From contig CM114271.1 in the NCBI GenBank assembly GCA_050084515.1, positions 10,292,001-10,356,000 of the forward strand: a DNA stretch of 64,000 bases. The letters are read 5' to 3'. The notes beneath the pieces were generated by a model. The model saw only the letters and a list, made by a program, of their open reading frames with translations, was not told the origin of the DNA and did not search any database. Positions 1 to 64,000 of the stretch are shown piece after piece. The position numbers were made by a program, and so were the translations under genes. This stretch comes from Blasia pusilla (Eukaryota). Positions within the stretch are counted from its first letter, which is position 1, and every line of letters starts with the position of its first letter.

Positions 1-1615
1 ATTACTCGGGCTGTTGAGCGTTACAATGCACTTATTGAAGCTAATAAGAACAAGAAGCGAGTTTCAGAGAAGCGTTGGGCCTTGCTCTCTTCTACCAGTT
101 CTTTTCTCGAACCCCAATCTTATGAAGAGGCTATCTATGGACCTGATTCTTCACATTGGAAGGCTGCCATTTCTGCTGAACTTCAGAATATGGCTTGAAT
201 GAAGGCTTGGACATTAGTTCCCCTTCCTCCCAATTGCTAAAGGATTTACTCAAGTTCCTGATCTTGATTACGAAGAAACTTTTTCTCCTACGGTTAAACT
301 TCAATCTCTTTGTATTCTTATTGCTATTGATGCTTATTTCAATCTTGATTTACATCAATTAGATGTAATTGTGGCTTTTCTATATGGGTTCTTGCAACAC
401 AGGATCTACATGGCTCTTCCTCCTGGCTGGCCAGTTCCAAATAATAACTTGGTCCGCCTTCTAGGAAGATCCATTTATGGTTTGAAGGAATCATCCCGTA
501 TGTGGTATGAACGATGTCACTATGTTTTACTTGACATTGGTTTTGTCAACACCACTGTTGACTCTAATATTTACATTCTGAACAAGGACTACAATTTTCT
601 TATCCTTGCTCTCTACGTGGATGATACTATCATTACCAGCTCCAATTCTGCATTGCTTCATTTTGTCAAAAGCAAGCTCTGCCAAGAGTTTGAAATGATT
701 GACCTTGGTGAGGCTTATCATGTTCTGGGAATGGATATCCAGCGAGAACGGCAACAAGGATGGATCCGGCTCAACCAGACGACTTATATCACCAACAAAC
801 TCAAACAATTCAATATGCTGGACTGCACACCTATCTCCACTTTCTTTGATTTTGGCCTTCATCTAAGTCAAGATCAATCTCATGTTGATCCCGCTGACAT
901 CGCAACAATGCCTTATATTCCTTATAAAAGTGCTACGGGCAATTTAATCGGGGCAATGGTGTGCACTCGCCTCGATATTGCCTATTCTATTTGCATTGTT
1001 GTACAATTTATGACCAATCGTGGTCCTGTACAGAGGATTGCTGTCAAAAGTATTTTCAAGTATCTCCAAGGGAAAAAACATTACTTTCTCCAATATTAGC
1101 GCTCATCTACTCCTTTTCATCTTCAAGGATATTCTGATGCTGCCTATAGAGACAATATTGACTTCCAAAAATCTACCATCGGATTTTGCTTTGTCCTTGC
1201 AGGAGGAGCAGTTAGCTCAGCAAGTAGAAAACAAAAATCACTTGCCCTTTCCAGTACTGAGTCTAAGTACATTGCAGTGACTAAAACTAGCACCGAAGCT
1301 ATTTGGATCAGAAGATTACTTTACGAAATTGGTTTTGCTCATAAGATAACTGAGATCTTCTGTGACAACCAGAGTGCAATTGCTTTGGTCAATTCTATAA
1401 AAAAATCATGATTGGATCAAACACATCGACATTCAATACCACTATATCAAAGATCAAGTATCAAGTGGCGAAATTATTTTGACCTATTTTTCAACTGCAA
1501 AGATGACTGCACACATTTTTACTAAGGGTTTATAGAAAGGACCTCATCAGAAATACACTACATCTCTAGGGTTATCTAGTCATGAAAATGGCTTATTTGT
1601 TCCCCTGAGTGGGAG
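1..1615 (+). mobile_element. Degenerate Ty1/Copia pol 3' part (RT + RNase H) and polypurine tract
   Basis: ORF 371-1099 has Copia RT motifs (SIYGLKESSRMWY, LYVDD, DLG, TRLDI). RNase H remnants follow (GYSDA, FCDNQSA, KHIDIQYH) with stops/frameshifts. PPT GAGTGGGAG at 1607-1615. Confidence 0.93.
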
Positions 1616-1954
1616 TGTTGGAAATTAGTTTGTACAGTGAAACAAATCAGCAAAATGCTTATTGATAGTAGTCGATCTAAATATTGATCACACGGATCGA
1701 CCCATACAGATGATCTAGATTAGATTAGGATAAATATTCTGCTTATGACCGTTGATTACTGCTAGAAATGTTTCACCTTAGAAACGATACATAGCTATGA
1801 GACATTTGTAAAGTGACACAGTTACCGTCACGTCTTTTGATTACGGCTCTTAGTTTAGCGCAGACTTTACTACTTATATATCGGCTTTCAATCTATCAAC
1901 ACAGAGAAAATAGAGAGTAAAAACGCATTTTCAATTCATTCCGCAATTCTTACA
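1616..1954 (+). repeat. 3' LTR of the Copia element, inserted into a second Copia
   Basis: Starts TGTTG right after the PPT and has a TATA-like tract near 1875. It ends TTACA where the minus-strand Copia RT (ELEQLDVT) resumes. Alternative end: TCAACA at 1901. Confidence 0.65.
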
Positions 1955-4050
1955 ATTGTAACATCAAGTTGCTCCAACTCTACCTCATATAGAGCTACTA
2001 TGCCTAGAAATACAGAAATGAATGCAATCTTTACCACTTGTGAGAAGATCTCATTGAAGTCAATACCTTCCCTTTGGGCATATCTCTTTGCCACAAGTCT
2101 TGGCTTGAATCTATCTCCACCAATCTCAAGAAGTCCTTCCTTCCTCCAATACGCCCAATTGCATCCACTTGCGTTCTTGACCTTAAGCAAACGCACTAAC
2201 TCCCAAGTGTGATTGCATCAAAGAGACTCCATCTCTTTCTCCATAGCAAGCATCCACCTCCACCGGTCCTGAACCTCTAAGGCCTCTTTGCTAGTCTGAA
2301 TAAGAACAAGACTCTCAAATAGTCTTATCATTAATGTCTATCTCCACCTCGATAGCCTCACACATTACACTCTCATCTCTTACCTCACTTGACATACGAG
2401 TCTTCAACATAGCCTTCTCATCAAAGTATACATCTCTACTCACAAAAATCTTGCATGTATTGGGATCTTGCAATCTATACCCTTTCACGCCTTTGGGTCT
2501 AACTGAGACCTCTAATCTTCTTGAATATGAACAAATGTAGGGCATCCAAACACTCTAAGTAAAGAGTAATTTGCAAGAGTACTGGAACATAACTCTATCA
2601 AAAATTTACATCTAATATCAGTTGCAGGGGATAGATTTATGAGATAAAAAGTAGTATTTACAGCTTCTGGCCAGAAGCTTTTCTTCATTCCCGCTTTACT
2701 CAACATACTACGCATGCGTACTTTCTCCAATAGTGTTTGATTGATTTTCTCTGCCACTCCATTTTGTTGAGGTATATATATATATATAGTGCAGCCATTA
2801 TCATCCAATACACCAAGAGTGCTCAATTTCTTTCGTTAATCCGGACATGTCTCACATCAGTCAATGTTCAAATATTCCCATCAAACATCTTGTTGATACA
2901 AACAGAACCAATCCCTTACTATCTTGCATAGCATGTTGTTCCCCATGAAGAAAATTCCACCAGCCTAGTTGCGATATATAACGAAGCTTTCTTTGTAAGA
3001 ACACATGTGGTAAGAGCAACCAAAATCCATATTTGATGCATCACAAGAGATATCTCTTCTCCAAGTTACAATCAATACATAATCATCTTTGTCTGACTTT
3101 GCTATGCTAGCTTGTTCAGAGGTCTAAGCTTTCTCTCTATGTTTGTTCCTTAGTGGGTCCTTTCTTTAGCCCTATGTACAATCTTTCTTCATGTGGCCTA
3201 TCTTTTTGCAGGTCCAACATTTACCTTTCACATTACCATCGCTAGATCAAGACTTTCTATATTTGCCTCTACTTTGACTCCTATTAGTTGGCCTACCTCG
3301 GGAAACAAGAGCCGCTGAGTTTTTCTCCTCATTGCTTGAGATCTTTCTAAACTCATCAGACAAAAATATTGTAGTGACCTCATCCAACTCTATTTTATCT
3401 TTATCAAATATTAGAGTAGTGACTAGGTGCTCAAAATAACTAGGCAAGGATGTCCGCAATAACAAAGCTTTATCTTTATCTTCTATCTTCACCTCCATAC
3501 TAGATGGGTCACAGTTAACTTGATTGAAAGCATTCACATGCTCCATCAGATTTCCACTTTCTTTCATATACAGAGTGTACAGCTTTTGCTTCAAGTACGT
3601 TGACTCGTCTGAGACTTTTTCATGTATAGGGTGTGTAACTTTGCCCACAACTTGGGTGTATAGTCTTCATTCATGATATTGTACAAAACCTCCTGTGCAA
3701 GACTCAAAAAAAATTTACTCACAACTCTCAAATCAATGTCCTCCCACTTTATAGTGGTCTTGTTCGTCGTTTTCTCTTCCAATGCCTAGTGCAATCCTTC
3801 TTGAACCAACAAGTCGCTCACCTTTAATTGCCACAAACAAAAAGTTTTCTCCCCATCAAATTTCTCCACCTCAAACTTTGCATTGGAATTTTTTTATGAT
3901 ATCGCAATATTTTGTAACCTACACTCTGATACCAATTTTTGGAAGAAATTGGATAATTAGTCTTATGAATCACGCAATATGTAATTGGTTCACTTCCACT
4001 GCCGAAGCTATATCCAAAATCAAACACTCTCAATTGGTTTACTGAAATCT
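1955..4050 (-). mobile_element. Degenerate Ty1/Copia element (gag, CCHC knuckle, protease, internally deleted integrase, start of RT)
   Basis: Minus-strand fragments: LKQKLYTLYMKE...LPSYFEHLV (gag), PQQNGVAEKINQTL/FWPEAVNT (IN), RLVAKRYAQREGIDFNEIFS (RT). Met-i tRNA PBS TGGTATCAGAG at 3934-3924, LTR remnant beyond. Confidence 0.92.
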
Positions 4051-4062
4051 GCGCACATTGGA

Positions 4063-4625
4063 CATCACGCCCGTGGAATGACACGGAAACGCTAACATGG
4101 CTTCAAATAAATATTGACAAAACCACTATGTGTACCATACCACAAGGACTAGCCCTTGCACCCCTGCTTGGAGGGGAGGGTGCTAAGTAATGCGCCCCAA
4201 GGCGCAAGGTTTAATATGGACAAAGTTTGTGTCCGCGAATATGTCCATGTCAGTGGACTTACGTAAGTCCCATGGAAGGACTTGTCCATGTAGGCCCCAC
4301 CTTCCTCTTCTTTCTCATTTCCCCCACTTGCTTTTGTGTTTCTTTCTCCCTGCTTCTCCATTTCCTCCTCTCTTACTGCCCCAATCGCCCTTGCCTTGCC
4401 TTCCATCTTGAATTATAAGTGTGGGCCCCATCTCTTGCAATTCATGTGTGTGGACATTTCCTAACTTGCCAGCTAGTCCATGTCCATTTTTGTACAATCA
4501 TGCATAGAAAGCAAGCAAGCTCGCCTTTCCAGGGGGGAGCTTTATGTTGTCACTCTTGTAACTGATAGAATTACATACACATAGGAAAAAATTGGTATCT
4601 CAACCCCACGACAGTGGCGTCCCCT
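4063..4625 (+). repeat. Probable Gypsy (Tat/Athila-like) 5' LTR with PBS
   Basis: Ends CCACGACA at 4613, followed by g-TGGCGTCCCC, a tRNA-type PBS. The start (catcacgccc) is degenerate. Confidence 0.4.
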
Positions 4626-4889
4626 ATCTAGCGCATGGATGGTTCATATCCGAGAGGGAGTACGTGTTATGTGCCTTTCATGTGTGTATGCCTTCACTAT
4701 GCTCACGGATCAAGAATTTGGATAAAAAAATTTCTAGAACTTCATTCAAAAACCAAATCTCCTCTTTAGAAACCCCAAACATAAAATTTTAAAATCTACA
4801 TGTGAAGGTGTGTGTTGGATCATGGATGCAATGTCGATATCATATATGTGGAAGCGGTCCCATAAGCCATTCAAGCTTCATATGGATTA

Positions 4890-5350
4890 AAAATCCACTC
4901 ACTCTCTCATGCCAAACCAAACCCACTCTCCTTAATGAAAGGCCTCGATAAGTCATAAGGCAAATGAGAACCATAGCTCTGCCACCTTATGCCAAGAGGT
5001 TCAACAAAAAGAGAATGAACTCCAAAGCTCACTCCTCTTGTATGTATCCCTTCCTTGTTTCCAAGCTTTCTCCTTAGTGACCTATGCACACAGATCAATT
5101 TCTTAGCTCATAACTTATAGTGTAGGATCAAAGGAAACTTCCTAAAATATAAAGTCAATTAAGCTCACATTAAGAACTTACCCAACATAGTAAGTTTCTC
5201 AATTTGACTCCAAATGAGCCAAAAAAGAGAAATCTTCTCTCTCAAGTTACCCTAGTCCTAAGCTACTCATCCTCGACCTCATGAAGTTGTCCTTGGACCT
5301 CGTTAAAGGCACCCTACGGATCCTCCTCGATCAATATAAAAGATGTGACA
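4890..5350 (-). repeat. Family-3 LTR 'B' segment remnant
   Basis: Similar to 28913-29408 (CAAACCAAACCCACTCTCC...ACCATAGCTCT...). Ends AAAAGATGTGACA at 5350. Confidence 0.7.
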
Positions 5351-7037
5351 CCCTCATCAAGGTTCACGTCTCGCTTTTGCAACTCATGTCTCATTCATAA
5401 AACTCCAATGCTCTTCCATCCTAGTATGAGCCTACGAGAGTTTTGAGATTTTGCATTGACAAATATTTGGTTGTGAGCATCGCAACACACTTGAAAACAC
5501 TAGGAGAGTGGCTTTTGTTTAACATGAAATATATGTGAGAGCTTTGTTGTTCCAACATTATTGAAGCTATTTTGGTACACAATTATTTATGAGTGTAGAT
5601 GCCATGAGTGAATAAAATATCTTCTATTTCTGTATGTGTGAATAGTAATAACAATGTATGTTATCTAAAGATATGTATGCCCATGACAATTTAGGTTGCT
5701 ATATATAAGGGCTTGGAGAAATACCAAGTTGGTTTCAAATTCGAATCATTTTACAAAGTAAAATTACTCAAATTTCAAACCAACTTGGAAAATTTTAGTG
5801 GACTTTAAAGTGCCTATGGTGCACTCCATTTAGAATAATTCCAACTCAATGTTACTAGAAGCAAAAATGGAGTATAATCACCTTGGAATGAATGAGGACT
5901 ACACCGAGAAAATTCAAATGGGAGACAAAGAGAAAACCAACCAAAAAATCATTGGGCTCTTTACCACAACCTTTTGATCTCCCAAAAACTTCCCATAACG
6001 CTCGCTGTTTGGAAAAATAGAACAAAGGCCTCGGGTGTCTTGGGTTACAATCCCGCTGGATGTTCATCATCAAGGTAATTAACGAGTTCGAAAGCGATTA
6101 AATTTCACTGATTAACGAGTTAGAAAGCGATTTATTCGAACTTCCGGGGCAATAAGGCCACTCACTGCCGGAGTTGGGAGGCCCTCGGGAGTCGTGGCAA
6201 TGGCCAATGCCCATTTGAAGAAACGGGTACTTACACACGGCTCCCGTTTATGGGAACGGAAATTTTTAGGGACGTCCGAAAAAAAATTTTGTCCTCTTTC
6301 GGACGCAACCAATTTCTAAATTATTTTTTATAAAAAAATTTATTATTATTATTCAATAAAATCGATTCGTGTGGACTACACGAATCGATTTCCTCCGTCC
6401 CCGTATTTGTTCCCCGTCGGGAGGAAATGAGTGGCCCTAATAGTCTGAGTTTGCGGAAAGGTGACCCCTAACGTCCTTTGATCAATTGCCCACAAGATCA
6501 CAGGATGTGATGAAGGGTTTCCGTGACCTTTCAAGTCTTGAGGGCCGGGGATTTCATTTCGTTCGTTGGGCTTCACGGTTGGAGGGCAAGAACTCCATGG
6601 CAGCCGACCTGACCCTTGGTTCATGATTGATATGCGCATGCAATCGGACAGAAGATGCTAGTACTTGCCAGAGCAACAAGATATTTGGATTAATCTGGAG
6701 TAGTGGGATTTGGTGGTGAGAGCTGCGACGCTCACACACATGTACACAAACCCCTCAGCTGAAATCTGACAGGTGTATATCGATTCTAGATGAAATCAAG
6801 ACGTACAACCCAATCGGTGTGCATGGAATCTTGATAATCTGGCGACCACACGCGCATAGTGAGATCGAATACCCGTATCCTCAGGGCCTTGCTTTCGAGG
6901 CACTTTTGTGGTTGTGAGAACTGCCACATACACTCTGAAAGGATTTTTGGATTTCGCTTTATTGCACGTCCAGTAGCTCCACTGTACCACATGAGGGAGA
7001 GAAAGTGGCGATATCGAATTCGCCGTAATACCAATTA

Positions 7038-7162
7038 AGCGAATACACATCGTTGCAAACATACATTGGCTGTCATGCACACATAATTGAATTGCGAAAA
7101 TCATAACATCATAGAGAGAAGTCTGACTTCCAATCCTTATGCAATGTGTGACAACCCGAATT
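7038..7162 (-). repeat. Degenerate LTR 'A'-type segment just upstream of the SLP gene
   Basis: GCGAATACACATCG...TGTCATGCACAC...GACAACCC resembles 19902-20019. Confidence 0.5.
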
Positions 7163-7697
7163 CCCAAGATCCTTACAAATCATTCACACTAAGAACGGGC
7201 TCTCATATCACAGAGATTCAGTTTCCGCTATCACATCCTACCCTGCTGAAATTTTCCCAGGTATTTCTCTACCCAGGTATGCATGCTCCCTATCTTGCTG
7301 TCAGTCATATGAAGAGTCGTCTCTCGATGGCTTCAACTGACTCTCGGTCCACTACAGGTTTCTTATTGCAGTCACGCGGCCTTATACGAGAACACTCTTG
7401 TGTCAATGGAATCATGGCCGTAATAAGGTAGACATATCCTTCTAACGTTGGAAGAACATGTATACCTCATTTATGCTACGTATCTCAACAGAGCAGTGCA
7501 GTTGGACGAAGAGGTCCAATGCTTCAATTTTTGACAGTCATCACTGATGGTTTTTCTAGCGTTTAAAGAGTGGCTCTAAATCGGCCGCTTTGCGCTGTCC
7601 TGGTGAAGTAGAGCCCTAAAAGAGATCTGAGCCTAATTCTACCGATTTCCATGGAAAGAAGAGGATGAATAAATTGGTTCGAGAATAGCCCTCAGTG

Positions 7698-9575
7698 ATG
7701 AAGAAGGCTCAGGGAAAGAGATTTGACAGCCCAAAACAAGCGCCTAGTAAGGCGTTCTGCATGCAGCTACCTCCAATTGTCTCAGATTTCGTGGACACAT
7801 TCGTCGATCATGCAGTGGGTGGTTATGTTCTCGGACCAACACGGAACCCAGCTCCCAAGTTCTTTAGTAGTCCTGCCATGGGAGACGTGTGGAACAGGAG
7901 CTGGCACACTGCGGGAGAATTTGTGAAGACAAGACTCAATGCTGTACCCCGCTTGGTTGCAATTGGAGACCTACATGGGGATTTTAAAAAGACGAGAGAC
8001 GCCCTGACATTTGCCAGAGTCATAGATGACAAAGACAATTGGATTGGGGAGAAGACAACAGTTGTTCAGGTGGGTCGAATGCATCGCTCGCTTTGAGGGC
8101 TGACAGTCAGAAGGAGGTCAGCTAGCGCTCAATGACGTGATTGTCTGAGTGGTCTAGCCCTGATTTAATGCTCGGAATGTATTGGCTTAAACCTGTCGTT
8201 GATACTGAAGTGACATGGGGGAGGGTGCGTTGATGCGTTGGTTTTACAGGTGGGAGATCTGTTTGACAGAGGAGGAAAAGAGATCAAAATTTTGTATCTT
8301 TTAGAGAAACTGAAGAGAGAGGCGCATAGGGCAGGTGGTGCCGTTCATGTTCTGCACGGTAATCATGAGACGGAAACAATTTCGGGGACCTTTCATTACG
8401 CCTTTGAAGAGGGGCTAACCGAATTTGTGTCTTGGAGAAAGTGGTGAGAATCCTATGTCCTCATCATTGACACCATCCATTATTAATCTCCAATTTTTTT
8501 AAGAAGCGAATCCCGGCAACTGAAGGTTAAATGTCGCAGCAGCCTCCTTGAATTGTAGTTTCTTATGCGTAAGCTTCTTCAGCAGAAACATGGTCTGCGG
8601 CTGTGGATGCAGCGCTTGAAATACAATCTCGGTGTGCTTTGAACATGTCACTGACATCGATAATTGACAAGAAGCGATGGCAGTCATAGTCCTCGCTCAA
8701 AACTCGTTAGCACTATTGAAGGTTTTCGAGGTTGTGTCTGCAAGTTCCATAAAGACAGAAGCTACTGGATAGTCTCTCTAGCAGCAATGCTTGGCTCTTC
8801 TGTGACCAGGTATCTGATTGGCGTTGCGTTGAAGAAGAAATGCAAAGGACTCCCCAGACCCTTCGACTATTTCAAAAACCTTCCGGAACCACAACCAAGC
8901 AAAGTCTCAATACCAAGCTCTGCGTATGCTGGAATTATGGCAAGATGCGCAGCAATGAGACCTGGGGGGCCACTTTCTGCGAGATTTTTGGCTCGAAATC
9001 CGACGGTGCTGGTGGTCGGCGGAACAGTTTTTGTTCATGGCGGTATACGGCAAGAGGAAGCCGCGAACGAAAATGGTCTCGAGACGATCAATAAGAAGGT
9101 TAGCGATTGGGTGCTGGGTAAAATGGGTTGGCGAGGTCCAGAGGAATATCTGAAAGGAAACAGCGCACTGGTGTGGATGCGATCGTATTCCGTAGAAAAC
9201 ATAGAGCAAGTAAGGTGCGACATGTTGCAGGAAGCACTGGCCGCCATCCCTGGCGCAAAACGCATGGTGGTAGGTCATACAGTCCAAAGGAAGCGAGGTA
9301 TTAATGCAGCTTGTGAGAACAGGGTTTGGAGAGTGGATGTTGGCATGTCCAAAGGCTTGGGGAATTGCCCTGCGGAGGTCCTTGAAATTGTAGATGACCG
9401 GAAGATTTCAGTCTTATCTCAGTCAGGATCTAAGTTGGTCCAAAATTATGATGGGACACCTGGTGAGCGAAATCCCCCTACTAGGAGAATACCGACGGAT
9501 CCTATTGACTCAGAGGACGATAGTGGTGATGATGCGGAAGGCTCTGGTGATCCTCACAGACGATCTTCGAAGTGA
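7698..9575 (+). CDS. SLP2: Shewanella-like PPP-family Ser/Thr/Tyr phosphatase (SLP2-like); exons 7698-8069, 8250-8443, 8810-9575; 443 aa
   Basis: GT-AG splicing gives an open 1332-nt frame with GDLHG, GDLFDRG, GNHE, HGG, GHTVQ and VDVG metallophosphatase motifs. W-YLIGVALKKKC matches the plant SLP2-type segment. Acidic C-terminal tail. Confidence 0.9.
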
Positions 9576-11003
9576 GACTCCAACAATCTCTTTCAGGAAT
9601 TCTTTCTGCTCTTAGAGATCTCGGGGATCTGCATGGAATCTTGGAATCATTAAAATCGGGTAGGCTTATCTGCGTGGGATATCGGAATCATTCAATTCAG
9701 GAGGGATAGTGAACCTGAAAGTAGTAAGGATCAATTGCGATTGATTAATTAGTCCTGGTTTGTAAACGTTCTCTCCTGCTTATCTATCCCGACGCTTTTG
9801 TTTAACTCGAAAAGGAGAGATGAAAGATGGTGACATCCATGCCAATTACTTGAAACGCACGAAAAGAATTATCGTCGTGTCTGGAATACAGCGGTGCCGG
9901 GGTTAGATTTATAGAAAGACACATATGGTGTCTTGCACTCCATCACGAGGAAAATTGTTAATAGAGTCGTAGAGGAGAAATATCGAATCTGGCAATACAT
10001 ATTCCCAATCTTTCGAATGTTTTGTAGAGTTTCCAATGGCCAATAACATCCTTTATCTATATTAAAATTCAAGTAAGGGTTGCAATAAATAAGCAGTGAC
10101 TTTTTATTCTAAGCATTCTACTCTTAAAGAAATGCATGCAAATTGTCAGCTGAGTCCTTAGGTAGAGCCTGTGACATGACATTGACCATTTGATTCGCAA
10201 GTGCACTTACGTAGTATTATTACCCTCATAAACAGTTTTCCGAATCAATTTTCACTCAAATTGAAAATGAAAACCAGTTAACTTTATGTAGCACCGTTGC
10301 TGCCCACCAGTAGAACTTATGTGCCCCGTGGTTGTGAAGGGAGAGACCGAAGAGAAAGAACACGACGCCTACCAATCGTCAAGATGCGGATGAAGACCAC
10401 ACTCCTGACGACGACGATGATCAAGGTGCGGAGGAGTCCCACGCACCTCCGGACAAAGACGAAGGTTCGAAGCGGCCGAGACTTTGGAAGAGAATTAAGC
10501 GGCCAAGCTCGTGATAGGTAACCTTTGAAAGTAGATGCTATTTACTTCAGGTTAGATCCAGTTTTTTGGGCACTATTGAGTTGCCAGTGCAATCGATTTA
10601 AAAAAATTCGTAGCCGCCGTTTATTGAGCGCACCCTTTCTGTCACACTTGATATGATTCCCGTGATATGCGAGGGAAAATTCTGGCACCCTTAAGTGGCC
10701 ATCGTAATCTAATTATTTTAAAAATTTAACATATATTAGGAGGAAGGTTCTCTAATATATAAATACTAGTAATACTATGCTTGAGAAATATAAAAAAAGG
10801 TTCGAATAGTTTTTGTTAGTGTATAGTCCATGAAGGGATTAATGATACGACACACGAATTTAAATTTTCTTGTTGTCTATAACATGTGAAGCATTTTCAT
10901 GTTGCCCCGTTGTCACTTGTCAAACATAGAAGTGTTTGTAAATAAAAAAGATACATTCCAATAATAATATAGGTAGGAGAAAGGTTCTCTAATCTTCATT
11001 TAA

Positions 11004-11161
11004 TCTACTTAACCATCGGAGAATATTAAAAGGAGATTATCTCTCCTTTTGATACATGCCTTTGTTTGTTGCTTAATCCAATAGGATCTTTTGAATTCAA
11101 TTGAAATTTTAATATAAATAATTCAAAATTATATATACGTGCATCGCAAGACACCGACTAG
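11004..11161 (+). mobile_element. Possible short non-autonomous Helitron (3' end visible)
   Basis: CGTGCATCGCAAG (degenerate hairpin)-ACACCGA-CTAG|T at 11138-11162 resembles a Helitron 3' terminus. The 5' A|TC at 11004 is a guess. Confidence 0.4.
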
Positions 11162-12155
11162 TAGTGTAATTGAAAGCACTCTTACACTTTGCACTAGTTC
11201 TTTCATATAAACCGTAGGATTTTGTAAATTATAATAGTATAAAAAGCATCGGGGCTAGCACAAGTCATAATGTAGATTATGTAGTGCCACCACCAACCAA
11301 CTTCTATATAGTAATCCAAAATGCAATTTTTTCAGCTACTTCTTGGTTTGACTATTGTCACTCAAATTCTTTCAAAACCAAGGTGGGGAAAGAATCATGC
11401 AAATAGATTAAATGGCAAGGAAAAAAAAGGGAAAATTAAATCCATGTTATTAAATATCTAATGAGTTTGGGACCCTTTGAGAGGGATAACAAGAAAACAA
11501 ATATTTATTATCACCTCTCTGTATAGGACACATGGGTTACAAGTTAAATGGAAAGAAGAATTTTTTTATGTAAGGATCGTAGAAATAGGAGTCCTAAAAA
11601 GACATATGTAACAAAAGTGAATTATTAAATAAGGAAAACTTTTAAACGGCTACTAAAGGAACGGGTCCTTCAATTTTTATTTTAAGGAAATATTTTGGAT
11701 ATTTATAGTCTCCGAGTCTAATTAAGCCTTTCTAATGTAGGGCGACAAAGAGATTACTAGATTAATAAGAGGACATTACTTGAGATTAATTTATTTATAA
11801 AAAAAATTTTAGATGTGGTGAAAAGTTTGTTTGATGATTTGTTGAGCTTGGGTGGATATATATTCGAGGCCCTAATGTGGCGGCCATACCACACTAGAAT
11901 GTGCAGCTAAAGAGAGTGAATGGACTCAGCAGCTAAAGAAAGTTGTCGTGCGCATACACATCGCTACACAACCCACATCGCTAGTCATATCTTTACACCA
12001 CACTACACCGATCTTCCTAACATACGGGTAGATCCACACATAAATGAAACATACTAACGTATATACACTGGGACCCCACAACAAAATCAAGAGTAGTAAA
12101 AACGGCTCATCCGGCCTAAACCTCCATTCATGAATCTACATCGGCATATCAAACT

Positions 12156-12562
12156 TGTTGGATTCTCAACATCCACTTCTCTAAGCACCATTAATCTGAT
12201 CAACCCCCTTGTAAGAGGAGAAGCCTAGATTGATGGTTCCGACTTAGATGTCGCAGGAGTCATAGTAATATGACGTAGGTGGTTTTAGGAGTAGCGTTAC
12301 TAGGTTTATCTAACCCTATATTGCATAGCATTATTTCTTCGTCTCTATTAATAGAAACAAAGAAAAATAGGTAAAAACCCTAGTTTTCCCGAGTAGTCAA
12401 ATAGTCGGGAGCCGCAGCGGTAGCGCATTCTCATATGTCAAGTTATCTCCATGTTCAGGTTCCATCAAAGCTCTTCTGTGAGCGCACGGACGGACTAGGC
12501 CACTTTGTATCTCTAAGTTTTGTAAAGATTTCAGTGATTTTGTCACTTTCTATTTTCTCACA
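12156..12562. repeat. Solo LTR (407 bp) inserted into the family-1 B segment
   Basis: TGTTG...TCACA, TSD AAACT/AAACC. The uninterrupted site CATATCAAACCACATCC is present in the 19.1-kb copy. Confidence 0.85.
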
Positions 12563-13234
12563 AAACCACATCCACCCTCTACTATGAGGGAATCCGGACG
12601 CTAGCACCCTAACTCCTACACATCCACACACGTCTATGCAAGAGGGGCACTCCTAAGGCTCAACATGAGAAAGATAGCTTGAGAAAGCCATCTCTCTCAC
12701 TCTTATACCCTTGGGAAGAGCCAAAAAGCTCTTTCCCCAAAAATAGCCCTCCCAATAGTAACGTGCGTGCACAAGTTACCAGGTGACCATTGACTCGATC
12801 AACGGATCACCTGATGGACTAAAACCAAAATAGAGAAATCGGCATAAACAACGTTCCCGACACATCAGACGTGTCGCCAAACTCATCCGACATCTTAGGA
12901 TGAAGTTACACCCACATAGCGAGTTGACTCTCTATATCGTCAACGCGATAGAACTCTACCTACATCGAAATAAGATGTGACAACTGTCGTGCGCACACAC
13001 ATCGCTACACAACCCACATTGCTGGTCACATCTCTACACCACACAATACCCATCTTTCCAACATACGGATACATCCACACATAAATTAAACATACTCACG
13101 CATATACACTAGGACCCCACAACCGCCCCCCTAGCTGGCACTTGGGTCCCCCCAACTCTAGATAGCACACACATATGCACTTGACAAGATCTCCTATCCT
13201 ATACATATCTAGCACCATTGGTGCCGTCATCCCC

Positions 13235-13300
13235 GCAACATTGCAACACTGTAGCTACCCGTCGTGTTGATCCCTCCAAAGAGATCTAACACTCTCGTAC
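13235..13300 (-). pseudogene. C5-DNA methyltransferase motif I remnant in the family-1 element
   Basis: Minus-strand RVLDLFGGINT (core 13292-13269), then frameshifted VATVLQ. It sits downstream of the protease and just before the PPT. Confidence 0.7.
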
Positions 13301-16300
13301 CCTACTCCAAACATAGACATGGCTCCACACCTGCCTCACAAGCTCGTTTGCACTCCACGCATCTCAACGCTTGTCCCCAACAATAATAAAGAAGCTCTGT
13401 ACCATGGGAAGAGACACCCACCCTGACATGTCTCTCCGTGGGACTATCCCCTACGGGAATGTCCTCCGCATGTATGCTCCTCTCCCCGAAAGCTCTTGAT
13501 CATAAAACACCACCTGTGAATGCTGCCAACGTGGTCACCGTATCCCCACGTGGTCAACCACCACTACTCCCTGCAAACTGCACCGATAGATGGCTCACCC
13601 ATCCATCACTTGATCGCCACCCTGGCCGATAAGAAACTATCTCCTCCCAAAAATCCAGAATGAAACCAAGAGGGTACAACATGGTACTCCCTACCAACAC
13701 ATCATACGAATCCGCAGGTGTCGTAATTGCGCGAGTGCGCACTATCCCACTATCCAACTCATGCTCTGGCTAGAGTCTAACCACCAACTCATGTTGAGTC
13801 ATGAACTACGTGGGTGATATGCCCCAAATAGAGGTCTATATATGAAAGGGACAATTGTTGATGTCCCCTTTCCGTAATCCCAACGCCAAACACGCCGTCT
13901 TCCCTAACATCAAGGGCTGCGCTCCTAAATCAAGTAGGATGCGCTGTGGGTGGTACATCGTAGCTATGGGACTAACCAAGCGAAAAACTCCTGGTTGGTT
14001 TTCCAACAACACCACACCTGGTGTGATCCTGGCTCGCTCAATGGTCGGCCGAGCTAGCATGTGTACCAACTTCGCCACCGCCGCATGCCATGACTTAGTG
14101 GGGGACATCCTGAGCTCTTGCTCCGAGGGCAAGTCCACCACCTCCTCAACTACCTCTGAATGAGAGGCAATCACCTCTCCATGCTCACATAACGTGGCGG
14201 CTAGCCGGAACACCTCCGCTGGTCCAACTCCTAACGTCGCCAACTCCAAGAACATGGTCAACACTGGCTCCTCCCAAGCCGGCATAGGAGTTTTCTCTCC
14301 AACTCCTCGTGACATCGATGCACATGTCCCACTTGTGGGCACTACCGGTCGTCAAGGCAGCATTGACGGTGTATGTAGTGCCTCAGACAATGTGAACGAG
14401 TGAGGAACCCCAGCGTGCCGCCCATCGGTCCCCTCTTGTGATTCAATCTCAACCCCACCTCTCGATGGCTTGGTTACTCTTGCAGCACCCCAAGTCACCA
14501 CTGTAGCACCTTCAACTTGAGCCGCACTACACATAAATCCCATCATCGCAGAATCCTCACCTGCGTCGTGGTAAGATGTCGAGGCTCGCGCCACACTAGC
14601 TACTCTCAGCTCCGCGCCTGCCTGCAACTGCATCATCGTCATGGCAGCAATCCTATGCTCCAATTGATCAATGCGCATAAGGAGCATTGCATTGGATGCA
14701 CGTCCTCCATCTCCCGTGACTGGTGATGGCACTCTTCCACCACGATCATCTACCACTTGATCTCCACCAACTCTCTTGCCCCCAAGTCCTATGCCAACCT
14801 CTGGACATACCTCCTGGCGAAGATTGTAACACCTATCCCTAGTGTGACCATATCGTTTACAATGATCACATTGCAATTGTGGTGGGGCCATCCTCTATGG
14901 CTACTAAGCAATCAGAGGGGCCCGTGGCCCTCTCCCATGTTGTGGGCAGTCCCTCTGCCTATGTCATCCACCAGACGTCCAACAAGCCAACCCTGGTCCC
15001 TACTGGGAAACATATGTGAGTACGGGCCATTGCCTCATTGGCTCATGATACCCGCCCTACTCTTTGGGCCCACTAGCCCATTCTTGTGGTACTGGTGCAT
15101 GTTGAGACACCTGTGGGTCTACTCCTACTCGTTGACCCGTTGAATCCCACGAAAAAACCATGGTCACCACCTGCTCCTCACTCATGTTGAGCTCTATCCA
15201 CTCAGACAACTCGGAGACCACCTTCAATGTGGGCTTCGCCATGTGAAGCAATATTGGATCCCAAACTCTCCTCCATAGCTCCTCATCTAGCATCCCGTAC
15301 CAATACTACACTGATTGGGCCTTAGTCATCCCATATGTGGCAAAGATCAAATGTCGCATGCGCATGAACACCTCCCTCAAACTCTCACCCGATCTCCATT
15401 GAAAATCCTCTAGACTCTTCAAATTGACGATGCATACACCTTGGTAGCTCTTCCCCAACTGTCAGAAGAACTCCAGTGTGGGACTGAAGTTGGGTGGCCC
15501 TCTATCACTAGAAGTCTTTGCCACATCGCCTGTCTCACTGCCCTCCTCTCCATCTAGTCTCCAAGATGATGATGTAGGTCTCTCTCCTCTCAGGATCCCA
15601 TCATATGCCTTGCGACCACTAGTGGATACATACCATGGTGCCCAATACATCCTCCAGGCATCGATCTCTACTAAATACAGCAATCGGAACTCCATGTAGT
15701 CATCCATCGGCGGACCCTCCAAGTGTTAGAACAACCCTCTCCATGCCATAAAAGGGTTGAACTGCGTAGGGGTCCGTATCTTATGGAATTCGCACCACGT
15801 GTCGAACTCCTGGATGAAATCATCTAGATCTATGGTGCCTACCGCATTTGAAAAACGTTGCATGCCCCGATGGCTCATGTCGTCTATCTCTATCCACGTA
15901 TCATTGTCCTTATCCACGATCTTGTCACCAGACCCGCTGTCTAGTGATGACGATCCAGCCACGCATGGGAGTCAAGGTGGTTCCTCACTCGAAACCCCTT
16001 GATACCTTACACCACTCCGTGTCACACCACTACTATTGCTCGTACTACCCCGTTCTTCCGAACCTTGGAAGAACACCGTGATGACAACCCTCTCTCACCC
16101 GCTCAAGCACTCAGACTCACCAAGAGTTTCCCACACTCCTCACTAGCTCACCTATGCTAATGCCAATCCCGTGCTGACACATCCGACCTCACGCACACTC
16201 AACACTTAGGCTCACTATGAGCCTCCCACTAACTCACCTAAACTACTGACACCCTTGGATCGTACACGCGACCCCTACTTGGAAATTTCCGTATATCCAC

Positions 16301-16877
16301 AAATATGCTATACATGAAAGGAGTCTACACTTGTCACCATCGCTACACCCATCTAACACCAAAAACTACCCGATACCCAACACTCTCAATCACATAAGAT
16401 AAGTGCGGGAAAAGAGACTTGAATGGATAACCTGATCACGCCCACCAACCTACTGCATCGTCAACACTCACTCCTCCATGTGGTACGGCAACCTCCGCAA
16501 CATGATACCCTCCTTGAACACACGTCAAACCTCCCGTCACTAGATATAGACCACCCATCGGCATCATCATACTCACACTCCATCAGCAACACCCCGTTGC
16601 AAACTCTTGGCGTAACTCAGCTTTCCTAACTACGTAAGCAGTTCCACCACATCCGCCTCCCAACCTGGTAACTCACGCTTACTCTGTCCCAACTCCTACC
16701 AGGTACCCTTGTTACCACCTTCAGTTCTACTTTGTCCCAACCTTACTATGTTCCTTCTCAATCATGCCTCTTTGCTTCTACTCACAATCATGTCCCCATG
16801 CGTGCGACCTCCTCACACATCGGCCGCATCACTCTGCACGGGAGCTCTTCTCGTAACGTGCCTTTCCCTTCTGTACT

Positions 16878-18097
16878 TGTAATGTACAAGTGTTTCTATT
16901 TTACAGTCGTTTTAATAAGTTTGATCCCCAAGAGGATCATTGTTTGATGAAAAGAGAGTTCGGAATTACAATTCTGTTGTAATAGTTGTATTTAAAGGTG
17001 TGTGAGTTATATTCAATGTCTTATCAATATCTTCTGATCTTTCTTAGTACCAAAGGATCTTTTCTCGATTCTCTCTAGTGGAATTGACAGCATGTTCAGG
17101 TAGATTTTCCTCTCGACATCAAGAAACCTCACAGAGATCTCAACACAAAAGCTGGCTTCTTCTAGTTTCGGAACTCAATCCGTCTCGACAGGTTACTCTC
17201 TGTCAAACAGATTTCCTACAACTCATGTTGATTATTTCACTGATGAGAAAGGTTCGTCTGATTCACTCTTCACTCTGCAGACCCAAAAAGAATACTCAGA
17301 CATAAGCATCGCACATCAGAATGAATGAATGATTGCTTTACTACTCCATCAAGAATGAGAAAGCTTCAAAGTGTATACAAGCTCGAGAGGGTACTTCTCT
17401 CTTGCTCGGACCATTCCTACAACATAAGGACTTCGTAAGAGAATGATGATTATGGCTTCTACCTTGCTTCTTAAATATTAGCTAGAATAGAAGTGATCCT
17501 AAGATTCGAAACGTTCTTGATGAAGCTAGTGTCTCTTCACTGTTTCTAACTACCTAGATCTATGGTTCTCTTAGCTTTTCCTATGATCCCTGGGAATCCG
17601 CAATACAAAACTATCCTAACTACCAATTTGATACAAAGGGTCGCGCCCTTTCCTAGTCTAACTGTTCTAACTATGTGTCGCTTGAAATCACAGTCCTTCT
17701 TAGCTTCGCTTCGCTGGGAAGTTTGGACTTCTTCTTCTTCCCTTGAGGACGAAGCTCTTCCTCTTGGTTTGAGGACGAAGTACTTCATGCTTCGTGCTTC
17801 GTGCAAGAGCGAAGTACTTCTTTCTTCTTTTCTTTGTGATGCTTCGTTATGTAGCGAAGCGCTTCAAAGACATAGCTTCATACATCTTTGTTGAGCTTCA
17901 TTAAGCTTCGTCATTGTGTTTTCCTCTCCTCTAAGGAAAATCCTTGATCTTCCATCTCTCTGCCTTGTCCCAGGAGCTTCGTGATTCACTCATTCTTCTT
18001 CATAATAATAAATAATCATATCAAAATCATAATATACAAGAGTCTTCGTTGAATAAAAAGATATATTCTTCAAGAGTACAAAATTGTGGGTATCACA
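16878..18097 (-). repeat. Solo LTR (1220 bp), family 4, nested in the family-1 element
   Basis: TGTAATGTACAA...GGGTATCACA with a perfect 5-bp TSD GTACT/GTACT. Termini are shared with 62131-63671. Confidence 0.9.
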
Positions 18098-19079
18098 GTA
18101 CTCTTTGGCTCCCACGTACTTAGCAAAGCCCTACCCCCATCCTAACTCTCTACAGACACGCGTCCCTATGGACGCACCCTCACTCCTTCTTCCCTACACT
18201 TGAAGCCCACCTGGCTCCCTCTTTACTCCTGGATGAGCCCTCCATGGCTCCCCGCTCTCCCTTCCTCCTTACGCGGCCCTTCCTTGCACGGTGCCCTATG
18301 CACCTTAACTCCACCTCAGTTCCCTGGACCCGCCACTCTTTCCCTGGTCCGTGCGCATCCTTATGCGCACACTCCCCAATCCGGCCCCTTCATCCCTCAA
18401 GACACACTCAACCCTCTCCCTTCCTTTGGCTGTCTCCGTCCGCAGATCCTTTCTCATGCCTCGTTTGGCCTATTTCTTGCCCGACTTGGCCCTCGTGGCT
18501 CCTTCATGCGCCCCCCGCGGCCAACCCCACACAGTGCCCTATGGATCCATAATGGCTCACACCCCTTTGACACCACCCACACCACATCCCTATGCGGCCC
18601 TATGTGGTCGCATCCTAGCTTTGTCGGACCCCGGACCTCAAACGCGGCTCCGCCTAAACCCGACTACCCGCCTTGCAACTCCCTGCTCTCGAATCCGCAG
18701 CCTTATGCTTACTTCCCGCTACTGTACAACTGCGCCCCCAACCTAAATGTTCTGACCTAACCTAATATGAGCGACTGCAACCTAGCCTAGCCGCGCTCAC
18801 AGTGGCTATGGTATTCCCAAAGCTTCTTTTTCTCCCGAAACTCACCGCTCACCCATCGATTGTACTCTCCGTGCTACACCTAAGCTACTACCGCTATATT
18901 CTGTTGCTGTCCCCCATCAATCCTCACCGTCAAGATCAAAGAAAACATGACAGCGCTTCCGCCCACGGACTCTCGAACAGAAAAATGCCAACAACAACAC
19001 CAACCAACGTCTCCAAGGCTCCCCAACCAGGGCAACTCGCCTGCCTACCTGAAACCAACAAATTCCCCTTGCCCCCTCG

Positions 19080-19093
19080 CATCTTTCTCATGT
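19080..19093 (-). promoter_or_regulatory. Self-priming primer-binding site of family 1
   Basis: 19080-19093 (CATCTTTCTCATGT) is the exact reverse complement of 19263-19276, which begins 27 nt downstream of a minus-strand TATAA (19307-19303). Confidence 0.8.
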
Positions 19094-19901
19094 AAAATCA
19101 AGAGAAGTAAAAAATGGCTCACCTGGCCTAAAACTCCACTCATGAATCTACATTGGCATATCAAACCACATCCACCCTCTACTATGAGGGAATCCGGACG
19201 CTAGCACCCTAACTCCTACACATCCACACACGTCTATGCAAGAGAGGCGCTCCTAAGGCTCAACATGAGAAAGATGGCTTGATAAAGCCATCTCCCTCAC
19301 TCTTATACCCTTGGAAAGAGCCAAAAAGCTCTTCCCCCAAAAATAGCCCTCCCAACGGTAACCTGCGTGCACAGGTTACCAAGTAACCATTGACTCGGTC
19401 AACGGGTCACCTGATGGACTAAAGCCAAAATAGGGAAATCGCCATAAACGATGTTCCCGACACAACAGACCTGTTGCCAACCTCATACGACATCTCAGGA
19501 TGAAGTTACACCCAAATAGCCCGCTGACTATCTATACCGTTGACGCGATAGAATTCTACCTACGTCAAAATAAGATGTGACAAAGTGAATGTAGGCTCTT
19601 GGACATAATGACGAGGTCAAGTGGCATTACTCAAATTTCAGCTTAAGTAATCGCCTTTTGGATTGTCAATTTCCCACAAGTGATCTAGTGATGACTTGAG
19701 GTTTCTCCTAATCACACGAAGTATAAGGCTTTGGTTGTTTTCCCATCATGTCTATTTTGGGATTAGAAGGGACCATTTCCTTCCTGAACGACATATGTGG
19801 AATAAGACCAGTATTAGAAGTATCTGTCATAAACCCCGCAAAATTTTGATGTTCTCTTAGTTGATTTATGATGGATGTGTTGATTCATACCATAGAGCCT
19901 T

Positions 19902-20644
19902 TGTCATGCGAATACACATCGCTATCAACATACACATCGGTTGTCATGCACACACATGTCTAACATCCATCTAGCTATAAATCCTAACATCTCTATGCAT
20001 GAACGACTGGACAACCCCAATATAAAGTTGAATACAAAGTGTAAACTCTCATGAAATCTGCAATCAACCGTGCTTCATCCAAACAGCCATACTCATGATT
20101 CTGATACGCACTGGTGTGACAGCAAGAGAAAGTATACACAAGGATTCCTAAAATGTGTGATCTCCTTATTGATCACTCCTAGCCCACTCTTCAAGAGAGA
20201 ATCCAGGCTCAATTCATGCATGTCGTAGTGTATCACGGATCCCAACAAGGGTCTGCAATCCTAAGGAGATGAGCTCCAAATGAGACTCATCCGAGGTATA
20301 CTCCCCTGGGCACCTCCATGGATGACCTATACACAGAGGTCATCTCCCTCCTACCAGGTCACTACCAACCTGTAATACACCCATACTAGCTCCCTAACAA
20401 CTACACATGTGGTCCCCTCATGAGACCAACTACCAACTAACCCACGACCCTATAGATCCAAGTGGAGCCGAGCCATACATGGGTGGGAAGGTCAACCTCT
20501 CCAAGGTTGCCACTCCTCATAAAGGGAAGGGGGACCTACACTTGTAGGTCACCTCCTAAGAGCAGGTCACATATGACCTCTCAAAATAGGGAAGTACAAG
20601 ACCCCTCTAAGGCCTGGATACTATCTCTCCCTACGCCTCATCTA
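19902..20644 (-). repeat. Family-2 LTR: A segment 19902-20019 + AT + truncated B segment
   Basis: Starts TGTCATGCG. B is nearly identical to 33002-33619. The end of A is the reverse complement of the sequence after the PPT at 22292-22331. Confidence 0.85.
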
Positions 20645-22331
20645 GTGAGGAGTCGACAGGGACTAGAGACATCCACGATGATGAGATGGTCTTGGAGTAC
20701 CTGCGCACTGGTGTCGTAGCAAGCACGGTGGGTGCTAGAGAGCGAGATCGAGTCCTACGGAGAGCTAGGAGGTTCAGGTGGGAGGGGACGCGTGTGGTTT
20801 AAGTCTGGGAGGATGGACGAGTGCGAATGGTGCCGCATCCTTCACAGCAAGCACGAGTTGTGAGACATGCTCACGAGGAGTTAGGGCATTTTGGAGTCAA
20901 GCGTACGTATTGCTTGATATAGATTCAATATTGGTGGTGTGGTATGCAGACTGATGTTAAGCAGTTTGTAGCTAGATGCATTGTATGTGATAGGGTGCGG
21001 GCATCGTTCAATGCTCGACACCACACTTGCTTCCTTTACTGATCATGGGGTTAGGGTATCGCTAGAATTTAGACTTTGCAGGGCTTTTACCATTGATGGG
21101 ATGCCATAGTCGGTATGTGTTGGTCATGGTGGAGCACTTCTCCGGATGGATTGAGTTGGTAGGGTTGCCGGATAGGTCGAGTGAGGGAGCGGCTTATGCA
21201 TTTCTTGATAGAGTGCTTAGTCACTTTGGCGCACCAGTAGAGGTGTTGATGGACTAGGGTACTGAGTTTAGGGGTGACTTTCAGGCCTTGTGTGATTAGG
21301 CATTGATAGATCATCCTATGACTTCTCTAGATCATCCGGAGGCAGATGGTTTGGGAGAGAGAGTTGTGCAAACGGTGAAGAGAGGATTGCACAAGTATGG
21401 ACTGCAGAGAGGACACTTGGGAGATTGGGACCTACAGTTTCCGTGATTGGCGATGAGTTACCGCTTCAGTCGGCAGGCATCCTTGGCATCATTTTCACCA
21501 TATTTCTTGCTCTATGGGAGAGAGCCAGAGTTATCGGTGTCGATTCGACGAGATGTAGTTGAGGTACTTGACCTCGAAAATCTAGACGTATGTATGGGTG
21601 CGAGCGTGTTCTTAGTGGGCTGAGCTCTTTTGGAGAGTCATGCCTATGGCATTTGAGAACCTGGCTATCTCTCAACATCACGATACTCTGAGGTACGTGA
21701 CTACGCCTGGAGGAGGCTATCAACTAGGGATTCGGCGATTCCATCCTGTCCATTATGTCTATCTACAGCACGCAACGCCGATGACATTGGACGTGACAGC
21801 GGGACGCACTGTTCTGCGAGTGCGAGAGATTTTAGTTTCAAGAGTCCTTGTTTTAGAGGGTCGTGATGGTACCGTTTGGAAAGATCATGTGTGTAACTGT
21901 GCGCCATGTCATCTTCCCAACGTAGATGGGAGGATTGATCTGAGCTTGGGAGTTGTTCCTCCAGGCTTGAGATGCATGTTGTGTGGGTCTGCCACAGGCG
22001 TAGCCACGATGCTACTTTGTGATGGGTGTTCTCGAGGATGGCATATGTCGTGTTTGACGCCACCTCTCGACTTGGTTCCTCAGGGACGTTGTCTTTGTCC
22101 CAGATGTACATAGGTGTGATAGGTAGATACAAGATGACTCTTGATGTTATGGATTGCAAGAAGGTGACTAACGATGGGGTGACACAGCACCCGACCTCCT
22201 CATCTTAGCACTAAAAAATTGCATAGCATTTAGACTTGTTTTGTAGGCTATCTTGAGTTAGAGGGACCTAACCACCAGCTAGGGGGGCAATTCGAGTTTT
22301 CTAGTCGTTCATGTGTGGAGATGTTAGGATT
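20645..22331 (+). mobile_element. Gypsy integrase (HHCC, DDE core) with C-terminal PHD finger, PPT and start of a family-2 A segment; degenerate
   Basis: HEELGHFGVKRTY...CIVC, LDFAG, ADGLGERVVQTVK. ORF 21640-22113 ends CMLC-x9-LLCDGCSRGWHMSCL-x11-CLCPRC (C4HC3). PPT AGGGGGGCA at 22281. Confidence 0.9.
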
Positions 22332-22339
22332 AATCTGAG

Positions 22340-25300
22340 GACTCACCATCCAACCTCCCTCCTTGGAGTGGATGCCTCCTGCTGACTTGACATAGCCAAT
22401 AGACACAAAAAGGCACATGCGTGCCAACCCGGCACCATCTCCTCATTACTCTCACCATGCCACCGCGCTCCAGTCACATTGCTCTAGCTCGTGCATGGGT
22501 TACGGCTCAACCTGTTCGCATCTTGGCTCAAATGTCTTGGATGATGCACAACCTGAAAATCATACTCGTGCAATATGAGTGACCATTTGGCAAGCTTCTC
22601 TGTAAGCTTGTCTGACTCCATCAACCACCTGAGTGGCTGATGATTAGTGATGAGCATGAAAGGGTTCCTGAACAAATAACATCTGAAACGGGCCACTGCC
22701 CATACTGCAGCTAAGCACTCCTCCTCATAGGAAGTGTACTTCCCCTCCGCAGTGTTGTTTGAGCGGCTCACATATGCCACTACGAACTCCTTCCCCTCAT
22801 CACCAACCCTATCTGGCGCCCCCAACAACAAAATTTCGGCTGGCAAAACATGTTGATATCCCCTGACTGCAGACACTGGCAATAACTGAGGATACTGTTG
22901 GACTAGTCTCGACACATGATGTAATAAGACTCTACATGCAGTCTCATCCCTTTAAATATACAAGTACTTCTATACTCGTACTCCGGTCTGCAACACTACA
23001 GCCAACGCTGTACTAATCCCTCCAAATAGATCTAATATACATACACCCTCCTCGGGATACTGCCACAAAATTGGTATGGTGTCCAAGGGTGTCAACGTCT
23101 CCACTCCTAGAGCACGTGGTAACTTTGTCCCGTCTCGCTCTAGAGCATAGGCTCGGCTCCACGCCTATCTCACGAGCTCGTGTATTCTCCTCCACAAATC
23201 GATGCTCGTCCCCCAAAAAATTGAAGAAGTGTCGCCAACAGATGTAGGCAAGCTCGTCATTGCATGCCACTCCTCAAGACTATCTTGTGTAGGAATATCC
23301 TCTGCATTGGCGTTGCCCTCTTGTAAATCTCCAAGCCAACATAATGTGCCACAATAAGCAGCAATTGTTGTGGTCGACCCCCAGAGTGAACCATCAAGTC
23401 TCCCTGCAAATTGCACGGGTAGCTAACTGGCTCGTCCCTCACCTAACTGCCAACTGACTGACAGGAGGCTTTCTCCTCCCAAAAGTCAAGTGTGAATCCT
23501 AGAGGATACAATACGATAGCCCCTACCAAAACATCATAAGACTTGGCCGGTGTCACAACCGCTCGTGTCCGCACCATCACACTATCCCTAGGATGATTGG
23601 GCCGAATCCTCACTGCAATCTCATTGCAAGTCATGAACTATGTCGAGGATGTGCCTCCCAATGAATCCTGAATCTAGAATGGACATGGAGTGATCTCACA
23701 CTTCCACAAATCCTATCGCTACACATGTCGCCTTTCCCAACATAAGGGGTTGTGCTCTTGAATCAAGTAGCACTCTCTACGTCGATACATGACTCCGGAT
23801 GGACCAACCAACTGGACAACTCCATCTCGGTTGTCCAAGACAACAACTCTTGGTGAGACGGTTTTACGCTCTATCGCTGGTCTAGCTGGCAGCTCCGCCA
23901 CTCTAGCCGCTGCTGCATGCCAACTCTCTGTGGCTCTCATCCCGAGCACATGCTCCGAGGGTACCTCTGCCACATCTCCTGTGCGAGTCTAAACACTAGA
24001 AGAACCAAACTCATCGCTCTCATAGAGCATCGCCGCCAATCGGAAAACATTAGTTGGTCAACCTCCACATATCAACAAATCTCTGGCCGTAAATAGTGGG
24101 ATGCTACACAAAGCTATCACCATATCTCGTAATGTGCCAATACTAGGCCGTGTCAAATGCTGCATAGGCCTGATAGTCGTACTCGCCTCACCCGCTCCTC
24201 TAACTGCAGTGGCATCTATGACAAAAGCACTCCGCAAATGCCGTCTAGGGACCATTGATGGGGTCCAAAGAGCCTGTGACAATGTGAAATACTAGGGAAG
24301 TCTATCCTGCTTGCCAGCCTCTCCCCTTTAGGCATCCAACTCCACATCAGATCCTCGTGGCTTAGAAGCTCTCACCGCGGCTCTCGTAACCATTGCATTT
24401 GCATCCACTTGTGCGCTGTTGCACAAAAATCCCATATCTCCTAGATCTCTTGCCATATCCTAGGCTTGAGCAGATCCGGAAGTTGATGCGCTCCCTACAC
24501 CTAATGTAGATGCCTGCTGGGTCGTCATGGCCTGAAGGCGTTGCTCCAACTGAGCAATCCTTGCCAAAGCTGCCTCTGATGCAAGTGCTGCACTCACTTG
24601 GGCAGGTGGTGGGGTCCTACCTCCACCACGTCCTCGACCTTCTACACCTCGTCCTTTGCCACCTCCAGGTCCTCGACCTCCCTCTAGGCGCAGCTTGGGG
24701 TGGAGCTGGAAACATCTCTCACGTGCGTGCCCATATCTTTGGCAATGATCACACTGAGGTAAGGGTGGCCTACCCTGGGCCGCCTCATAAACAACTGATG
24801 GTGATGCAAACACTCCACTCTGCTGTCTATAATCTCGCTAACGATGTGATCCTCTATACGTCCAACAAGAAATACCTGAGCGTTGCTGCCCAGCATATGA
24901 CTGAACTGGTCATGGTCCTGGCTCGCCGTATCCTCCTGTAGCCCTCGGTCCCATGACTCTATCTTGAGTAGTGCATTGCGGCACTGATGGAGACACCATC
25001 ACTCGTGTTGTCTCCCTCGAAGATGATGCGCCTATACTCAAAACTCTCTCCTCAAGTATGTGGAGCTCAATCCGCTCCGCGAACAAAAATACAGACTTGA
25101 GAGTAGGCGAACCAACATGTTAGAGAGTTGCATCTCGCACTCTCTTCCGCAACTCGTGGTCTAGTGTCGCATACCAGAACTTGACCGCTTGCGCCTTCGT
25201 CACACCCTTAGTTGTTGTGATCAACCGTCAGAGTCGTGCATAGGCCTCTCGAAGACTCTCTCCCGCTCTCCCCTGAAACTCATGAATCGACTTCAGCTTG

Positions 25301-26280
25301 TTAGTCCTCACCCCCTGATAGTTCCTCCCCAACTCTCGGAAGAACTCAACCAATGGGTTGAACGCGGGTGGTACTTGCCTGGTCACAATCGTAAGACTCG
25401 GGTCGAAAACTCCTCCAAGTGTCTCCTCCGTGCGGTTAGTGGGTTCTACTATAGCCGCCACATCAAACATTGCACGTCATGTGAGGGACACATATCCTAG
25501 AGACCAAAATAGTCTCCAAGCCTCAAACTCCATCTCATGGAGAATCCAAAACTCATGATAATCATCCCTGGGAGGGCCCTCCAGATGCTGAAAAAGTCCC
25601 TTCCACGCCATAAAGGGGTCGAATCTCTACTGGTTTTGCATCCTCTATGCATCGCACCAACTATCAAAATCCTCCATAAAATCATCCAACTCGATGGTTA
25701 CCACCATGCTTGAGAACCATCGGGGTCCCCTCGTGGACCCATATGTATCACAATCATCCATGTCCCACAACAATGGTGTGGCAACATTCGCGATACTCCG
25801 TGGCCTCTCGGGTAACTCAGAATCTGCTGACGTCACCTCTGGAGTAACTAAAATTCGAGGCTAAGGTGGTTCCTCATGTGGAAACCCTCGATACCTAGCC
25901 CCACTCCGCGTAAATCCTCCGCCACTTCTACCATTACCACGCTCCCCAATACTATGTGGATGCGCCGTGGTGAAACCTGCAAACTATTATGACTCACTCT
26001 CGAGCCGCTAGCTTTGCACTAGACTATGCCCAAACGGTGGACACGCCCCCACTTATCTCACTTGAGATCAACACTCGACAAATAGCCCGCACACTAAATC
26101 ACTCCCGACTAGTGTGGTATACATCCATCCCACCAAGCTCTCTACAATAGTCACCATAGTGTCGTGCACTCACCAACGCACTAATCCACAATGTGTGTCA
26201 CCCAAAAAATCACCCCTCAAACATCTCCATAAGCAGTAGGGTAAGTGAATAAATTCCCCTGTGTGCAATAGCTAGCCATG
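22340..26280 (-). mobile_element. Degenerate Gypsy internal region: gag-CCHC, protease, DNMT N-terminus fused by deletion to RNase H
   Basis: Gag fragments 25836-24460 (CDHCQRYGHARERC), protease ~23780-23480, DNMT-like segment ~23070-22806, RNase H VVAYVSRSNN...EEECLAAVWAV...TNHQPL...KLAKWSL (22800-22484). Confidence 0.88.
22806..23070 (-). pseudogene. Retrotransposon-borne C5-cytosine DNA methyltransferase fragment (motifs I-III region, DNMT3-like)
   Basis: Manual translation: GVCILDLFGGISTALAVVLQTGVRV*KYLYI*RDETACRVLLHHV...LPAEILLLG, resembling the DNMT3-type [29 protein letters not shown] SAM-binding motif. Confidence 0.78.
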
Positions 26281-26317
26281 ACTTCCTTGTGGGTATGTTG
26301 GTAACACAACATGCAAA

Positions 26318-26377
26318 AGAACTCCCCAGTTAAGCACACTCTAGAGGAATAGAACTGGGATGGATGATCTGGAAGTT
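26318..26377 (+). pseudogene. 5S rRNA-derived fragment (internal promoter region; Cassandra-like)
   Basis: AGAACTCCCCAGTTAAGCACACT...AATAGAACTGGGATGGATGATC-TGGAAGT aligns by eye with plant 5S AGAACTCCGCAGTTAAGCGTGCT...AGTAGTACTAGGATGGGTGACC...GGGAAGT. Confidence 0.75.
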
Positions 26378-26551
26378 ATGTTGAACTGGATTAGCATCAG
26401 CTTGCCAAGTCCTCACGCCCGCTAGCAAGTTGGCTTGTTGGCAACGCCTCTCATGCCCACTCATACCTTTGAAGCCTCTAAATTCCGAGAATGCCCGTGA
26501 TTCAGCTGCCTCACTTGTTCGCCACGCTTCGCTGCGCCAAACTCACATGTG

Positions 26552-27955
26552 AATGGGAACTTCAATTCCGATTTCGCGCCGTGCCACAAACGCCGGATCC
26601 GCAAGAAACTAAGGTGGGAATGGGAACTTGGGTTCCGATTCTCACCCACACCAAAAGAGACTATCTCGGGATAGAAAAGGGCGACTGAATGATCCCAATG
26701 GAACTTGAGTTCCGATTTTTGCGTCGCTTTGCCAACTCGCCTAAACTTGGACGTTTGAAAATCCTTCACCTGAAAGAGTGCCGAATTAGAACTTCAGTTC
26801 CAAATGCTCTTGGCTCACTCCTTCCTTCACAAAAGAATGACAAAATTTGAACTTCAATTCCAATTGCTCACTCCTCCCTCTCTGCTTCATGCGCCGCGTC
26901 GCGCCTTGGTAGGGAGAGTCGCGCCCACTTCACACTCCGTGGATTGGAACTACAATTCTGATTCTTTCTCCTTCCTCCCTTGCCATGCCTGAAGAAGAGC
27001 CATGCCCCACTTGAGAGGTTGCGGAATAGGAACTCTAGTTTTGATTCTCCTCTCCTTCCTCTGAACGCCGTGTTGAAACTGAGAGTCACACCGACCTCAC
27101 TCCTTGGGCTGCGCCAAAGGGGATCAGAACTTGAGTTCTAATTTCCCTCACTATCCTCTCCATCTCCCTGAAGAGAACCCATAACTAAGGAGCGGAATCA
27201 GAACTAGAGTTCTGATTTCCTCCTTCCTATCATCTCCACCTCCCTGTAGAGAAGACCCACAAGTGAAGAGCGGAATGGGAACTAAAGTTTGAATTGCCTC
27301 CTCACTTCACTTCACTTCCCCGCGCTGCTGCACTATGCCACGCGGTAGTCAAACTGCAGTTGGGACGCTCCACTGTTCTCCAACTGATATAGAATTGGAA
27401 CTTGAGTTCCCAATACTCCTTGCTTCCTTTTCACTCCCGCTGTGCCAATCTCTGCTACGCCGTCGAGATGATCACCATGCAGTTGAACCACGCCTTGGCT
27501 CAACTGTGCTTGAAATGGAACTTGAGTTCCAAATCCCTTTTGCAACTTCTTGTCACCCTTGCCACACTGTGCCGTGCCACGCCCTTCAGGTGACTCGGCC
27601 CTTGCTGCTGAATCAGAACTTCTGTTCCGATTCGTACTTTGCCGCTTTGCTCCAAACTGCCTCTTGGGAGGGATCTCCTAAATCAGAACTTAAGTTCTCA
27701 TGCCTCCCTCAATTCCACTAACTCTGTGGCTAGCAGTCCTAGCTATGCTCTAGTAACAGCTCCAAACTAGTGGCACCCCAAACCTTTCTCAACCTCTCAC
27801 CGAGGGAAAGCTACATGGTAGCTTCTTTCTTGCCTTTCCTGAACCACGTTCACAAGGGAAATCAGAACTTCAGTTCCGATTGAATGAAGAGCTCTCCTCC
27901 CTCCTCACTCCTTCTCACTTTCCAAACAAGGGCTATCAAAACTTAAGTTCTAATG
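26552..27955. repeat. Array of 16 spaced 22-bp palindromes, consensus AATC(A/G)GAACT-NN-AGTTC(C/T)GATT
   Basis: Copies start at 26552, 26619, 26696, 26784, 26844, 26942, 27025, 27122, 27196, 27274, 27393, 27513, 27611, 27681, 27860 and 27934. Confidence 0.9.
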
Positions 27956-28487
27956 CCTTGCACAACAGCTTCAGCACTGCACTCCTGCCCTCTCACATCG
28001 GTGATCCGCTCAACTCAGGGAATCTACGTGTCCGTAGGGTTTAGGGTGCAGGGAATCTTTTGGAATCCTCCTCAAATGAGCTCCGTTTTTTGTCCCGTTT
28101 TTATTGTTGGACTCAGATTTTTGCGATCTTTCCAACATTCATCTGATTTGGTCCAGAATCAAGCACTCCTCACTCAAAATCAGCAACGAAGTGCCCATGC
28201 ACTTACTGACTTGCCCACACTCAATCGTGTCACGATTGACACAGATTTTCTCACCAAAATTATCTCAGGAATTCTGTCCCCACAATCTGATCCTCAATTG
28301 CTCCACTCTTGAGCAACTCCATCAGGATTGAGAAGCCTCCCCCTCTTCAAATCCTGTCACGTTTGTCGCATTGCACAGATTTCTCAATTTTGAACATCTC
28401 ACTTTGATTTCAGCAATTCTTCTGCCCCATGTCCTTCCGCATGGTCAGGATACACTAGCTTTCAATTCTTGCAAATTACTCAGGAAA

Positions 28488-28560
28488 TAGTGGTCTCTTG
28501 GGAATAAACTTAATACTTTTCGATTAAAGGAGTATCTTTTTCCTTGAGTTGTACATTATA
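28488..28560 (+). repeat. Terminal fragment of a family-4 LTR
   Basis: Reverse complement of 62131-62200 (...TTGAGTTGTACATTATA). Confidence 0.75.
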
Positions 28561-28800
28561 GACACAAAGTGGAGTGAGATACCGAGGGGTTTTGAGTGAG
28601 GAGCTACCTCGACTTCCATCCGTGGCTGGATCCTCATCACTAGACAGTGGGTCAGGTGATGAGATTGCGACGGAGGCAGTATCACTTGGCAAGAGATGAA
28701 GAATATGGGTCATCGGGGCATGCGTCGTTTCTCAGGTGCGGTGGGCACCATCGACTTAGACGACTTCATCCAAGAATTTGACACATGGTGCAACTTCCAC
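28561..28800 (+). mobile_element. Gag N-terminal fragment of the family-1-like Gypsy
   Basis: HRGMRRFSGAVGTIDLDDFIQEFDTWC matches the 15962-15726 minus-strand gag. Confidence 0.85.
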
Positions 28801-31800
28801 ATATCCAGCACATATACATCGATGTCATCAAACATACATACAAATACACACAATCCCATGCTAACTCATGGAATCTACACAACGAGACGAGAAGTACCAA
28901 AATATCTCCAATAAATCGATCAAATCTCACACCAAGCTCTCCATGGTGTGCACACTCTCTCTCTTGTCAAACCAAACCCACTCTCCTAATGAGAGGATGA
29001 GATTACACACACAAGGCAAGGAGGACCATAGCTCTTCCGCCTCATGGCAAGAAGTTCAATAAAGAGAGAATGGGCTCTCAAGCTTTCTCTCTTAGAGGTA
29101 TATCCCCTTCCCTCTCCCAAGCCCTCTCCACGGTAACTTATGCTTGCACGTCACCTCCTTGGCTCTTGAGTTGCTGTAGCGGATCAAGGGCCACTTCCAA
29201 AAGTGGAAAGTCAACTATATTCCAAATGGAAACTTACCTAAAATAGGAAGTTTTTCTATATGGCTCCAAATGAGCCAAAACGAAGGGGAAAGGTGCTCTC
29301 ACAGGTTATTCATGGCCTTAGCAGTCATCCTCGACCTCTTGAGACGTCCTCATGTTTCTCTTAAGGCGCTCTACTATATCTTGTCGATCTATCCTAAAAG
29401 ACATGACAGATATCGTGCGCATACATATCATTACACAATATACATCGTAGTCACTAAACATACATACAAATACACACGATTCCATGCTAACTCATGGAAT
29501 CCACACAATGAGATGAGAAGTACCAAAATATCTCCAATCTTCCCCCTAATTGGTGGTTAGGTCCCTCTAACTCTAGATAGCCATCTATACCAACCTACCA
29601 TGACATACATCTCTCGGACACTATGAGCAAAAAGTCAGGTGCTCATGTGGCCCCATCTTTAGTTGCCTTCTTGTCATCCATGTCACAGACACAAGTCAAA
29701 ATCTACAACTATATATTCTATGTATATGTGGGGCACATCCATCAACCCCGAGGATCCCTAGTGAGAGGTGGCGTCAAACATGTCATATGCCATCCTCTCG
29801 AATATCCATCACAGACTGTCATAGTAGCTGCACCACGGGCAGAACCACACAACATACATCACAAGCCTACAGGAACTACTACTAATCTTGGATCAACTAT
29901 ACCGTCAATGTTAGGAAGGTGACATGGTGCACAGTTATGCACATGGTCCTTCCAAACCATACCATAGCGTCCGTCTAACAAGAGAACATCAGGTGGAAAA
30001 ATCTCACGCACTCTCAAGATAGTGCACCGTGTAGTTACATCCAATGTTGTGGGCGTTGTCTACTACAAGTAGACATAGTCTCCCTAATGAAACCTCCAGA
30101 TAGTAGGTCAGTAACCACCTCCCGGAATAGTAGCATACCTCAACGTATCCCGAACCTACACTATCGCCAAGTTTTCAAACGCCGTGGGAATCACTCTCCG
30201 AAACAACTCAACCCTCTCAGAATATGCTCACATCCACACATCAAGATCATCAAGGTTCAACACCTCACCAGCATCTCGACAAATGGCCAAAGGTAAATCT
30301 AGCTCTCTGCCATAAAGTAGCAAGTACGATGAGAAAGATGCTTAGGATGCCTGCATGTTGAATCTTTATCCCATTGCTAACCATGGAAATTGGAGGTCCC
30401 AATCTCCTAGGTGACCTCTCTACAAGCCATACTTGCGTAAACCTCTCTTCACCGTATGCATAACCCTCTCCGCTAGTCCTTCCGCCTCAGGATGATCTTG
30501 CAAAGTGGTGTAGTTGTCGATCAGTGCTTAGTCACACAAGGCCTGAAACTCCCCGGAAAACTCTATACCCTGGTCTGTCAACACCTCAACTGGTGTGTTG
30601 TAATGACTCAACACTTGATCTAGGAAGGCATACACTACTCCCTCACTCGCTTTGTCAGGCAATGCATCCAAATCTATCCACTTCGAGAAGTGCTCCACCA
30701 TCACCAAGACTATGGCGCTCCGTCAAAGGTAAAGATCTTGCAAAATCCAAAATCCATCTATAATCTAAACCCATGATTGGAAGTGGATGCAACTGTGGAG
30801 TTGGAGCATTGAACAATGCTCGGACCCGATCACACACCATGCACCTTGCAACAAATTGCAGAACGTCAGTCTGCATGCCTCGCCGCCAATATTGTATCTA
30901 GAGCAAGCTATATGTCCGCTTCACTCCAAAATGACCCAACTTCTCATGGGCATGACACACAAAACGTGCTCTCTATGAAGGATGAGGCACTATAATCCTC
31001 CCAAACTCGGAACACATGTGTCTCCTTCCACCAAAATTTTCTAGCTCGCTGTAGGATCCGATCTTGCTCTCTAGCACTCATTGTGCTCGCAACGCTAGCA
31101 GTACGCAGGTACTCGAAGACTACTCCATCCTCGTGAATGTCTCGACCACCTGTTGTCTCCTCACTGGCCTCTACATCTAAGGACTCTCCGTCATACCTCT
31201 TCATCGAAGTCTCAACAATCTGGCTCTCCATACCCAACAAGCCCAAATAGGCTGACGCGTGCCATCATGGCATCAACTCCTCATCACTCTCTCCATGCCA
31301 TCGAGCTCCAATTGCATCTTGCTGACTCGGATATGGGTTACGGCTCAAACCATTTGCATCATGGTTGAACGTCTTAAGTCTATGCACTACTTGGAAATCA
31401 TACTCGTGCAACAACAAAGCCCACCTCGCAAGCTTCCCTATAAGCTTGTCGGACTCCATCAACCACTTAAGTAATTAATGATCATTAATAATGGTAAAGG
31501 GATTTTCGAATTAACAACACCTGAAATGCACGATATCCCATACTACAACCAAACACTCACCCTCATATGAGCTATACTTCACATCTACAACGTTTTTCAA
31601 GTGACTGGCGTAAGCCACCACGAACTCTCTACCCTCATTGTCATGCTAGGCAAGCATGGCTCCAAGCCCCAACATGCTCCAGTTTGTATGCAACTCAAAA
31701 GGATGCCCCCTGATCAGTCTCCTCAATATGGGCGTGGACGTCAATCTGTCCTTCAACAGTTGAAATGCTCCCTCTTGCTCATCCCCACCAATGCCACTCA

Positions 31801-32252
31801 TGATCCACCTTGGTTAGCAAGGTTAGCAATTTTGCAATCGAACTAAAATCCTTCACGTATCGTTGATAGAAGTTTTCCAATCCCATAAATGCATGAACTC
31901 AACTCACATCTGTAGGGCTTGGAATGCGGGAAATAGCCTCTACATTCGTCTACTGCACACCAAGCCCCCTGGGTATATCGTATGACCCAGGTACTCAATC
32001 TGGTCGTAAAAGAACTTGCACTTGCATGGATATAGCTTCAACCCGTGGAACTCCAATTTTTGAAACACCTCCTCCAAATCTCGCTCATGCTCCTCAATCG
32101 TGGCGCTAAAGACTATGATGACATCAATATAACATCTAGCAAAATCCAGACCTGCCAAGATCCTATCCATGACCCTCTGAAACTCGTCCGGGGCATTTTT
32201 TAACCCAAATAGTAAGGACCTATCGGACTTTGTTTGCCGATTGATAGGTTGG
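28799..32252 (-). mobile_element. Gypsy family 3, 3' half: RT-RNase H-integrase-PHD-PPT, then permuted A-nn-B-A repeats
   Basis: RT FGLKNAP...CYID (32230-31940), RH KLARWAL, IN CMVC/LDFA, PHD CMLC...VCDG...WHMTCLTPP (~29860-29725), PPT 29547-29539. Repeats: A 29411-29536, GA spacer, B 28913-29408, A ~28799-28910. Confidence 0.88.
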
Positions 32253-32900
32253 TGTAATGTACAACTCAAGCAAAAGGTACTCTTTTTTATTGCAAAATAT
32301 TAAGTTCGTTCCCACGAGATCACCGTTTCCTCAATAAAGAGAGGTTTTATAAGAATGATAAGGAATTTCTTTTTCACTAAGCACTTCACTAGCTGCAATG
32401 ACTCGGTTTTCACTAGTACAAAAGATCAAATGGTTTTCTTCCCTCCAGGCACAACTCTTCTAAAGTACAAGGGAAGAATCCTGCGAATCTTGGATGCCAA
32501 ATTTCCAACGAAGACCTCAAAGAGACCTCAAGAAGGTGGCAACTCACCCTACTTTCAGAAGTGAATGTGTCATGGCAGGTTACTCACTATCTAATAGCTT
32601 TCCTATGCTCTTCCTGATTATCCTCTAGAATCCTGAAACCAAAGACTCAACTCTCATCCATACCGCAGCCCAATAAGATTGGCATTCAACTCCGCACATC
32701 ATAAAGGATGAATGAGGATACTTTTCCTGCATCAAAGAGTGGAGGAAACTAGAAAGTAGTACAAGATTTAGAGTGCACTAAACTCTTCGGCTTGGATCAT
32801 CCCCAAAGACTTCTTCACACAATCAACAAAAATACTAGAAACTCAAGACACAAGGGAATGACACCGTGCTCTTCTGCTTTACTCTTTAAATAATCTCTTT
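32253..32900 (-). repeat. Partial family-4 LTR interrupting the family-3 RT
   Basis: TGTAATGTACAACTCAAG start, collinear with 62131-62800. Confidence 0.85.
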
Positions 32901-32987
32901 AGAATTCATGATTGACCCTACAGCACCACAGTTGTGTTCTACACCACAAATTGAGTCCCACGTGCTCTTCTATTCAAAACCAGCGTG

Positions 32988-33619
32988 CATCTCCTTAGGA
33001 TATAAAGTTGAATACAAACTGTGAACTCTCATGAAATCTGCAATCAACCGTGCTTCATCCAAACAGCCATACTCATGATTCTGATACGCACTGGTGTGAC
33101 AGCAAGAGAAAGTATACACAAGGATTCCTAAAATGTGTGATCTCCTTATTGATCACTCCTAGCCCACTCTTCAAGAGAGAATCCAGACTCAATACATGCA
33201 CGTCGTAGTGTATCACGGATCCCAACAAGGGTCTGCAATACTAAGGAGATGAGCTCCAAATAAGACTCATCTGAGGTATACCCCCCTGGGCACCTCCATG
33301 GGTGACCTGTACACACAGGTCACCTCCCTCCTAGCAGGTCACTACCAACCTGTAATACACCCATACTAGCTCCCTAACAACTACACATGTGGTCCCCTCG
33401 TGAGACCAACTACCAACTAACCCACGACCCTATAGGTTCAAGTGGAGCCATACATTGCTGGGAAGGTCAACCTCTCCAAGGTTGCCGCTCCTCATAAAGG
33501 GAAGGATGACCTACAATCGTAGGTCATCTCCTAAGAGCACGTCACATATGACCTCTCAAAATAGGGAAGTACAAGACCCCTCTAAGGCCTCGATACTATC
33601 TTGCCCTACCCCTCATCTA
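32988..33619 (-). repeat. Family-2 5' repeat (B segment) with self-priming PBS 32988-33001
   Basis: 33002-33619 duplicates 20022-20644. CATCTCCTTAGGAT is complementary to 33238-33251 (1 mismatch) and to 20258-20271 (exact). Confidence 0.82.
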
Positions 33620-34091
33620 CCATTACACCTTCCACCTTCTTGCTTTGATTTTCTTGCTTAAAAGAGGGGGAAAAATCCTTTAAGTTAGCCAAATGCATCG
33701 GATCAGATACTCTCAATGTTATGAAGATTTTGCAAGGTTCAAGTTGAATCACATAAATAATTCAGTCCAGACTAATGGAATGGATAGGCTTTCCAAGACG
33801 TGACACAAGAAGTTAAATTTCTACAAAATTGCTCAAAAGATCGATTACTTGTTGTAGTTATTTGATGGACTCAACTCTCTTCTGTTCGATTTCTACTTAA
33901 TTACAGCATTTGAAAAGATTATGGCTACATGTTGCCTACACCATGTTAGGTTGCATGTAGCCAAATCTAAAATGACGAGGGGCGTTGTTGAAGTACACAG
34001 GTCTAAATTCTTGAAAACCATGAAGAACATCCTTAATGTGGTTGTGCCATCCTGTAAATTGAAAGTGAAGCTAATTCAAAACAAACAAAAA

Positions 34092-37050
34092 AATAGTAAG
34101 GTGCGCGTGCAATGCACGATGTACGTAAGGTGGTAAAGGTTGTGGGTATTTTCTTCGATGTACACACGGATATGTGCGGTGGGATGCTAGTAGAGGAAGA
34201 TATTGGTGATTTGTTTGTAGCCATGAGAGAAGTAGAAGATCTTAATATCAACCATGTCATTGCTCTTGCCTCTCATTGGCATCCTAATGATGCAAAAACT
34301 ACTAAGGTTCTTGTAATATAATTACAAATTATATTTCATCCAAGTATTTCTTTACATACTACATTTCGTTTGTATCTTCCTTGTTTGAATGTTCATTGCT
34401 TCCAACGGTAATGTGGATGGAACTTCTTTTCCCTACTCTACATAATGCTATATACAATTGACCATGAGAAAATACATCAATAGGCAAGTAAATGCTAACC
34501 TTTTGCAAATTTTGACCTTGAGGCTTATTTATAGTCATAGCAAAAGTTGGGCAAATAGGGAATTGAAACCTACGTAAATCAAATGGCAAACCAGAATCCG
34601 ATGCAATCAATGGGATACGTGGAATGAAAACTCGATCTCCAATATTCTTCCCTCTGATGATTTCAGCATCTATGCAACGTTGCATAAATCCACGAATCAC
34701 CAATCTCGTTCCGTTTGCTAACTTGTGCTTGTGACCCATTCATGTTTCGTAAGAGCATGATTGGTGCACCAATCTTCAAATTTAAATAATGCGGAGGTAG
34801 TCGAGAAGGCAAGCATGTGTTCAAAAATTTTGTTGGATGGATATGGCTTATCCCCTCATTTGGAATAGAGTTGACGCTGAAGTAAATATGCTCCTATACA
34901 CAATATGTAATGCATTCGTGATAAAAAAATAGTATGTTGGTACAGAAAGATAGTTAAAAAAAACCTAAATTCTAAAGCCTAAGAGAAAAAATCCATGAAG
35001 AAGATGTATGCAAGTTAAAAGATTACCTCTCTTGGAAACCCAAATATAATATGTACATTTATGTCATCAACATCTTTATTTCTTAGAGTCAAAAGAGTTG
35101 TATCTCTCAAGAAACCAATGTCATGGAATTGGCAAGGAGAATTGCCATAGATCAAATAAATAAGATTAGATAACTTATTACTATTCGTAATAATTTCAGA
35201 TGGTAATTGTATGAAATCTTCCCCCACATAAGGGTGCAAAGATACACGACCCTCTTCCACTTCCAATAACCAATCAGAAAAACCTTGTTGTTCAGCACGC
35301 AATTAACCTTCCAACCTTTAAACTTGCATGTTTGTTGTCAACTTCTTGACTTTACATTAGACCGAATAAATGATCTCTTTATGGTAGCTTGGATGATTTG
35401 TGGCTGATCCCCATGACGAACAACTGGCAACACTTCACGAAAGTCGCCACCAAATATGATAAGTTTTCTGCCAAATGGTATTTGCCCTAGATCATCTAAA
35501 ATAACTCCCATAACATCTTGTAAAGTGCGATTCACATCCTCGAATGCATGATGATGAGTCATAGGTCCTTTGTCCCATATAATGAGCATTGCTTCACAAA
35601 TTAAGCATGCTCCATTATTATCGACTAATAAACTATAAATGACAGAGGAAAATAAATTAGAAGTTGTAATAATTGGACTAATTAAAGTTTATGTATCAAT
35701 AGAATTTCATGTCAAGTGGTTAATGACACTTACTTGCAAGTAGAGCTCTCATGACGATTGATGGGGATCTTGAAACGAGAATGTTTTGTATGTCCTCTGT
35801 GCTCTAGATAAAACAGTTATTCCAGATAATGCTACAACCAATGCTATACCCCTTAAAATTCCTTACAATTGCAAGGAGAAGATTATATAGAAATGTCTTT
35901 CCCGTCCTACCTTGATCATCGATGAAATTATTTTTTGAAGATGATGGAGCATTTAAGCTTATTTGATTAAGTTCATCATGTGTAGCATCCCAAATAACAC
36001 GTTTTCTTTCATTCAGACATGCTTCTCCAAATTGCACTTGCTGAAATAATTCTTCCGTATCAATAATAGTTCTTGTTTCTCCAAATATGAATGTGAATGA
36101 AGGCTTTGGAAATTAACTTGGGGCATGTTAGGAAAGTTAGATAGTCTCTTTCCTTGATCTTGTGAATAATAATGAACTTCTAATAATACATTATTAATGA
36201 TATCATCATCAATAGGAAGATTAAGAATTCATGTTTTCTGCAATGGAACAGTTCCGGAATCATGTGAAGGTTGAATGTATCTCTCTTCCCCATGAATAAC
36301 ATGGACTTGTAGCCTCCAAGTCCTTTGAACGGTATTCCGGGATGCCAACATGTTTCACCGTAGTTAAATAATAGAACAAAGTGTAATGGAATGTATATTT
36401 CATTGAGGTCAGATATATGCCTCATCCCTCCTTCATGCAATCGTATAATTATGTTACGATGGTCAACGTGTTCGCTTCCATCACTTGGCAAAATAGCAGC
36501 AACCTCAGAAGCAGTTGGTAAGTTATAACGCTTTGCATGAAGATCTCTCAGTCTTATTTGCCTTGAGGATGATATACATACAAAGATCACTTGCTTCAAA
36601 TGTCATATGACGAAAGATCTCAACATATGGATTGCATTGATGTAACATGTCTTGTAGCCCTTTCAAGATGTCTACATTAATATCAAAAAATATACACATA
36701 TTTCTTACCCGATTCTCCAATTTATTCGCAATATTATGAATATAGAGTTGAGCAAATTGGGAGTGGCCTCCTATATGAGGATGTAAGGGTTCAATAGAAT
36801 GATAGATGCCGCCTTGGACCCTAAAGTGTGCAGTGCCACCAACTTGTTCATTTACATACACTTGAGTAGATGCAACTTGAAGTGTAGAATTGTAAGCTCG
36901 AGCATGTGTAAAAAAATGAAGACTTCTAAGACCAACACTAGAAATCAACGATTTCAGGAATGGAGGAGACGCTTTCTAGAGGGGTAATTGTATTCTCTCA
37001 TGGCCTCAATATGTGCCGTATGATGATTCACTAAACTTTGTACCTTTGAC
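34092..37050 (-). mobile_element. Degenerate Helitron (RepHel N-terminus and PIF1 helicase; central Rep region deleted)
   Basis: FAQLYI, YNLPTASEVAAI, GRTGKTFLYNLL, IIWDK, FGGDFREVLPVV, QFPICPTFAMTINKPQGQ, VFSHGQLYIALCR. 3' hairpin CGTGCA-A-TGCACG at 34106-34118 next to a mutated CTAG. Confidence 0.9.
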
Positions 37051-37828
37051 ATTTTCACATTTCCAATGTAAGGCATGATATGGGGGGCATATCTCTCTCT
37101 CATGGAACCCAATGTATGACGATATTAATACAATTTAAACTCCTTTGTAATCGCTACTTCCTAATATCACTCTCTTGGAAATTTGGTCTTCTTGCAAGAT
37201 TGAGTAGTGTATTTTGTTTTACAACCATACCATCAATAGACAACGGACAAATTGTGGAAGCATTTCGTAAGGTGGAATTTTGTGGAGGTAACACAACTCC
37301 ATCGACAATATAAGACACGTGATCTACTCTTGACCTTAATTCTTTCCCAACATGGGAAAGAGTCCAAGAATTGTCTACAATTTCATATTCACCATGAATA
37401 GGAAAAGTGATAAATAACTCAACTCATGGTGGTACATGAGTAGTTGGCCCCATTATGGATGCATTCTGGATAGCTTCATGGAGTGCACAGTTAGGTAATT
37501 CAATTCTTGGCGATATATAAACGTCCTATGTGTGAGCTCCTTAATTTTCTCCCAATAGAACTCCATCCTCATTGGAAGCCCTGACAAAATAAAGAATAGG
37601 TCAACATACATCGATCATATGCCTAACATAAATGTGTCTCACACAAATAGAACTTTGTTACTCTTAAGAACAAAGTTGTAATTGTATGGACATCTGAATA
37701 AAGCTCAATATCAACTCCCAATTGTAAAAAATTGGTTGAAGTAAATGGTTATCTGAGTAAGTGTTTTGCACGCCGTGTTTGCTTCAGGAACGTCTACTTT
37801 GAATGCACTATACAAATACAGTAGACTC

Positions 37829-38531
37829 TGTTGAAATTTGTTAATATCTAATTTAGTCATGCCCTAAAAGTAGTTAGTCAAATACTAACTTAGTTGGATA
37901 CTAATTTAGTTAGCTAGAGATAACTTAGTGTTCCTCTATCTTTTTAGGGTAACCTTGAATTAGGGCAATTCTCGAGTTAAGGCTAGCCACCATCTGTTAT
38001 TTAGGTATGGATCTGTTCAAGAAGATCCAAGGGCCAAAAGTGCTCACCCTCATGTATATAATGTCTCTCTTTAGAGAGAGAAGCCAATTCTACAAAGATG
38101 CACAATTTTGGTGAGGACTCTGAGGCTCTTGGTCCCGCTGCAAAGTGATCAGAGAATAGGAAGAGGAGATTGAGACTAATTTCTTTGTGCTTGCTAGAGC
38201 CTCACCTTTGGAAGTCAGGTTGTTTTGTCTAGTATGCTGATGGAGATTGTTTGTGCTCAATGGTGAGCCATGTCTGATCTCTGAGCTGGTGACATGTGAG
38301 AACCTGTAGTGTGAGTGCAAGGTGTGGCTGAGTCGAATCCTTCTTAGTATCTCTTAGATAGTAAGAAGAGTCACATCATGGTAGGGCTCTGATTTGGCAA
38401 TAGAGATACGGACTGATTTGTTGATTGTGTACAAGCTGAAATCATGGATGGTCTAGCTGATGCTAGCTCTGACTTTGTACAAGGAGATACTTCTGCTGGT
38501 CAATCATTTTCTCAACTCTACATAGTTCTCA
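37829..38531 (+). repeat. Possible solo LTR
   Basis: TGTTGA start, TATA-like tract near 38055, LTR-like composition. No convincing TSD and the end is uncertain. Confidence 0.35.
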
Positions 38532-39959
38532 AGAGTACAATAACCCTAAAAACCGTATCACAACTCTGTGGGAGGGAAAGGGCCTCGTTATCAACAAACC
38601 TCCCTTATTACGATCAGAACTGTCACCAAGACAGAATTTAAAAGTTAAAAAAATAACCAGTTGGAAATTCAAGGGCGACGGCAAATGTTCAGCCAAAAAT
38701 ATCCTAAAGGGATCAACACACAACTTTAACGCTGAACTAACACCCGAAATCAAAGACGAATTTTATTCGCCGAAATCGCCGCATGGCGTAAGGAGGTGTT
38801 TGCGTGGGCGAGAAGGCACTCTCCCATAATAGTATAGATGGCAAATGAGCAAGTATGAGGAGAGAGGTATGTTCCGAAAGTGTCAAGTTCGCTTGCAGAT
38901 TTATCCATGAGCAATGGGATTTAAAGAGTATGGTTAACAAAGCGCTAACATAGCTAAACAGAAGAAAAAAGTTAGCCCATAAGCTAGATTTTGCAAGATT
39001 ACAAGAATCGTAGAAAAAGTGCTCCACATAGACTGCCCAGAACCATCAACGACTACAAGAAGTGGAACATCGCTCGTCAATCAATTATCTGTTTAGTAAA
39101 CTTCCACGAATTATCAACGACAGCGTCTCTGGCAAGCCAGCGAGACTATTATAGACTTACTCAGCTTCTGACAATGGGTATAGACGAACGCTACGACTAC
39201 CTGGCCTCAATCCCCGTCATGCATATTATGCAGGGTAAAGACGATACGCGTTGCAAGAAAAAAAGTAGGAAAATGTATTTTTTTATAGAAAATTAAGCAA
39301 TAGCCAGTCCAGCAGAGAGAGAATTCAAGGATAGATCTCTTGGTTCATCATCAAAGTCAACGCTAGCGGTTTAGGGTCAAGAAACCGTACAGGCTTTTCC
39401 CATGAATACAGCTCTAGAGATCAAATGAGTCGAACAGCTACCACTGGTAACAGTGATCCATTTACATAAAGCAGTGGGCATAGTTCTTTAGGAATACGAG
39501 AGTGACAATTCAAGCCCTTGAAAGAGCAGTGAATACAGGAGCTTTATTGAGTTCTGAAATGCTCATCTCCAAACTCGAAGGTACAAGAAATCAAACCCAA
39601 GTCACTTTAACTCTGCCAATCTATCTTTATGTAGCAGCTGCCCAATACTTTCTATCATCCACAAAAGTTTTGGTTTCCGGTTAGGATCTTGCCATACGAG
39701 TCTAAAAGCCCAGAGTCTGCACAAGAAAACTCCAAAACATGAAGCCAAGGACGACCCAATATGACACTCAAATGCAATGAACCCTAAACTGTCAATTCCA
39801 TGTACTCGAGGTGTCAATTTTTCTCGTCCGCCAGAGTGGGTTCTGAGCCGGAGGAATCTAACCTTATATATGTCCCATAGTCCCGAGTGTGCTAATGACA
39901 GATGGATGAAGCCCCCACATGAACTAAGACTGAAGTCGTTAGTCGCAAAAACATGAGAT

Positions 39960-40343
39960 TCACCTGAAAAATCGCCTCCTAGCCCACAACTTAGCAATTG
40001 AAGGTGTGAGTACAACCGTCAAGGGAATGCGCACTGGAAGCAGAGCTTTGTTGCACAAGAAGGCTACTGCAAATGCTCCGCCCTCTTCTAACACTTTAAT
40101 TTTATTTCCAGCAGCAGCACTGTCCATTTTCTCAATCACCATCCCAATGGGTTCCAGATCTGACGAGTTTCTAGGGCTCGAGACGAGTCCCGCTCGCTGG
40201 AGTAGATCATTCACGTCCACATTGTTCTTGATCGCCACGTAACACGAGGTGTAAGAAGCAACAGACACTGACAGATGAACAACCATGGCTACTCGTCCAT
40301 ACTTGGTAAAGAGCTCCTTCAGTCGTGCTCCTGGTCGTTCCAT
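39960..40343 (-). CDS. DUF1279 / FAM210B-like membrane protein, 127 aa
   Basis: RLKELFTKYGRVAMVVHLSVS...YVAIKNNVDV...GGAFAVAFLCNKALLPVRIPLTVVLTP is the DUF1279 pattern. Intact ORF with ATG at 40343. Confidence 0.88.
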   Translation of the reverse strand: MERPGARLKELFTKYGRVAMVVHLSVSVASYTSCYVAIKNNVDVNDLLQRAGLVSSPRNSSDLEPIGMVIEKMDSAAAGNKIKVLEEGGAFAVAFLCNKALLPVRIPLTVVLTPSIAKLWARRRFFR

Positions 40344-41347
40344 CCTCCGATTTAACCCAACCCACAAAGTTGATGTCGGGTTCTACGTCTCTACTTAGGT
40401 CCTATCTCCATGTTACAGTCCAGACTAAACAAAACCTTGCGAGCCAAAAGTCCCCTTCCAGCTCCTGGTCTACCCAGCTAGCCGCAACTCCTCCCAAGTC
40501 AGCAAAGATACTCCTGAATTTCTGACCTGAGTCCTATATCTGAGGAGCTGAATGTCGCATTCTTCAATGGTTACTACTCTCCCTACATTTCCGCTGTGTC
40601 TTGAAACTTTGATGTAGGTAAACTGAACCCTAATATTCAGCCTTTCACGAAAATCGATCACAAGTTCGATTATCCTCCAGAACTGTTCTATGCACGGAGA
40701 ACTAATGAACTTATTTCAACAACCCTACATTTGTGAACAGTCCACGAGACATTAGGAATTCGAAGTGTATGACATCGCAATCCATTCCCGGTAGAGTGCC
40801 TCAGCGTTACCGAGTGGATTTGATCGTATGTTCATTCGATCGTAGCAGCCGAAGAATGGGTTGAAGATCCATCTCCAATCAGTCAGGAGAAAGATGTGGT
40901 TGCTTTCATCGCGGTCTTCCCTTCCGCTTACTTCGTAGCGTCCATGCCTCCAAGAGAAAGTTCCGCAAAAATCGCAATTCTGTGTTCAACGAGCCCTCTG
41001 GGTGTTTGACGCGGAGCGCTACCCCATGCGCATGGCCAAGGGATAGGAAAAACATAGCCCTGGCATTTACTGCTAAGCACGTACGTGAGGAATCACATCG
41101 AAACGCGGGATATCCACCATAACCCGCGATTCGGACTGGAGCCGAAAAACGTCACACTAACGGGATTTCGGTAATATGCCGAAATCCCGGCATATTACCG
41201 CTACCGTTTTCGGCAGGCCATGCGGGAGGGTCATGTTCGCATGTATGGCATGGCCATGATGAACCCATGGCTGTGGGCATGGAATCCTCGCATATGGATG
41301 CCCATAGACAGCCATGGCAATGGCATCATCACACGCCTGTTCACCAT

Positions 41348-41653
41348 GCCACACAAGGCGCGCACGAGGAGGTCCTCTTCATTGGTCTTGACATGGCGCT
41401 CTCAACAGCGATCAAGTGTGCAATTTCTTCGTTGCAATTCCTCTTTGCCACATGTTTGGGTGGTGACCTGTTTGGTGCAAGCGTTTGGTGTTGGTTGTTG
41501 GATGGAGGAATATCCCTCACCCTAACCCTTAAATGTTAGAACCCAATTTATAGAAGAACACGATGCAAGGAATAAATTGCACACTTGATCGTTGTTGAGA
41601 GCGCCATGTCAAGACCAATGAAGAGGACCTCCTCGTGCGCGCCCTTGTGTGGC
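41348..41653. repeat. Long inverted repeat (~90-bp arms, ~127-bp loop)
   Basis: 41348-41436 and 41564-41653 are near-perfect reverse complements. Confidence 0.9.
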
Positions 41654-44399
41654 CATGGCTGTCTCCAACATTCCTTCAAGCTTACCCTAATCTCTGCCCA
41701 ACCTCCATGGCCTATTCATGCATGAGTGAAATAGAATTGAGCATGTCTTTAACTTCCTACCTACGATTAGAGGATTTCGCAAGCATCAATTTGTAGGGAG
41801 TGGATCTGGAGCACCTTTTCTAATTCATTTGTTTTGTGGTCTTCGTCGCATCGAATGTTTCCATTTTTTACGACATTCATGGTTTTGTAGACTTGTAAAT
41901 TATCCTTTATCGCCCACGAAATTGCGGGGAATGCCCACAAGGTTTTGTAACCTCCCAGGCTCTTAAGTTTCCCTGACCCTAAATCCGACATGGATTTAAT
42001 CACCAAATCCAAGTAATGCATAGAAGGTTTTTGTATCCTTCAGGATTATTACATTTCTACTTCCCAACCTTTATCCACATTACTTAGTAGCTTGATGTAT
42101 CGGTCACAAGCATATAGCCTCTTCTCTAATTCATATCAATCCCAAATGACATCCTACAATTGCTGATGAATTTGTAGCATTCTAGGGTTAGACTCTTATG
42201 TTATGTGCCCTAAACCAGATCATTTCCTCACATTCTACATCCCTTTAGGGTAAACCTGAATCCTACATGCATGGATTGAATCACCAAATCCAAAACGTGG
42301 TTGCTAAATGAGGCCTTTATTTTAGGGCAAACTTCAATCCTACATGATTCAATCACCAAATTCCAAAACATGGCATTCAGATGCAACGCATGGCTTCCAA
42401 TTCCTTCTGCATTCTTCAACACTAGGTATGACTGTAGAGCATTCTTTTACAATCTTCACATTATTCCTTCTTATGTATCATATCACACTAGAAAATCATG
42501 GAAAAATTAATCTCGTATCCTTTAGGGAAATTGCAAGGAATGTAGAGATGTAAATTATCTTTTTTTGCCTTCCAACTTGCAGTGAATGTGAACACGGTTT
42601 TTGTATCCTTAAAGATTGTTACATTTCCCACTTCCACAATTGTTGATAAATTTGTACCATTTAGGGTTTAGACACTTTATCATGCTTTGTACCCTAAACC
42701 AGATCAATTCGCCACATTTCTACAATTTTTCTTGCTAAATGAGGCATTCACTTAAGGGTACACCTAAATCCTACATGATTCAATCAATATATCCAAAACA
42801 TAGAACTCATATGCAAGGCATGGCTTCCATCTTAGTGTCATGCGCCAACTCCTCTTAAACGTCAATCTTTAGTGTTGCAGAAGCGTACGTTCAATATGAC
42901 ACGCTCTCATTGTTGATCTACACCCAAACACACTCACGTTAGTCTAGTCTGGGTCAATGAGCCTTCCAACCCACCAAGTCCTCAACTCAACATCTCATCA
43001 AGCTCAACCTTCCTTATTCCTAGCTTCCCAACATGTGCAACTCTTCCAAGACTTAGGATAGACTTTTTGGTTAGTCCAAGCACACAAAACATCGTTCACG
43101 CGCCTAGCGGTCCCAACTATCCAATGGACCTCGCATGAGTCCCAAACCGAGACCCAACTAAATGAATCACGGGTTGGAATCCAATAGGGACCTCCGAAAT
43201 CCAATAGGGATTTTTTTTGGATTCCGAGTCCCAACGCCAAACTCCGGATCCATTCTGTGCCCTTGGGTCGCCCCGCGGCACTCCAAAGTGGGGTTCGAGT
43301 CCCAAGAACTCTTGGAGACGTTCTCCCTTACTAGTACTTATGGGGTTCTTGGTCCTCCCCCTATCTTTGGGTAAGGGACGTTTGGGCTACTCTTTCTTGC
43401 ACTCAACCCAACTCCCCATACAATCATTTTTGGGAAGTTTCTCAACTTCTGCTTGTGTATTTGCTAGAATCTTTGGTGTGTTGGAACCAAATTTGCATAA
43501 CATCTTCAACGCCACCTTATTTGTTCCAAACGCATCTTGGAAACTAAAAATTATGGTCCATAATACAGTCAAAATCCTAAACGCTAGTCCCGTTTCAAAT
43601 TCGGTTCTCACCTCTTTGGCAACCACTCTTTCTAAACTCAACTCCTCTCAAGTCTTGGTTCACTTTTGGTTCATGTTTCCTAGTCGGAACCATAAACGCA
43701 TGAAACACTAAACCTTATTCGTGTCTCATCTTATGTCTTTTGTGTCTCTTCCAAGAGACCACTCCAACGTGCAAACCATCCTAACATGAGCCCACTAGAG
43801 TTCTAATGTTCCGCTTGTCGCTCGTTTGGTTATGAGGATCACAACATTTAGGGTGTATTCTGCAAGAATGGGCATGACTGTAGAGCATTTTTGGATAATC
43901 TGAAATTTATTTCTTCCCGCATGTCATGCTATAAAACGCAATATCCATCTAGTGACTTTCAAATTCTATTTTCTTCCTACATCCAACTCAGTCACTAGAG
44001 TAGGAATTTCAGCAATATCAATTTCACTAGCACCAAAGAAATGATGCATAAATATTGCATCTCTAACACTTTACAGATATGAAAATGTGATATATTTGCA
44101 ACTCCATCATCTTCCTCCAGTAAATATTTTGAATTAGCCTTCACCTCCATATAATGTACTGCCCATGGTCTTGCTAATATGCAACGGGGCGGGAGCCCCA
44201 GTAACAGTAGTATGCCCATCCTCCTTGGTAGTAAAAGTTGTAAGAGGGCTACCACATTGGCCCTATATTAGTTATGCCTTCGATTATGTACAAAGAAATG
44301 GCATACTCACCATCTATCGTCACTTTTTTGATAAGCAGATGATATTTTGTATGCCTTGCAAAGGCGCCAACACCATTCATGCTTAAAGGACTCAATCTA

Positions 44400-46862
44400 T
44401 CTCTATGAAGGTGTCAGACAGTCCCTCGAATTTTGATGCAAAAGGGATTCTATCGTGAATAGTGGACGGCCTATTAATCAGGTTGGATGTATGTTTCTTT
44501 GACCTATCTCCACTTATTCACGACTTGCAAAGACCCTAGTTCTTTATTCTGAACAAAGACATCAGTTGGAACAAAGGGTTTAAGCTTTTCAAGTTGAAGA
44601 TTGGCGGTCAGCGAAGCCTTAGGAAGAGCACTTGTGTGGTTTTCAAAGTGTTGGCACCAATGCCTGTTGACATACTCCAACTTGTCCGTGATCTGCCTAG
44701 TCAAAGGTCTCTACAGCTTCATCCACGAGCTCTTTGGCATCTTGAGGCTCTAATTGCACATCTTCGTGAAGCTTCTATTCGGCTTCCAAGATAGAAATAC
44801 AGTTGGTAGTTTGTGTCCATTGTACCATTAGATAGATTTTCATTGCATGTTGCTCCTACAACAACTTCTGCATCTGTGCATTATGAGCTGATATTTTCTT
44901 CAACTCGGTTTGCAAGATCTCCACATGCTTTCGCCATTAATAGGCCTGCTGCAAAGCTTCCTGAAGTTGAGCATACATTTGATCCACTCCGCACTTGATG
45001 TTTACTGCCAAGCTCTCCCACTGTCTGGCATTTCGTGCTTTGTACTCTGCAATTACCGAGTCACTCTGTGACTTCCGAAGTGCAATTTTGACAACACAGA
45101 GTTCTTGATCTCTGATTTCCACCTGCCTCTCAAGGGTTTCAGGAAGTGCTTTGTGCTTTGTTGCGCCCTCCACCTCGTGATGGAGCTCTTGAAGAGCCAT
45201 CAAGTATTTTGTACCTGCCGAATCGCCTGAGCGAAGCATTTGCTATAGCTCGTTCATAACGGGAAAGGCTAGACCCAAAAACCACGTGAAGTGGGATAAT
45301 GTATGTGACATTTAACAAAGAGTGAAAACCTCTTCATTACTACTAGGAGTCTCTATTTGTTCTTTGGTCGCGGCTAGCTCTGCCTCGGTTGGGACGTCAA
45401 ACTTGACCCTAACTTTCTTGGTTGTGGCACTTCTGGGCGCTCCTTGGGTTGTGTTGAGGAGGAACATTGGTGCATTCTTGGATGAGTTGTTGCACTATGT
45501 GGAGTCCTTGTAATGTCTCTACTCCCCGAACCCAAAGCATCAGTAGTTCTTGGCATGCGCATAGGGGCTAAGTTTACCCAATCCAGAGCTTCGTCTGGTG
45601 AAAAGCTCTTCCTTGTGCGTATACAGATGGATTAAGAATGGCGATAGAAAGGACTTCTTGTTGGGATGCAAGGAATCCATCATCTGACGAACTTGAACAT
45701 CGAAAAAAGAAGCAAAATCTACTCCCGACTCCATAGGGTTTTCATATGGCACTTGTATACCAATTTTTTGCTTAGATAGTACGAGCAGGCAAGGAAGAAA
45801 AGCTTCATCAAGTGTTTACAAAACTGAGAAAAGAGGGGTGGAGACAGCAAGGAATCCTTGTACCTTTTTCTTCCTAGTGTGTCTGAAGTGACACAACCTA
45901 GAGCAACAAGGTGTTTGTGGAAAATTTGGACCTTGTGATCGTACGCCACTTCAGGTGCGGCACGCAAAAGATAGGTAGCTTGCCAGTCATCCGCCATTGA
46001 ATTTTTTGGCTGTGCCTGGTAGACAAAGTGTGGCAGGAAAAATATAGGTAGCTTGCCAATCGTCCGCCGTCCAATTGTTTGGGTGTGCCTGGTAGACGAA
46101 GCCCTTTTTCTTGAAGCGCTCCGCTTCTCAACTGGATCCTAGCTCGCCCAGAAATTCCCCCAACGTTAATGTCCAATTGGCTTGGAAGAAAGTGGCCAAA
46201 AACCGCTCTTCCAACGCTTTGACAAGCTCGACGGAGAGATTTCCACTTGGCAACGCGACGCTTTGCATAATCGAGAGTGCTTCTTCACGCATCATTATAG
46301 ACGAGGATCTAGTGCGAGAGGGTCACTGCTTGTGCGCTCCTTGCCTCAGCCTGCTTCTCACTCTAGGTGCTTTGTATTCATTACCACTCAGGGAATGCCC
46401 AGTCGGGGTTTTCGTAGTGGTTCTTGATAATTGTTTCTTGCCATAATGGCTCCTAGGGTTAAGTGCATTGGCGGTATTGTCCAGCTCTTCCCCTACAAAC
46501 AAAGACTGTGTACCAAACTTAGGCTTGCTCTTTGTTGTGCCGCTTTGTCGCTACCATGCTTCGTCCTAAGCGCTTCGGCCTACCTCCGACATCAGTCCGG
46601 GTATGTTTTGGGCAAATGGTATCTTCTTACATGCTTCCCATTAACACGCGTGGGCATCTATTCTCCCTCTAAAGTTTCTAGCTGCAAGGAGCCATTTTCA
46701 AAGATCTGAAGCACTATGTAGGATCCCGTCCAGTTCAATTTAAGCTTCTCTAGAAACTTCAATCGTCGGTTATCGTAGAGCAATACCAGGTCCCCTACAT
46801 TTATAGATTGAGGACGAAGATGTTTATCATAGCGCTTCTTCCTCTCCGCTTGCATGGTCTTC
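44400..46862 (-). mobile_element. Degenerate Gypsy 3' region: integrase C-terminus (GPY/F) and a decayed extra ORF
   Basis: 46855-46658: RKKRYDK...VGDLVLLYD...KLKLNWTGSYIV...NGSLQL. Fragmented, partly coiled-coil-like ORFs downstream (46440-44500). Confidence 0.7.
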
Positions 46863-47960
46863 TGTGATGACCCACTCTTTTGAACATTTTGTAGTTGGGA
46901 TGTTTTTTGTACAGAAATAAGTAAAGGTCTTTATGAAGGAAGATTGAAGATTTTGTAGAAGATTGTAAATATGAATAGAGGAAGAGAAATAGTTGGAAGA
47001 GTACTTGTTAAGGCTAGTCAATGAAACTCCATTGAGAAGACAAGGAGATTGGAAGATGAGCGAATTATCTTGGAGGGGTGAGAATTGTTGTAAGCGGAGG
47101 AAAGGAGAAGGGACAGGGAAGATTTAGGAGAGGCGCGGGTACTTCTTGGCGAAGACCGCAGTGTGGAAAGATGGTAAAGATTGTTAAACAAAGACCTATA
47201 AAAGACTTGTTCTCTGCAGTAGAGGATCCAAGGGAGTCTTCGTGCAAAGACTGTGAACAAAGACCGAAGACCTAAGAGCGAAGACTAAGAAATCCAAGGA
47301 GAAGGAGAAAGAAGAAGAGGAAATCAAAGAGTCTTCACAGAGCGGAAAGGTGTGTGAATAATAGGAATAGAAAGAGAAATAATGTTTTGAAGAAAGCGGA
47401 TTGAAAGAAGGTCGCGAGGAGGACTCTTCGCGGCGGCAAAAGGATAAGAGTCTTCGCGAAGATAGGATCGCGGAGATAGGATTGCAAAGATAGAATCACG
47501 GAGATAGGACTGTAAAGACTACAAAGATTGTAAAGATTGTGAAGACCATGAAGACTGCAAAGATTGTGAATGAAGACTGCGAAGATTGTAAATAATGAAC
47601 CGTCGTAGCAGTTTTGGGAGGAAATGAAAGGGCGTCAGGGTTCAGAAGAAAGCAAAAGAGAAACCAACCAACTTAAGGGAAATGAAGGGTTGGAGGATCT
47701 GAACCGTGGGATTAATAGTTAGAATTTAGAAGGAAGTAGGGAGATCAATCACGAATTTTAAAGAGACTATTAAAAGAGTAAAGCAGAAGAGCAAGGGGTC
47801 ATTCCCTTGTGTCTTGAGTTGCCAAGTACTTTTGGTGGATTGTGTGAAGAAGTCTTTGGGGATGATCCAAGCTGAAGAGTCTTGTACCCTCGGAAGCTTG
47901 TAATACTTTCTAGTTCTTTCCACTCTTTGATGCAGTAGAAGTATCTTCTCTCAGCAACCA
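46863..47960 (+). repeat. Family-4-related LTR (truncated) inserted in the Gypsy integrase
   Basis: Starts TGTGATGACCCACTCT, the reverse complement of the 63671 end. Shares the GAAGACT-rich repeats. Confidence 0.8.
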
Positions 47961-47974
47961 GACTTCATGTAGAG

Positions 47975-49054
47975 GCAACCACACGTCACTCTACCTTTTT
48001 TGTACCAATTCGCGGTGACATACCACATATGCATCCCATGTCTGATGCACATATAAAGTTGAAGAACGCAGATGTTGTGGTCATTGACGAGAGTTCTATG
48101 ATTACTCCAAGATTACTAAAAATTATAATTATGCGTCTTAATGAAACTAGACTAGGTCCCGCCAATGATTTATTTCAAACCAAATTATTTATTCTTGTCG
48201 GTGATCTCGCCCAATTACCTCCACTATGCTCCCACAACTTTGAGAGATTTTGTCATACTTGCCATCTTATGTCCTCTGCCTTCATGCACACAGCTACATC
48301 TTATGTTCTCACAACTAACATGAGACTTGTTAATGACACTGACTATCTCCAATTTCTGAATGGAGTTCGACATTCCCTACCTATTGTTGCTCAGATTCAC
48401 ACCTACCTAAGAGACTGCTTTGTAGACGAATGCACATCAATAGACTTTTTAGATCCAGACACTCTGATAATGTGTTCCCACCGTTGTGATGTCCACTTAT
48501 TTAATACCATTAGTTTAAACTATTATTTTGGATAGGAATTGGTAGTTCCAGTGTAAGTTCACACTGATGCTTCACCATCACCAGAGTTTACATCTTGGAT
48601 AAATGATGATGATTTCCATCAGATTCCATACATAGCCATTGGTTGCATTGTAATGCTTACTTCAAATATGAATCTATCCAAACAAACATCCAATGGCTCT
48701 CTTGTTATCATCATTGATATTTCTTACAAGGATGATTTAAGACATGTTATAACTGTACGCATCAATTCTTCCAATGCATCCGTTAGAATTACTAGAACAC
48801 ACTTCTCTTCTCTTCGCCATGGTTTATTTTGTGAGTACTACAAGAGGAAATTTCCTCTGATTTTAGGATATGCAATGACACGAGATAAGAGTCAGGGACT
48901 CACAGTCAATGGCAAATGTCTACTTGTTATCAAGTCTGCCTTTGCAACAGGATTAGTATATGTGATGCTCTCAGGAGTTTGTAATAGGGCACAACTAGGG
49001 ATTCTTGGGAGCTTAGAACCACAAGATTTTATTACATATGGTCAGCAACCATAG
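47975..49054 (+). pseudogene. PIF1-like SF1 helicase pseudogene, probably TE-derived
   Basis: VVVIDESSM (II), LVGDLAQLPP (III), LTTNMR, FPLILGYAMTRDKSQGLT (V), GLVYVMLS (VI). Interrupted by stops; Walker A missing. Confidence 0.85.
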
Positions 49055-52000
49055 ATTTTGTCTCGTTTTCCTAAAACTAACAATTTTCCATAATGGCAAT
49101 GGGTGAAGGTCCTTCATGATTTTAGGGAAAGAAGCACGCAGGAGGATCTTCTACACCACATATATCCTACATGTAGCAGGTTCATCCAGCAACATCTACA
49201 ATTGACACATCAAACACTATTCTTGCAGGTGAAGAACAATCAAACATTTGTGTGGACTAGCAGCCACCACGGCAATCATCTCAGATAAAAATCTCTACTA
49301 ATCATCTCCAACTTCAATTATAGATCCGTATCCTACTATACTAACTACCTTCCAGGTACCAACCAACTACTTGGACTTTGCGAGCATGATACTTAGTGAT
49401 GTTAGTAGCATACAAGATGAACCTGCGCAACGCTTTGTCCAACCAACAAAAAATCAGATGAGGTTTTGTGATAACCTTGGTCTTGTAACGTCATTATGCC
49501 AAAATGGAGTAACAAGCAGGCAGATTCAATCAATCATAACTCAAGGAAAGGCTTGGGATCAGAAGTTTCGTAGTGTTAACAAGGATGCTCCTACAACAGG
49601 TACATCACTCTCGACTACAAAATTTTCAACCAGACTTTACAAAATCATCATCATTGTTTATTCCCTGAATTAGAATTCTAGTCATGTTGTCTACCACTTT
49701 CAAGTATGCAGAAGGAGGCATTACGCTACAAGAAAATTGACTTCATGGAGACGTCACTAACCAGATCCCAAGGCAATAGACTATTTACATTAGCTCATGG
49801 TGGAATTCTCTTAGATCCCTCCGAGATGACTTCCATCTTCCTATCCACATGGTCATTGATTTGTCCTCAAATAAAGCTTCCCATCTCATCAATAAGCTCA
49901 AGCTAGCACACTCTAATGGTGAGCTACCACCTTTTACACTAGACCAGATTCAGTGACCTCCGGTGATTCCAACTCTTCCTGATTTTGTTGATAACACTAC
50001 ATGCAGGTCAACATGACTATAGATACATGTGTGCAAAGAGAAAACTTGTACAATGTTCCTATAACAATGTACCAACAGGCATTGTCACAACTCCAGGACG
50101 TTGAGGAGCAACTTGCCTCTCTAAGCATACAGATGAATTTACATGAAGACCTTGAGTCCTCTCTTTATGAGGAGATTGATATTCTTAACTTTCAGATTTC
50201 TTTTCATAAAGACAAGGTGAAGGACGCGAGTAAGCATTTCAAGCTTTTTTTCAAACATCTCTGGCTGCTCATTGTCGCAGATCCGTTACAACTAGTTTAG
50301 GCAAACATCATGGAGTCACTTCTCGGTAAGTGATTCCACATTAGCATCAACATACTGTTAGTGCCATCTGGTCTTTTGCTGGACACATACTCACATGATA
50401 ATTCCATTATCATATTCTTAGCTCACAAGCAGCCCGAACCAACAATTTCAGTCACTCTGAGCATTATTTTGTACATACTTTTATGCTCTAAATTAAAGGT
50501 AGATATGCAGCTCTGATTTTTCAATCTTCCATATTTCTGTGTATACACATTAGCTAGACTCCTTACTATCAATACATGTTTTTCCACACATGAAGTGCTT
50601 TCCACTTTCTACAATCTCCTACACTTGCCCTGCTTCTATCTTTCCTACTCAAATCCCCACATATCCTTTCATTGCAATCTGCTTACTACTTACACAATGC
50701 TACCCCTTGCCACAATTGAACTTCTCTTAAATTTCTACTTCCTGGAACTCCACTTGCACATAACCAAACTATGGTAACTTCATTTTAATACACCTATTTA
50801 TGCTCTTCACATTCTATTTTCTAGCTAGAACCGTCAAATTCGATTCTACTAGCTCCAACGATCATCATCAGTGAGCTATCTCCAAAGTAAACCTGACTTT
50901 ATTGATATCAACTAGCAGCTTTCATTACAAATTCCTCTCATTACTAATCAAAACTTACTACAATTCAATACAAAAAATTACAAACACAACCTCAACAATT
51001 ATTTTTACAGCAACCATCTAGATTTACCTTTTATTTTTCTGTATCATGTAATATAATGATATTAATTTTACTTAAAAAATCGCTCAGGCTCTCCTACAAG
51101 ATTCAATCAACCCAGCACTTGCTGTACCTTTTTACCACCTCATTGCAGTCACATTGAACATCAGATGTTTTCTTATTTCTTTAAATACTCACCAATATAT
51201 AGTCTTAAACACTATCTACGAGCACAACCTTACTATATGGCCGCATACTAGTTCGGCAAGCCCCGTTATTACTCCTTATGTTCCAGCCTCCACGTTGCGG
51301 AAGATCAAGAGTGACCCATGCTTGTGCTCTAATTTACTTCGCCACTTGAAGGGAGCAAACTGAGGCATCTGGAACGGTATGCAATTGCTGCTCTGCGTAA
51401 GAATAAATTCATTGGTTCATGATCGCTGAGAGCTTTGCACCTCCCCTGTGACCGACGCTGATGATGGAGCCAATGCCTGTGTCTGGTAGCTGTTCAGATT
51501 TAGTCAGTCGGAAGAATCGCATCGTAATTAGTTTTGCCTCACACTCTTCGGGATACCCATCCTTGCATCTACCACCGTCCAAGTAGGGTGCAGGAGTGTA
51601 TAGTCGACAGGCGCGAGTAAATAAGCACATTTCTGTATACAATCCTTGATTTCTTTTTTCTCTTTTATATAGTTAGCGGGTCTTCGAAGCATGTTAATCA
51701 TGCTATGCATGGCAGTGTAATCGTGTGGGTGAGGTTTGTTGATATTGGGGTGGGAATTGGTGGAAAAATAGTAGAGGTTTCAAATTCAGGGATCGTCATG
51801 GCTCCAGTGTTGTAATAACACTTGAGCCATGACGCATCCACGATGTGTCTTTGTATCGCTCCTATGAGAACTCAGGGTCCGTGTGGACAAAGGAATTTTC
51901 TGGAAAGGGGAAAGATGCGAAGTATTCCAATTTCGTTGGATATCTGAGGTGCTGTCTCAGATTCATGGAGGAATTGGATGGTCAGTTGACAGGGAAAGTA

Positions 52001-52233
52001 GAGTGCGCAATTTATTTTTTTTGGATGTCTTGCGGAGAATATCTTTTGTATTTGGAAATCATCTGTTAGTTTATTGTAGGTTTGTTTAGGGTCATGGTTT
52101 TTCACTCATCCGTACCGGCATGAACACAGCAGAGTTTGGAGATCAGCTGACAAGGGTTCGGCGTATGAGGAGCTTCGGCGTCAGTGAAAAATTCAGAGCT
52201 TAAATATTGTCCCTGGTTGGTGGTTGTTCGTCG

Positions 52234-55200
52234 ATGATGTCAGTTTGGAAAGTTTGGCGATTTGGGGCGAGATTGAGAGTCCCTTTAATTGTTGGCGAGA
52301 CGTGCGCTCCTAGCCTTCGGCTCTTTCATACCGTAAAAGGTCTTACGTCTCTCCCAACTATTCTTGAAACTTGGAGTGATGATGGTTTCGTAAGGTCACT
52401 ACGATCATGCTATGAGTCGTCCACGATTCTCGTTTCTCTTCTCATCACTTGTGTCGCCTGGTAAGCCTGCCTAGCCGTTTGATTTTGTGAAGAGCAAGAG
52501 GAGTTTCAGCAGGCGCTGGTCGTCCAGTGTCTAGTTGCCGTTTTGGTGAAATTTTCGGGTGGATCTGGACGGTATGTTAATGAACTTATTAGACGGCAGC
52601 AGGCTCATCCCACTAACTTTAAAGAAGCCAAGGTTCTGGTATTCAAATGTTCTATGATCTTGAAGACACTTTTTCTGTCACTAAAAGGAGTTGATTTGTT
52701 TGAATGGGAGAGTATTTGGGGCTGAACTTGAGTCTCAAGTCGCAGGTGAAGAGAAGTGGGTGCATAGATGGAATCTGCCGAATACAGAATCTTCATCAAT
52801 ACTTTGGTCGCCTACGAGACGTCCGTGGTTGGAACATTCATGCAATTTTCACAGAAGAGAAATTGCTACTACACATGGGGCCAACCAAGTCGTGAAAGAT
52901 GGGCGGTTTGCTGAGCTCAAGGATTCTGATATTGCTCACTTTCGGCAGATTTTGGGAGAGAGAGGGGTTGTTGTTGAGAGTGATGAGTTGAAGATAGCAA
53001 ATACTGATTGGATGCGCAAGTACGAGGGCCACAGCCAACTTCTTCTGCGCCCTCAGACCAGCCAACAGGTGAAGCAACTGGGTACTTTCTATTCAATTGC
53101 ACCTTGCGTGCTTTCTGGGTCATCGCTACGAGGGACCACAGTATCGGAATTCTGAAGGAGTTTTTTGAGGTAGACTAGGGTGACATGACAGTTAATCCTA
53201 AAGATTCTATGAAAATATAGCCCTTGCTAGTGAATCTTGTTGTCTAATCTGGGGTTCACGGGTGTTCGTAAAATGATAGTGACCAGTTTTCCGTGGTCTT
53301 ACAGGTGTCCGATATCCTTCAGCACTGTAGTAAAGGACGCTTGGCAATTGTTCCCCAAGGTGGCAATACTGGCCTAGTTGGCGGTAGCGTTCCTGTTTTT
53401 GATGAGGTATGACTAAGCGAATAATGTTTCCTCACTACACATCTGGAAGCATTAAAGGACCACATCAAATTCTGTATGAGATGATTTTCGCATTTTTGGA
53501 GTCCCTGATGTGGAACGAAGGAAACTTTAAATTCTTGCAGAAGGATCTAAGTCTAGAGTGATTAGGCGTGCTTCTTAAGGTCTCAAGTTTGCCTTGTCAC
53601 TCTCGATTGGTCATGATGCGCAGGTCATACTCAACTTGGGAGCCATGAACAAGATAATAAGCTTTGATGAGGTGTACTTCTGTTCTTTTTCCTACTGAAG
53701 TTAGTCTGCCTTTTTGTTTGACCACAGTTGAATTGATAGACGTCTGAAAAGTGTTGTAAATGTGAATGTAAAGGAGAATAATTGACTACACCTTCCATCT
53801 TCAGATTGTGCACTGATTCGTTCGAGGCACCAACCAAGAACTTGGTATCATGTGCAGGCGAGTGGAATTCTGGTATGTGAGGCAGGCTGTATTCTCGAAA
53901 GCCTTGATAACTATGTTGGAAGTCAAGGGTATGTCACTGGATTGGTATGTTTTTGGAAGAGTGCAATACACTACGTTTATGATCAGGGCTTGAAGCATGC
54001 ATTTTTTGTATTTTGAGATGGAGAAGTAAATTGAATTCTATGAGCTCTCCGGTGAAGGACGTGCAATTTTCTAATTGTTCGGTGTTTTGATTTTAATCTT
54101 TTGAAGAACCTGAAGTCCACTGTAAAAGGTTTAAATTCTCCTGGGAGTCCTTTCCTTGACAAAGTTCAGTCCATTTCCTGCATATTGTTTGGTGGTTGTT
54201 CAGATTCACAATGCCACTAGATTTGGGTGCCAAAGGAAGCTGTCAGATTGGTGGCAATGTCTCAACCAATGCAGGAGGTTTGCGCCTGTTACGTTATGGA
54301 TCACTCCATGGGAATGTCCTTGGTAAGTTAGACAAAACATTTTCTTTCTCAAGATTATTTGTTCTTAAAGTTTGTGGACTTGGAGTGATGTTGAAAGGAC
54401 TGTAGATACTATTTAGATTTGGTAGGATCTTTTGCTACATCTGTTTGAGGTCCTAGGTCAATTATTGAATGGTTGTAGATAATCACATAATCACAGTCTC
54501 CCTCTATTGGGCTCGTTATCAGATGGGGGCTACTCTGGTTTCATCAGTTTGATCTTAACTTTGCAGTAAGCATTGGAAAGCACAACAAATGATCTAGGTT
54601 GTGAGATCATCAAAGTTAAGCCACTTGGATTTATCCGTTTGAATGATGATTGAGTAGATATCCCGGACTTGACTTTTGTGTATTTTGTTGAGTTTAAATG
54701 TATCTTACCCCTACCGCCTCAAAAATTCACTCAGAGAAAGAAAAAAAAGAAATTTTCTTTGTACCCCGTGCTTACATTCATATTCGAATTCTTGTTCTTC
54801 AATTGAGAAGGCTGCTTATATGCTCGTCATCCCAAATTATCAGGGCTAGAAGTGGTTCTTGCTGATGGAACTGTCTTAGATCTACTGGGGACCCTAAGGA
54901 AAGACAACACTGGTTATGATTTGAAACAGCTTTTTATTGGTGAGTAAAGTTTGGCTTTGGGATGGTGTTTGCTCTTCAATCCAATGTGTCTTGGAAATGT
55001 ATTGCTACGATTAATCGCAATGCTTCTCCCATAGCATATTTTGGTTTATTTGACATTGACAATGCATTCGTAATCGTTGGTAAAGGAGCTGAAGGAACTC
55101 TCGGGATCGTGACGAAAGTGTCCATCTTGACCCCTCCCAAACTTGCATCTGTAAATGTAGCTTTTTTGGCTTGTGAGGACTACATCAACTGCCAGGTACT

Positions 55201-58200
55201 GTAACTGAGGCATACACTCCTCTTCGGTGCAAACATTTCTATTTTTATCCTATGGATCTCTACTGAGAAGAAAAGTCATTCATTTACTCCATCTGATCAT
55301 GCTGCTGAATGCTAGCGTGCCTCCACCTTACTGCTATTCAGATGTATCAAGTCTGCAACATAATCCACTGCGATAGTCTTTGTTAAGCTCTAGTGATTAT
55401 CCCAAAACACGAGACATGCTGTTAACAACGACAAAATAGTTCTTAAATCAAAAGCTCACGAAGTAATTACCTGTCTGGTCTGTGACTTGATAGGTAGCCT
55501 CAAGCCATTAAAATGTAGAATTACAGGAAAGCATCTTGGGGGACCATGTCTTCAATACTGTTTTGAAGATGTTTGTAGCCTGTTGAACTTTGCTGGGACT
55601 AGCGGGTTCTGAGGATGTTTTTGTGGGTGTGTAGAGGACATTCATTGAAGCTAAGAAAGACCTCGGGGAAATTTTGTCTGCTTTTGAGTTCTTCGATCGC
55701 CAAGCGCGAGATGCGGTAAGCTCATTTGCACTTGCGGACTCAATCAATAGGTTACTTTGATTTGGTTTCATGGAATTTTAGTGTTTATTCTACTACCCAC
55801 CATGACTACGCAGGATTCAGAACCCGAGACCATGTATATTCGAACAAATTTACTTTATCTACTGTGATCTCGCCTGATCGCCTCCTCAAAGCTCTGAAGT
55901 TATTGTCAACCACTTGCAAATGGCGTCCTTATGAAATTTGCATATTTGGGTGGAAGGCAGGCACTGAAGCACTTGGATGGCACCCGAGATCCCCTTCCAG
56001 ATGCAAAGCAAAGCTTTTACCTTCTGGTGGAGACAACTGGAAGCAATCAAGCTCATGACAAGTAATCCCTGACTCCTTACAGCAAAGCTAAGCGGACCAA
56101 GCTTAGCCTTGCCTCTACTTCTAATTATTGCTGTTATTATCTACTTCCATCCTCACACACTGTAATCGGACCGGGGTACAAATCTGTGGATACATGGATG
56201 CTTGCTGGGCATTGAGATGCATTCCTTGAACCAGTTTGTCTATGAGATACCACAAATGAAGTAATATTTCCAACAATTCGGCCTTGTATTCTAGAGAGAA
56301 GCTGGATGCATTTTTGGAATCGGCTTTTCAGAAGGGACTTATCACAGATGGAACTGTGGCACAAGACATCACCCAAGCTGCCTCCTTTTGGAAAATTCGC
56401 GAGGTAGAAAATAGTAAGTCATCTTTGTTTTGCATAGGGTTGAGACTATACTTGATATCCAGGTCTTGTTTGAGTCGGTCAGAGTTTTATTTTGGAAAGA
56501 AATTAGCATTCTGGTTATGACGGAATAGTTGTTTGCTCACCACTCTTCTCTTAGGGAATTACGGAAGCACTTGGGAAGGCGGGAGCTGTATATAAGTATG
56601 ACTTATCACTACCTCTCAAGGATCTCTACAGGATTGTGGAAGATATGAGAGCCAGACTAGGTGAGCTCCTCCTTTAGCTTGGAAACAATGGACAGCCACA
56701 TCTAACCCAATTGTGTATTGGCCTAAATCTTCTGCTCATCTGTGTACCAGTCCTGTGCTTTTGATCTTACACAGGTGGTGTTCGATAGAGAGAAGGCTAA
56801 TAGTGTCCCTGCTGTACATGCATGCGCATGGACCTCATAAACTACTTCCCCTTCTCACAAGTTGTGGCAATTGGATTTCCTCTTTACGTTCTCTGAGGTT
56901 TATCAAAGACACTGATCTTCATTACTGCATGAGTTTTTCCACTGTACTCTAAACATCATTTCATTATTTCCACAGCAGCGCTCTAGCCATTCTAATAGTC
57001 AATGTAATGTGACGGATTTGTGAACTTGGTCAGGTGATGCGGCAAAGGTGGTTGGTTATGGTCACATGGGTGATGGAAATTTGCACTTGAATATATCTGC
57101 TCCCGAATATGACGATGAGGTGTGAAACCTCCCCCTTGGTCAACTGTCAACTGTATTATTGCATCAAAACTATACTTGAACCAATGGATTAATTTGAAAG
57201 GATTTCTGTAGACAGAGAACGGGGGTGGCAGCCCGAGATTAAAACTTGCATTCTAAACCTCAATTTGTGCAAATACAAACCTTCAGTAAGTTTTTTGGGG
57301 TTTTGTATCCTTTTCTCATATGTAAGAGGTACAGCAATTCTATATTTCGCTCCCAACTCAAGCAAAATAGAGGAGGTTGAACTTCCCTAAGAAATTTTCA
57401 AGTACTTTTACTATTTCTAGTGCACCTGTTATTCTTTTCGCCATGAGGTTTGGACCAACCTTAGGGTTCTCACCATGTTCTTTTTCAAGATGCCCATTTT
57501 TTTCCCTTGATCTCGCCACTATTCCTATCAGCTTTCCTCACTCTCTGCGGCCTCTACGGGCGTGTGTTTCTTGCTTCGACCGTACGTTGTCGTCGTACTT
57601 ATGTTTTTTTCCTGGCGAGGCAGACTTTCCATTACATCATCCCCTCTCGTGTGTTTGTGTCCACCGCTTAGGACATGAGATACATACTTTTCTTTTTGCG
57701 CTATTCCCTCAGTTTGCTTCATGTGAATGTGTTATTCCCTTGGGTGGTTTGGTGAATTTCCTTTTGTGTGAACTGCAGTGTGAATTGAAGTCCCCGGTGT
57801 CATCAATCACCCCTCCTCTCCTATTTTCGTATTAGGATGTTAACCAACAAGGGATGTCACACTGGTTTATTTCACTTCACTTAGTGTCCTCCCACCATTG
57901 TAGTAGCCAACGACACTCCTGACCTTTCCTAGATTAACTCTGGAAGGAGAGTGGAGTTTCAGAAGCCAATTCTCCGAAACTTCTTTCCGTGAGTAATGAA
58001 TTAGGCGATTAATGTTGGTACCTTACCACCAAGTTTGTGTTTCGAATTGCAATTAGCAGCTCCTTTGGGTTAGATTTACAGCGAGGTCCATTTATCTTTT
58101 TCAGAGAGTCAAAATCTGAATTCCAGCAATGCTCATTGTATGAAGGTCATTTCCTGGCTTGCAGCTAATGGCCAAAATTGAACCTTATGTTTATGAGTGG

Positions 58201-58596
58201 ACATCATCCGTTAAAGGGAGCGTCAGTGCGGAGCATGGAATGGGCTTCATGAAAGCAAAATCGATACACTACAGCAAAGTTCCTAAAGCAGTAAGTTTCT
58301 AGAATTGTGTAAATAAGCGCATGGAGAGCAGATTACATCGGATTGATAGCACCTTGATGATGATACGTTACCGCATTCAACTTTATTTCGAGGCTGCCAC
58401 TTTGACAACATATGTAGTGCTTCGAGTTTCTGCAGAATCGTTGCATTGGCTTTAATCCATGGCTGATTTGGATGCCCTACAGGTGCAAATGATGGTAGGA
58501 TTCAAAAATCTTCTGGATCCCCATGGGATTTTGAATCCCTATAAAGTCCTGCCTGGCCCTTCGGAGACTCTTGTGATATCACAAGCCTTGACATGA
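52234..58596 (+). CDS. D2HGDH: D-2-hydroxyglutarate dehydrogenase (FAD-linked oxidase), mitochondrial. Exons: 52234-52339 (uncertain), 52746-53068, 53305-53406, 53624-53671, 53858-53928, 54204-54322, 54844-54939, 55086-55195, 55635-55715, 55961-56061, 56295-56403, 56555-56660, 57034-57119, 58165-58290, 58483-58596
   Basis: Phase-consistent GT-AG exons give [99 protein letters not shown]. The first exon (Arg-rich presequence-like) is tentative. Confidence 0.93.
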
Positions 58597-59826
58597 ATTC
58601 TCATCTCCTCTGCAGCTGAAGACAAAACTTGGCTGTTTCCATGTTGGCTACTCCGTCCACTCCCCTGAAAAGAAGATGGGAAGTCAGAGTAGTGTCGTCC
58701 TGGCGCCACGATTCTTCTCTGGCCATACACACATGCACTTACGATGGCCGTTGAAAGGCATGGCAAATTGAAGCATGTGTGGTCGTGAGGATTCTGGTAC
58801 CAAAGTGTGAGGCCATTGTCCATCTGCAAATTGATTCACCCCTGAAATAGAGGGAGCCAATGACCAAAATCATGCATAAAGTGAACTCGCAAAGAAAGTC
58901 GTGCAGCCCACAAAGCTGAGCCATGATGCATGAGGTCATGGTGACATAGAGCAATGTGCCATGCCTTAGTTTGACTTGAAAGGGGTATTAGGAGTACTCA
59001 AAACTGCTACTTTTGAGATGTCGAGTGTGTAAATACAATGCATCAAGAAGAGCTCCATTTGGATCCAAAAAGCACTAAAGTTCCGTCCTTTAGTTACCAT
59101 AGGTTAGGCTCGGGACTACTTAGAATGAATCTACTAAAGATCATCATTTGTTTGCAGTTTTGGATCTCTGAGTGAGCAATGTTCAAACTTCATGTCATCC
59201 CGTGGTTAGAAACTAAAGTTAGAAACTTCATGTATCGTGGGATTGTCTTGCGTCCTTGGGCATGGTATGCTAGTCATATGAGTCATATGAGCACATCACA
59301 TAGGTATATCCTTTGGGTAATTGTGGGGCTGACCAAGTAAAGATAGAGGACCTAGTGGAATGTATTAATTTGGAGATCACATATCCGGTATGATACCAAC
59401 AATCCACTCCATATCTAAGTCAGCAAGACGGTGGGGTCTGTTGTGCATAGACATCATTATACAATCTACATCAGTATTCCCAAAATATAAGTAGACTATA
59501 TACACACGAAGACAAATCCACTTATACATAAAATCACAAAACTATATTGAGGTAAAAATGGTTCCCACAACCAAATTGATTCAGTGAGAGTGGAGAGGCC
59601 TACACCATCAGCACGAGGACTAGGCGAAGAGTATGGCAATGAGAATGATGAGGTGGTAGAAACCTCTCGTGGTAGAGGACCATCGAGTTTCAGTCCTATA
59701 GTAGAATTCTTCCAACATCTGGGGAGGAGCTATTAGGGCGTGCGGATTGACAACCTGAAGAATATACAAGATTTTCAGCGGAGATCGGATGAGAGTTTGA
59801 TGGAGGCATTCACGCGCATACGACGG

Positions 59827-61108
59827 TGTCGTGTCAAGAGCCTTTCTTCGAGTAAGGGGAAACCTTCTAGCTGCAGCATACGTGGTTGATGCAAGTCGAA
59901 CTCTATAAGAAGTTTTTCTTTTTCAGTACAAAATTATTATGTAAGGCTTCCATTATCTCACGACAGGAATCACGAATGGTAGTGTCGAGGCGATCACTTC
60001 TTCATAGCATGAAACCCCGAAATTCTTAACTATGAAGTCCATGTAAACTATTTTACGTTTGTACACATAGGACAACTAGTGTTAAACCCTATTCGAGCAG
60101 GCCTATTGAGTGTTCACGTCCATGGATTGTTATATAAGGACATATAAAGTACAATCGCATGTCCTTCTGTATGTGACTATAGGAAGAATCACCGAAGTTG
60201 GAGATTACATGACTTGGTTCATGAACGCCTCCCCAAGGTGATAAACTAGATAGCGAATGAACAAGTGCCTATCTACAAAGAGAATCTTTACGTGGTACGG
60301 ATTAAGGAAAGGAAAATCGGGCATAACTCGTGCTCCATCCCTATCCATACTTGACGGACATCCTCTACTCTCCTCTAGAATAGGGTTTCGCGGAGTTGCT
60401 CTCCCAAGAGGGATAATCCATTCTCATTAGGAAAATAACAAACCAAACCATCCACTATTTCTAATATGACTAAACTCCCCTAAGGTGATAAGTCTCTCAT
60501 CTCCACATATACGACACTCTAGAATCCTCTCGAAGAATAGACCATGGTCAAGTTACTCTCTCAAGAGGAATAATCTACTCTCATTGGAAGAGCAAGCAAT
60601 CACAAAGCCATCCACTCAAGAGTGACACGAGAAACTCAAGATGTGAAGTAGAAGATGATGAACCCTTGAAGATCTCTCCTCTTTATATTTTCACAAGGGA
60701 TCCACACGAGTACAAAATAGGACTAATCTTATTTTGTACCATATGGCTTCTTCTCAAGGCTTAGCCAATCACATTTTGACACAAGTAGATTACCTCTTAT
60801 GTCTTCCAAAATATCCTCATTTATTGACTTCATATCTTCCAAATTACCCCCAATTATCTTAGCCACCAACCAAGACTACTTTTGGTTTTCTTTCATTAAA
60901 GCATCAAGCCCATTACTTTACTTTTATAATCCCATCTTTTATTTATTATCTCTTTTCTTAAAGTTGGGCCTGCACAAATGAGCCGACCTAAAGAGGTTTA
61001 AACATGAGAATTTCATTTTCCTAGGCTAATTTAGTTAATACTAATACAACTCTCTCTAACACTTAATGATAGAGGAGTTTACATAGTGGGTAATTTTATT
61101 ATACCACA
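59827..61108. repeat. Solo LTR (1282 bp) inserted in gag
   Basis: TGTCGTG...TACCACA. The host frame CGACGG|CTGATC is restored on removal. TSD ACGG/TCGG. Confidence 0.7.
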
Positions 61109-61330
61109 TCGGCTGATCATTGTCACATATGGCGTGACTCAGACGCAGTCAGTTCAGTATTGGTACAAGGTGCTCGACTAGGAGCTACGGAAGAGAGTTC
61201 GGGATGCAATGTTGCTTCACACAGCGAAGCCCACATTGAAGGTGGTCTTTAGTTGCTCAACATGAGTGAGGAGCACGTGGTGACCACGATATTTTCGCGG
61301 GATTCGACGGGTCCATGAGTAGGAGTAGAT

Positions 61331-62098
61331 TGTCGTGCGTATACATATCGCTACACAACCCACATCCCTGGTCACATCTACACACCATAAAATACCGATC
61401 TTTCCCAACATACGGGTAGATCCACACATAAACGAAATACACTCATGAATATACACTGGGATCCCACAACAAAATTTGAGTAGTGAAAATGGCTTACCCG
61501 GCCTAAAACTCCACTCATGAATCTACACCGGCATACCGAACCACATCCACCTTCTACTATGAGGAAATCTGGACGGTAGCATCCTAGCTTCTTCACACCC
61601 ACACACGTACATGCAACAGAGGTGCTCCTAACGCTCAACATGAGAAAGATGGCTTGAGAAAGTCATCTCTCTCACTCTTATACCCTTTGGAAAGAGCCAA
61701 AAGGCTCTTCTCCCAAAAATAGCCCTCCCAACGTTAATCTCTATGCATAGGTTATCGGGTTACCGTTGACTTGGTAACGAGTCACCTGACGGATTAAAAC
61801 CAAAATAGGGAAATCGTGATAAACAACGTTTCCAACGCAACAGACTTATTGCCAACCTTATCCGACATCTCGGGATGAAGTTACACTCGAACAACTCGTT
61901 GACTCTCTATGCTGGCAACGAGTCATCTAACGGACTAAAACCAAAATAGGTAAATCGTCATAAACAACGTTCCCAACGCAACAGACTTATTGCCAACCTC
62001 ATCCGACATCTCGGGATGAAGTTACACTCGAACAACCTGTTGACTCTCTATGCTATCAACGCGATAGAACTCTACCTACGTCAAAATAAGATGTGACA
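61331..62098 (-). repeat. Family-1 solo unit (A-ac-B) with an internal 141-bp tandem duplication, inserted in a related gag
   Basis: TGTCGTGCG...AAGATGTGACA, TSD AGAT/AGAC (the empty site GAGTAGACCCAC is seen at 15125-15114). Duplication 61779-61919/61920-62060. Confidence 0.9.
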
Positions 62099-62130
62099 AG
62101 ACCCACAGGTACCCCACCAAGCACTAGTAC

Positions 62131-64000
62131 TGTAATGTACAACTCAAGGAAAAAAGATACTCTTTCTATCCAAAAGTATTAAGTTCGTTCCCAAGAGACC
62201 ACTGTTTCTTGAGTAAAGAGAGATTTTCTTAAGAAATAACCAGAATCAACTCTTTCTTCCCTTAAAATGCTTCGCTAACTCTACTAACTCTAACTTCACG
62301 AAAGTAAAGAAAAGATAAGACAATCTTATTTCCTCATAGAAAAGACTCTTCTCAAGTGTAGTGGAAGACTCTTGTGAACCTGCAATAACCAAGCTCCACG
62401 AAGACCTTAAAGAGACCTCAAGAATGGCAGCTCACCCTACTTTCAGAACTAAATTTGTCATGGCAGGTTACTCACTGTCTAACAGCTTTCCTACGCTTCT
62501 TCCTGATTATCTTCTGGAATTCTGAAACTACAAGACTCAACTCTCATTATTATTGCAGCCCAATAAGATCCACATTCACTTCCGCACCTCAGAAAGAATG
62601 AAAGAAGACCCTTCTTCTACATCAAAGAGTGGAAAGAACTCAGAAGTAGTACAAGATTCAGAAAGTAAAAGACTCTTTAGCTTGGATCATCCCCCAACAA
62701 AATCCTTACACTCTCACCAAGTCTGCTGGTAAACTCAAGATACACAAAACGGCATTGAGAAGTTCAAGATACAAGGGAAAACGATGATCCTCTCTCCTTC
62801 TAATTGCTCTTTAAATAGTATTTACATTTCCGATTGGTCTTCCTGCTCTAATCTAGATTTCTAACTGCTAATCCTAACTCTTTGATTCCAATTCTCCAAC
62901 CTTCCATCTTCCTAAGATTGTTCATTGTCTTGGCATTTCCTTTCCGCTCCCTTTTAAACGGCTGTAAATGCCGCGACTCTCCCTTTTATGGTTTCCAAAA
63001 CCGCCGTAATGATTCAGTCTTCACAGTCTTCGTGCTCTTCGCCATTCTTCGCAAAGACTCTTCCTAGTCTTTGTAGTCTTTCTCATTCCTATCCTATCTT
63101 CACGCGAAGACTCTTATCCTTCTGTGGGCGCGAAGAGTCATTACGCTCTTTCCTTCAGGTTTCTTCCAAGTATTCTCTATCTTTCTATTCCTCTTCTTAA
63201 TACTGTTGTCCACTTTTGTGAAGACTCTTTGACCTCTTCCGCTTCTTCCTCTTCCTTCTTTGAGTTCTTAGTCTTTGCTCTGAAGTCTTCGTCCTTCTTC
63301 TTGAGTCTTCGTACACAGTCTCTCTTCCATATTCTTTACAAAAGAAGCTTTCCCTTGTCTTTGTTGATGGTCTTTTACACCGTTCTTCTTGTGGTCTTCC
63401 TTGCGAAGCAACCGCGCTTCCTCTTCTAACTTCTTTTCCTATCTTTTCCTAGTTTTACACAATTCTTACTCTTCCAAGAGAGTCCTGAATCTTCTACCAT
63501 TTCTTGTCTTCTCATCAGAGTTCCGTCCATTACTCTTCCCACATAATTGCAGTAAAGGAAGACTCTTTACTTCTAGCAGTGAGTCTTTAGTCTTCACTTC
63601 ATAAAGACTTTACTATAATTCAGTACAAAAACATCAAAATTTCAAGATTCTCATAAGAGTGGGTTATCACATACCCCTTGACTCAAATGTGAGCCGTCTC
63701 GGCAAACATTCTAACCTATTCTACCTCTTCGCTACCTCTAAGGACTTCTGTCATCTGTTAACTCTACAATTTCAATGTCAAGAGGGGTTCGGCCATGTGT
63801 AGCCGACGGTCTGTTAACAAGATTTGGCGTGTTGTTCTTCATTCTCTCCCTCCAATTTTCTACTATCTTCGAAGAACTTAAAAAAAATTTTTGCACTCTT
63901 ACCTCCGAAGGTATAAAAGGCGCCATGGCCGGTTCTTGCAAACACGGCGGTTCTGCTACCTCAAGCAGTGCAGCAGTATGCATTTGTCTTTTCCAATAAT
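62131..64000 (-). mobile_element. Family-4 3' LTR (62131-63671) with PPT and adjacent internal region running off the window
   Basis: TGTAATGTACAA...GGGTTATCACA. Minus-strand AAGGGGTA precedes TGTGATAACCC. The host gag does not resume on the right. Confidence 0.8.

Follow-up and report, generated by a model that had tools for sequence, protein, structure and literature searches.

To our knowledge, self-priming has been shown experimentally only in Tf1-type elements, and the elements of the DIRS order possess a tyrosine recombinase and leave no target-site duplication (TSD). In Tf1, the first 11 nt of the element's own RNA serve as the primer in place of a tRNA, with an RNase H cut between bases 11 and 12 (PMC7175516). 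For plants, the REXdb survey predicted self-priming for 12% of the LTR elements that it covered, and the Tcn1 chromovirus clade (moss, club-moss) and the TAR lineage of Ty1/copia are lineages with such a prediction (PMC6317226); the main text of the survey contains no mention of liverworts, Klebsormidium, PHD or methyltransferase.

A separate line of work concerns the arrangement of terminal repeats. Split direct repeats of the form A1-internal-B1-A2-B2 have been described for the DIRS order (PAT, Toc, Kangaroo, Ngaro and VIPER; PMC4157794). In Klebsormidium nitens, the element KnitGypsy-Dnmt3 combines Gypsy domains and a DNMT in Pol with repeats arranged as in DIRS (PMC5890265); the words 'primer binding' occur zero times in that paper, and the passages used here offer no mechanism for its repeats. 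A 2026 preprint names the streptophyte Gypsy-DNMT3 elements, and the part of it used here makes no mention of self-priming. Across the main texts of the literature covered, no paper links self-priming to the streptophyte Gypsy-DNMT3/PHD lineage or explains its split repeats.

The stretch of DNA analysed here (the window) comprises 64,000 nt of Blasia pusilla (GCA_050084515.1, CM114271.1:10292001-10356000), and all positions given without a locus name are counted from its first letter. It contains a minus-strand element, WB, in which the 14 nt directly after the 5′ terminal repeat are complementary to the 14 nt with which the transcript of the element is predicted to begin. Tf1-type self-priming is, in our judgement, the best reading of this site (19080-19093), with a probability of roughly 0.7.

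Architecture of the element and of other copies in the window

Self-comparison and reading of the junctions gave the layout ACTT|B-PBS-internal-PPT-A-GT-B-A|ACTT for WB on the minus strand, PBS standing for the candidate primer-binding site and PPT for the polypurine-like run (Table 1). The 5′ copy of B shares 91% identity with 12563-12983 and 89% with 12083-12154; the internal copy of A (13123-12985) matches 11944-12082 at 88% and 61331-61470 at 85%. Homologues of the gag and protease parts of the interior lie at 25119-23386 and in a complete relative from a metagenome (L054). The interior of WB contains no RT, RNase H or integrase, and a Pfam search of its three read-through frames returned zero families; because one of these frames (frame 1) holds 86 stop codons, the copy is dead. 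Within its high-copy Ty3/gypsy family, WB is an old copy that is defective and non-autonomous.

Table 1. Positions and properties of the repeat elements in the window.
Feature	Position	Strand	Remarks
WB, 5′ TSD ACTT	19583..19586	-	ACTT|TGTCAC at WB 5′ end
WB, 5′ terminal repeat B	19094..19582	-	starts TGTCAC; carries TATAA and the predicted transcript start
WB, TATAA box	19303..19307	-	in 5′ repeat B
WB, left arm (putative self-primer)	19263..19276	-	CATCTTTCTCATGT, predicted transcript nt 1-14
WB, PBS (candidate, self-priming)	19080..19093	-	reads ACATGAGAAAGATG; directly adjoins last base of B
WB, internal region	13133..19079	-	long leader, gag-like, protease-like, DNMT motif-I-like remnant
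WB, gag-like frame with CCHC knuckle	15863-14829	-	by homology to better copies
WB, protease-like part	13937-13662	-	by homology to better copies
WB, DNMT motif-I-like remnant	13292-13263	-	by homology to better copies
WB, polypurine-like run	13124..13132	-	AGGGGGGCG; directly upstream of A
WB, internal A copy	12985..13123	-	139 nt, GTTGTGGGG...CGACA
WB, GT spacer	12983..12984	-	within near-palindromic junction CGACA-GT-TGTCAC (A end | B start)
WB, 3′ B copy	12083..12982	-	split by an unrelated repeat of ~410 nt (~12155-12562)
WB, terminal A copy	11944..12082	-	true 3′ end of WB, ...CGACA at 11944
WB, 3′ TSD ACTT	11940..11943	-	CGACA|ACTT at WB 3′ end
Element WE	33627-19902	-	TSD AAGG at 33631-33628 and 19901-19898
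WE, 5′ repeat B″	33001..33627 (end approximate)	-	starts TGTAATGG; 94% identity to 20020-20644
WE, TATA	33280	-	in 5′ B″
WE, left arm, 5′ copy	33251-33238	-	CATCTCCTTAGTAT
WE, PBS (candidate)	32988..33001	-	ATCCTAAGGAGATG; directly at the end of the 5′ repeat
WE, 3′ B″ and terminal A″	19902..20644	-	B″ from 20644 to ~20020, A″ to 19902, ...CATGACA
'Solo' unit B-A	61331..62098	-	TGTCAC...CGACA; inserted in an antisense gag fragment; flanks GTCT and ATCT

The sequence-only reading of this DNA had taken the 3′ and solo copies of B to end at 12083 and 61471, exactly where the duplex begins, and had drawn support for self-priming from these presumed LTR ends. The similarity does stop at both positions, but they are not the ends of copies, because in each case B runs straight into a conserved A of 139 nt (12082-11944 and 61470-61331); the real ends lie at 11944 and 61331, the two positions are B|A joints, and that strand of the argument had misread the architecture.

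Whole-genome shotgun (WGS) reads carrying the same species label, aligned at a likeness of at least 85%, and three RNA-seq runs were examined over WB. Depth of WGS reads is ~750 in B, as expected of a high-copy family, and 532 at the B|PBS joint (19093), which is also spanned by RNA reads (12, 9 and 27); the first ~830 nt past the PBS of WB are low copy (WGS depth 2-4). At the end of A, 1137 and 615 WGS reads continue from 11944 and 11943, respectively, into unrelated sequence (agreement 0.37 and 0.35), which identifies this end as a true terminus, and a further 617 continue from there into a B-like start. Another 55 WGS reads jump from 12150 to 12571 across the insert in the 3′ B. This insert (12155-12562) is itself high copy, with a WGS depth of ~430-455 per mate direction, and its RNA first mates are mostly on the minus strand, opposite to the reads of the WB element. 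The RNA reads over WB are mostly sense, and some of them extend across the B|PBS joint and others across the A|B junction; no pile-up of starts was seen in B in the three runs, at a low depth of ~7-11 in the B bin. RNA reads of an expressed subfamily match WB over only ~37 nt around the A-GT-B junction (12977-13013) and diverge on both sides, so the junction is more conserved than the remaining parts of A and B.

Other ways of parsing these repeats were considered and rejected. A standard LTR made up of A-B is ruled out by the TSDs at the start of B and the end of A, as well as by the read termini at the end of A; A as a TRIM-type LTR has no fitting PBS or TSD; and a later solo insertion beside a B-internal-A element has no fitting TSD either, the TSD flanking the whole unit instead.

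The window holds further copies of the family. The element WE is a mosaic, its leader passing straight to the C-terminal half of RT at ~32253, and its 3′ repeat is adjoined by one arm of an inverted duplicate of 1.65 kb (20644-22286 versus 29542-31165, 71.5% identity, integrase-PHD region). For the solo unit, the target is visible uninterrupted at 15108-15128; its B contains a tandem duplication of 141 nt at 61772-62061, the copies of which are 92% identical. On the minus strand, a long tandem-repeat stretch (25300-28500) occupies the leader upstream of the better-preserved gag of another family copy (25119-24100). Other remains of mobile elements in the window include the remnant of a Ty1/copia RT (218-1099, plus strand; RVT_2, E 7.6e-47), a PIF1-like, Helitron-like helicase fragment (47939-48535, plus strand) and a palindrome of 315 nt (41344-41658).

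Relatives among proteins and metagenome loci

With the RT-RNase H piece of WE as query, 359 proteins out of 1487 candidates were retrieved at E<=1e-10. The closest of those with a name belong to liverworts and streptophyte algae: Calypogeia fissa (56% identity), Marchantia polymorpha, Klebsormidium nitens (41%) and Closterium. RVT_1, RNase H, rve, H2C2 and PHD are present in many of these relatives, some of which also carry the DNA methylase family PF00145, and the intact ones encode gag-PR-(DNMT-like)-RT-RNaseH-integrase-PHD. Against a cut-off of 22 bits, PF00145 scores 33.2 bits in the relative P0020 and 18.1 bits, below the cut-off, in L054. According to Pfam, RVT_1, RT_RNaseH, Integrase_H2C2 and rve follow one another in Ty3/gypsy order in both L054 and WE, and the best PDB match is Ty3 Gag-Pol (E 9.7e-92). 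At the C-terminus of the integrase, Pfam detects no chromodomain; a PHD finger (PF00628) is found in that place (window 29850-30978, minus strand, and 20840-22110, plus strand; L054 11820-13080), and the PDB entries most similar to the PHD finger of the family are histone-reading PHDs of the KDM5/UHRF1 type.

Scanning metagenome contigs gave 215 matching stretches; 173 of them encode relatives, and 80 were kept. Contigs representing the same insertion were merged before counting (L007=L018, L017=L041, L049=L054=L059, L039=L047 and L005=L006). Complete elements are present in three loci, L054, L073 and L007 (TSDs CATA, AATC and TCTC), with the layout B-PBS-gag-PR-(DNMT-like)-RT-RH-IN-PHD-CTAGGGGGG(C/T)G-A-NN-B-A and the ends TGTCATG…CATGACA. 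The run CTAGGGGGG(C/T)G precedes A at 17 listed metagenome sites. Among eight more distant relatives (32-50% identity), no A…A repeats were found; L066 (45% identity) gave no readable layout on inspection by eye.

Pairing between the repeat boundary and the predicted transcript start

The candidate PBS of WB, which reads catctttctcatgt on the plus strand of the window (19080-19093), is the exact reverse complement of 19263-19276, and all 14 positions of the left arm form Watson-Crick pairs with 19093-19080. The start of the arm at 19276 lies 27 nt past the last A and 31 nt past the first T of the TATAA, and 169 nt separate arm (19276-19263) and PBS (19093-19080). Both the perfect pairing and the distance of 27 nt from the TATAA (19307-19303) had been claimed from the sequence alone and are confirmed here; the transcript start of WB was placed by TATA spacing alone.

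The same pair of sites recurs in WE. Its PBS, ATCCTAAGGAGATG, forms 14/14 pairs with the arm CATCTCCTTAGGAT in the 3′ copy of the repeat (20271-20258) and 13/14 with the arm in the 5′ copy, the difference being a single later change in the 5′ arm. Counting from the TATA, the arm begins at the 30th nt in WE and, from the first T, at the 32nd in WB. Between the two elements, the arms differ at 7 of 14 positions, and each of the seven differences is compensated in the PBS. In the metagenome subfamily, the arm is AGTTCTTTGAGT, 30-32 nt from the TATA, and the PBS is ACTCAAAGAACT, running from the last base of B. Arm and PBS of L039 form a perfect 12-mer, decayed copies keep 8-13 of 14 pairs, and L008 carries a variant with two compensatory double changes (A-U in place of G-C, and C-G in place of U-A); L007 scored five pairs, a value that is not informative since its 5′ B lacks the region of the transcript start. 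These comparisons were read from a position-by-position table, as an alignment of 11 leaders with MAFFT had split and misplaced the arms of WB and WE. The compensatory changes between WB and WE, and those within the subfamily (L008), show that the pairing is kept by selection.

The proposed mechanism would proceed as follows. Transcription would start ~30 nt past the TATAA in the 5′ B, at about 19276, and the first 14 nt of the RNA would fold back over an R region of 183 nt and pair with the 14 nt directly after B. By analogy with Tf1, RNase H would then cut behind the duplex, and the 14-mer so freed would prime minus-strand DNA. The complementarity, its position, its compensatory conservation in three lineages and its occurrence in predicted folds can be read directly in the elements, and the transcript start, the RNase H cut and the priming step are inferred. 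The original proposal, a PBS matched to the start of the element's own transcript as in Tf1, with a longer primer, has gained support in that three lineages each have their own matched arm and PBS at the same positions.

Split repeats, joints and integrated ends

Ends of the integrase type (TG…CA, with a short terminal inverted repeat) are found at the start of B and the end of A, and a TSD of 4 bp was present in all eight elements checked (five perfect, three with a mismatch at the first base). Unlike these integrated ends, PBS and PPT mark the end of B and the start of A, so that the primer-defined and the integrase-defined ends do not coincide. Two identical LTRs with outer ends set by PPT and PBS are not what these elements possess: the 5′ end consists of B only and the 3′ end of A-NN-B-A. 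With primer-defined ends that differ from the integrated ones, replication departs from the textbook cycle.

Split direct repeats (A1-int-B1-A2-B2) are present in WB, L054, L073 and L007, and in seven distinct loci in all. The 2-nt spacers between A and B in the loci are GC, AT, AC and TC, and the internal A-NN-B junction resembles an LTR-LTR junction. At the B|A joint, the base before the PBS is joined to the base after the PPT in WB, the solo unit, WE and the seven distinct loci, one of which has a filler of 20 nt at the joint. The two joined ends of a reverse-transcription product would look like this, and the joint independently marks PBS and PPT as priming sites.

Among distinct insertions in the loci, the A-NN-B-A 3′ end (n=7) stands against a B-int-A form (n=7), in which A is followed by flank without a 3′ B-A (L004, L010, L016, L034, L038, L039/L047 and L045). 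Four of the latter were counted by the pattern of the PPT-A start and three by the distance to the end of pol; in L045 and L039, three of the four TSD bases match. The B-int-A elements could be primary products or derivatives of recombination between the two A copies. The form B-A-NN-B-int-A was seen at none of nine distinct 5′ ends (seven in loci, plus WB and WE), all of which are preceded by flank. A symmetric model, in which a 2-LTR circle is cut once, is disfavoured by the absence of this alternative product at all nine 5′ ends. The asymmetry would be compatible with a linear intermediate that is extended, or with a single master form from which the others derive by recombination. In L051 (3236-3876), PPT-A-GC-B-PBS passes into B in reverse complement, read from the arm to the exact terminus of B, and then into flank. 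This resembles an integrated snap-back cDNA, as would arise had the 3′ end of a DNA lain at the PBS, folded back on the arm and been extended, and is an indirect hint of such an end.

One possible, though rather doubtful, account of these forms is a permuted integration. Specifically, the repeat of the self-primed cDNA would be A-NN-B, bounded by PPT and PBS; integrase, instead of using those ends, would cut the near-palindromic …CATGACA NN TGTCATG… inside it. Integrated copies would then read B…A-NN-B-A, with a 3′ B|A joint that every cycle forms afresh out of both cDNA ends. If true, permuted integration predicts exactly the forms seen, namely (i) B-int-A-NN-B-A, (ii) B-int-A and (iii) B-A; it would be a replication cycle intermediate between those of LTR and DIRS elements, and would explain the split direct repeats.

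Proposed self-priming and competing explanations

Covariation proves pairing, not priming, and the same is true of folding, so that the duplex of arm and PBS may be a conserved clamp in the leader, for example to mask the poly(A) signal in the 5′ R or to serve in packaging or dimerisation, with something else priming minus-strand DNA. The folds themselves, which the sequence-only reading had proposed as a check, bear out the duplex: it is found in both the minimum-free-energy and the centroid fold of the leaders of WB, WE and L039. As a whole, the leader of WB folds unusually well (z -3.51; none of 200 shuffles folds as well), and those of WE (z -0.83; 44/200) and L039 (z -1.59; 10/200) are not unusually stable. 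Consistent with a clamp, the duplex is possible only in the 5′ copy of R, the 3′ copy being followed by A. However, nothing obliges a clamp to begin with the predicted first nucleotide or to adjoin the repeat boundary to the base, as the duplex does in three lineages; no alternative PBS, and specifically no TGG-initiated site beside B, was seen at the boundaries inspected; and the B|A joint points to a DNA end at the base that precedes the PBS. A clamp is, on this evidence, improbable.

The repeats themselves suggest another alternative, in which the family would replicate like DIRS, PAT or Ngaro elements through circular or single-stranded cDNA, and the complementarity would be an 'internal complementary region' that aids the joining or completion of cDNA ends instead of a primer site. 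The order B-int-A-B-A does correspond to the split direct repeats A1-B1-A2-B2 (PMC4157794), and the same remark has been made for KnitGypsy-Dnmt3 (PMC5890265). However, no tyrosine recombinase domain was detected in Pfam scans of three frames of L054 and of the elements in the window, and the family has an integrase with H2C2 and rve. The TG...CA ends with 4-bp TSDs in 8/8 elements point the same way, since elements with a tyrosine recombinase make none. Replication of the DIRS type is quite improbable here.

A PBS complementary to a host tRNA, a tRNA half or another small RNA, the match to the repeat being secondary, would have precedents in the half-tRNA primers of plant copia elements (PMC6317226). 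The three PBS variants, however, differ from one another at most positions and are each complementary to the arm of their own element, a pattern that a shared tRNA primer would not give, and none of the three starts with TGG. In addition, a search of 18800-19700 against Rfam found no family at E<=1. Such a primer is very unlikely. ARAGORN found no tRNA gene in the 64-kb window, and a tRNA scan of 30 of the 80 metagenome loci was likewise empty, so that these sequences offer no tRNA with which to compare the PBS variants.

Chance is effectively refuted: although the window does hold a second perfect pair of 14 nt (28166-28179 and 28590-28603, loop ~410 nt), which has neither TATA context nor a repeat boundary and is probably fortuitous, the pair of WB has counterparts with compensatory changes in WE and in the metagenome subfamily, placed at the same two points of their anatomy. 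Perfect inverted repeats of at least 14 nt with a loop of 60-450 nt number four in the window; 30 windows simulated by a first-order Markov model had 0.23 on average and at most 2. With four such repeats, a paired 14-mer somewhere in the window is only mildly unusual, and it is position and recurrence that carry the argument: the right arm adjoins the repeat boundary, the left arm is placed at TATA+30 to +32, and two other lineages repeat the pair with compensation, which excludes chance.

Comparison with known systems

Judged from the sequences, this is most likely a real, well-supported self-priming PBS, that is, a variation of a known mechanism, in a lineage with a repeat oddity that had been noted before but not understood. 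In the Tf1 and Tf2 elements of Schizosaccharomyces pombe, the site immediately after the 5′ repeat pairs with the very start of the element's RNA; the same position is taken here by a PBS that matches the predicted transcript start. The duplex comprises 11 bp in Tf1/Tf2, whereas it comprises 14 here (12 in the metagenome subfamily); chromoviruses of the Tf1 group have a chromodomain, whereas the present family has a PHD finger at the C-terminus of its integrase; and Tf1/Tf2 have ordinary LTRs, in contrast to the split repeats described here, for which priming is predicted. Probable self-priming with covariation support is now found in a different, ancient lineage of streptophyte Gypsy elements, bearing DNMT-like and PHD chromatin domains.

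The plant elements of the Tcn1 and TAR lineages resemble the present family as predicted self-primers among LTR elements in which no tRNA-type PBS is seen, and differ from it in that the DNMT-like and PHD domains, as well as the split repeats, belong to the present family. Another close counterpart is KnitGypsy-Dnmt3, which shares both the Gypsy domains and the DIRS-like arrangement, a K. nitens protein being among the homologues at 41% identity; it carries a DNMT in Pol, whereas WB keeps only a motif-I-like remnant.

The DIRS order shares the layout of split terminal repeats with the present family, but its members have a tyrosine recombinase and no TSD, whereas the elements described here have a DDE integrase, TG...CA ends and TSDs of 4 bp. 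The positions of PBS and PPT are a first mechanistic handle on DIRS-like split repeats in integrase-bearing elements, as they separate repeat boundaries derived from priming from those derived from integration, and the origin of split direct repeats thereby becomes testable in a bryophyte.

Follow-up and report, generated by a model that had tools for sequence, protein, structure and literature searches.

Split A-nn-B-A repeats at the 3′ ends of Ty3/gypsy elements of a DNA methyltransferase-carrying lineage in Blasia pusilla, and a candidate permuted-LTR mechanism

Two repeats, A and B, recur in the order A-nn-B-A, where nn is two nucleotides, in a 64,000-nt stretch of Blasia pusilla DNA (GCA_050084515.1, contig CM114271.1, positions 10,292,001 to 10,356,000; hereafter the window). 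Comparison of sequences firmly indicates that these blocks are the regular 3′ ends of gypsy elements of a lineage carrying a C5 DNA methyltransferase (DNMT), with the overall order 5′-B...coding...PPT-A-nn-B-A-3′. The 5′ end of the element is B alone, which the first-pass annotation of this DNA had missed. Its proposal of a conserved mechanism, as opposed to chance nesting, is upheld, since the order recurs in many independent insertions with their own target duplications. The structure is firm and the mechanism is what we infer: probably, these 3′ ends reflect an LTR composed of A+nn+B, joined cDNA ends, and reopening by integrase at CA-nn-TG.

The features of the window copies are collected in Table 1. 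The minus-strand orders PPT-AT-A-TC-B-AT-A (family 3) and PPT-GT-A-GT-B-GT-A (family 1) were confirmed as previously annotated, the family 3 letters being read directly at the coordinates given there. The family 3 A2 lacks approximately its last 13 nt and adjoins an unrelated plus-strand gag fragment. By analogy with families 1 and 2 and the related loci, its B2 would represent the 3′ part of U3 together with R and U5. The reverse transcriptase (RT) of this copy is 5′-truncated near 32250, and its Pfam matches comprise RVT_1 (1e-15), RT_RNaseH (6e-22), Integrase_H2C2 (2e-12) and PHD (2e-5), as well as an rve match (6e-7, 30.2 bits) that falls below the Pfam curated cut-off of 32.6. In family 1, B2 contains a 408-nt foreign insert (12155-12562) that is absent from B1, and one read joint skips 12150-12571, the region of this insert. 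The internal region of family 1 has no RT and gave no Pfam match at E<=0.01; the window copy is a non-autonomous derivative.

Table 1. Features of the split-repeat elements in the window (window positions)
Feature	Positions	Strand	Basis or remark
Family 3 PPT AGGGGGAAG	29547-29539	-	direct reading
Family 3 leading AT	29538-29537	-	direct reading
Family 3 A1	29536-29411 (29411..29538 including leading AT)	-	87.7% identity to A2 over 114 nt
Family 3 2-nt spacer TC, between A end and B start (TGTCATG)	29410-29409	-	direct reading
Family 3 B2	29408-28913	-	70% identity to B copy at 5350->4896
Family 3 second AT	28912-28911	-	direct reading
Family 3 A2	28910 to ~28799	-	3′ end short by about 13 nt
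Family 3 internal region: RT, RNase H, integrase zinc and core domains, C-terminal PHD finger	29548..32300	-	Pfam on stop-as-X translations
Family 1 target duplication, upstream copy ACTT	19586-19583	-	precedes B1
Family 1 B1, sole repeat at 5′ end, starts TGTCAC	19094..19582	-	repeat comparison
Family 1 PBS, putative self-primer type	19080..19093	-	14 nt exactly complementary to site in B
Family 1 internal region: gag-like ORFs, CX2CX4HX4C zinc knuckle	13133..19079	-	zinc knuckle read by eye in translation
Family 1 PPT AGGGGGGCG	13132-13124	-	direct reading
Family 1 A1 with leading GT, ends ...CACGACA	12985..13123	-	repeat comparison and reading
Family 1 spacer GT	12984-12983	-	direct reading
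Family 1 B2	12982-12083	-	repeat comparison
Family 1 second GT	12082-12081	-	direct reading
Family 1 A2	12080-11944	-	88.5% identity to A1
Family 1 target duplication, 3′ copy ACTT	11943-11940	-	direct reading
Family 1-like B-GT-A, no A upstream	61331..62098	-	flanks GTCT/ATCT (3/4)
Family 2 target duplication, upstream copy AAGG	33631-33628	-	precedes B1
Family 2 B1	33627->33000	-	repeat comparison
Family 2 PBS	32999-32988	-	directly after B1
Family 2 inverted segment: integrase 3′ part, PPT 22281-22289, AT, first ~45 nt of A1	20645..22334	+	Pfam and repeat comparison
Family 2 B2	20644->20020	-	repeat comparison
Family 2 A2	20019->19902	-	repeat comparison
Family 2 target duplication, 3′ copy AAGG	19901-19898	-	direct reading
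Family 4: 5′ B (minus strand, 5350->4896) adjoining plus-strand B-end-AT-A (~5498-5688)	4896..5688	.	repeat comparison

Family 2 had been described as following the same rule, with A beginning at 22281. The PPT and its AT are present, but the PPT itself occupies that position and A starts near 22290-22292. Nor is the A-nn-B-A order intact in this copy: PPT-AT-A lies on the plus strand and B-AT-A (20644->19902) on the minus strand, the segment 20645-22331 being inverted relative to the remainder of the element. The caveat that the AT at its junction could come from the primer end was well founded; the 5′ B copy (33000) itself ends ...TATAT, so the junction AT can belong to B. Approximately 104 N-terminal aa of the DNMT region are kept in this copy, followed by a jump to RNase H. 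The window as a whole is a dense nest of elements. The family 1-like B-GT-A copy fits a “solo” remnant of recombination between B1 and B2, and no PBS complement was found in family 4. Whole-genome DNA reads under the same species label gave summed depths of about 170-950 over the A and B bins vs 6-7 in the least covered, which suggests that the elements are very abundant in the B. pusilla genome.

Judged by their predicted protein domains (RT, RNase H, integrase and a PHD finger), the elements are Ty3/gypsy-order retrotransposons. The Pol domain order RT - RNase H - integrase is present in window family 3 and relatives, and the related element L023 is complete, with DNMT, RT, RNase H, integrase and PHD finger. 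A C5 DNA methyltransferase domain (PF00145) lies within the pol of the relatives P0001, P0013 and L023; no Pfam DNMT match was obtained in the window copies, and those of families 1 and 2 carry internal deletions and have no RT. The nearest named proteins come from the liverworts Marchantia, Calypogeia and Riccia and combine PF00145 with RVT and RNase H, in some cases also with integrase and PHD finger. A search with the DNMT part of P0013 returned nine proteins, with no named Klebsormidium relative among them. Other hallmarks of the order are likewise seen in these elements, namely TG..CA termini with a target duplication in the 4-6 bp range, a PPT before U3 and a PBS after U5; the two ends do not carry identical direct LTRs.

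Of 80 related metagenome loci, 25 (about 20 distinct) show the order pol-PPT-A-nn-B-A, which is present in three sequence groups with 41-65% pol identity; 22 of the 80 matched none of the A or B probes and are hence unclassified. In none of 27 rows does A immediately precede the 5′ B. Taken as a whole, the unit B...PPT-A-nn-B-A runs from TG to CA between 4-bp target duplications, which among 19 elements were perfect in 12, matched at three of four positions in six and were lacking in one (those of L014, L025 and window family 2 were re-read by eye). The start of B and the end of A form terminal inverted repeats (TGTCATG / CATGACA).

Two tests proposed with the first-pass annotation could be applied to these loci. 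The spacer at the CA-nn-TG junction was 2 nt long in all 23 cases and never variable. The start of A after B tracks the PPT-adjacent sequence, completely in 16 of 21 loci and to within 3 nt in four more. The reported match between junction and PPT-adjacent dinucleotides (GT/GT, AT/AT, AT/AT) is there as letters, but it constitutes no separate rule, as these are simply the first letters of A. The A repeat begins at, or no more than 3 nt from, the end of the PPT G-run, which adjoins A without any indel in 15/15 group I loci. Small insertions and deletions make the B|A joint ragged, in contrast to the A|B joint: indels occur at B|A in 7/14 group I elements vs a median of 1/14 for 12-column windows, and in 0/14 at the PPT|A and A|B windows. 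The B|A joint types are scattered over the element tree, the -2 type requiring at least three origins. In L041, B is joined to just the last ~29 nt of A and the target duplication is perfect; 67 DNA reads connect the B end with A position 42. Within an element, the identity between A1 and A2 is close to that between B1 and B2, which would be expected had both pairs arisen in one cycle.

Expressed relatives yield element-sense RNA reads that span the A1|B2 joint (loose ends at 12977 and 13013). A single A without B2-A2 was seen in 15 rows (~14 distinct), three of which have perfect duplications (L079, L007 and L014); such rows may be A1xA2 recombinants or a direct product. The joints 19094->12083, 12150->19239 and 19580->11941 were considered as circle or LTR joints and set aside, being equally explained by mosaic mapping of other copies (A1/A2, B1/B2). 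A ratio of A-only to A-B-A forms from the loose ends 11941-11944 (618 vs 1754 reads) was dropped for want of the counterpart rows at A1. A TRIM-like reading, with A as LTR and B as internal region, was rejected because a further copy of B stands at the 5′ end and the edges of B carry no PBS or PPT.

The repeat boundaries coincide with the PPT, a putative self-primer PBS and the TG..CA integration ends. B ends directly before a PBS complementary to a site inside B itself. The first bases after B1 form an exact 9-16 nt complement to this site in 13/24 elements (<=6/500 shuffles each), and one of just 6-8 nt in the other 11/24, which are old copies; the 14-nt complement of family 1 was matched by 0/500 shuffles. 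The letters of the complement differ among the three groups and the window families. In seven group I matches the B site lies 31-33 nt after TATA[AT]A, as located by script, which found this strict motif in one further match (L015, 33 nt); for L038 and window family 1, the position relates to TATA-like motifs read by eye. Taken together, the TATA box and the complementarity point to a Tf1-like self-primer and place the putative transcript start. An earlier idea of a tRNA-primed PBS was abandoned once the self-primer complement had been found; no tRNA genes were found in the window. A hairpin seen by eye after the PBS has modest support (88.6% of cells paired, two compensatory pairs, 5-6/500 shuffles as high) and was not predicted by RNAalifold.

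As A follows the PPT and the PBS follows B, the ordinary rules of reverse transcription identify the LTR as A+nn+B. By the same rules, U3 would comprise A, nn and ~160 nt from the start of B, leaving the remainder of B as R-U5. An AATAAG motif was read by eye inside B, downstream of the presumed start, and the raw RNA runs gave no usable transcript starts or ends in B. Within such an LTR, the two integration ends (B start TGTCA..., A end ...ACA) stand head to head as the invariant CA-2 nt-TG, and the B|A joint is the U5 end joined to the U3 start, ragged on the B side.

The proposed cycle would begin with ordinary reverse transcription, giving an LTR of A+nn+B. The two cDNA ends would then be joined (B|A), as in a 2-LTR-circle junction, a step suggested by the integrated copies alone. 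An end-to-end template jump of the plus strand is the favoured route, because the acceptor end (the start of A) is precise and the donor end (the end of B) ragged. Integrase would next take the CA-nn-TG of the 5′ LTR as both processed ends, and the 5′ A would thereby be moved to the 3′ end. The junction dinucleotide would be the first two letters of A, fixed by the PPT. In a fully double-stranded 2-LTR circle the CA-nn-TG site is present twice in identical form, and cutting at the other site would yield B-A-B...A, which was seen in 0/27 rows; the model thus needs an asymmetry. Replication slippage after insertion could account for the joint variants seen most often (-2 within ATAT, +1 A or T).

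The most serious competitor, which we nevertheless regard as unlikely, is templated copying of the kind put forward for DIRS, PAT and Ngaro. Here genomic RNA would run through B2 into A2, the B|A joint would be inherited, and the internal A-nn-B would be only the template from which incomplete ends are restored, so that cDNA ends would not have to be joined. DIRS-type split direct repeats are described with exactly this repeat order (PMC5890265; PMC4157794), and an internal complementary region (ICR) is reported as essential in DIRS-1 (PMC7192593). Some RNA reads pass the A end into varied flanks (loose ends at 11944, X18 and X19), and the same -2 joint is common to both family 1-type copies of the window. 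These points have to be set against the positions of the PBS right after B1 and the PPT right before A1, from which ordinary strand transfers never copy A2, and against a B|A joint at which indels are concentrated, with types that are not distributed according to the element tree. AATAAG also lies within B, downstream of the presumed start, and no route was found from such an RNA to linear DNA with a B start and an A end.

The remaining readings are far less probable than templated copying. An LTR of B+A (TG...CA), with A1 as an extra internal copy and a 5′ LTR that has lost its A, would account for the terminal inverted repeats and the target duplication, but is already contradicted: it is the PBS, and never A, that follows the 5′ B (0/27 rows; window families 1, 2 and 4), B2 has no preceding purine tract, and A starts exactly at the PPT. 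Moreover, since a new copy necessarily has two identical LTRs, decay cannot explain why the 5′ A is systematically missing. Even less credence is given to a tyrosine-recombinase (DIRS-like) element integrating from a circle without integrase, which has only the repeat order in its favour. No Phage_integrase match was found in the full L023 internal region or the window copies, H2C2 and rve domains are present, and the 4-bp duplications are seen, perfect or with one mismatch, in all but one of the 19 elements. To our knowledge, tyrosine-recombinase elements do not make such target duplications. Chance nesting, local tandem duplication or an assembly artefact is the least plausible of all; the window is densely nested and family 2 carries an inversion, but the same order and boundary rules hold in the distinct loci of other assemblies, and DNA read depth over the A and B bins is high.

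We retain the joining of cDNA ends and reopening by integrase as the preferred explanation. Its wider form, held tentatively and at somewhat short of an even chance, is that in an integrase-bearing lineage extending from charophytes to liverworts, cDNA-end joining and integrase reopening at an internal palindromic CA-nn-TG are obligatory, the provirus being a circular permutation. If so, the joined-ends form, a dead end for retroviruses, would here be an obligatory integration intermediate, and the lineage would naturally link LTR elements with DIRS-type architecture. Annotation is affected as well: LTR finders built to expect a pair of equal LTRs will call these elements wrongly.

Split direct repeats are treated as a hallmark of tyrosine-recombinase retroelements, and their regeneration is still debated. 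In the present elements, the same order occurs with a DDE integrase, and every repeat boundary can be tied to a known replication landmark. This repeat order had already been published for a charophyte element: the Fig. 4c legend for KnitGypsy-Dnmt3 of Klebsormidium nitens gives repeats “the same as that of a DIRS retrotransposon”, A-coding-B-A-B (de Mendoza et al. 2018, PMC5890265). In both, a C5 DNA methyltransferase lies within a Gypsy-type pol and the repeats follow the order B...A-B-A. By their descriptions, they differ in that the host of KnitGypsy-Dnmt3 is a charophyte alga, whereas the elements here have liverwort proteins as their nearest named relatives and a C-terminal PHD finger. 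The passages describing that element (PMC5890265) give no PPT, PBS, CA-nn-TG or target-duplication boundaries and no mechanism, although the supplements may hold more. Within the library searched, no paper on Gypsy-DNMT elements of liverworts turned up, and none on integrase-type split repeats apart from the 2018 one. The range of gypsy elements that carry a DNMT, in this case along with an extra PHD finger, is extended to relatives with liverwort proteins as nearest named. The order being known, what is new is the anatomy (A at the PPT, B at the putative self-primer PBS, a fixed CA-2 nt-TG and a ragged B|A) and a testable mechanism, which turn a figure-legend curiosity into a concrete model of LTR identity, of which joint is copied and which remade, and of the integrase cut site.

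PAT, Ngaro and some DIRS-order elements share the split direct repeats, A1-...-B1-A2-B2, with the two outer sequences repeated side by side within the element (PMC4157794, PMC7192593). As described there, they encode a tyrosine recombinase, whereas the elements here have a DDE integrase, TG..CA ends, a PPT and 4-bp target duplications. A PBS complementary to the 5′ end of the element’s own RNA, and not to a tRNA, is described for Tf1/sushi and the plant Tcn1 clade, and may be shared here, the start being a predicted one; those elements differ from the present ones in their ordinary LTRs and their chromodomain (Neumann et al. 2019, PMC6317226). Canonical Ty3/gypsy elements share the gag-PR-RT-RH-IN order, the PPT, the PBS by U5, the TG..CA ends and a short target duplication, but not the unequal terminal repeats (5′ B; 3′ A-nn-B-A). 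The closest parallel to the joined ends is the retroviral 2-LTR circle, in which the U5 end is joined to the U3 start and integrase can cut internally at the palindromic CA...TG joint between the LTRs (PMC1905944, PMC1180852). In retroviruses, it is the joined ends that form the palindrome, and such circles are mostly dead ends, whereas in these elements the CA-nn-TG palindrome would lie inside U3, integrase would not cut at B|A, and integrated copies regularly take the permuted form.

The split repeat of family 3, one of several sequence-divergent element families in the window, is built as a polypurine tract (PPT), block A, a two-nucleotide spacer (nn), block B and a further A, the order proposed in the first-pass annotation, and the same A-nn-B-A order is found in family 1 (see table). 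The two A copies of family 3 share 87.7% identity across 114 nt, and the second lacks its final ~13 nt. The rule had also been extended to family 2, where PPT-AT-A and B-AT-A are indeed both present, but they lie on opposite strands and the colinear order is absent. The caveat attached to the family 2 junction was well placed: the AT there may belong to B, because the 5′ copy of B ends in ...TATAT. The arrangement itself is real, and the annotation was right to attribute it to a conserved mechanism. A repeat unit ending in ...TTGTACATTA(C/T)AG occurs three times in the window (28476-28799, plus strand; 32253-32852; 62131-62744), and one copy runs into a plus-strand gag fragment adjoining the truncated second A of family 3.

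Split-repeat features of families 1, 2 and 3 in the window
Feature	Position	Length	Strand	Remarks
Family 3, PPT-A-nn-B-A block	29547-28799		minus	Read directly
Family 3, PPT AGGGGGAAG	from 29547		minus	Followed by AT; read directly
Family 3, first A	29536-29411	126 nt	minus	Followed by TC; read directly
Family 3, B	29408-28913	496 nt	minus	Begins TGTCATG, followed by AT; read directly
Family 3, second A	28910 to ~28799		minus	Read directly
Family 1, PPT-GT-A-GT-B-GT-A	13132-11944		minus	PPT is AGGGGGGCG
Family 1, 5′ end	19582-19094			B alone, begins TGTCAC
Family 2, PPT-AT-A	22281-22334		plus	
Family 2, B-AT-A	20644-19902		minus	

In family 1, unrelated sequence instead of A comes after the 5′ B, and ACTT stands both before this B and directly after the final A. 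Family 2 is bounded by AAGG at 33631-33628 and 19901-19898 (re-read by eye; the script was one base off). Since families 1 and 2 are bounded in this way, the inserted unit is B...PPT-A-nn-B-A; it has TG..CA ends and lies within a target duplication of 4 bp. Comparison with family 3 identifies 20645-22331 as an inverted piece of family 2. The inversion (20645-22334) holds the 3′ part of the integrase, the PPT and the first ~45 nt of A1 (A1 and A2, B1 and B2 being the first and second copies along the element). One breakpoint is clean and lies within pol; at the other, ~70 nt are gone, namely the remainder of A1, nn and ~9 nt from the start of B2. Either a genuine rearrangement or a fault in the assembly could account for the inversion. 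Elsewhere in the window, the B-GT-A that runs from 62098 to 61331 is consistent with a B1xB2 "solo" product, and putative copia-type reverse transcriptase and integrase ORFs and Helitron/PIF1-type helicase-like ORFs were seen by eye at 218-2835, 34362-36975 (minus) and 47939-49051 (plus).

Upstream of its PPT, family 3 encodes a reverse transcriptase (RT), RNase H, an integrase zinc domain and a C-terminal PHD finger; the integrase core (rve) is a weaker match (30.2 bits against a cut-off of 32.6 bits). Families 1 and 2 encode gag with a zinc knuckle and lack RT. A 155-aa ORF of family 2 matches long proteins from Marchantia, Calypogeia and Riccia, as well as unnamed metagenome proteins; the domains present in these matches are PF00145 (C5 DNA methylase), RVT_1, RNase H, integrase and PHD. 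Family 2, an internal-deletion derivative, keeps ~104 residues of the DNA methylase (DNMT) region (38% identity to full-length relatives over 104 aa, E 4e-16) before jumping to RNase H. In both family 1 (13124-19093, minus) and family 2 (22332-24400, minus), an (I/L)DLFGG... stretch aligns to the N-terminal DNMT region of the relatives and is followed by RNase H, the remaining DNMT and all of RT being deleted. In the complete related locus L023, the repeats enclose DNMT, RT, RNase H, integrase and PHD.

Eighty metagenome-contig loci were retrieved with an alignment of six relatives and sorted by their matches to A and B probes, which were drawn from three sequence groups (I, II and III). A-B-A follows pol in 25 rows (~20 distinct), while A alone, then unrelated sequence, is found in 15 (~14 distinct). 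The other rows comprise A-B with a 5′-truncated final A (one, L041), B-A after a truncated pol (one, L045), A-B running into other sequence or the contig end (three), A cut by the contig end or otherwise truncated (four), a 5′ B only (nine, including one stray B) and no probe match (22). A lies directly upstream of the 5′ B in none of the 27 rows having a 5′ B. Copies of the form B...PPT-A without B2-A2 (L079, L007, L014 and ~11 further loci) end exactly at ...ACA. The three named, which have both ends on the contig, show perfect 4-bp duplications, and single-A copies are nearly as frequent in this sample as the A-B-A form; they may be direct products or A1xA2 recombinants. Elements of this lineage are located near one another: a reversed group III A-B-A block (L020:3038-3513) precedes the 5′ B of a group I element, with ~220 nt separating the two.

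A stands directly after the G-run of the PPT, with no indel, in 15/15 group I loci; after B, its start is complete in 16/21 loci, and in four more it is at most 3 nt off (by eye). The A|B joint reads ...ACA-2 nt-TGTCA... in 21/21 loci and likewise in families 1 and 3 of the window, which makes the spacer 2 nt long in 23/23; its letters vary (AC, GC, GT, AA, AT, TC). Target duplications of 4 bp at the B start and last A end are perfect in 12 of 19 elements, match at 3/4 in six and are absent in one (for L014 and L025, the homologous end was used in place of the script's later motif). In 13/24 elements the sequence that opens directly after the 5′ B is, over 9-16 nt, the exact complement of a site in B, each match being reached by at most 6 of 500 shuffles; in the remaining 11, mostly decayed, the complement is only 6-8 nt. 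Its letters differ among groups I, II and III and window families 1 (14 nt) and 2 (11 nt). Judged from sequence, this complementarity at the primer binding site (PBS) is a self-priming signature. The complement site lies 31-33 nt downstream of TATA[AT]A in the seven group I matches; outside these, the script found the strict motif only in L015 (33 nt upstream of the site). Of the other matches (L038, L075, L076 and window families 1 and 2), L038 and window family 1 were inspected by eye and have a TATA-like motif at a similar distance. An 8-bp hairpin ~20 nt past the PBS (L020:4023-4082 and the matching stretch in 10 other loci; alignment columns 20-27 with 38-45) has 88.6% of cells paired and two compensatory pairs; it is absent from the RNAalifold prediction.

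Under the ordinary rules for LTR elements, the PPT immediately precedes U3 and the PBS immediately follows U5; on that basis, the reverse-transcribed LTR is A+nn+B. The integrated copy has B at its start and A at its end, which are neighbours only at the CA-nn-TG inside such an LTR, and the B|A joint is exactly where the U5 end adjoins the U3 start. For these reasons, the integrated element appears to be a circular permutation of [A nn B]-PBS...PPT-[A nn B]. Both cDNA ends would be joined, and the molecule would open at the CA-nn-TG that lies in the 5′ LTR; nicks after both CAs would leave two recessed CA-3′OH ends and 5′ overhangs of 2 nt, as normal processing does, which is possible because the spacer is two bases. 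Cleavage of a palindromic LTR-LTR junction by HIV-1 and foamy virus integrase is described in the available text of two reports (PMC1905944, PMC1180852). The permuted-LTR model leaves unexplained why the other CA-nn-TG goes unused (there is no B-A-B...A form).

The B|A joint behaves differently from the A|B joint. Scored as the end of B2 against the end of B in the 5′ copy, it is blunt (B end plus A start) in 7/14 group I loci, 2 nt short in three, extended by one base in two and by ~6 bases in one, and missing ~8 bases in one. Outside the 14, L041 has B joined only to the last ~29 nt of A; in group II, 0/6 loci are exactly blunt and L032 has ~17 extra bases. In 67 reads of a whole-genome run with the same species label, the B end continues into A at position 42. 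Indels affect 7/14 rows at the joint against a median of 1 in 12-column windows; only 18/730 windows, at three places, have at least 7 indel rows, and indels are absent from the windows at PPT|A and A|B. The 2-nt losses, within ATAT, and the single additional A or T could reflect post-insertion slippage. On the A1+B2 tree, joint types are unclustered (8 changes, the mean for shuffled types being 7.6), and the 2-nt-short type has at least three origins on well-supported branches. The ends may be joined when the growing plus strand makes an end-to-end template jump, and a precise A start with a ragged B end fits this better than two-sided nibbling before ligation.

One DNA and three RNA runs with the same species label were mapped to 11800-19700 at 85% likeness. 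Summed DNA depth is ~170-950 in A and B bins against 6-7 in bins 18136-18927, so family 1 is highly repeated. Beyond the A end, 618 DNA reads continue into a B-start-like consensus (11941) and 1754 into varied sequence (11943-11944), as expected for A1 and the terminal A. RNA first mates over the internal region and A1 are mainly plus-strand; in most stranded libraries this means minus-strand RNA, the sense of the element. Expressed relatives read through A1|B2, as the loose RNA ends at 12977 and 13013 indicate (agreement 0.96-1); no RNA starts or ends that would place R were called within B in the three runs. A 408-nt insert in B2 of family 1 (12155-12562), absent from B1, has DNA depth bins summing to ~890-950 and first mates mainly on the minus strand in the three RNA runs, opposite to the reads of the element itself; the insert probably represents a distinct repeat that is small, abundant and expressed.

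The split-repeat arrangement belongs to a known, barely described kind. The available text of De Mendoza et al. gives the repeat order A-coding-B-A-B (PMC5890265), and that of a 2026 preprint mentions "streptophytes (Gypsy-DNMT3)"; a search of main texts returned nothing on these elements in liverworts, nor on what delimits their repeats or by which mechanism they form. The present analysis adds the rules for the boundaries, the self-primer and the permuted-LTR model. Self-priming of the kind suggested here by the PBS complement is described for Tf1/sushi elements and the plant Tcn1 clade (PMC6317226).

What the first reader, a model, noticed from the sequence alone, without database searches (positions are those of the whole stretch)
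32988..33285. Compensatory change supports the self-priming duplex in family 2
Seen: a different 14-mer (CATCTCCTTAGGAT, 32988-33001) abuts the B segment and is complementary to 33238-33251 (1 mismatch; exact to 20258-20271), again roughly 25-30 nt downstream of a GGGTATA box. Both families' primers begin CATCT. The sequence differs but pairing and geometry are kept. Prediction for family 3: a PBS complementary to about CATTCTCTCTTTAT (near 29073-29060).
Basis: partly seen in the sequence, partly recalled or inferred. Interest (0 to 1): 0.7.

Follow-up and report, generated by a model that had tools for sequence, protein, structure and literature searches.

The report
Self-priming retrotransposon with permuted terminal repeats
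The 14-base match is the self-priming site of an abundant plant retrotransposon whose end repeats are shuffled (A-genes-B-A-B), in a way that suggests the two ends of its DNA copy are joined and the integrase then cuts at an internal site before insertion.

Summary
Observation confirmed. Window 19902-33627 (minus strand) is one Ty3/gypsy element with a perfect 4-bp target duplication. 32988-33001 is its primer-binding site (PBS), complementary to a tract 26 nt after the TATA motif. The family-3 prediction held (12 of 13 5' copies pair at 12/14 or better). Six families from this genome and other hosts each pair with their own tract (13-14 bp) but not with others (5-9; sister families 11-12). 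Within family 4 the first pair covaries (C:G 41, T:A 28, T:G 15, C:A 3). These elements carry Dnmt3-like, RT, RNase H, DDE integrase and PHD domains and are built A-PBS-genes-PPT-B-A-B, a layout noted once (KnitGypsy-Dnmt3) without a mechanism in the passages I read. The A|B joint falls at the PBS and PPT edges, i.e. the two cDNA ends, and sometimes keeps PBS or PPT remnants. The internal B|A joint is a palindrome, GACA-RY-TGTC (2,104 exact copies), whose halves are the integrated termini. RNA mostly ends inside A2. Best reading: Tf1-like self-priming, then end joining and integrase cleavage at the internal joint. Priming is strongly supported, the joining step is inferred, and the one-sided cut is unexplained.

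The parts
19902..33627 (-). One family-2 element (A1...A2-B2), with nested insertions and an internal inversion; termini TGTA.../...GACA
   Evidence: window pieces are colinear with family-2 copies L111, L118, L126; target duplication CCTT/CCTT on +
33628..33631 (.). 4-bp target-site duplication, 5' side of family-2 element
19898..19901 (.). 4-bp target-site duplication, 3' side of family-2 element
33002..33627 (-).
33277..33283 (-). TATA-like motif GGGTATA
   Evidence: same spacing in other family-2 copies
33238..33251 (-). Predicted RNA 5' end and self-primer tract (13/14 complementary to the PBS)
   Evidence: paired with the PBS in both MFE and centroid structures; whole-fold z = -0.86, not significant; transcription start inferred, not mapped
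32988..33001 (-). Primer-binding site ATCCTAAGGAGATG, directly after A1
22811..26198 (-). Family-2 gag, zinc knuckle, protease and start of the Dnmt3-like region (broken frames)
   Evidence: 87% to L126; PF00145 in related copies L131, L111
22335..22802 (-). Family-2 RNase H region, brought next to the methyltransferase remnant by a deletion of RT
20642..22334 (+). Inverted segment: integrase, PHD finger, PPT (22279-22289) and start of B1 (from 22290)
20022..20644 (-). Family-2 A2 (first 8 nt lost at the inversion); tract copy at 20258-20271
19902..20021 (-). Family-2 B2 (short repeat; starts as B does after the PPT, ends GACA); A|B joint at 20022/20021
11944..19582 (-). Complete family-1 element A1-PBS-gag-PR-PPT-B1-GT-A2-B2; no RT or integrase found; target duplication AAGT/AAGT on +
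19080..19093 (-). Family-1 PBS ACATGAGAAAGATG; tract at 19263-19276; A1 at 19094-19582
   Evidence: 14 bp paired; fold z = -3.4
12979..12988 (-). Family-1 internal B|A joint GACA-GT-TGTC (B1 12985-13123, PPT 13124-13134, A2 12083-12982, B2 11944-12082)
28812..32220 (-). Truncated family-3 element nested in the family-2 element: RT, RNase H, integrase, B1 (29411-29538), A2 (28913-29408; tract 29060-29073), partial B2 (28812-28912)
61330..62099 (-). Family-1 A-B unit with a 141-bp internal duplication
4896..5345 (-). Diverged family-3-like A copy

Best explanation
The 14-mer is the PBS of a self-primed Ty3/gypsy retrotransposon of the Dnmt3/PHD-carrying clade. Steps, with their status: (1) RNA starts about 26 nt after the TATA motif in A1 and mostly ends inside A2 (start inferred; 3' limit partly shown in RNA reads). 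(2) The first 13-14 nt pair with the PBS (shown by covariation), are cut off by RNase H as in Tf1 (inferred from the literature) and prime minus-strand DNA at the last base of A. (3) Plus strand is primed at the PPT directly before B (PPT position shown). Standard strand transfers then give a linear cDNA with LTR = B+A; its PBS-side end has no CA, so it is not an integrase substrate (inferred). (4) The two cDNA ends are joined, which creates the A|B joint (inferred from junction anatomy). (5) The DDE integrase cuts the internal palindrome GACA-RY-TGTC of the 5' LTR after each CA and inserts A-start and B-end with a 4-bp duplication, giving A-genes-B-A-B (termini and duplication shown; the cleavage itself inferred). 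Confidence is about 0.93 for steps 1-3 and about 0.65 for the whole chain.
For: Priming: own pairing 13-14 versus foreign 5-9 across six families, sister families 4/M1 11-12. Family-4 first pair, 87 elements on C1: C:G 41, T:A 28, T:G 15, C:A 3; Fisher p = 6e-9; wobble exceeds mismatch, p = 0.008. 776 A-end+PBS matches for family 4, 0 in the control. None of these PBSs begins with TGG. Architecture: 33 of the first 40 B|A joints on C1 are B-A-B; A-genes-B-A-B also occurs in five other-host loci (L234, L242/L243, L247, L249, L253; RT 40-48% identical). Perfect 4-bp duplications: 5 of 5 readable family-1 elements, 1 of 2 family-2, 7 of 11 family-4, 0 of 2 family-3, 4 of 11 solo A-B units, 1 of 5 other-host elements with three more at 3/4. 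Integrase core rve and H2C2 found, no tyrosine recombinase among the ORFs scanned. Joint = cDNA ends: exact length in 20 of 20 family-4, 8 of 9 family-5, 5 of 8 family-1 joints and 24 of 38 family-3 joints. PBS remnants in L085 and L012, one extra A (the first PBS base) in 6 of 38 family-3 joints, a PPT remnant in L102. B1 and B2 are closer within than between elements in three families. RNA depth just past the A end (in B2) is 0.3, 2.5 and 6.5% of the depth at the B1/A2 joint, and in X11 28 reads leave A into the PBS.
Against: A free 2-LTR circle has two identical B|A joints, so cutting either should also give A-B-A-PBS-genes-B. That form was not found: of 586 family-4 A|B joints only 6 are followed by NN-TGTCA, five of these not by a family-4 A and one being B-A-B-A-B; 0 of 40 in the C1 sample, one unresolved (L179). 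A one-sided cut must be added to the model without evidence. Most A|B joints are exact, which templated inheritance or splinting also predicts. Own B1 was strictly the nearest neighbour of B2 in only 4 of 31 elements. The extra-A tree test is weak (12 rows). Read-through into B2 is not zero in two of three RNA runs, and coverage tapers near any 3' end. No sharp RNA 5' end was seen at the tract, and a pile of fragment ends at the TATA motif is unexplained. My exact blind prediction for family 4 failed by one base (13 nt, not 14, 0 matches). The family-4 covariation tracks two subfamilies, so it is about one event, not 28.
Confidence: 0.65

Rival explanations
1. Self-primed, but the A|B joint and B2 are templated or splinted by read-through RNA (or its cDNA) spanning A2-B2, as recalled for PAT/Ngaro split-direct-repeat models. 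The linear B+A cDNA is not freely end-joined.
For: Most joints are base-exact. The cut is one-sided. Some RNA reads through into B2 in X12 and X13. The layout is the same as PAT/Ngaro A1-B1-A2-B2 (PMC4157794 passages).
Against: A minus strand started at the PBS cannot copy B2. PBS and PPT remnants occur at some joints. B2 depth is about 1% of adjacent A depth in X11. B1 and B2 do not form separate lineages: B1-B2 distance between elements equals B1-B1 and B2-B2.
Confidence: 0.2
2. Self-primed, but integrase first cuts the 5' B|A joint of the linear cDNA (the first one to become double-stranded), holds both cut ends and inserts them. The free A end and B start are joined afterwards, by host repair or by an RT end-to-end jump. 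No free circle is formed. This is a variant of the best explanation that accounts for the asymmetry.
For: It explains the absence of A-B-A-PBS forms and the repair-like remnants. L194 (B-A-B-A-B) fits an end jump or unequal recombination.
Against: No direct evidence. It would leave a double-strand break at every insertion, and the high share of exact joints is hard to square with repair in the chromosome.
Confidence: 0.1
3. The complementarity is a leader-RNA stem for packaging or translation, and priming uses something else, such as a tRNA fragment.
For: No priming product was observed. tRNA-fragment matches were not searched.
Against: The repeat ends at the duplex edge in the A|B joints of every family examined; only in M2 can pairing extend 3 nt inward. 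Five unrelated PBS sequences each track their own tract. None begins with TGG.
Confidence: 0.04
4. Chance, or an inverted repeat left by local rearrangement.
For: The window is full of nested insertions and has an inversion.
Against: 3 matches against 0.04 expected; hundreds of copies genome-wide; conserved in other hosts.
Confidence: 0.01

Closest known systems
KnitGypsy-Dnmt3 of Klebsormidium nitens (de Mendoza et al. 2018, PMC5890265; passages read; supplement searched for four terms)
   Same: Gypsy Pol with an unrearranged Dnmt3-like domain. The Fig. 4c legend says the repeats are arranged as in DIRS elements (A-coding-B-A-B in Fig. 1e) while the domains are those of Gypsy. K. nitens RT proteins fall in the same RT-RNase H clade (SH-aLRT 99).
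   Different: In the passages and searched terms there is no PBS, priming, target duplication, PHD or circular intermediate for it. Here: thousands of joints in one genome, a non-autonomous family, self-priming, 4-bp duplications and the junction anatomy. I could not compare against the KnitGypsy DNA itself.
Tf1/sushi self-priming chromoviruses and the plant Tcn1 and TAR lineages (bioRxiv 2022.12.06.519325 passages; PMC6317226 passages)
   Same: RNA 5' end pairs with a PBS next to the 5' repeat; TATA at fixed distance; PPT-primed plus strand.
   Different: In the fission-yeast elements the LTR always ends in CA before the PBS and integrase has a chromodomain. Here A lacks CA, the repeats are split and permuted, and integrase carries a PHD finger. 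The duplex is 13-14 nt (11 nt for Tf1, recalled). The three-duplex pretzel was not tested systematically.
PAT, TOC, Kangaroo and Ngaro split-direct-repeat elements (PMC4157794 passages)
   Same: A1-genes-B1-A2-B2 layout.
   Different: They encode a tyrosine recombinase. These elements have Ty3/gypsy RT-RNase H, a DDE integrase, TG...CA ends, PBS, PPT and 4-bp duplications.
Foamy-virus integrase cleavage of the palindromic LTR-LTR junction (PMC1180852, abstract only); IS3/IS911 circle junctions (recalled)
   Same: A DDE enzyme cutting an abutted-end palindrome to free two processed ends.
   Different: There the cut site is the joint of the two DNA ends. Here the cut site is inherited inside the LTR, and the real end joint (A|B) is a different, uncut site that stays in the integrated copy.
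Phygy and Selgy (REXdb, PMC6317226 supplement rows)
   Same: Ty3/gypsy lineages of non-seed plants with 4-bp duplications.
   Different: They are tRNA-primed (Trp, Ala), list no extra domain, and were found by a program that needs full LTR pairs with TG/CA and duplications.

Membership tests
Ty3/gypsy LTR retrotransposons | Order gag-PR-RT-RNase H-integrase | tested here: met
   methyltransferase sits between PR and RT; PR assigned from its motif only, no Pfam hit
Ty3/gypsy LTR retrotransposons | DDE integrase, TG...CA element ends, target-site duplication | tested here: met
   rve and H2C2; 4-bp duplications
Ty3/gypsy LTR retrotransposons | Two complete LTRs flanking the internal region | tested here: not met
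   A-genes-B-A-B; of 65 A copies followed by a PBS only 1 is preceded by B, and that B follows a PPT; family-1 and family-2 queries included the PBS
KnitGypsy-Dnmt3 clade | Dnmt3-like C5 methyltransferase in Gypsy Pol | tested here: met
   PF00145 above cut-off in L131 and L111, just below in L123; the Dnmt3 subclass is read from motifs and the paper, no DNMT tree built
KnitGypsy-Dnmt3 clade | A-coding-B-A-B repeats | tested here: met
KnitGypsy-Dnmt3 clade | RT groups with the K. nitens element | tested here: inconclusive
   same clade as three K. nitens Gypsy proteins (quick tree), but none is labelled KnitGypsy-Dnmt3 and the outgroups are limited
Tf1/sushi (including Tcn1) | RNA 5' end complementary to PBS | tested here: met
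   transcription start not mapped
Tf1/sushi (including Tcn1) | 5' LTR ends in CA directly before the PBS | tested here: not met
   A ends TTTT, TTAT, TTT, TTTC or TAAT at the joint
Tf1/sushi (including Tcn1) | Chromodomain at integrase C-terminus | tested here: not met
   PHD instead; PF00385 is listed for only one of the 120 homologues shown, and it lies outside the clade
Tf1/sushi (including Tcn1) | Phylogenetic placement with Tf1/Tcn1 | not tested
   no Tf1 or Tcn1 reference in the tree
PAT/Ngaro (tyrosine-recombinase elements) | Split direct repeats | tested here: met
PAT/Ngaro (tyrosine-recombinase elements) | Tyrosine recombinase in place of DDE integrase | tested here: not met
   rve present; no recombinase family in the 28 ORFs scanned or in the domains listed for 164 homologue rows
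Phygy / Selgy | tRNA-primed, no extra domain | tested here: not met

The most novel reading that the evidence does not exclude
A green-lineage clade of Dnmt3/PHD Gypsy elements (liverworts, mosses, charophytes, chlorophytes) uses separate ends for reverse transcription and for integration. Self-priming makes a cDNA whose PBS end has no integrase site; end joining is obligatory; the DDE integrase cuts an inherited internal palindrome of the 5' LTR only. This would be an LTR retrotransposon lineage that normally integrates through an end-joined (2-LTR-circle-like) intermediate, has reached the PAT/Ngaro layout independently, and is missed by LTR finders that need paired TG...CA LTRs. More speculatively, its own methyltransferase could mark one of the two joints, which contain CpG, and so make the cut one-sided.
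Probability: 0.6. Interest if true: 0.85.

Novelty: new variant of a known kind. Interest (0 to 1): 0.72.

Why it matters
Self-priming alone is known. What matters is the setting. In retroviruses 2-LTR circles are usually treated as dead ends, and integrase cleavage of an LTR-LTR palindrome has been reported for foamy virus as a side route (abstract). Here thousands of genomic copies carry what looks like the joined cDNA ends inside every insertion, next to an internal integrase palindrome. That makes integration through an end-joined intermediate directly testable in bryophytes, including Marchantia polymorpha, whose proteins are 75-84% identical in RT. It offers a mechanism for the DIRS-like repeats of KnitGypsy-Dnmt3. 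It also suggests that an abundant, methyltransferase-carrying TE clade is under-annotated in early-diverging plant genomes.

Tried and rejected
Exact blind prediction of the family-4 PBS as 14 nt: 0 matches; the duplex is 13 nt. An 11-nt Tf1-type register with A ending in CA fits families 1 and 3 (PBS begins ACA) but not families 2, 4 or M2, and the A|B joints stop before ACA; rejected. A hairpin between U3 and the tract that would hide the 3' copy: significant only in family 1 (1% of shuffles), marginal in family 4 (6%), absent in families 2, 3, M1, M2; not general. Symmetric cutting of a circle: rejected. Whether A-genes-B (no second A-B) exists is unresolved: 415 of 607 PPT-B units are followed by exact NN-TGTCA; five of the others (by eye) have an A|B joint about 470 nt downstream, the rest were not checked. 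The family-3 joint tally was too loose and was replaced; the single non-exact family-2 row there is a spurious match. Five rows of the table (L107, L116, L118, L120, L138) were false PBS hits inside A and are not. Viral contigs gave no relative. Earlier scan notes: nothing. No RNA holder was listed in the run index; raw RNA runs added by species label were laid instead, and I do not know whether organism A is the species of this window. The careful tree did not finish; the quick tree is reported. Literature searches that found no description of self-priming or a joined intermediate for this clade. The library lacks most subscription papers, and Repbase was not searchable.

Full report
Observation. 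The coordinates are right. The 14-mer has 3 matches in the window at 1 mismatch or fewer, against 0.04 expected. All features lie on the minus strand.

What the element is. The window is TE-rich DNA from a 390-Mb genome in 26 contigs. Self-comparison and comparison with other copies show that 19902-33627 is a single family-2 element. It is interrupted by nested insertions between about 28476 and 32925 and by an inversion at 20642-22334, and it has a perfect 4-bp duplication. The 14-mer follows its 5' repeat directly. A complete family-1 element lies at 11944-19582, also with a 4-bp duplication. In sixty 10-kb stretches the order is A, PBS, gag, zinc knuckle, protease, methyltransferase, RT, RNase H, integrase, PHD, PPT, B, A, B; family 1 shows gag and protease only. 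Pfam gives RVT_1, RT_RNaseH, rve, Integrase_H2C2, PHD and DNA_methylase. Homologues with these domains come from Marchantia polymorpha (RT 75-84%), Calypogeia, Sphagnum, Closterium, Chara, Klebsormidium, Haematococcus and many metagenome contigs. Those placed in a quick tree form one clade apart from the other Gypsy sequences (SH-aLRT 99; 67 rows; Sphagnum and Chara not placed; no Tf1, Tcn1, Phygy or Selgy references).

Test of self-priming. Family 3 was searched with A alone. Of 16 intact A copies with no B on either side, 13 are followed by the predicted PBS and 3 by neither; 12 of the 13 pair at 12/14 or better. Families 1 and 2 give 27 of 27 and 20 of 25, but their queries included the PBS. 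A fourth family appeared in an unbiased sample of 40 joints. My exact 14-nt prediction for it found nothing. A relaxed pattern found 776 copies, 0 in the control, in which the PBS starts one base later; the duplex is 13 nt. Two further pairs come from metagenome contigs of other hosts. Each tract pairs 13-14 bases with its own PBS and 5-9 with the others, except the sister families 4 and M1 at 11-12. Within family 4, in 87 elements on C1 up to 45.84 Mb, the first pair is C:G 41, T:A 28, T:G 15, C:A 3 (read by hand: p = 6e-9, wobble over mismatch p = 0.008). The two main classes follow two subfamilies, so this is about one compensatory event. RNA reads of organism A show both alleles at the first tract base, and a PBS ending in A. 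Folding puts the duplex in the minimum-energy structure of both window copies; only the family-1 fold beats its shuffles.

The repeat layout. 33 of the first 40 B|A joints on C1 are B-A-B, 2 are B-A-PBS, 3 are interrupted, 1 is a fold-back and 1 is unrelated. The joint GCACGACA-RY-TGTCA occurs 2,104 times against 1 in the control. Outside the RY-selected loci, 21 of 28 spacers are RY. The two halves of this palindrome are the termini of integrated copies, which carry 4-bp duplications: perfect in 5 of 5 family-1, 1 of 2 family-2, 0 of 2 family-3 and 7 of 11 family-4 elements and in 4 of 11 solo A-B units. The same layout holds in five other-host loci with RT 40-48% identical; one has a perfect duplication and three match at 3 of 4.

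The A|B joint. It joins the last base before the PBS to the first base after the PPT in every family examined. These are the expected ends of a linear cDNA whose LTR is B+A. Most joints are exact. A minority keep PBS bases (L085, L012; one extra A in 6 of 38 family-3 joints) or PPT bases (L102), which is the kind of remnant recalled from retroviral circle junctions. B1 and B2 are more alike within an element than between elements (0.041 vs 0.058, 0.065 vs 0.093, 0.066 vs 0.086), though own B1 was strictly nearest in only 4 of 31 cases. In three RNA runs laid on a family-4 3' end, sense-strand depth is 105-256 over the 3' UTR, B1 and U3, tapers through A, and is 0.4, 5 and 8 in the B2 bin next to A; in X11, 28 reads leave A into the PBS. 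So most RNA appears to end inside A2 and could not template B2. Coverage tapers near any 3' end, and read-through is not zero.

Mechanism. Self-priming at the PBS and PPT priming give B-A-PBS-genes-PPT-B-A. Its PBS-side end lacks CA. Joining the ends and cutting at the 5' B|A palindrome yields exactly A-genes-B-A-B with TG...CA ends. The weak point is symmetry. Cutting the other B|A joint should give A-B-A-PBS-genes-B, and that form is absent: 0 among 586 family-4 A|B joints. Timing (the 5' joint becomes double-stranded first), an RNA splint, or methylation could explain this; none was tested.

Comparison with what is known. De Mendoza et al. 2018 (PMC5890265; passages, and the supplement searched for four terms) describe KnitGypsy-Dnmt3 with DIRS-like repeats and Gypsy domains, without priming, duplications or an intermediate in what I read. 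The name occurs in no other paper of the library. Self-priming is established for Tf1/sushi, where in the fission-yeast elements the LTR ends in CA and integrase has a chromodomain (passages), and is predicted for plant Tcn1 and TAR (passages). This element works like Tf1 in priming but fails two membership tests. It has the PAT/Ngaro layout (passages) but no tyrosine recombinase. Foamy-virus integrase is reported to cleave an LTR-LTR palindrome (abstract only). Searches found no account of this combination; subscription papers and Repbase were not covered, and the preprint's supplements were not seen.

Verdict. The element is very likely a member of the KnitGypsy-Dnmt3 clade. The end-joining and internal-cut model stands at about 0.65. 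Novelty: new variant of a known kind. Interest 0.72.

Noticed in passing
L180:465-1000 (element sense): Fold-back: the primer tract is joined directly to the reverse complement of the A end and continues through the whole of A. This is the sequence of primer plus minus-strand DNA, or a recombination through tract/PBS homology.
   Followed up: partly
L060/L130, L161, L179: B-A-PBS units (PPT upstream in L060 and L161): tandem elements sharing one B+A LTR; 2 of the 40 sampled joints.
   Followed up: partly
L194; G000:C1:7358044-7360304: B-A-B-A-B concatemer; three tract-PBS units in tandem at about 1,040-bp spacing.
   Followed up: no
L197:363: A pile of RNA fragment ends (29 of 115 and 25 of 123 reads in two runs) at the first base of the TATA motif; poly(A) site or library bias, unexplained.
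   Followed up: no
window 11944-19582; L092, L094, L102, L103, L104, L106, L109: Family 1 shows gag and protease but no RT or integrase: an abundant non-autonomous partner. Families 1 and 5 share the same tract.
   Followed up: partly
window 28800/28812, 61329/61330; L169, L183, L190, L200: These elements often insert into one another, several times in antisense within gag or inside A or B; possibly targeting through the PHD finger.
   Followed up: no
family 1 and family 4 A repeats (window 19263-19300): U3 just upstream of the tract is complementary to it; significant against shuffles only in family 1.
   Followed up: yes
L098:5023-6414(-), L104:4275-5186(-): Family-1 copies carry long antisense ORFs in their internal region that look by eye like RT-containing fragments of another retroelement; no Pfam hit for L098.
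   Followed up: no
L091:5423-7705, L101:3345-4136: 761-aa hAT-like transposase (zf-C17orf113 above cut-off; DUF4371 and hAT dimerisation below) inserted in family-1 copies.
   Followed up: no
window 218-1408(+), 1939-3666(-): Ty1/copia fragments (RVT_2, Retrotran_gag_2).
   Followed up: no
window 34362-36975(-), 47939-49051(+): Helitron-like helicase fragments (PIF1 hit at 47939-48532).
   Followed up: no
window 39963-40382(-), 7689-9572(+), 52685-53152(+): Host-gene exons: FAM210A/B-like domain; a metallophosphatase-like ORF and an FAD-oxidase-like ORF judged by eye, no Pfam hit at E 0.01 for the two scanned.
   Followed up: no
window 32253-32921, 46863-47953, 62131-63671: Three copies of another repeat, next to an integrase C-terminal fragment at 46661-46930; probably a second Gypsy lineage.
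   Followed up: no
window 41344-41658, 5724-5788, 51790-51839: Self-inverted (MITE-like) segments.
   Followed up: no
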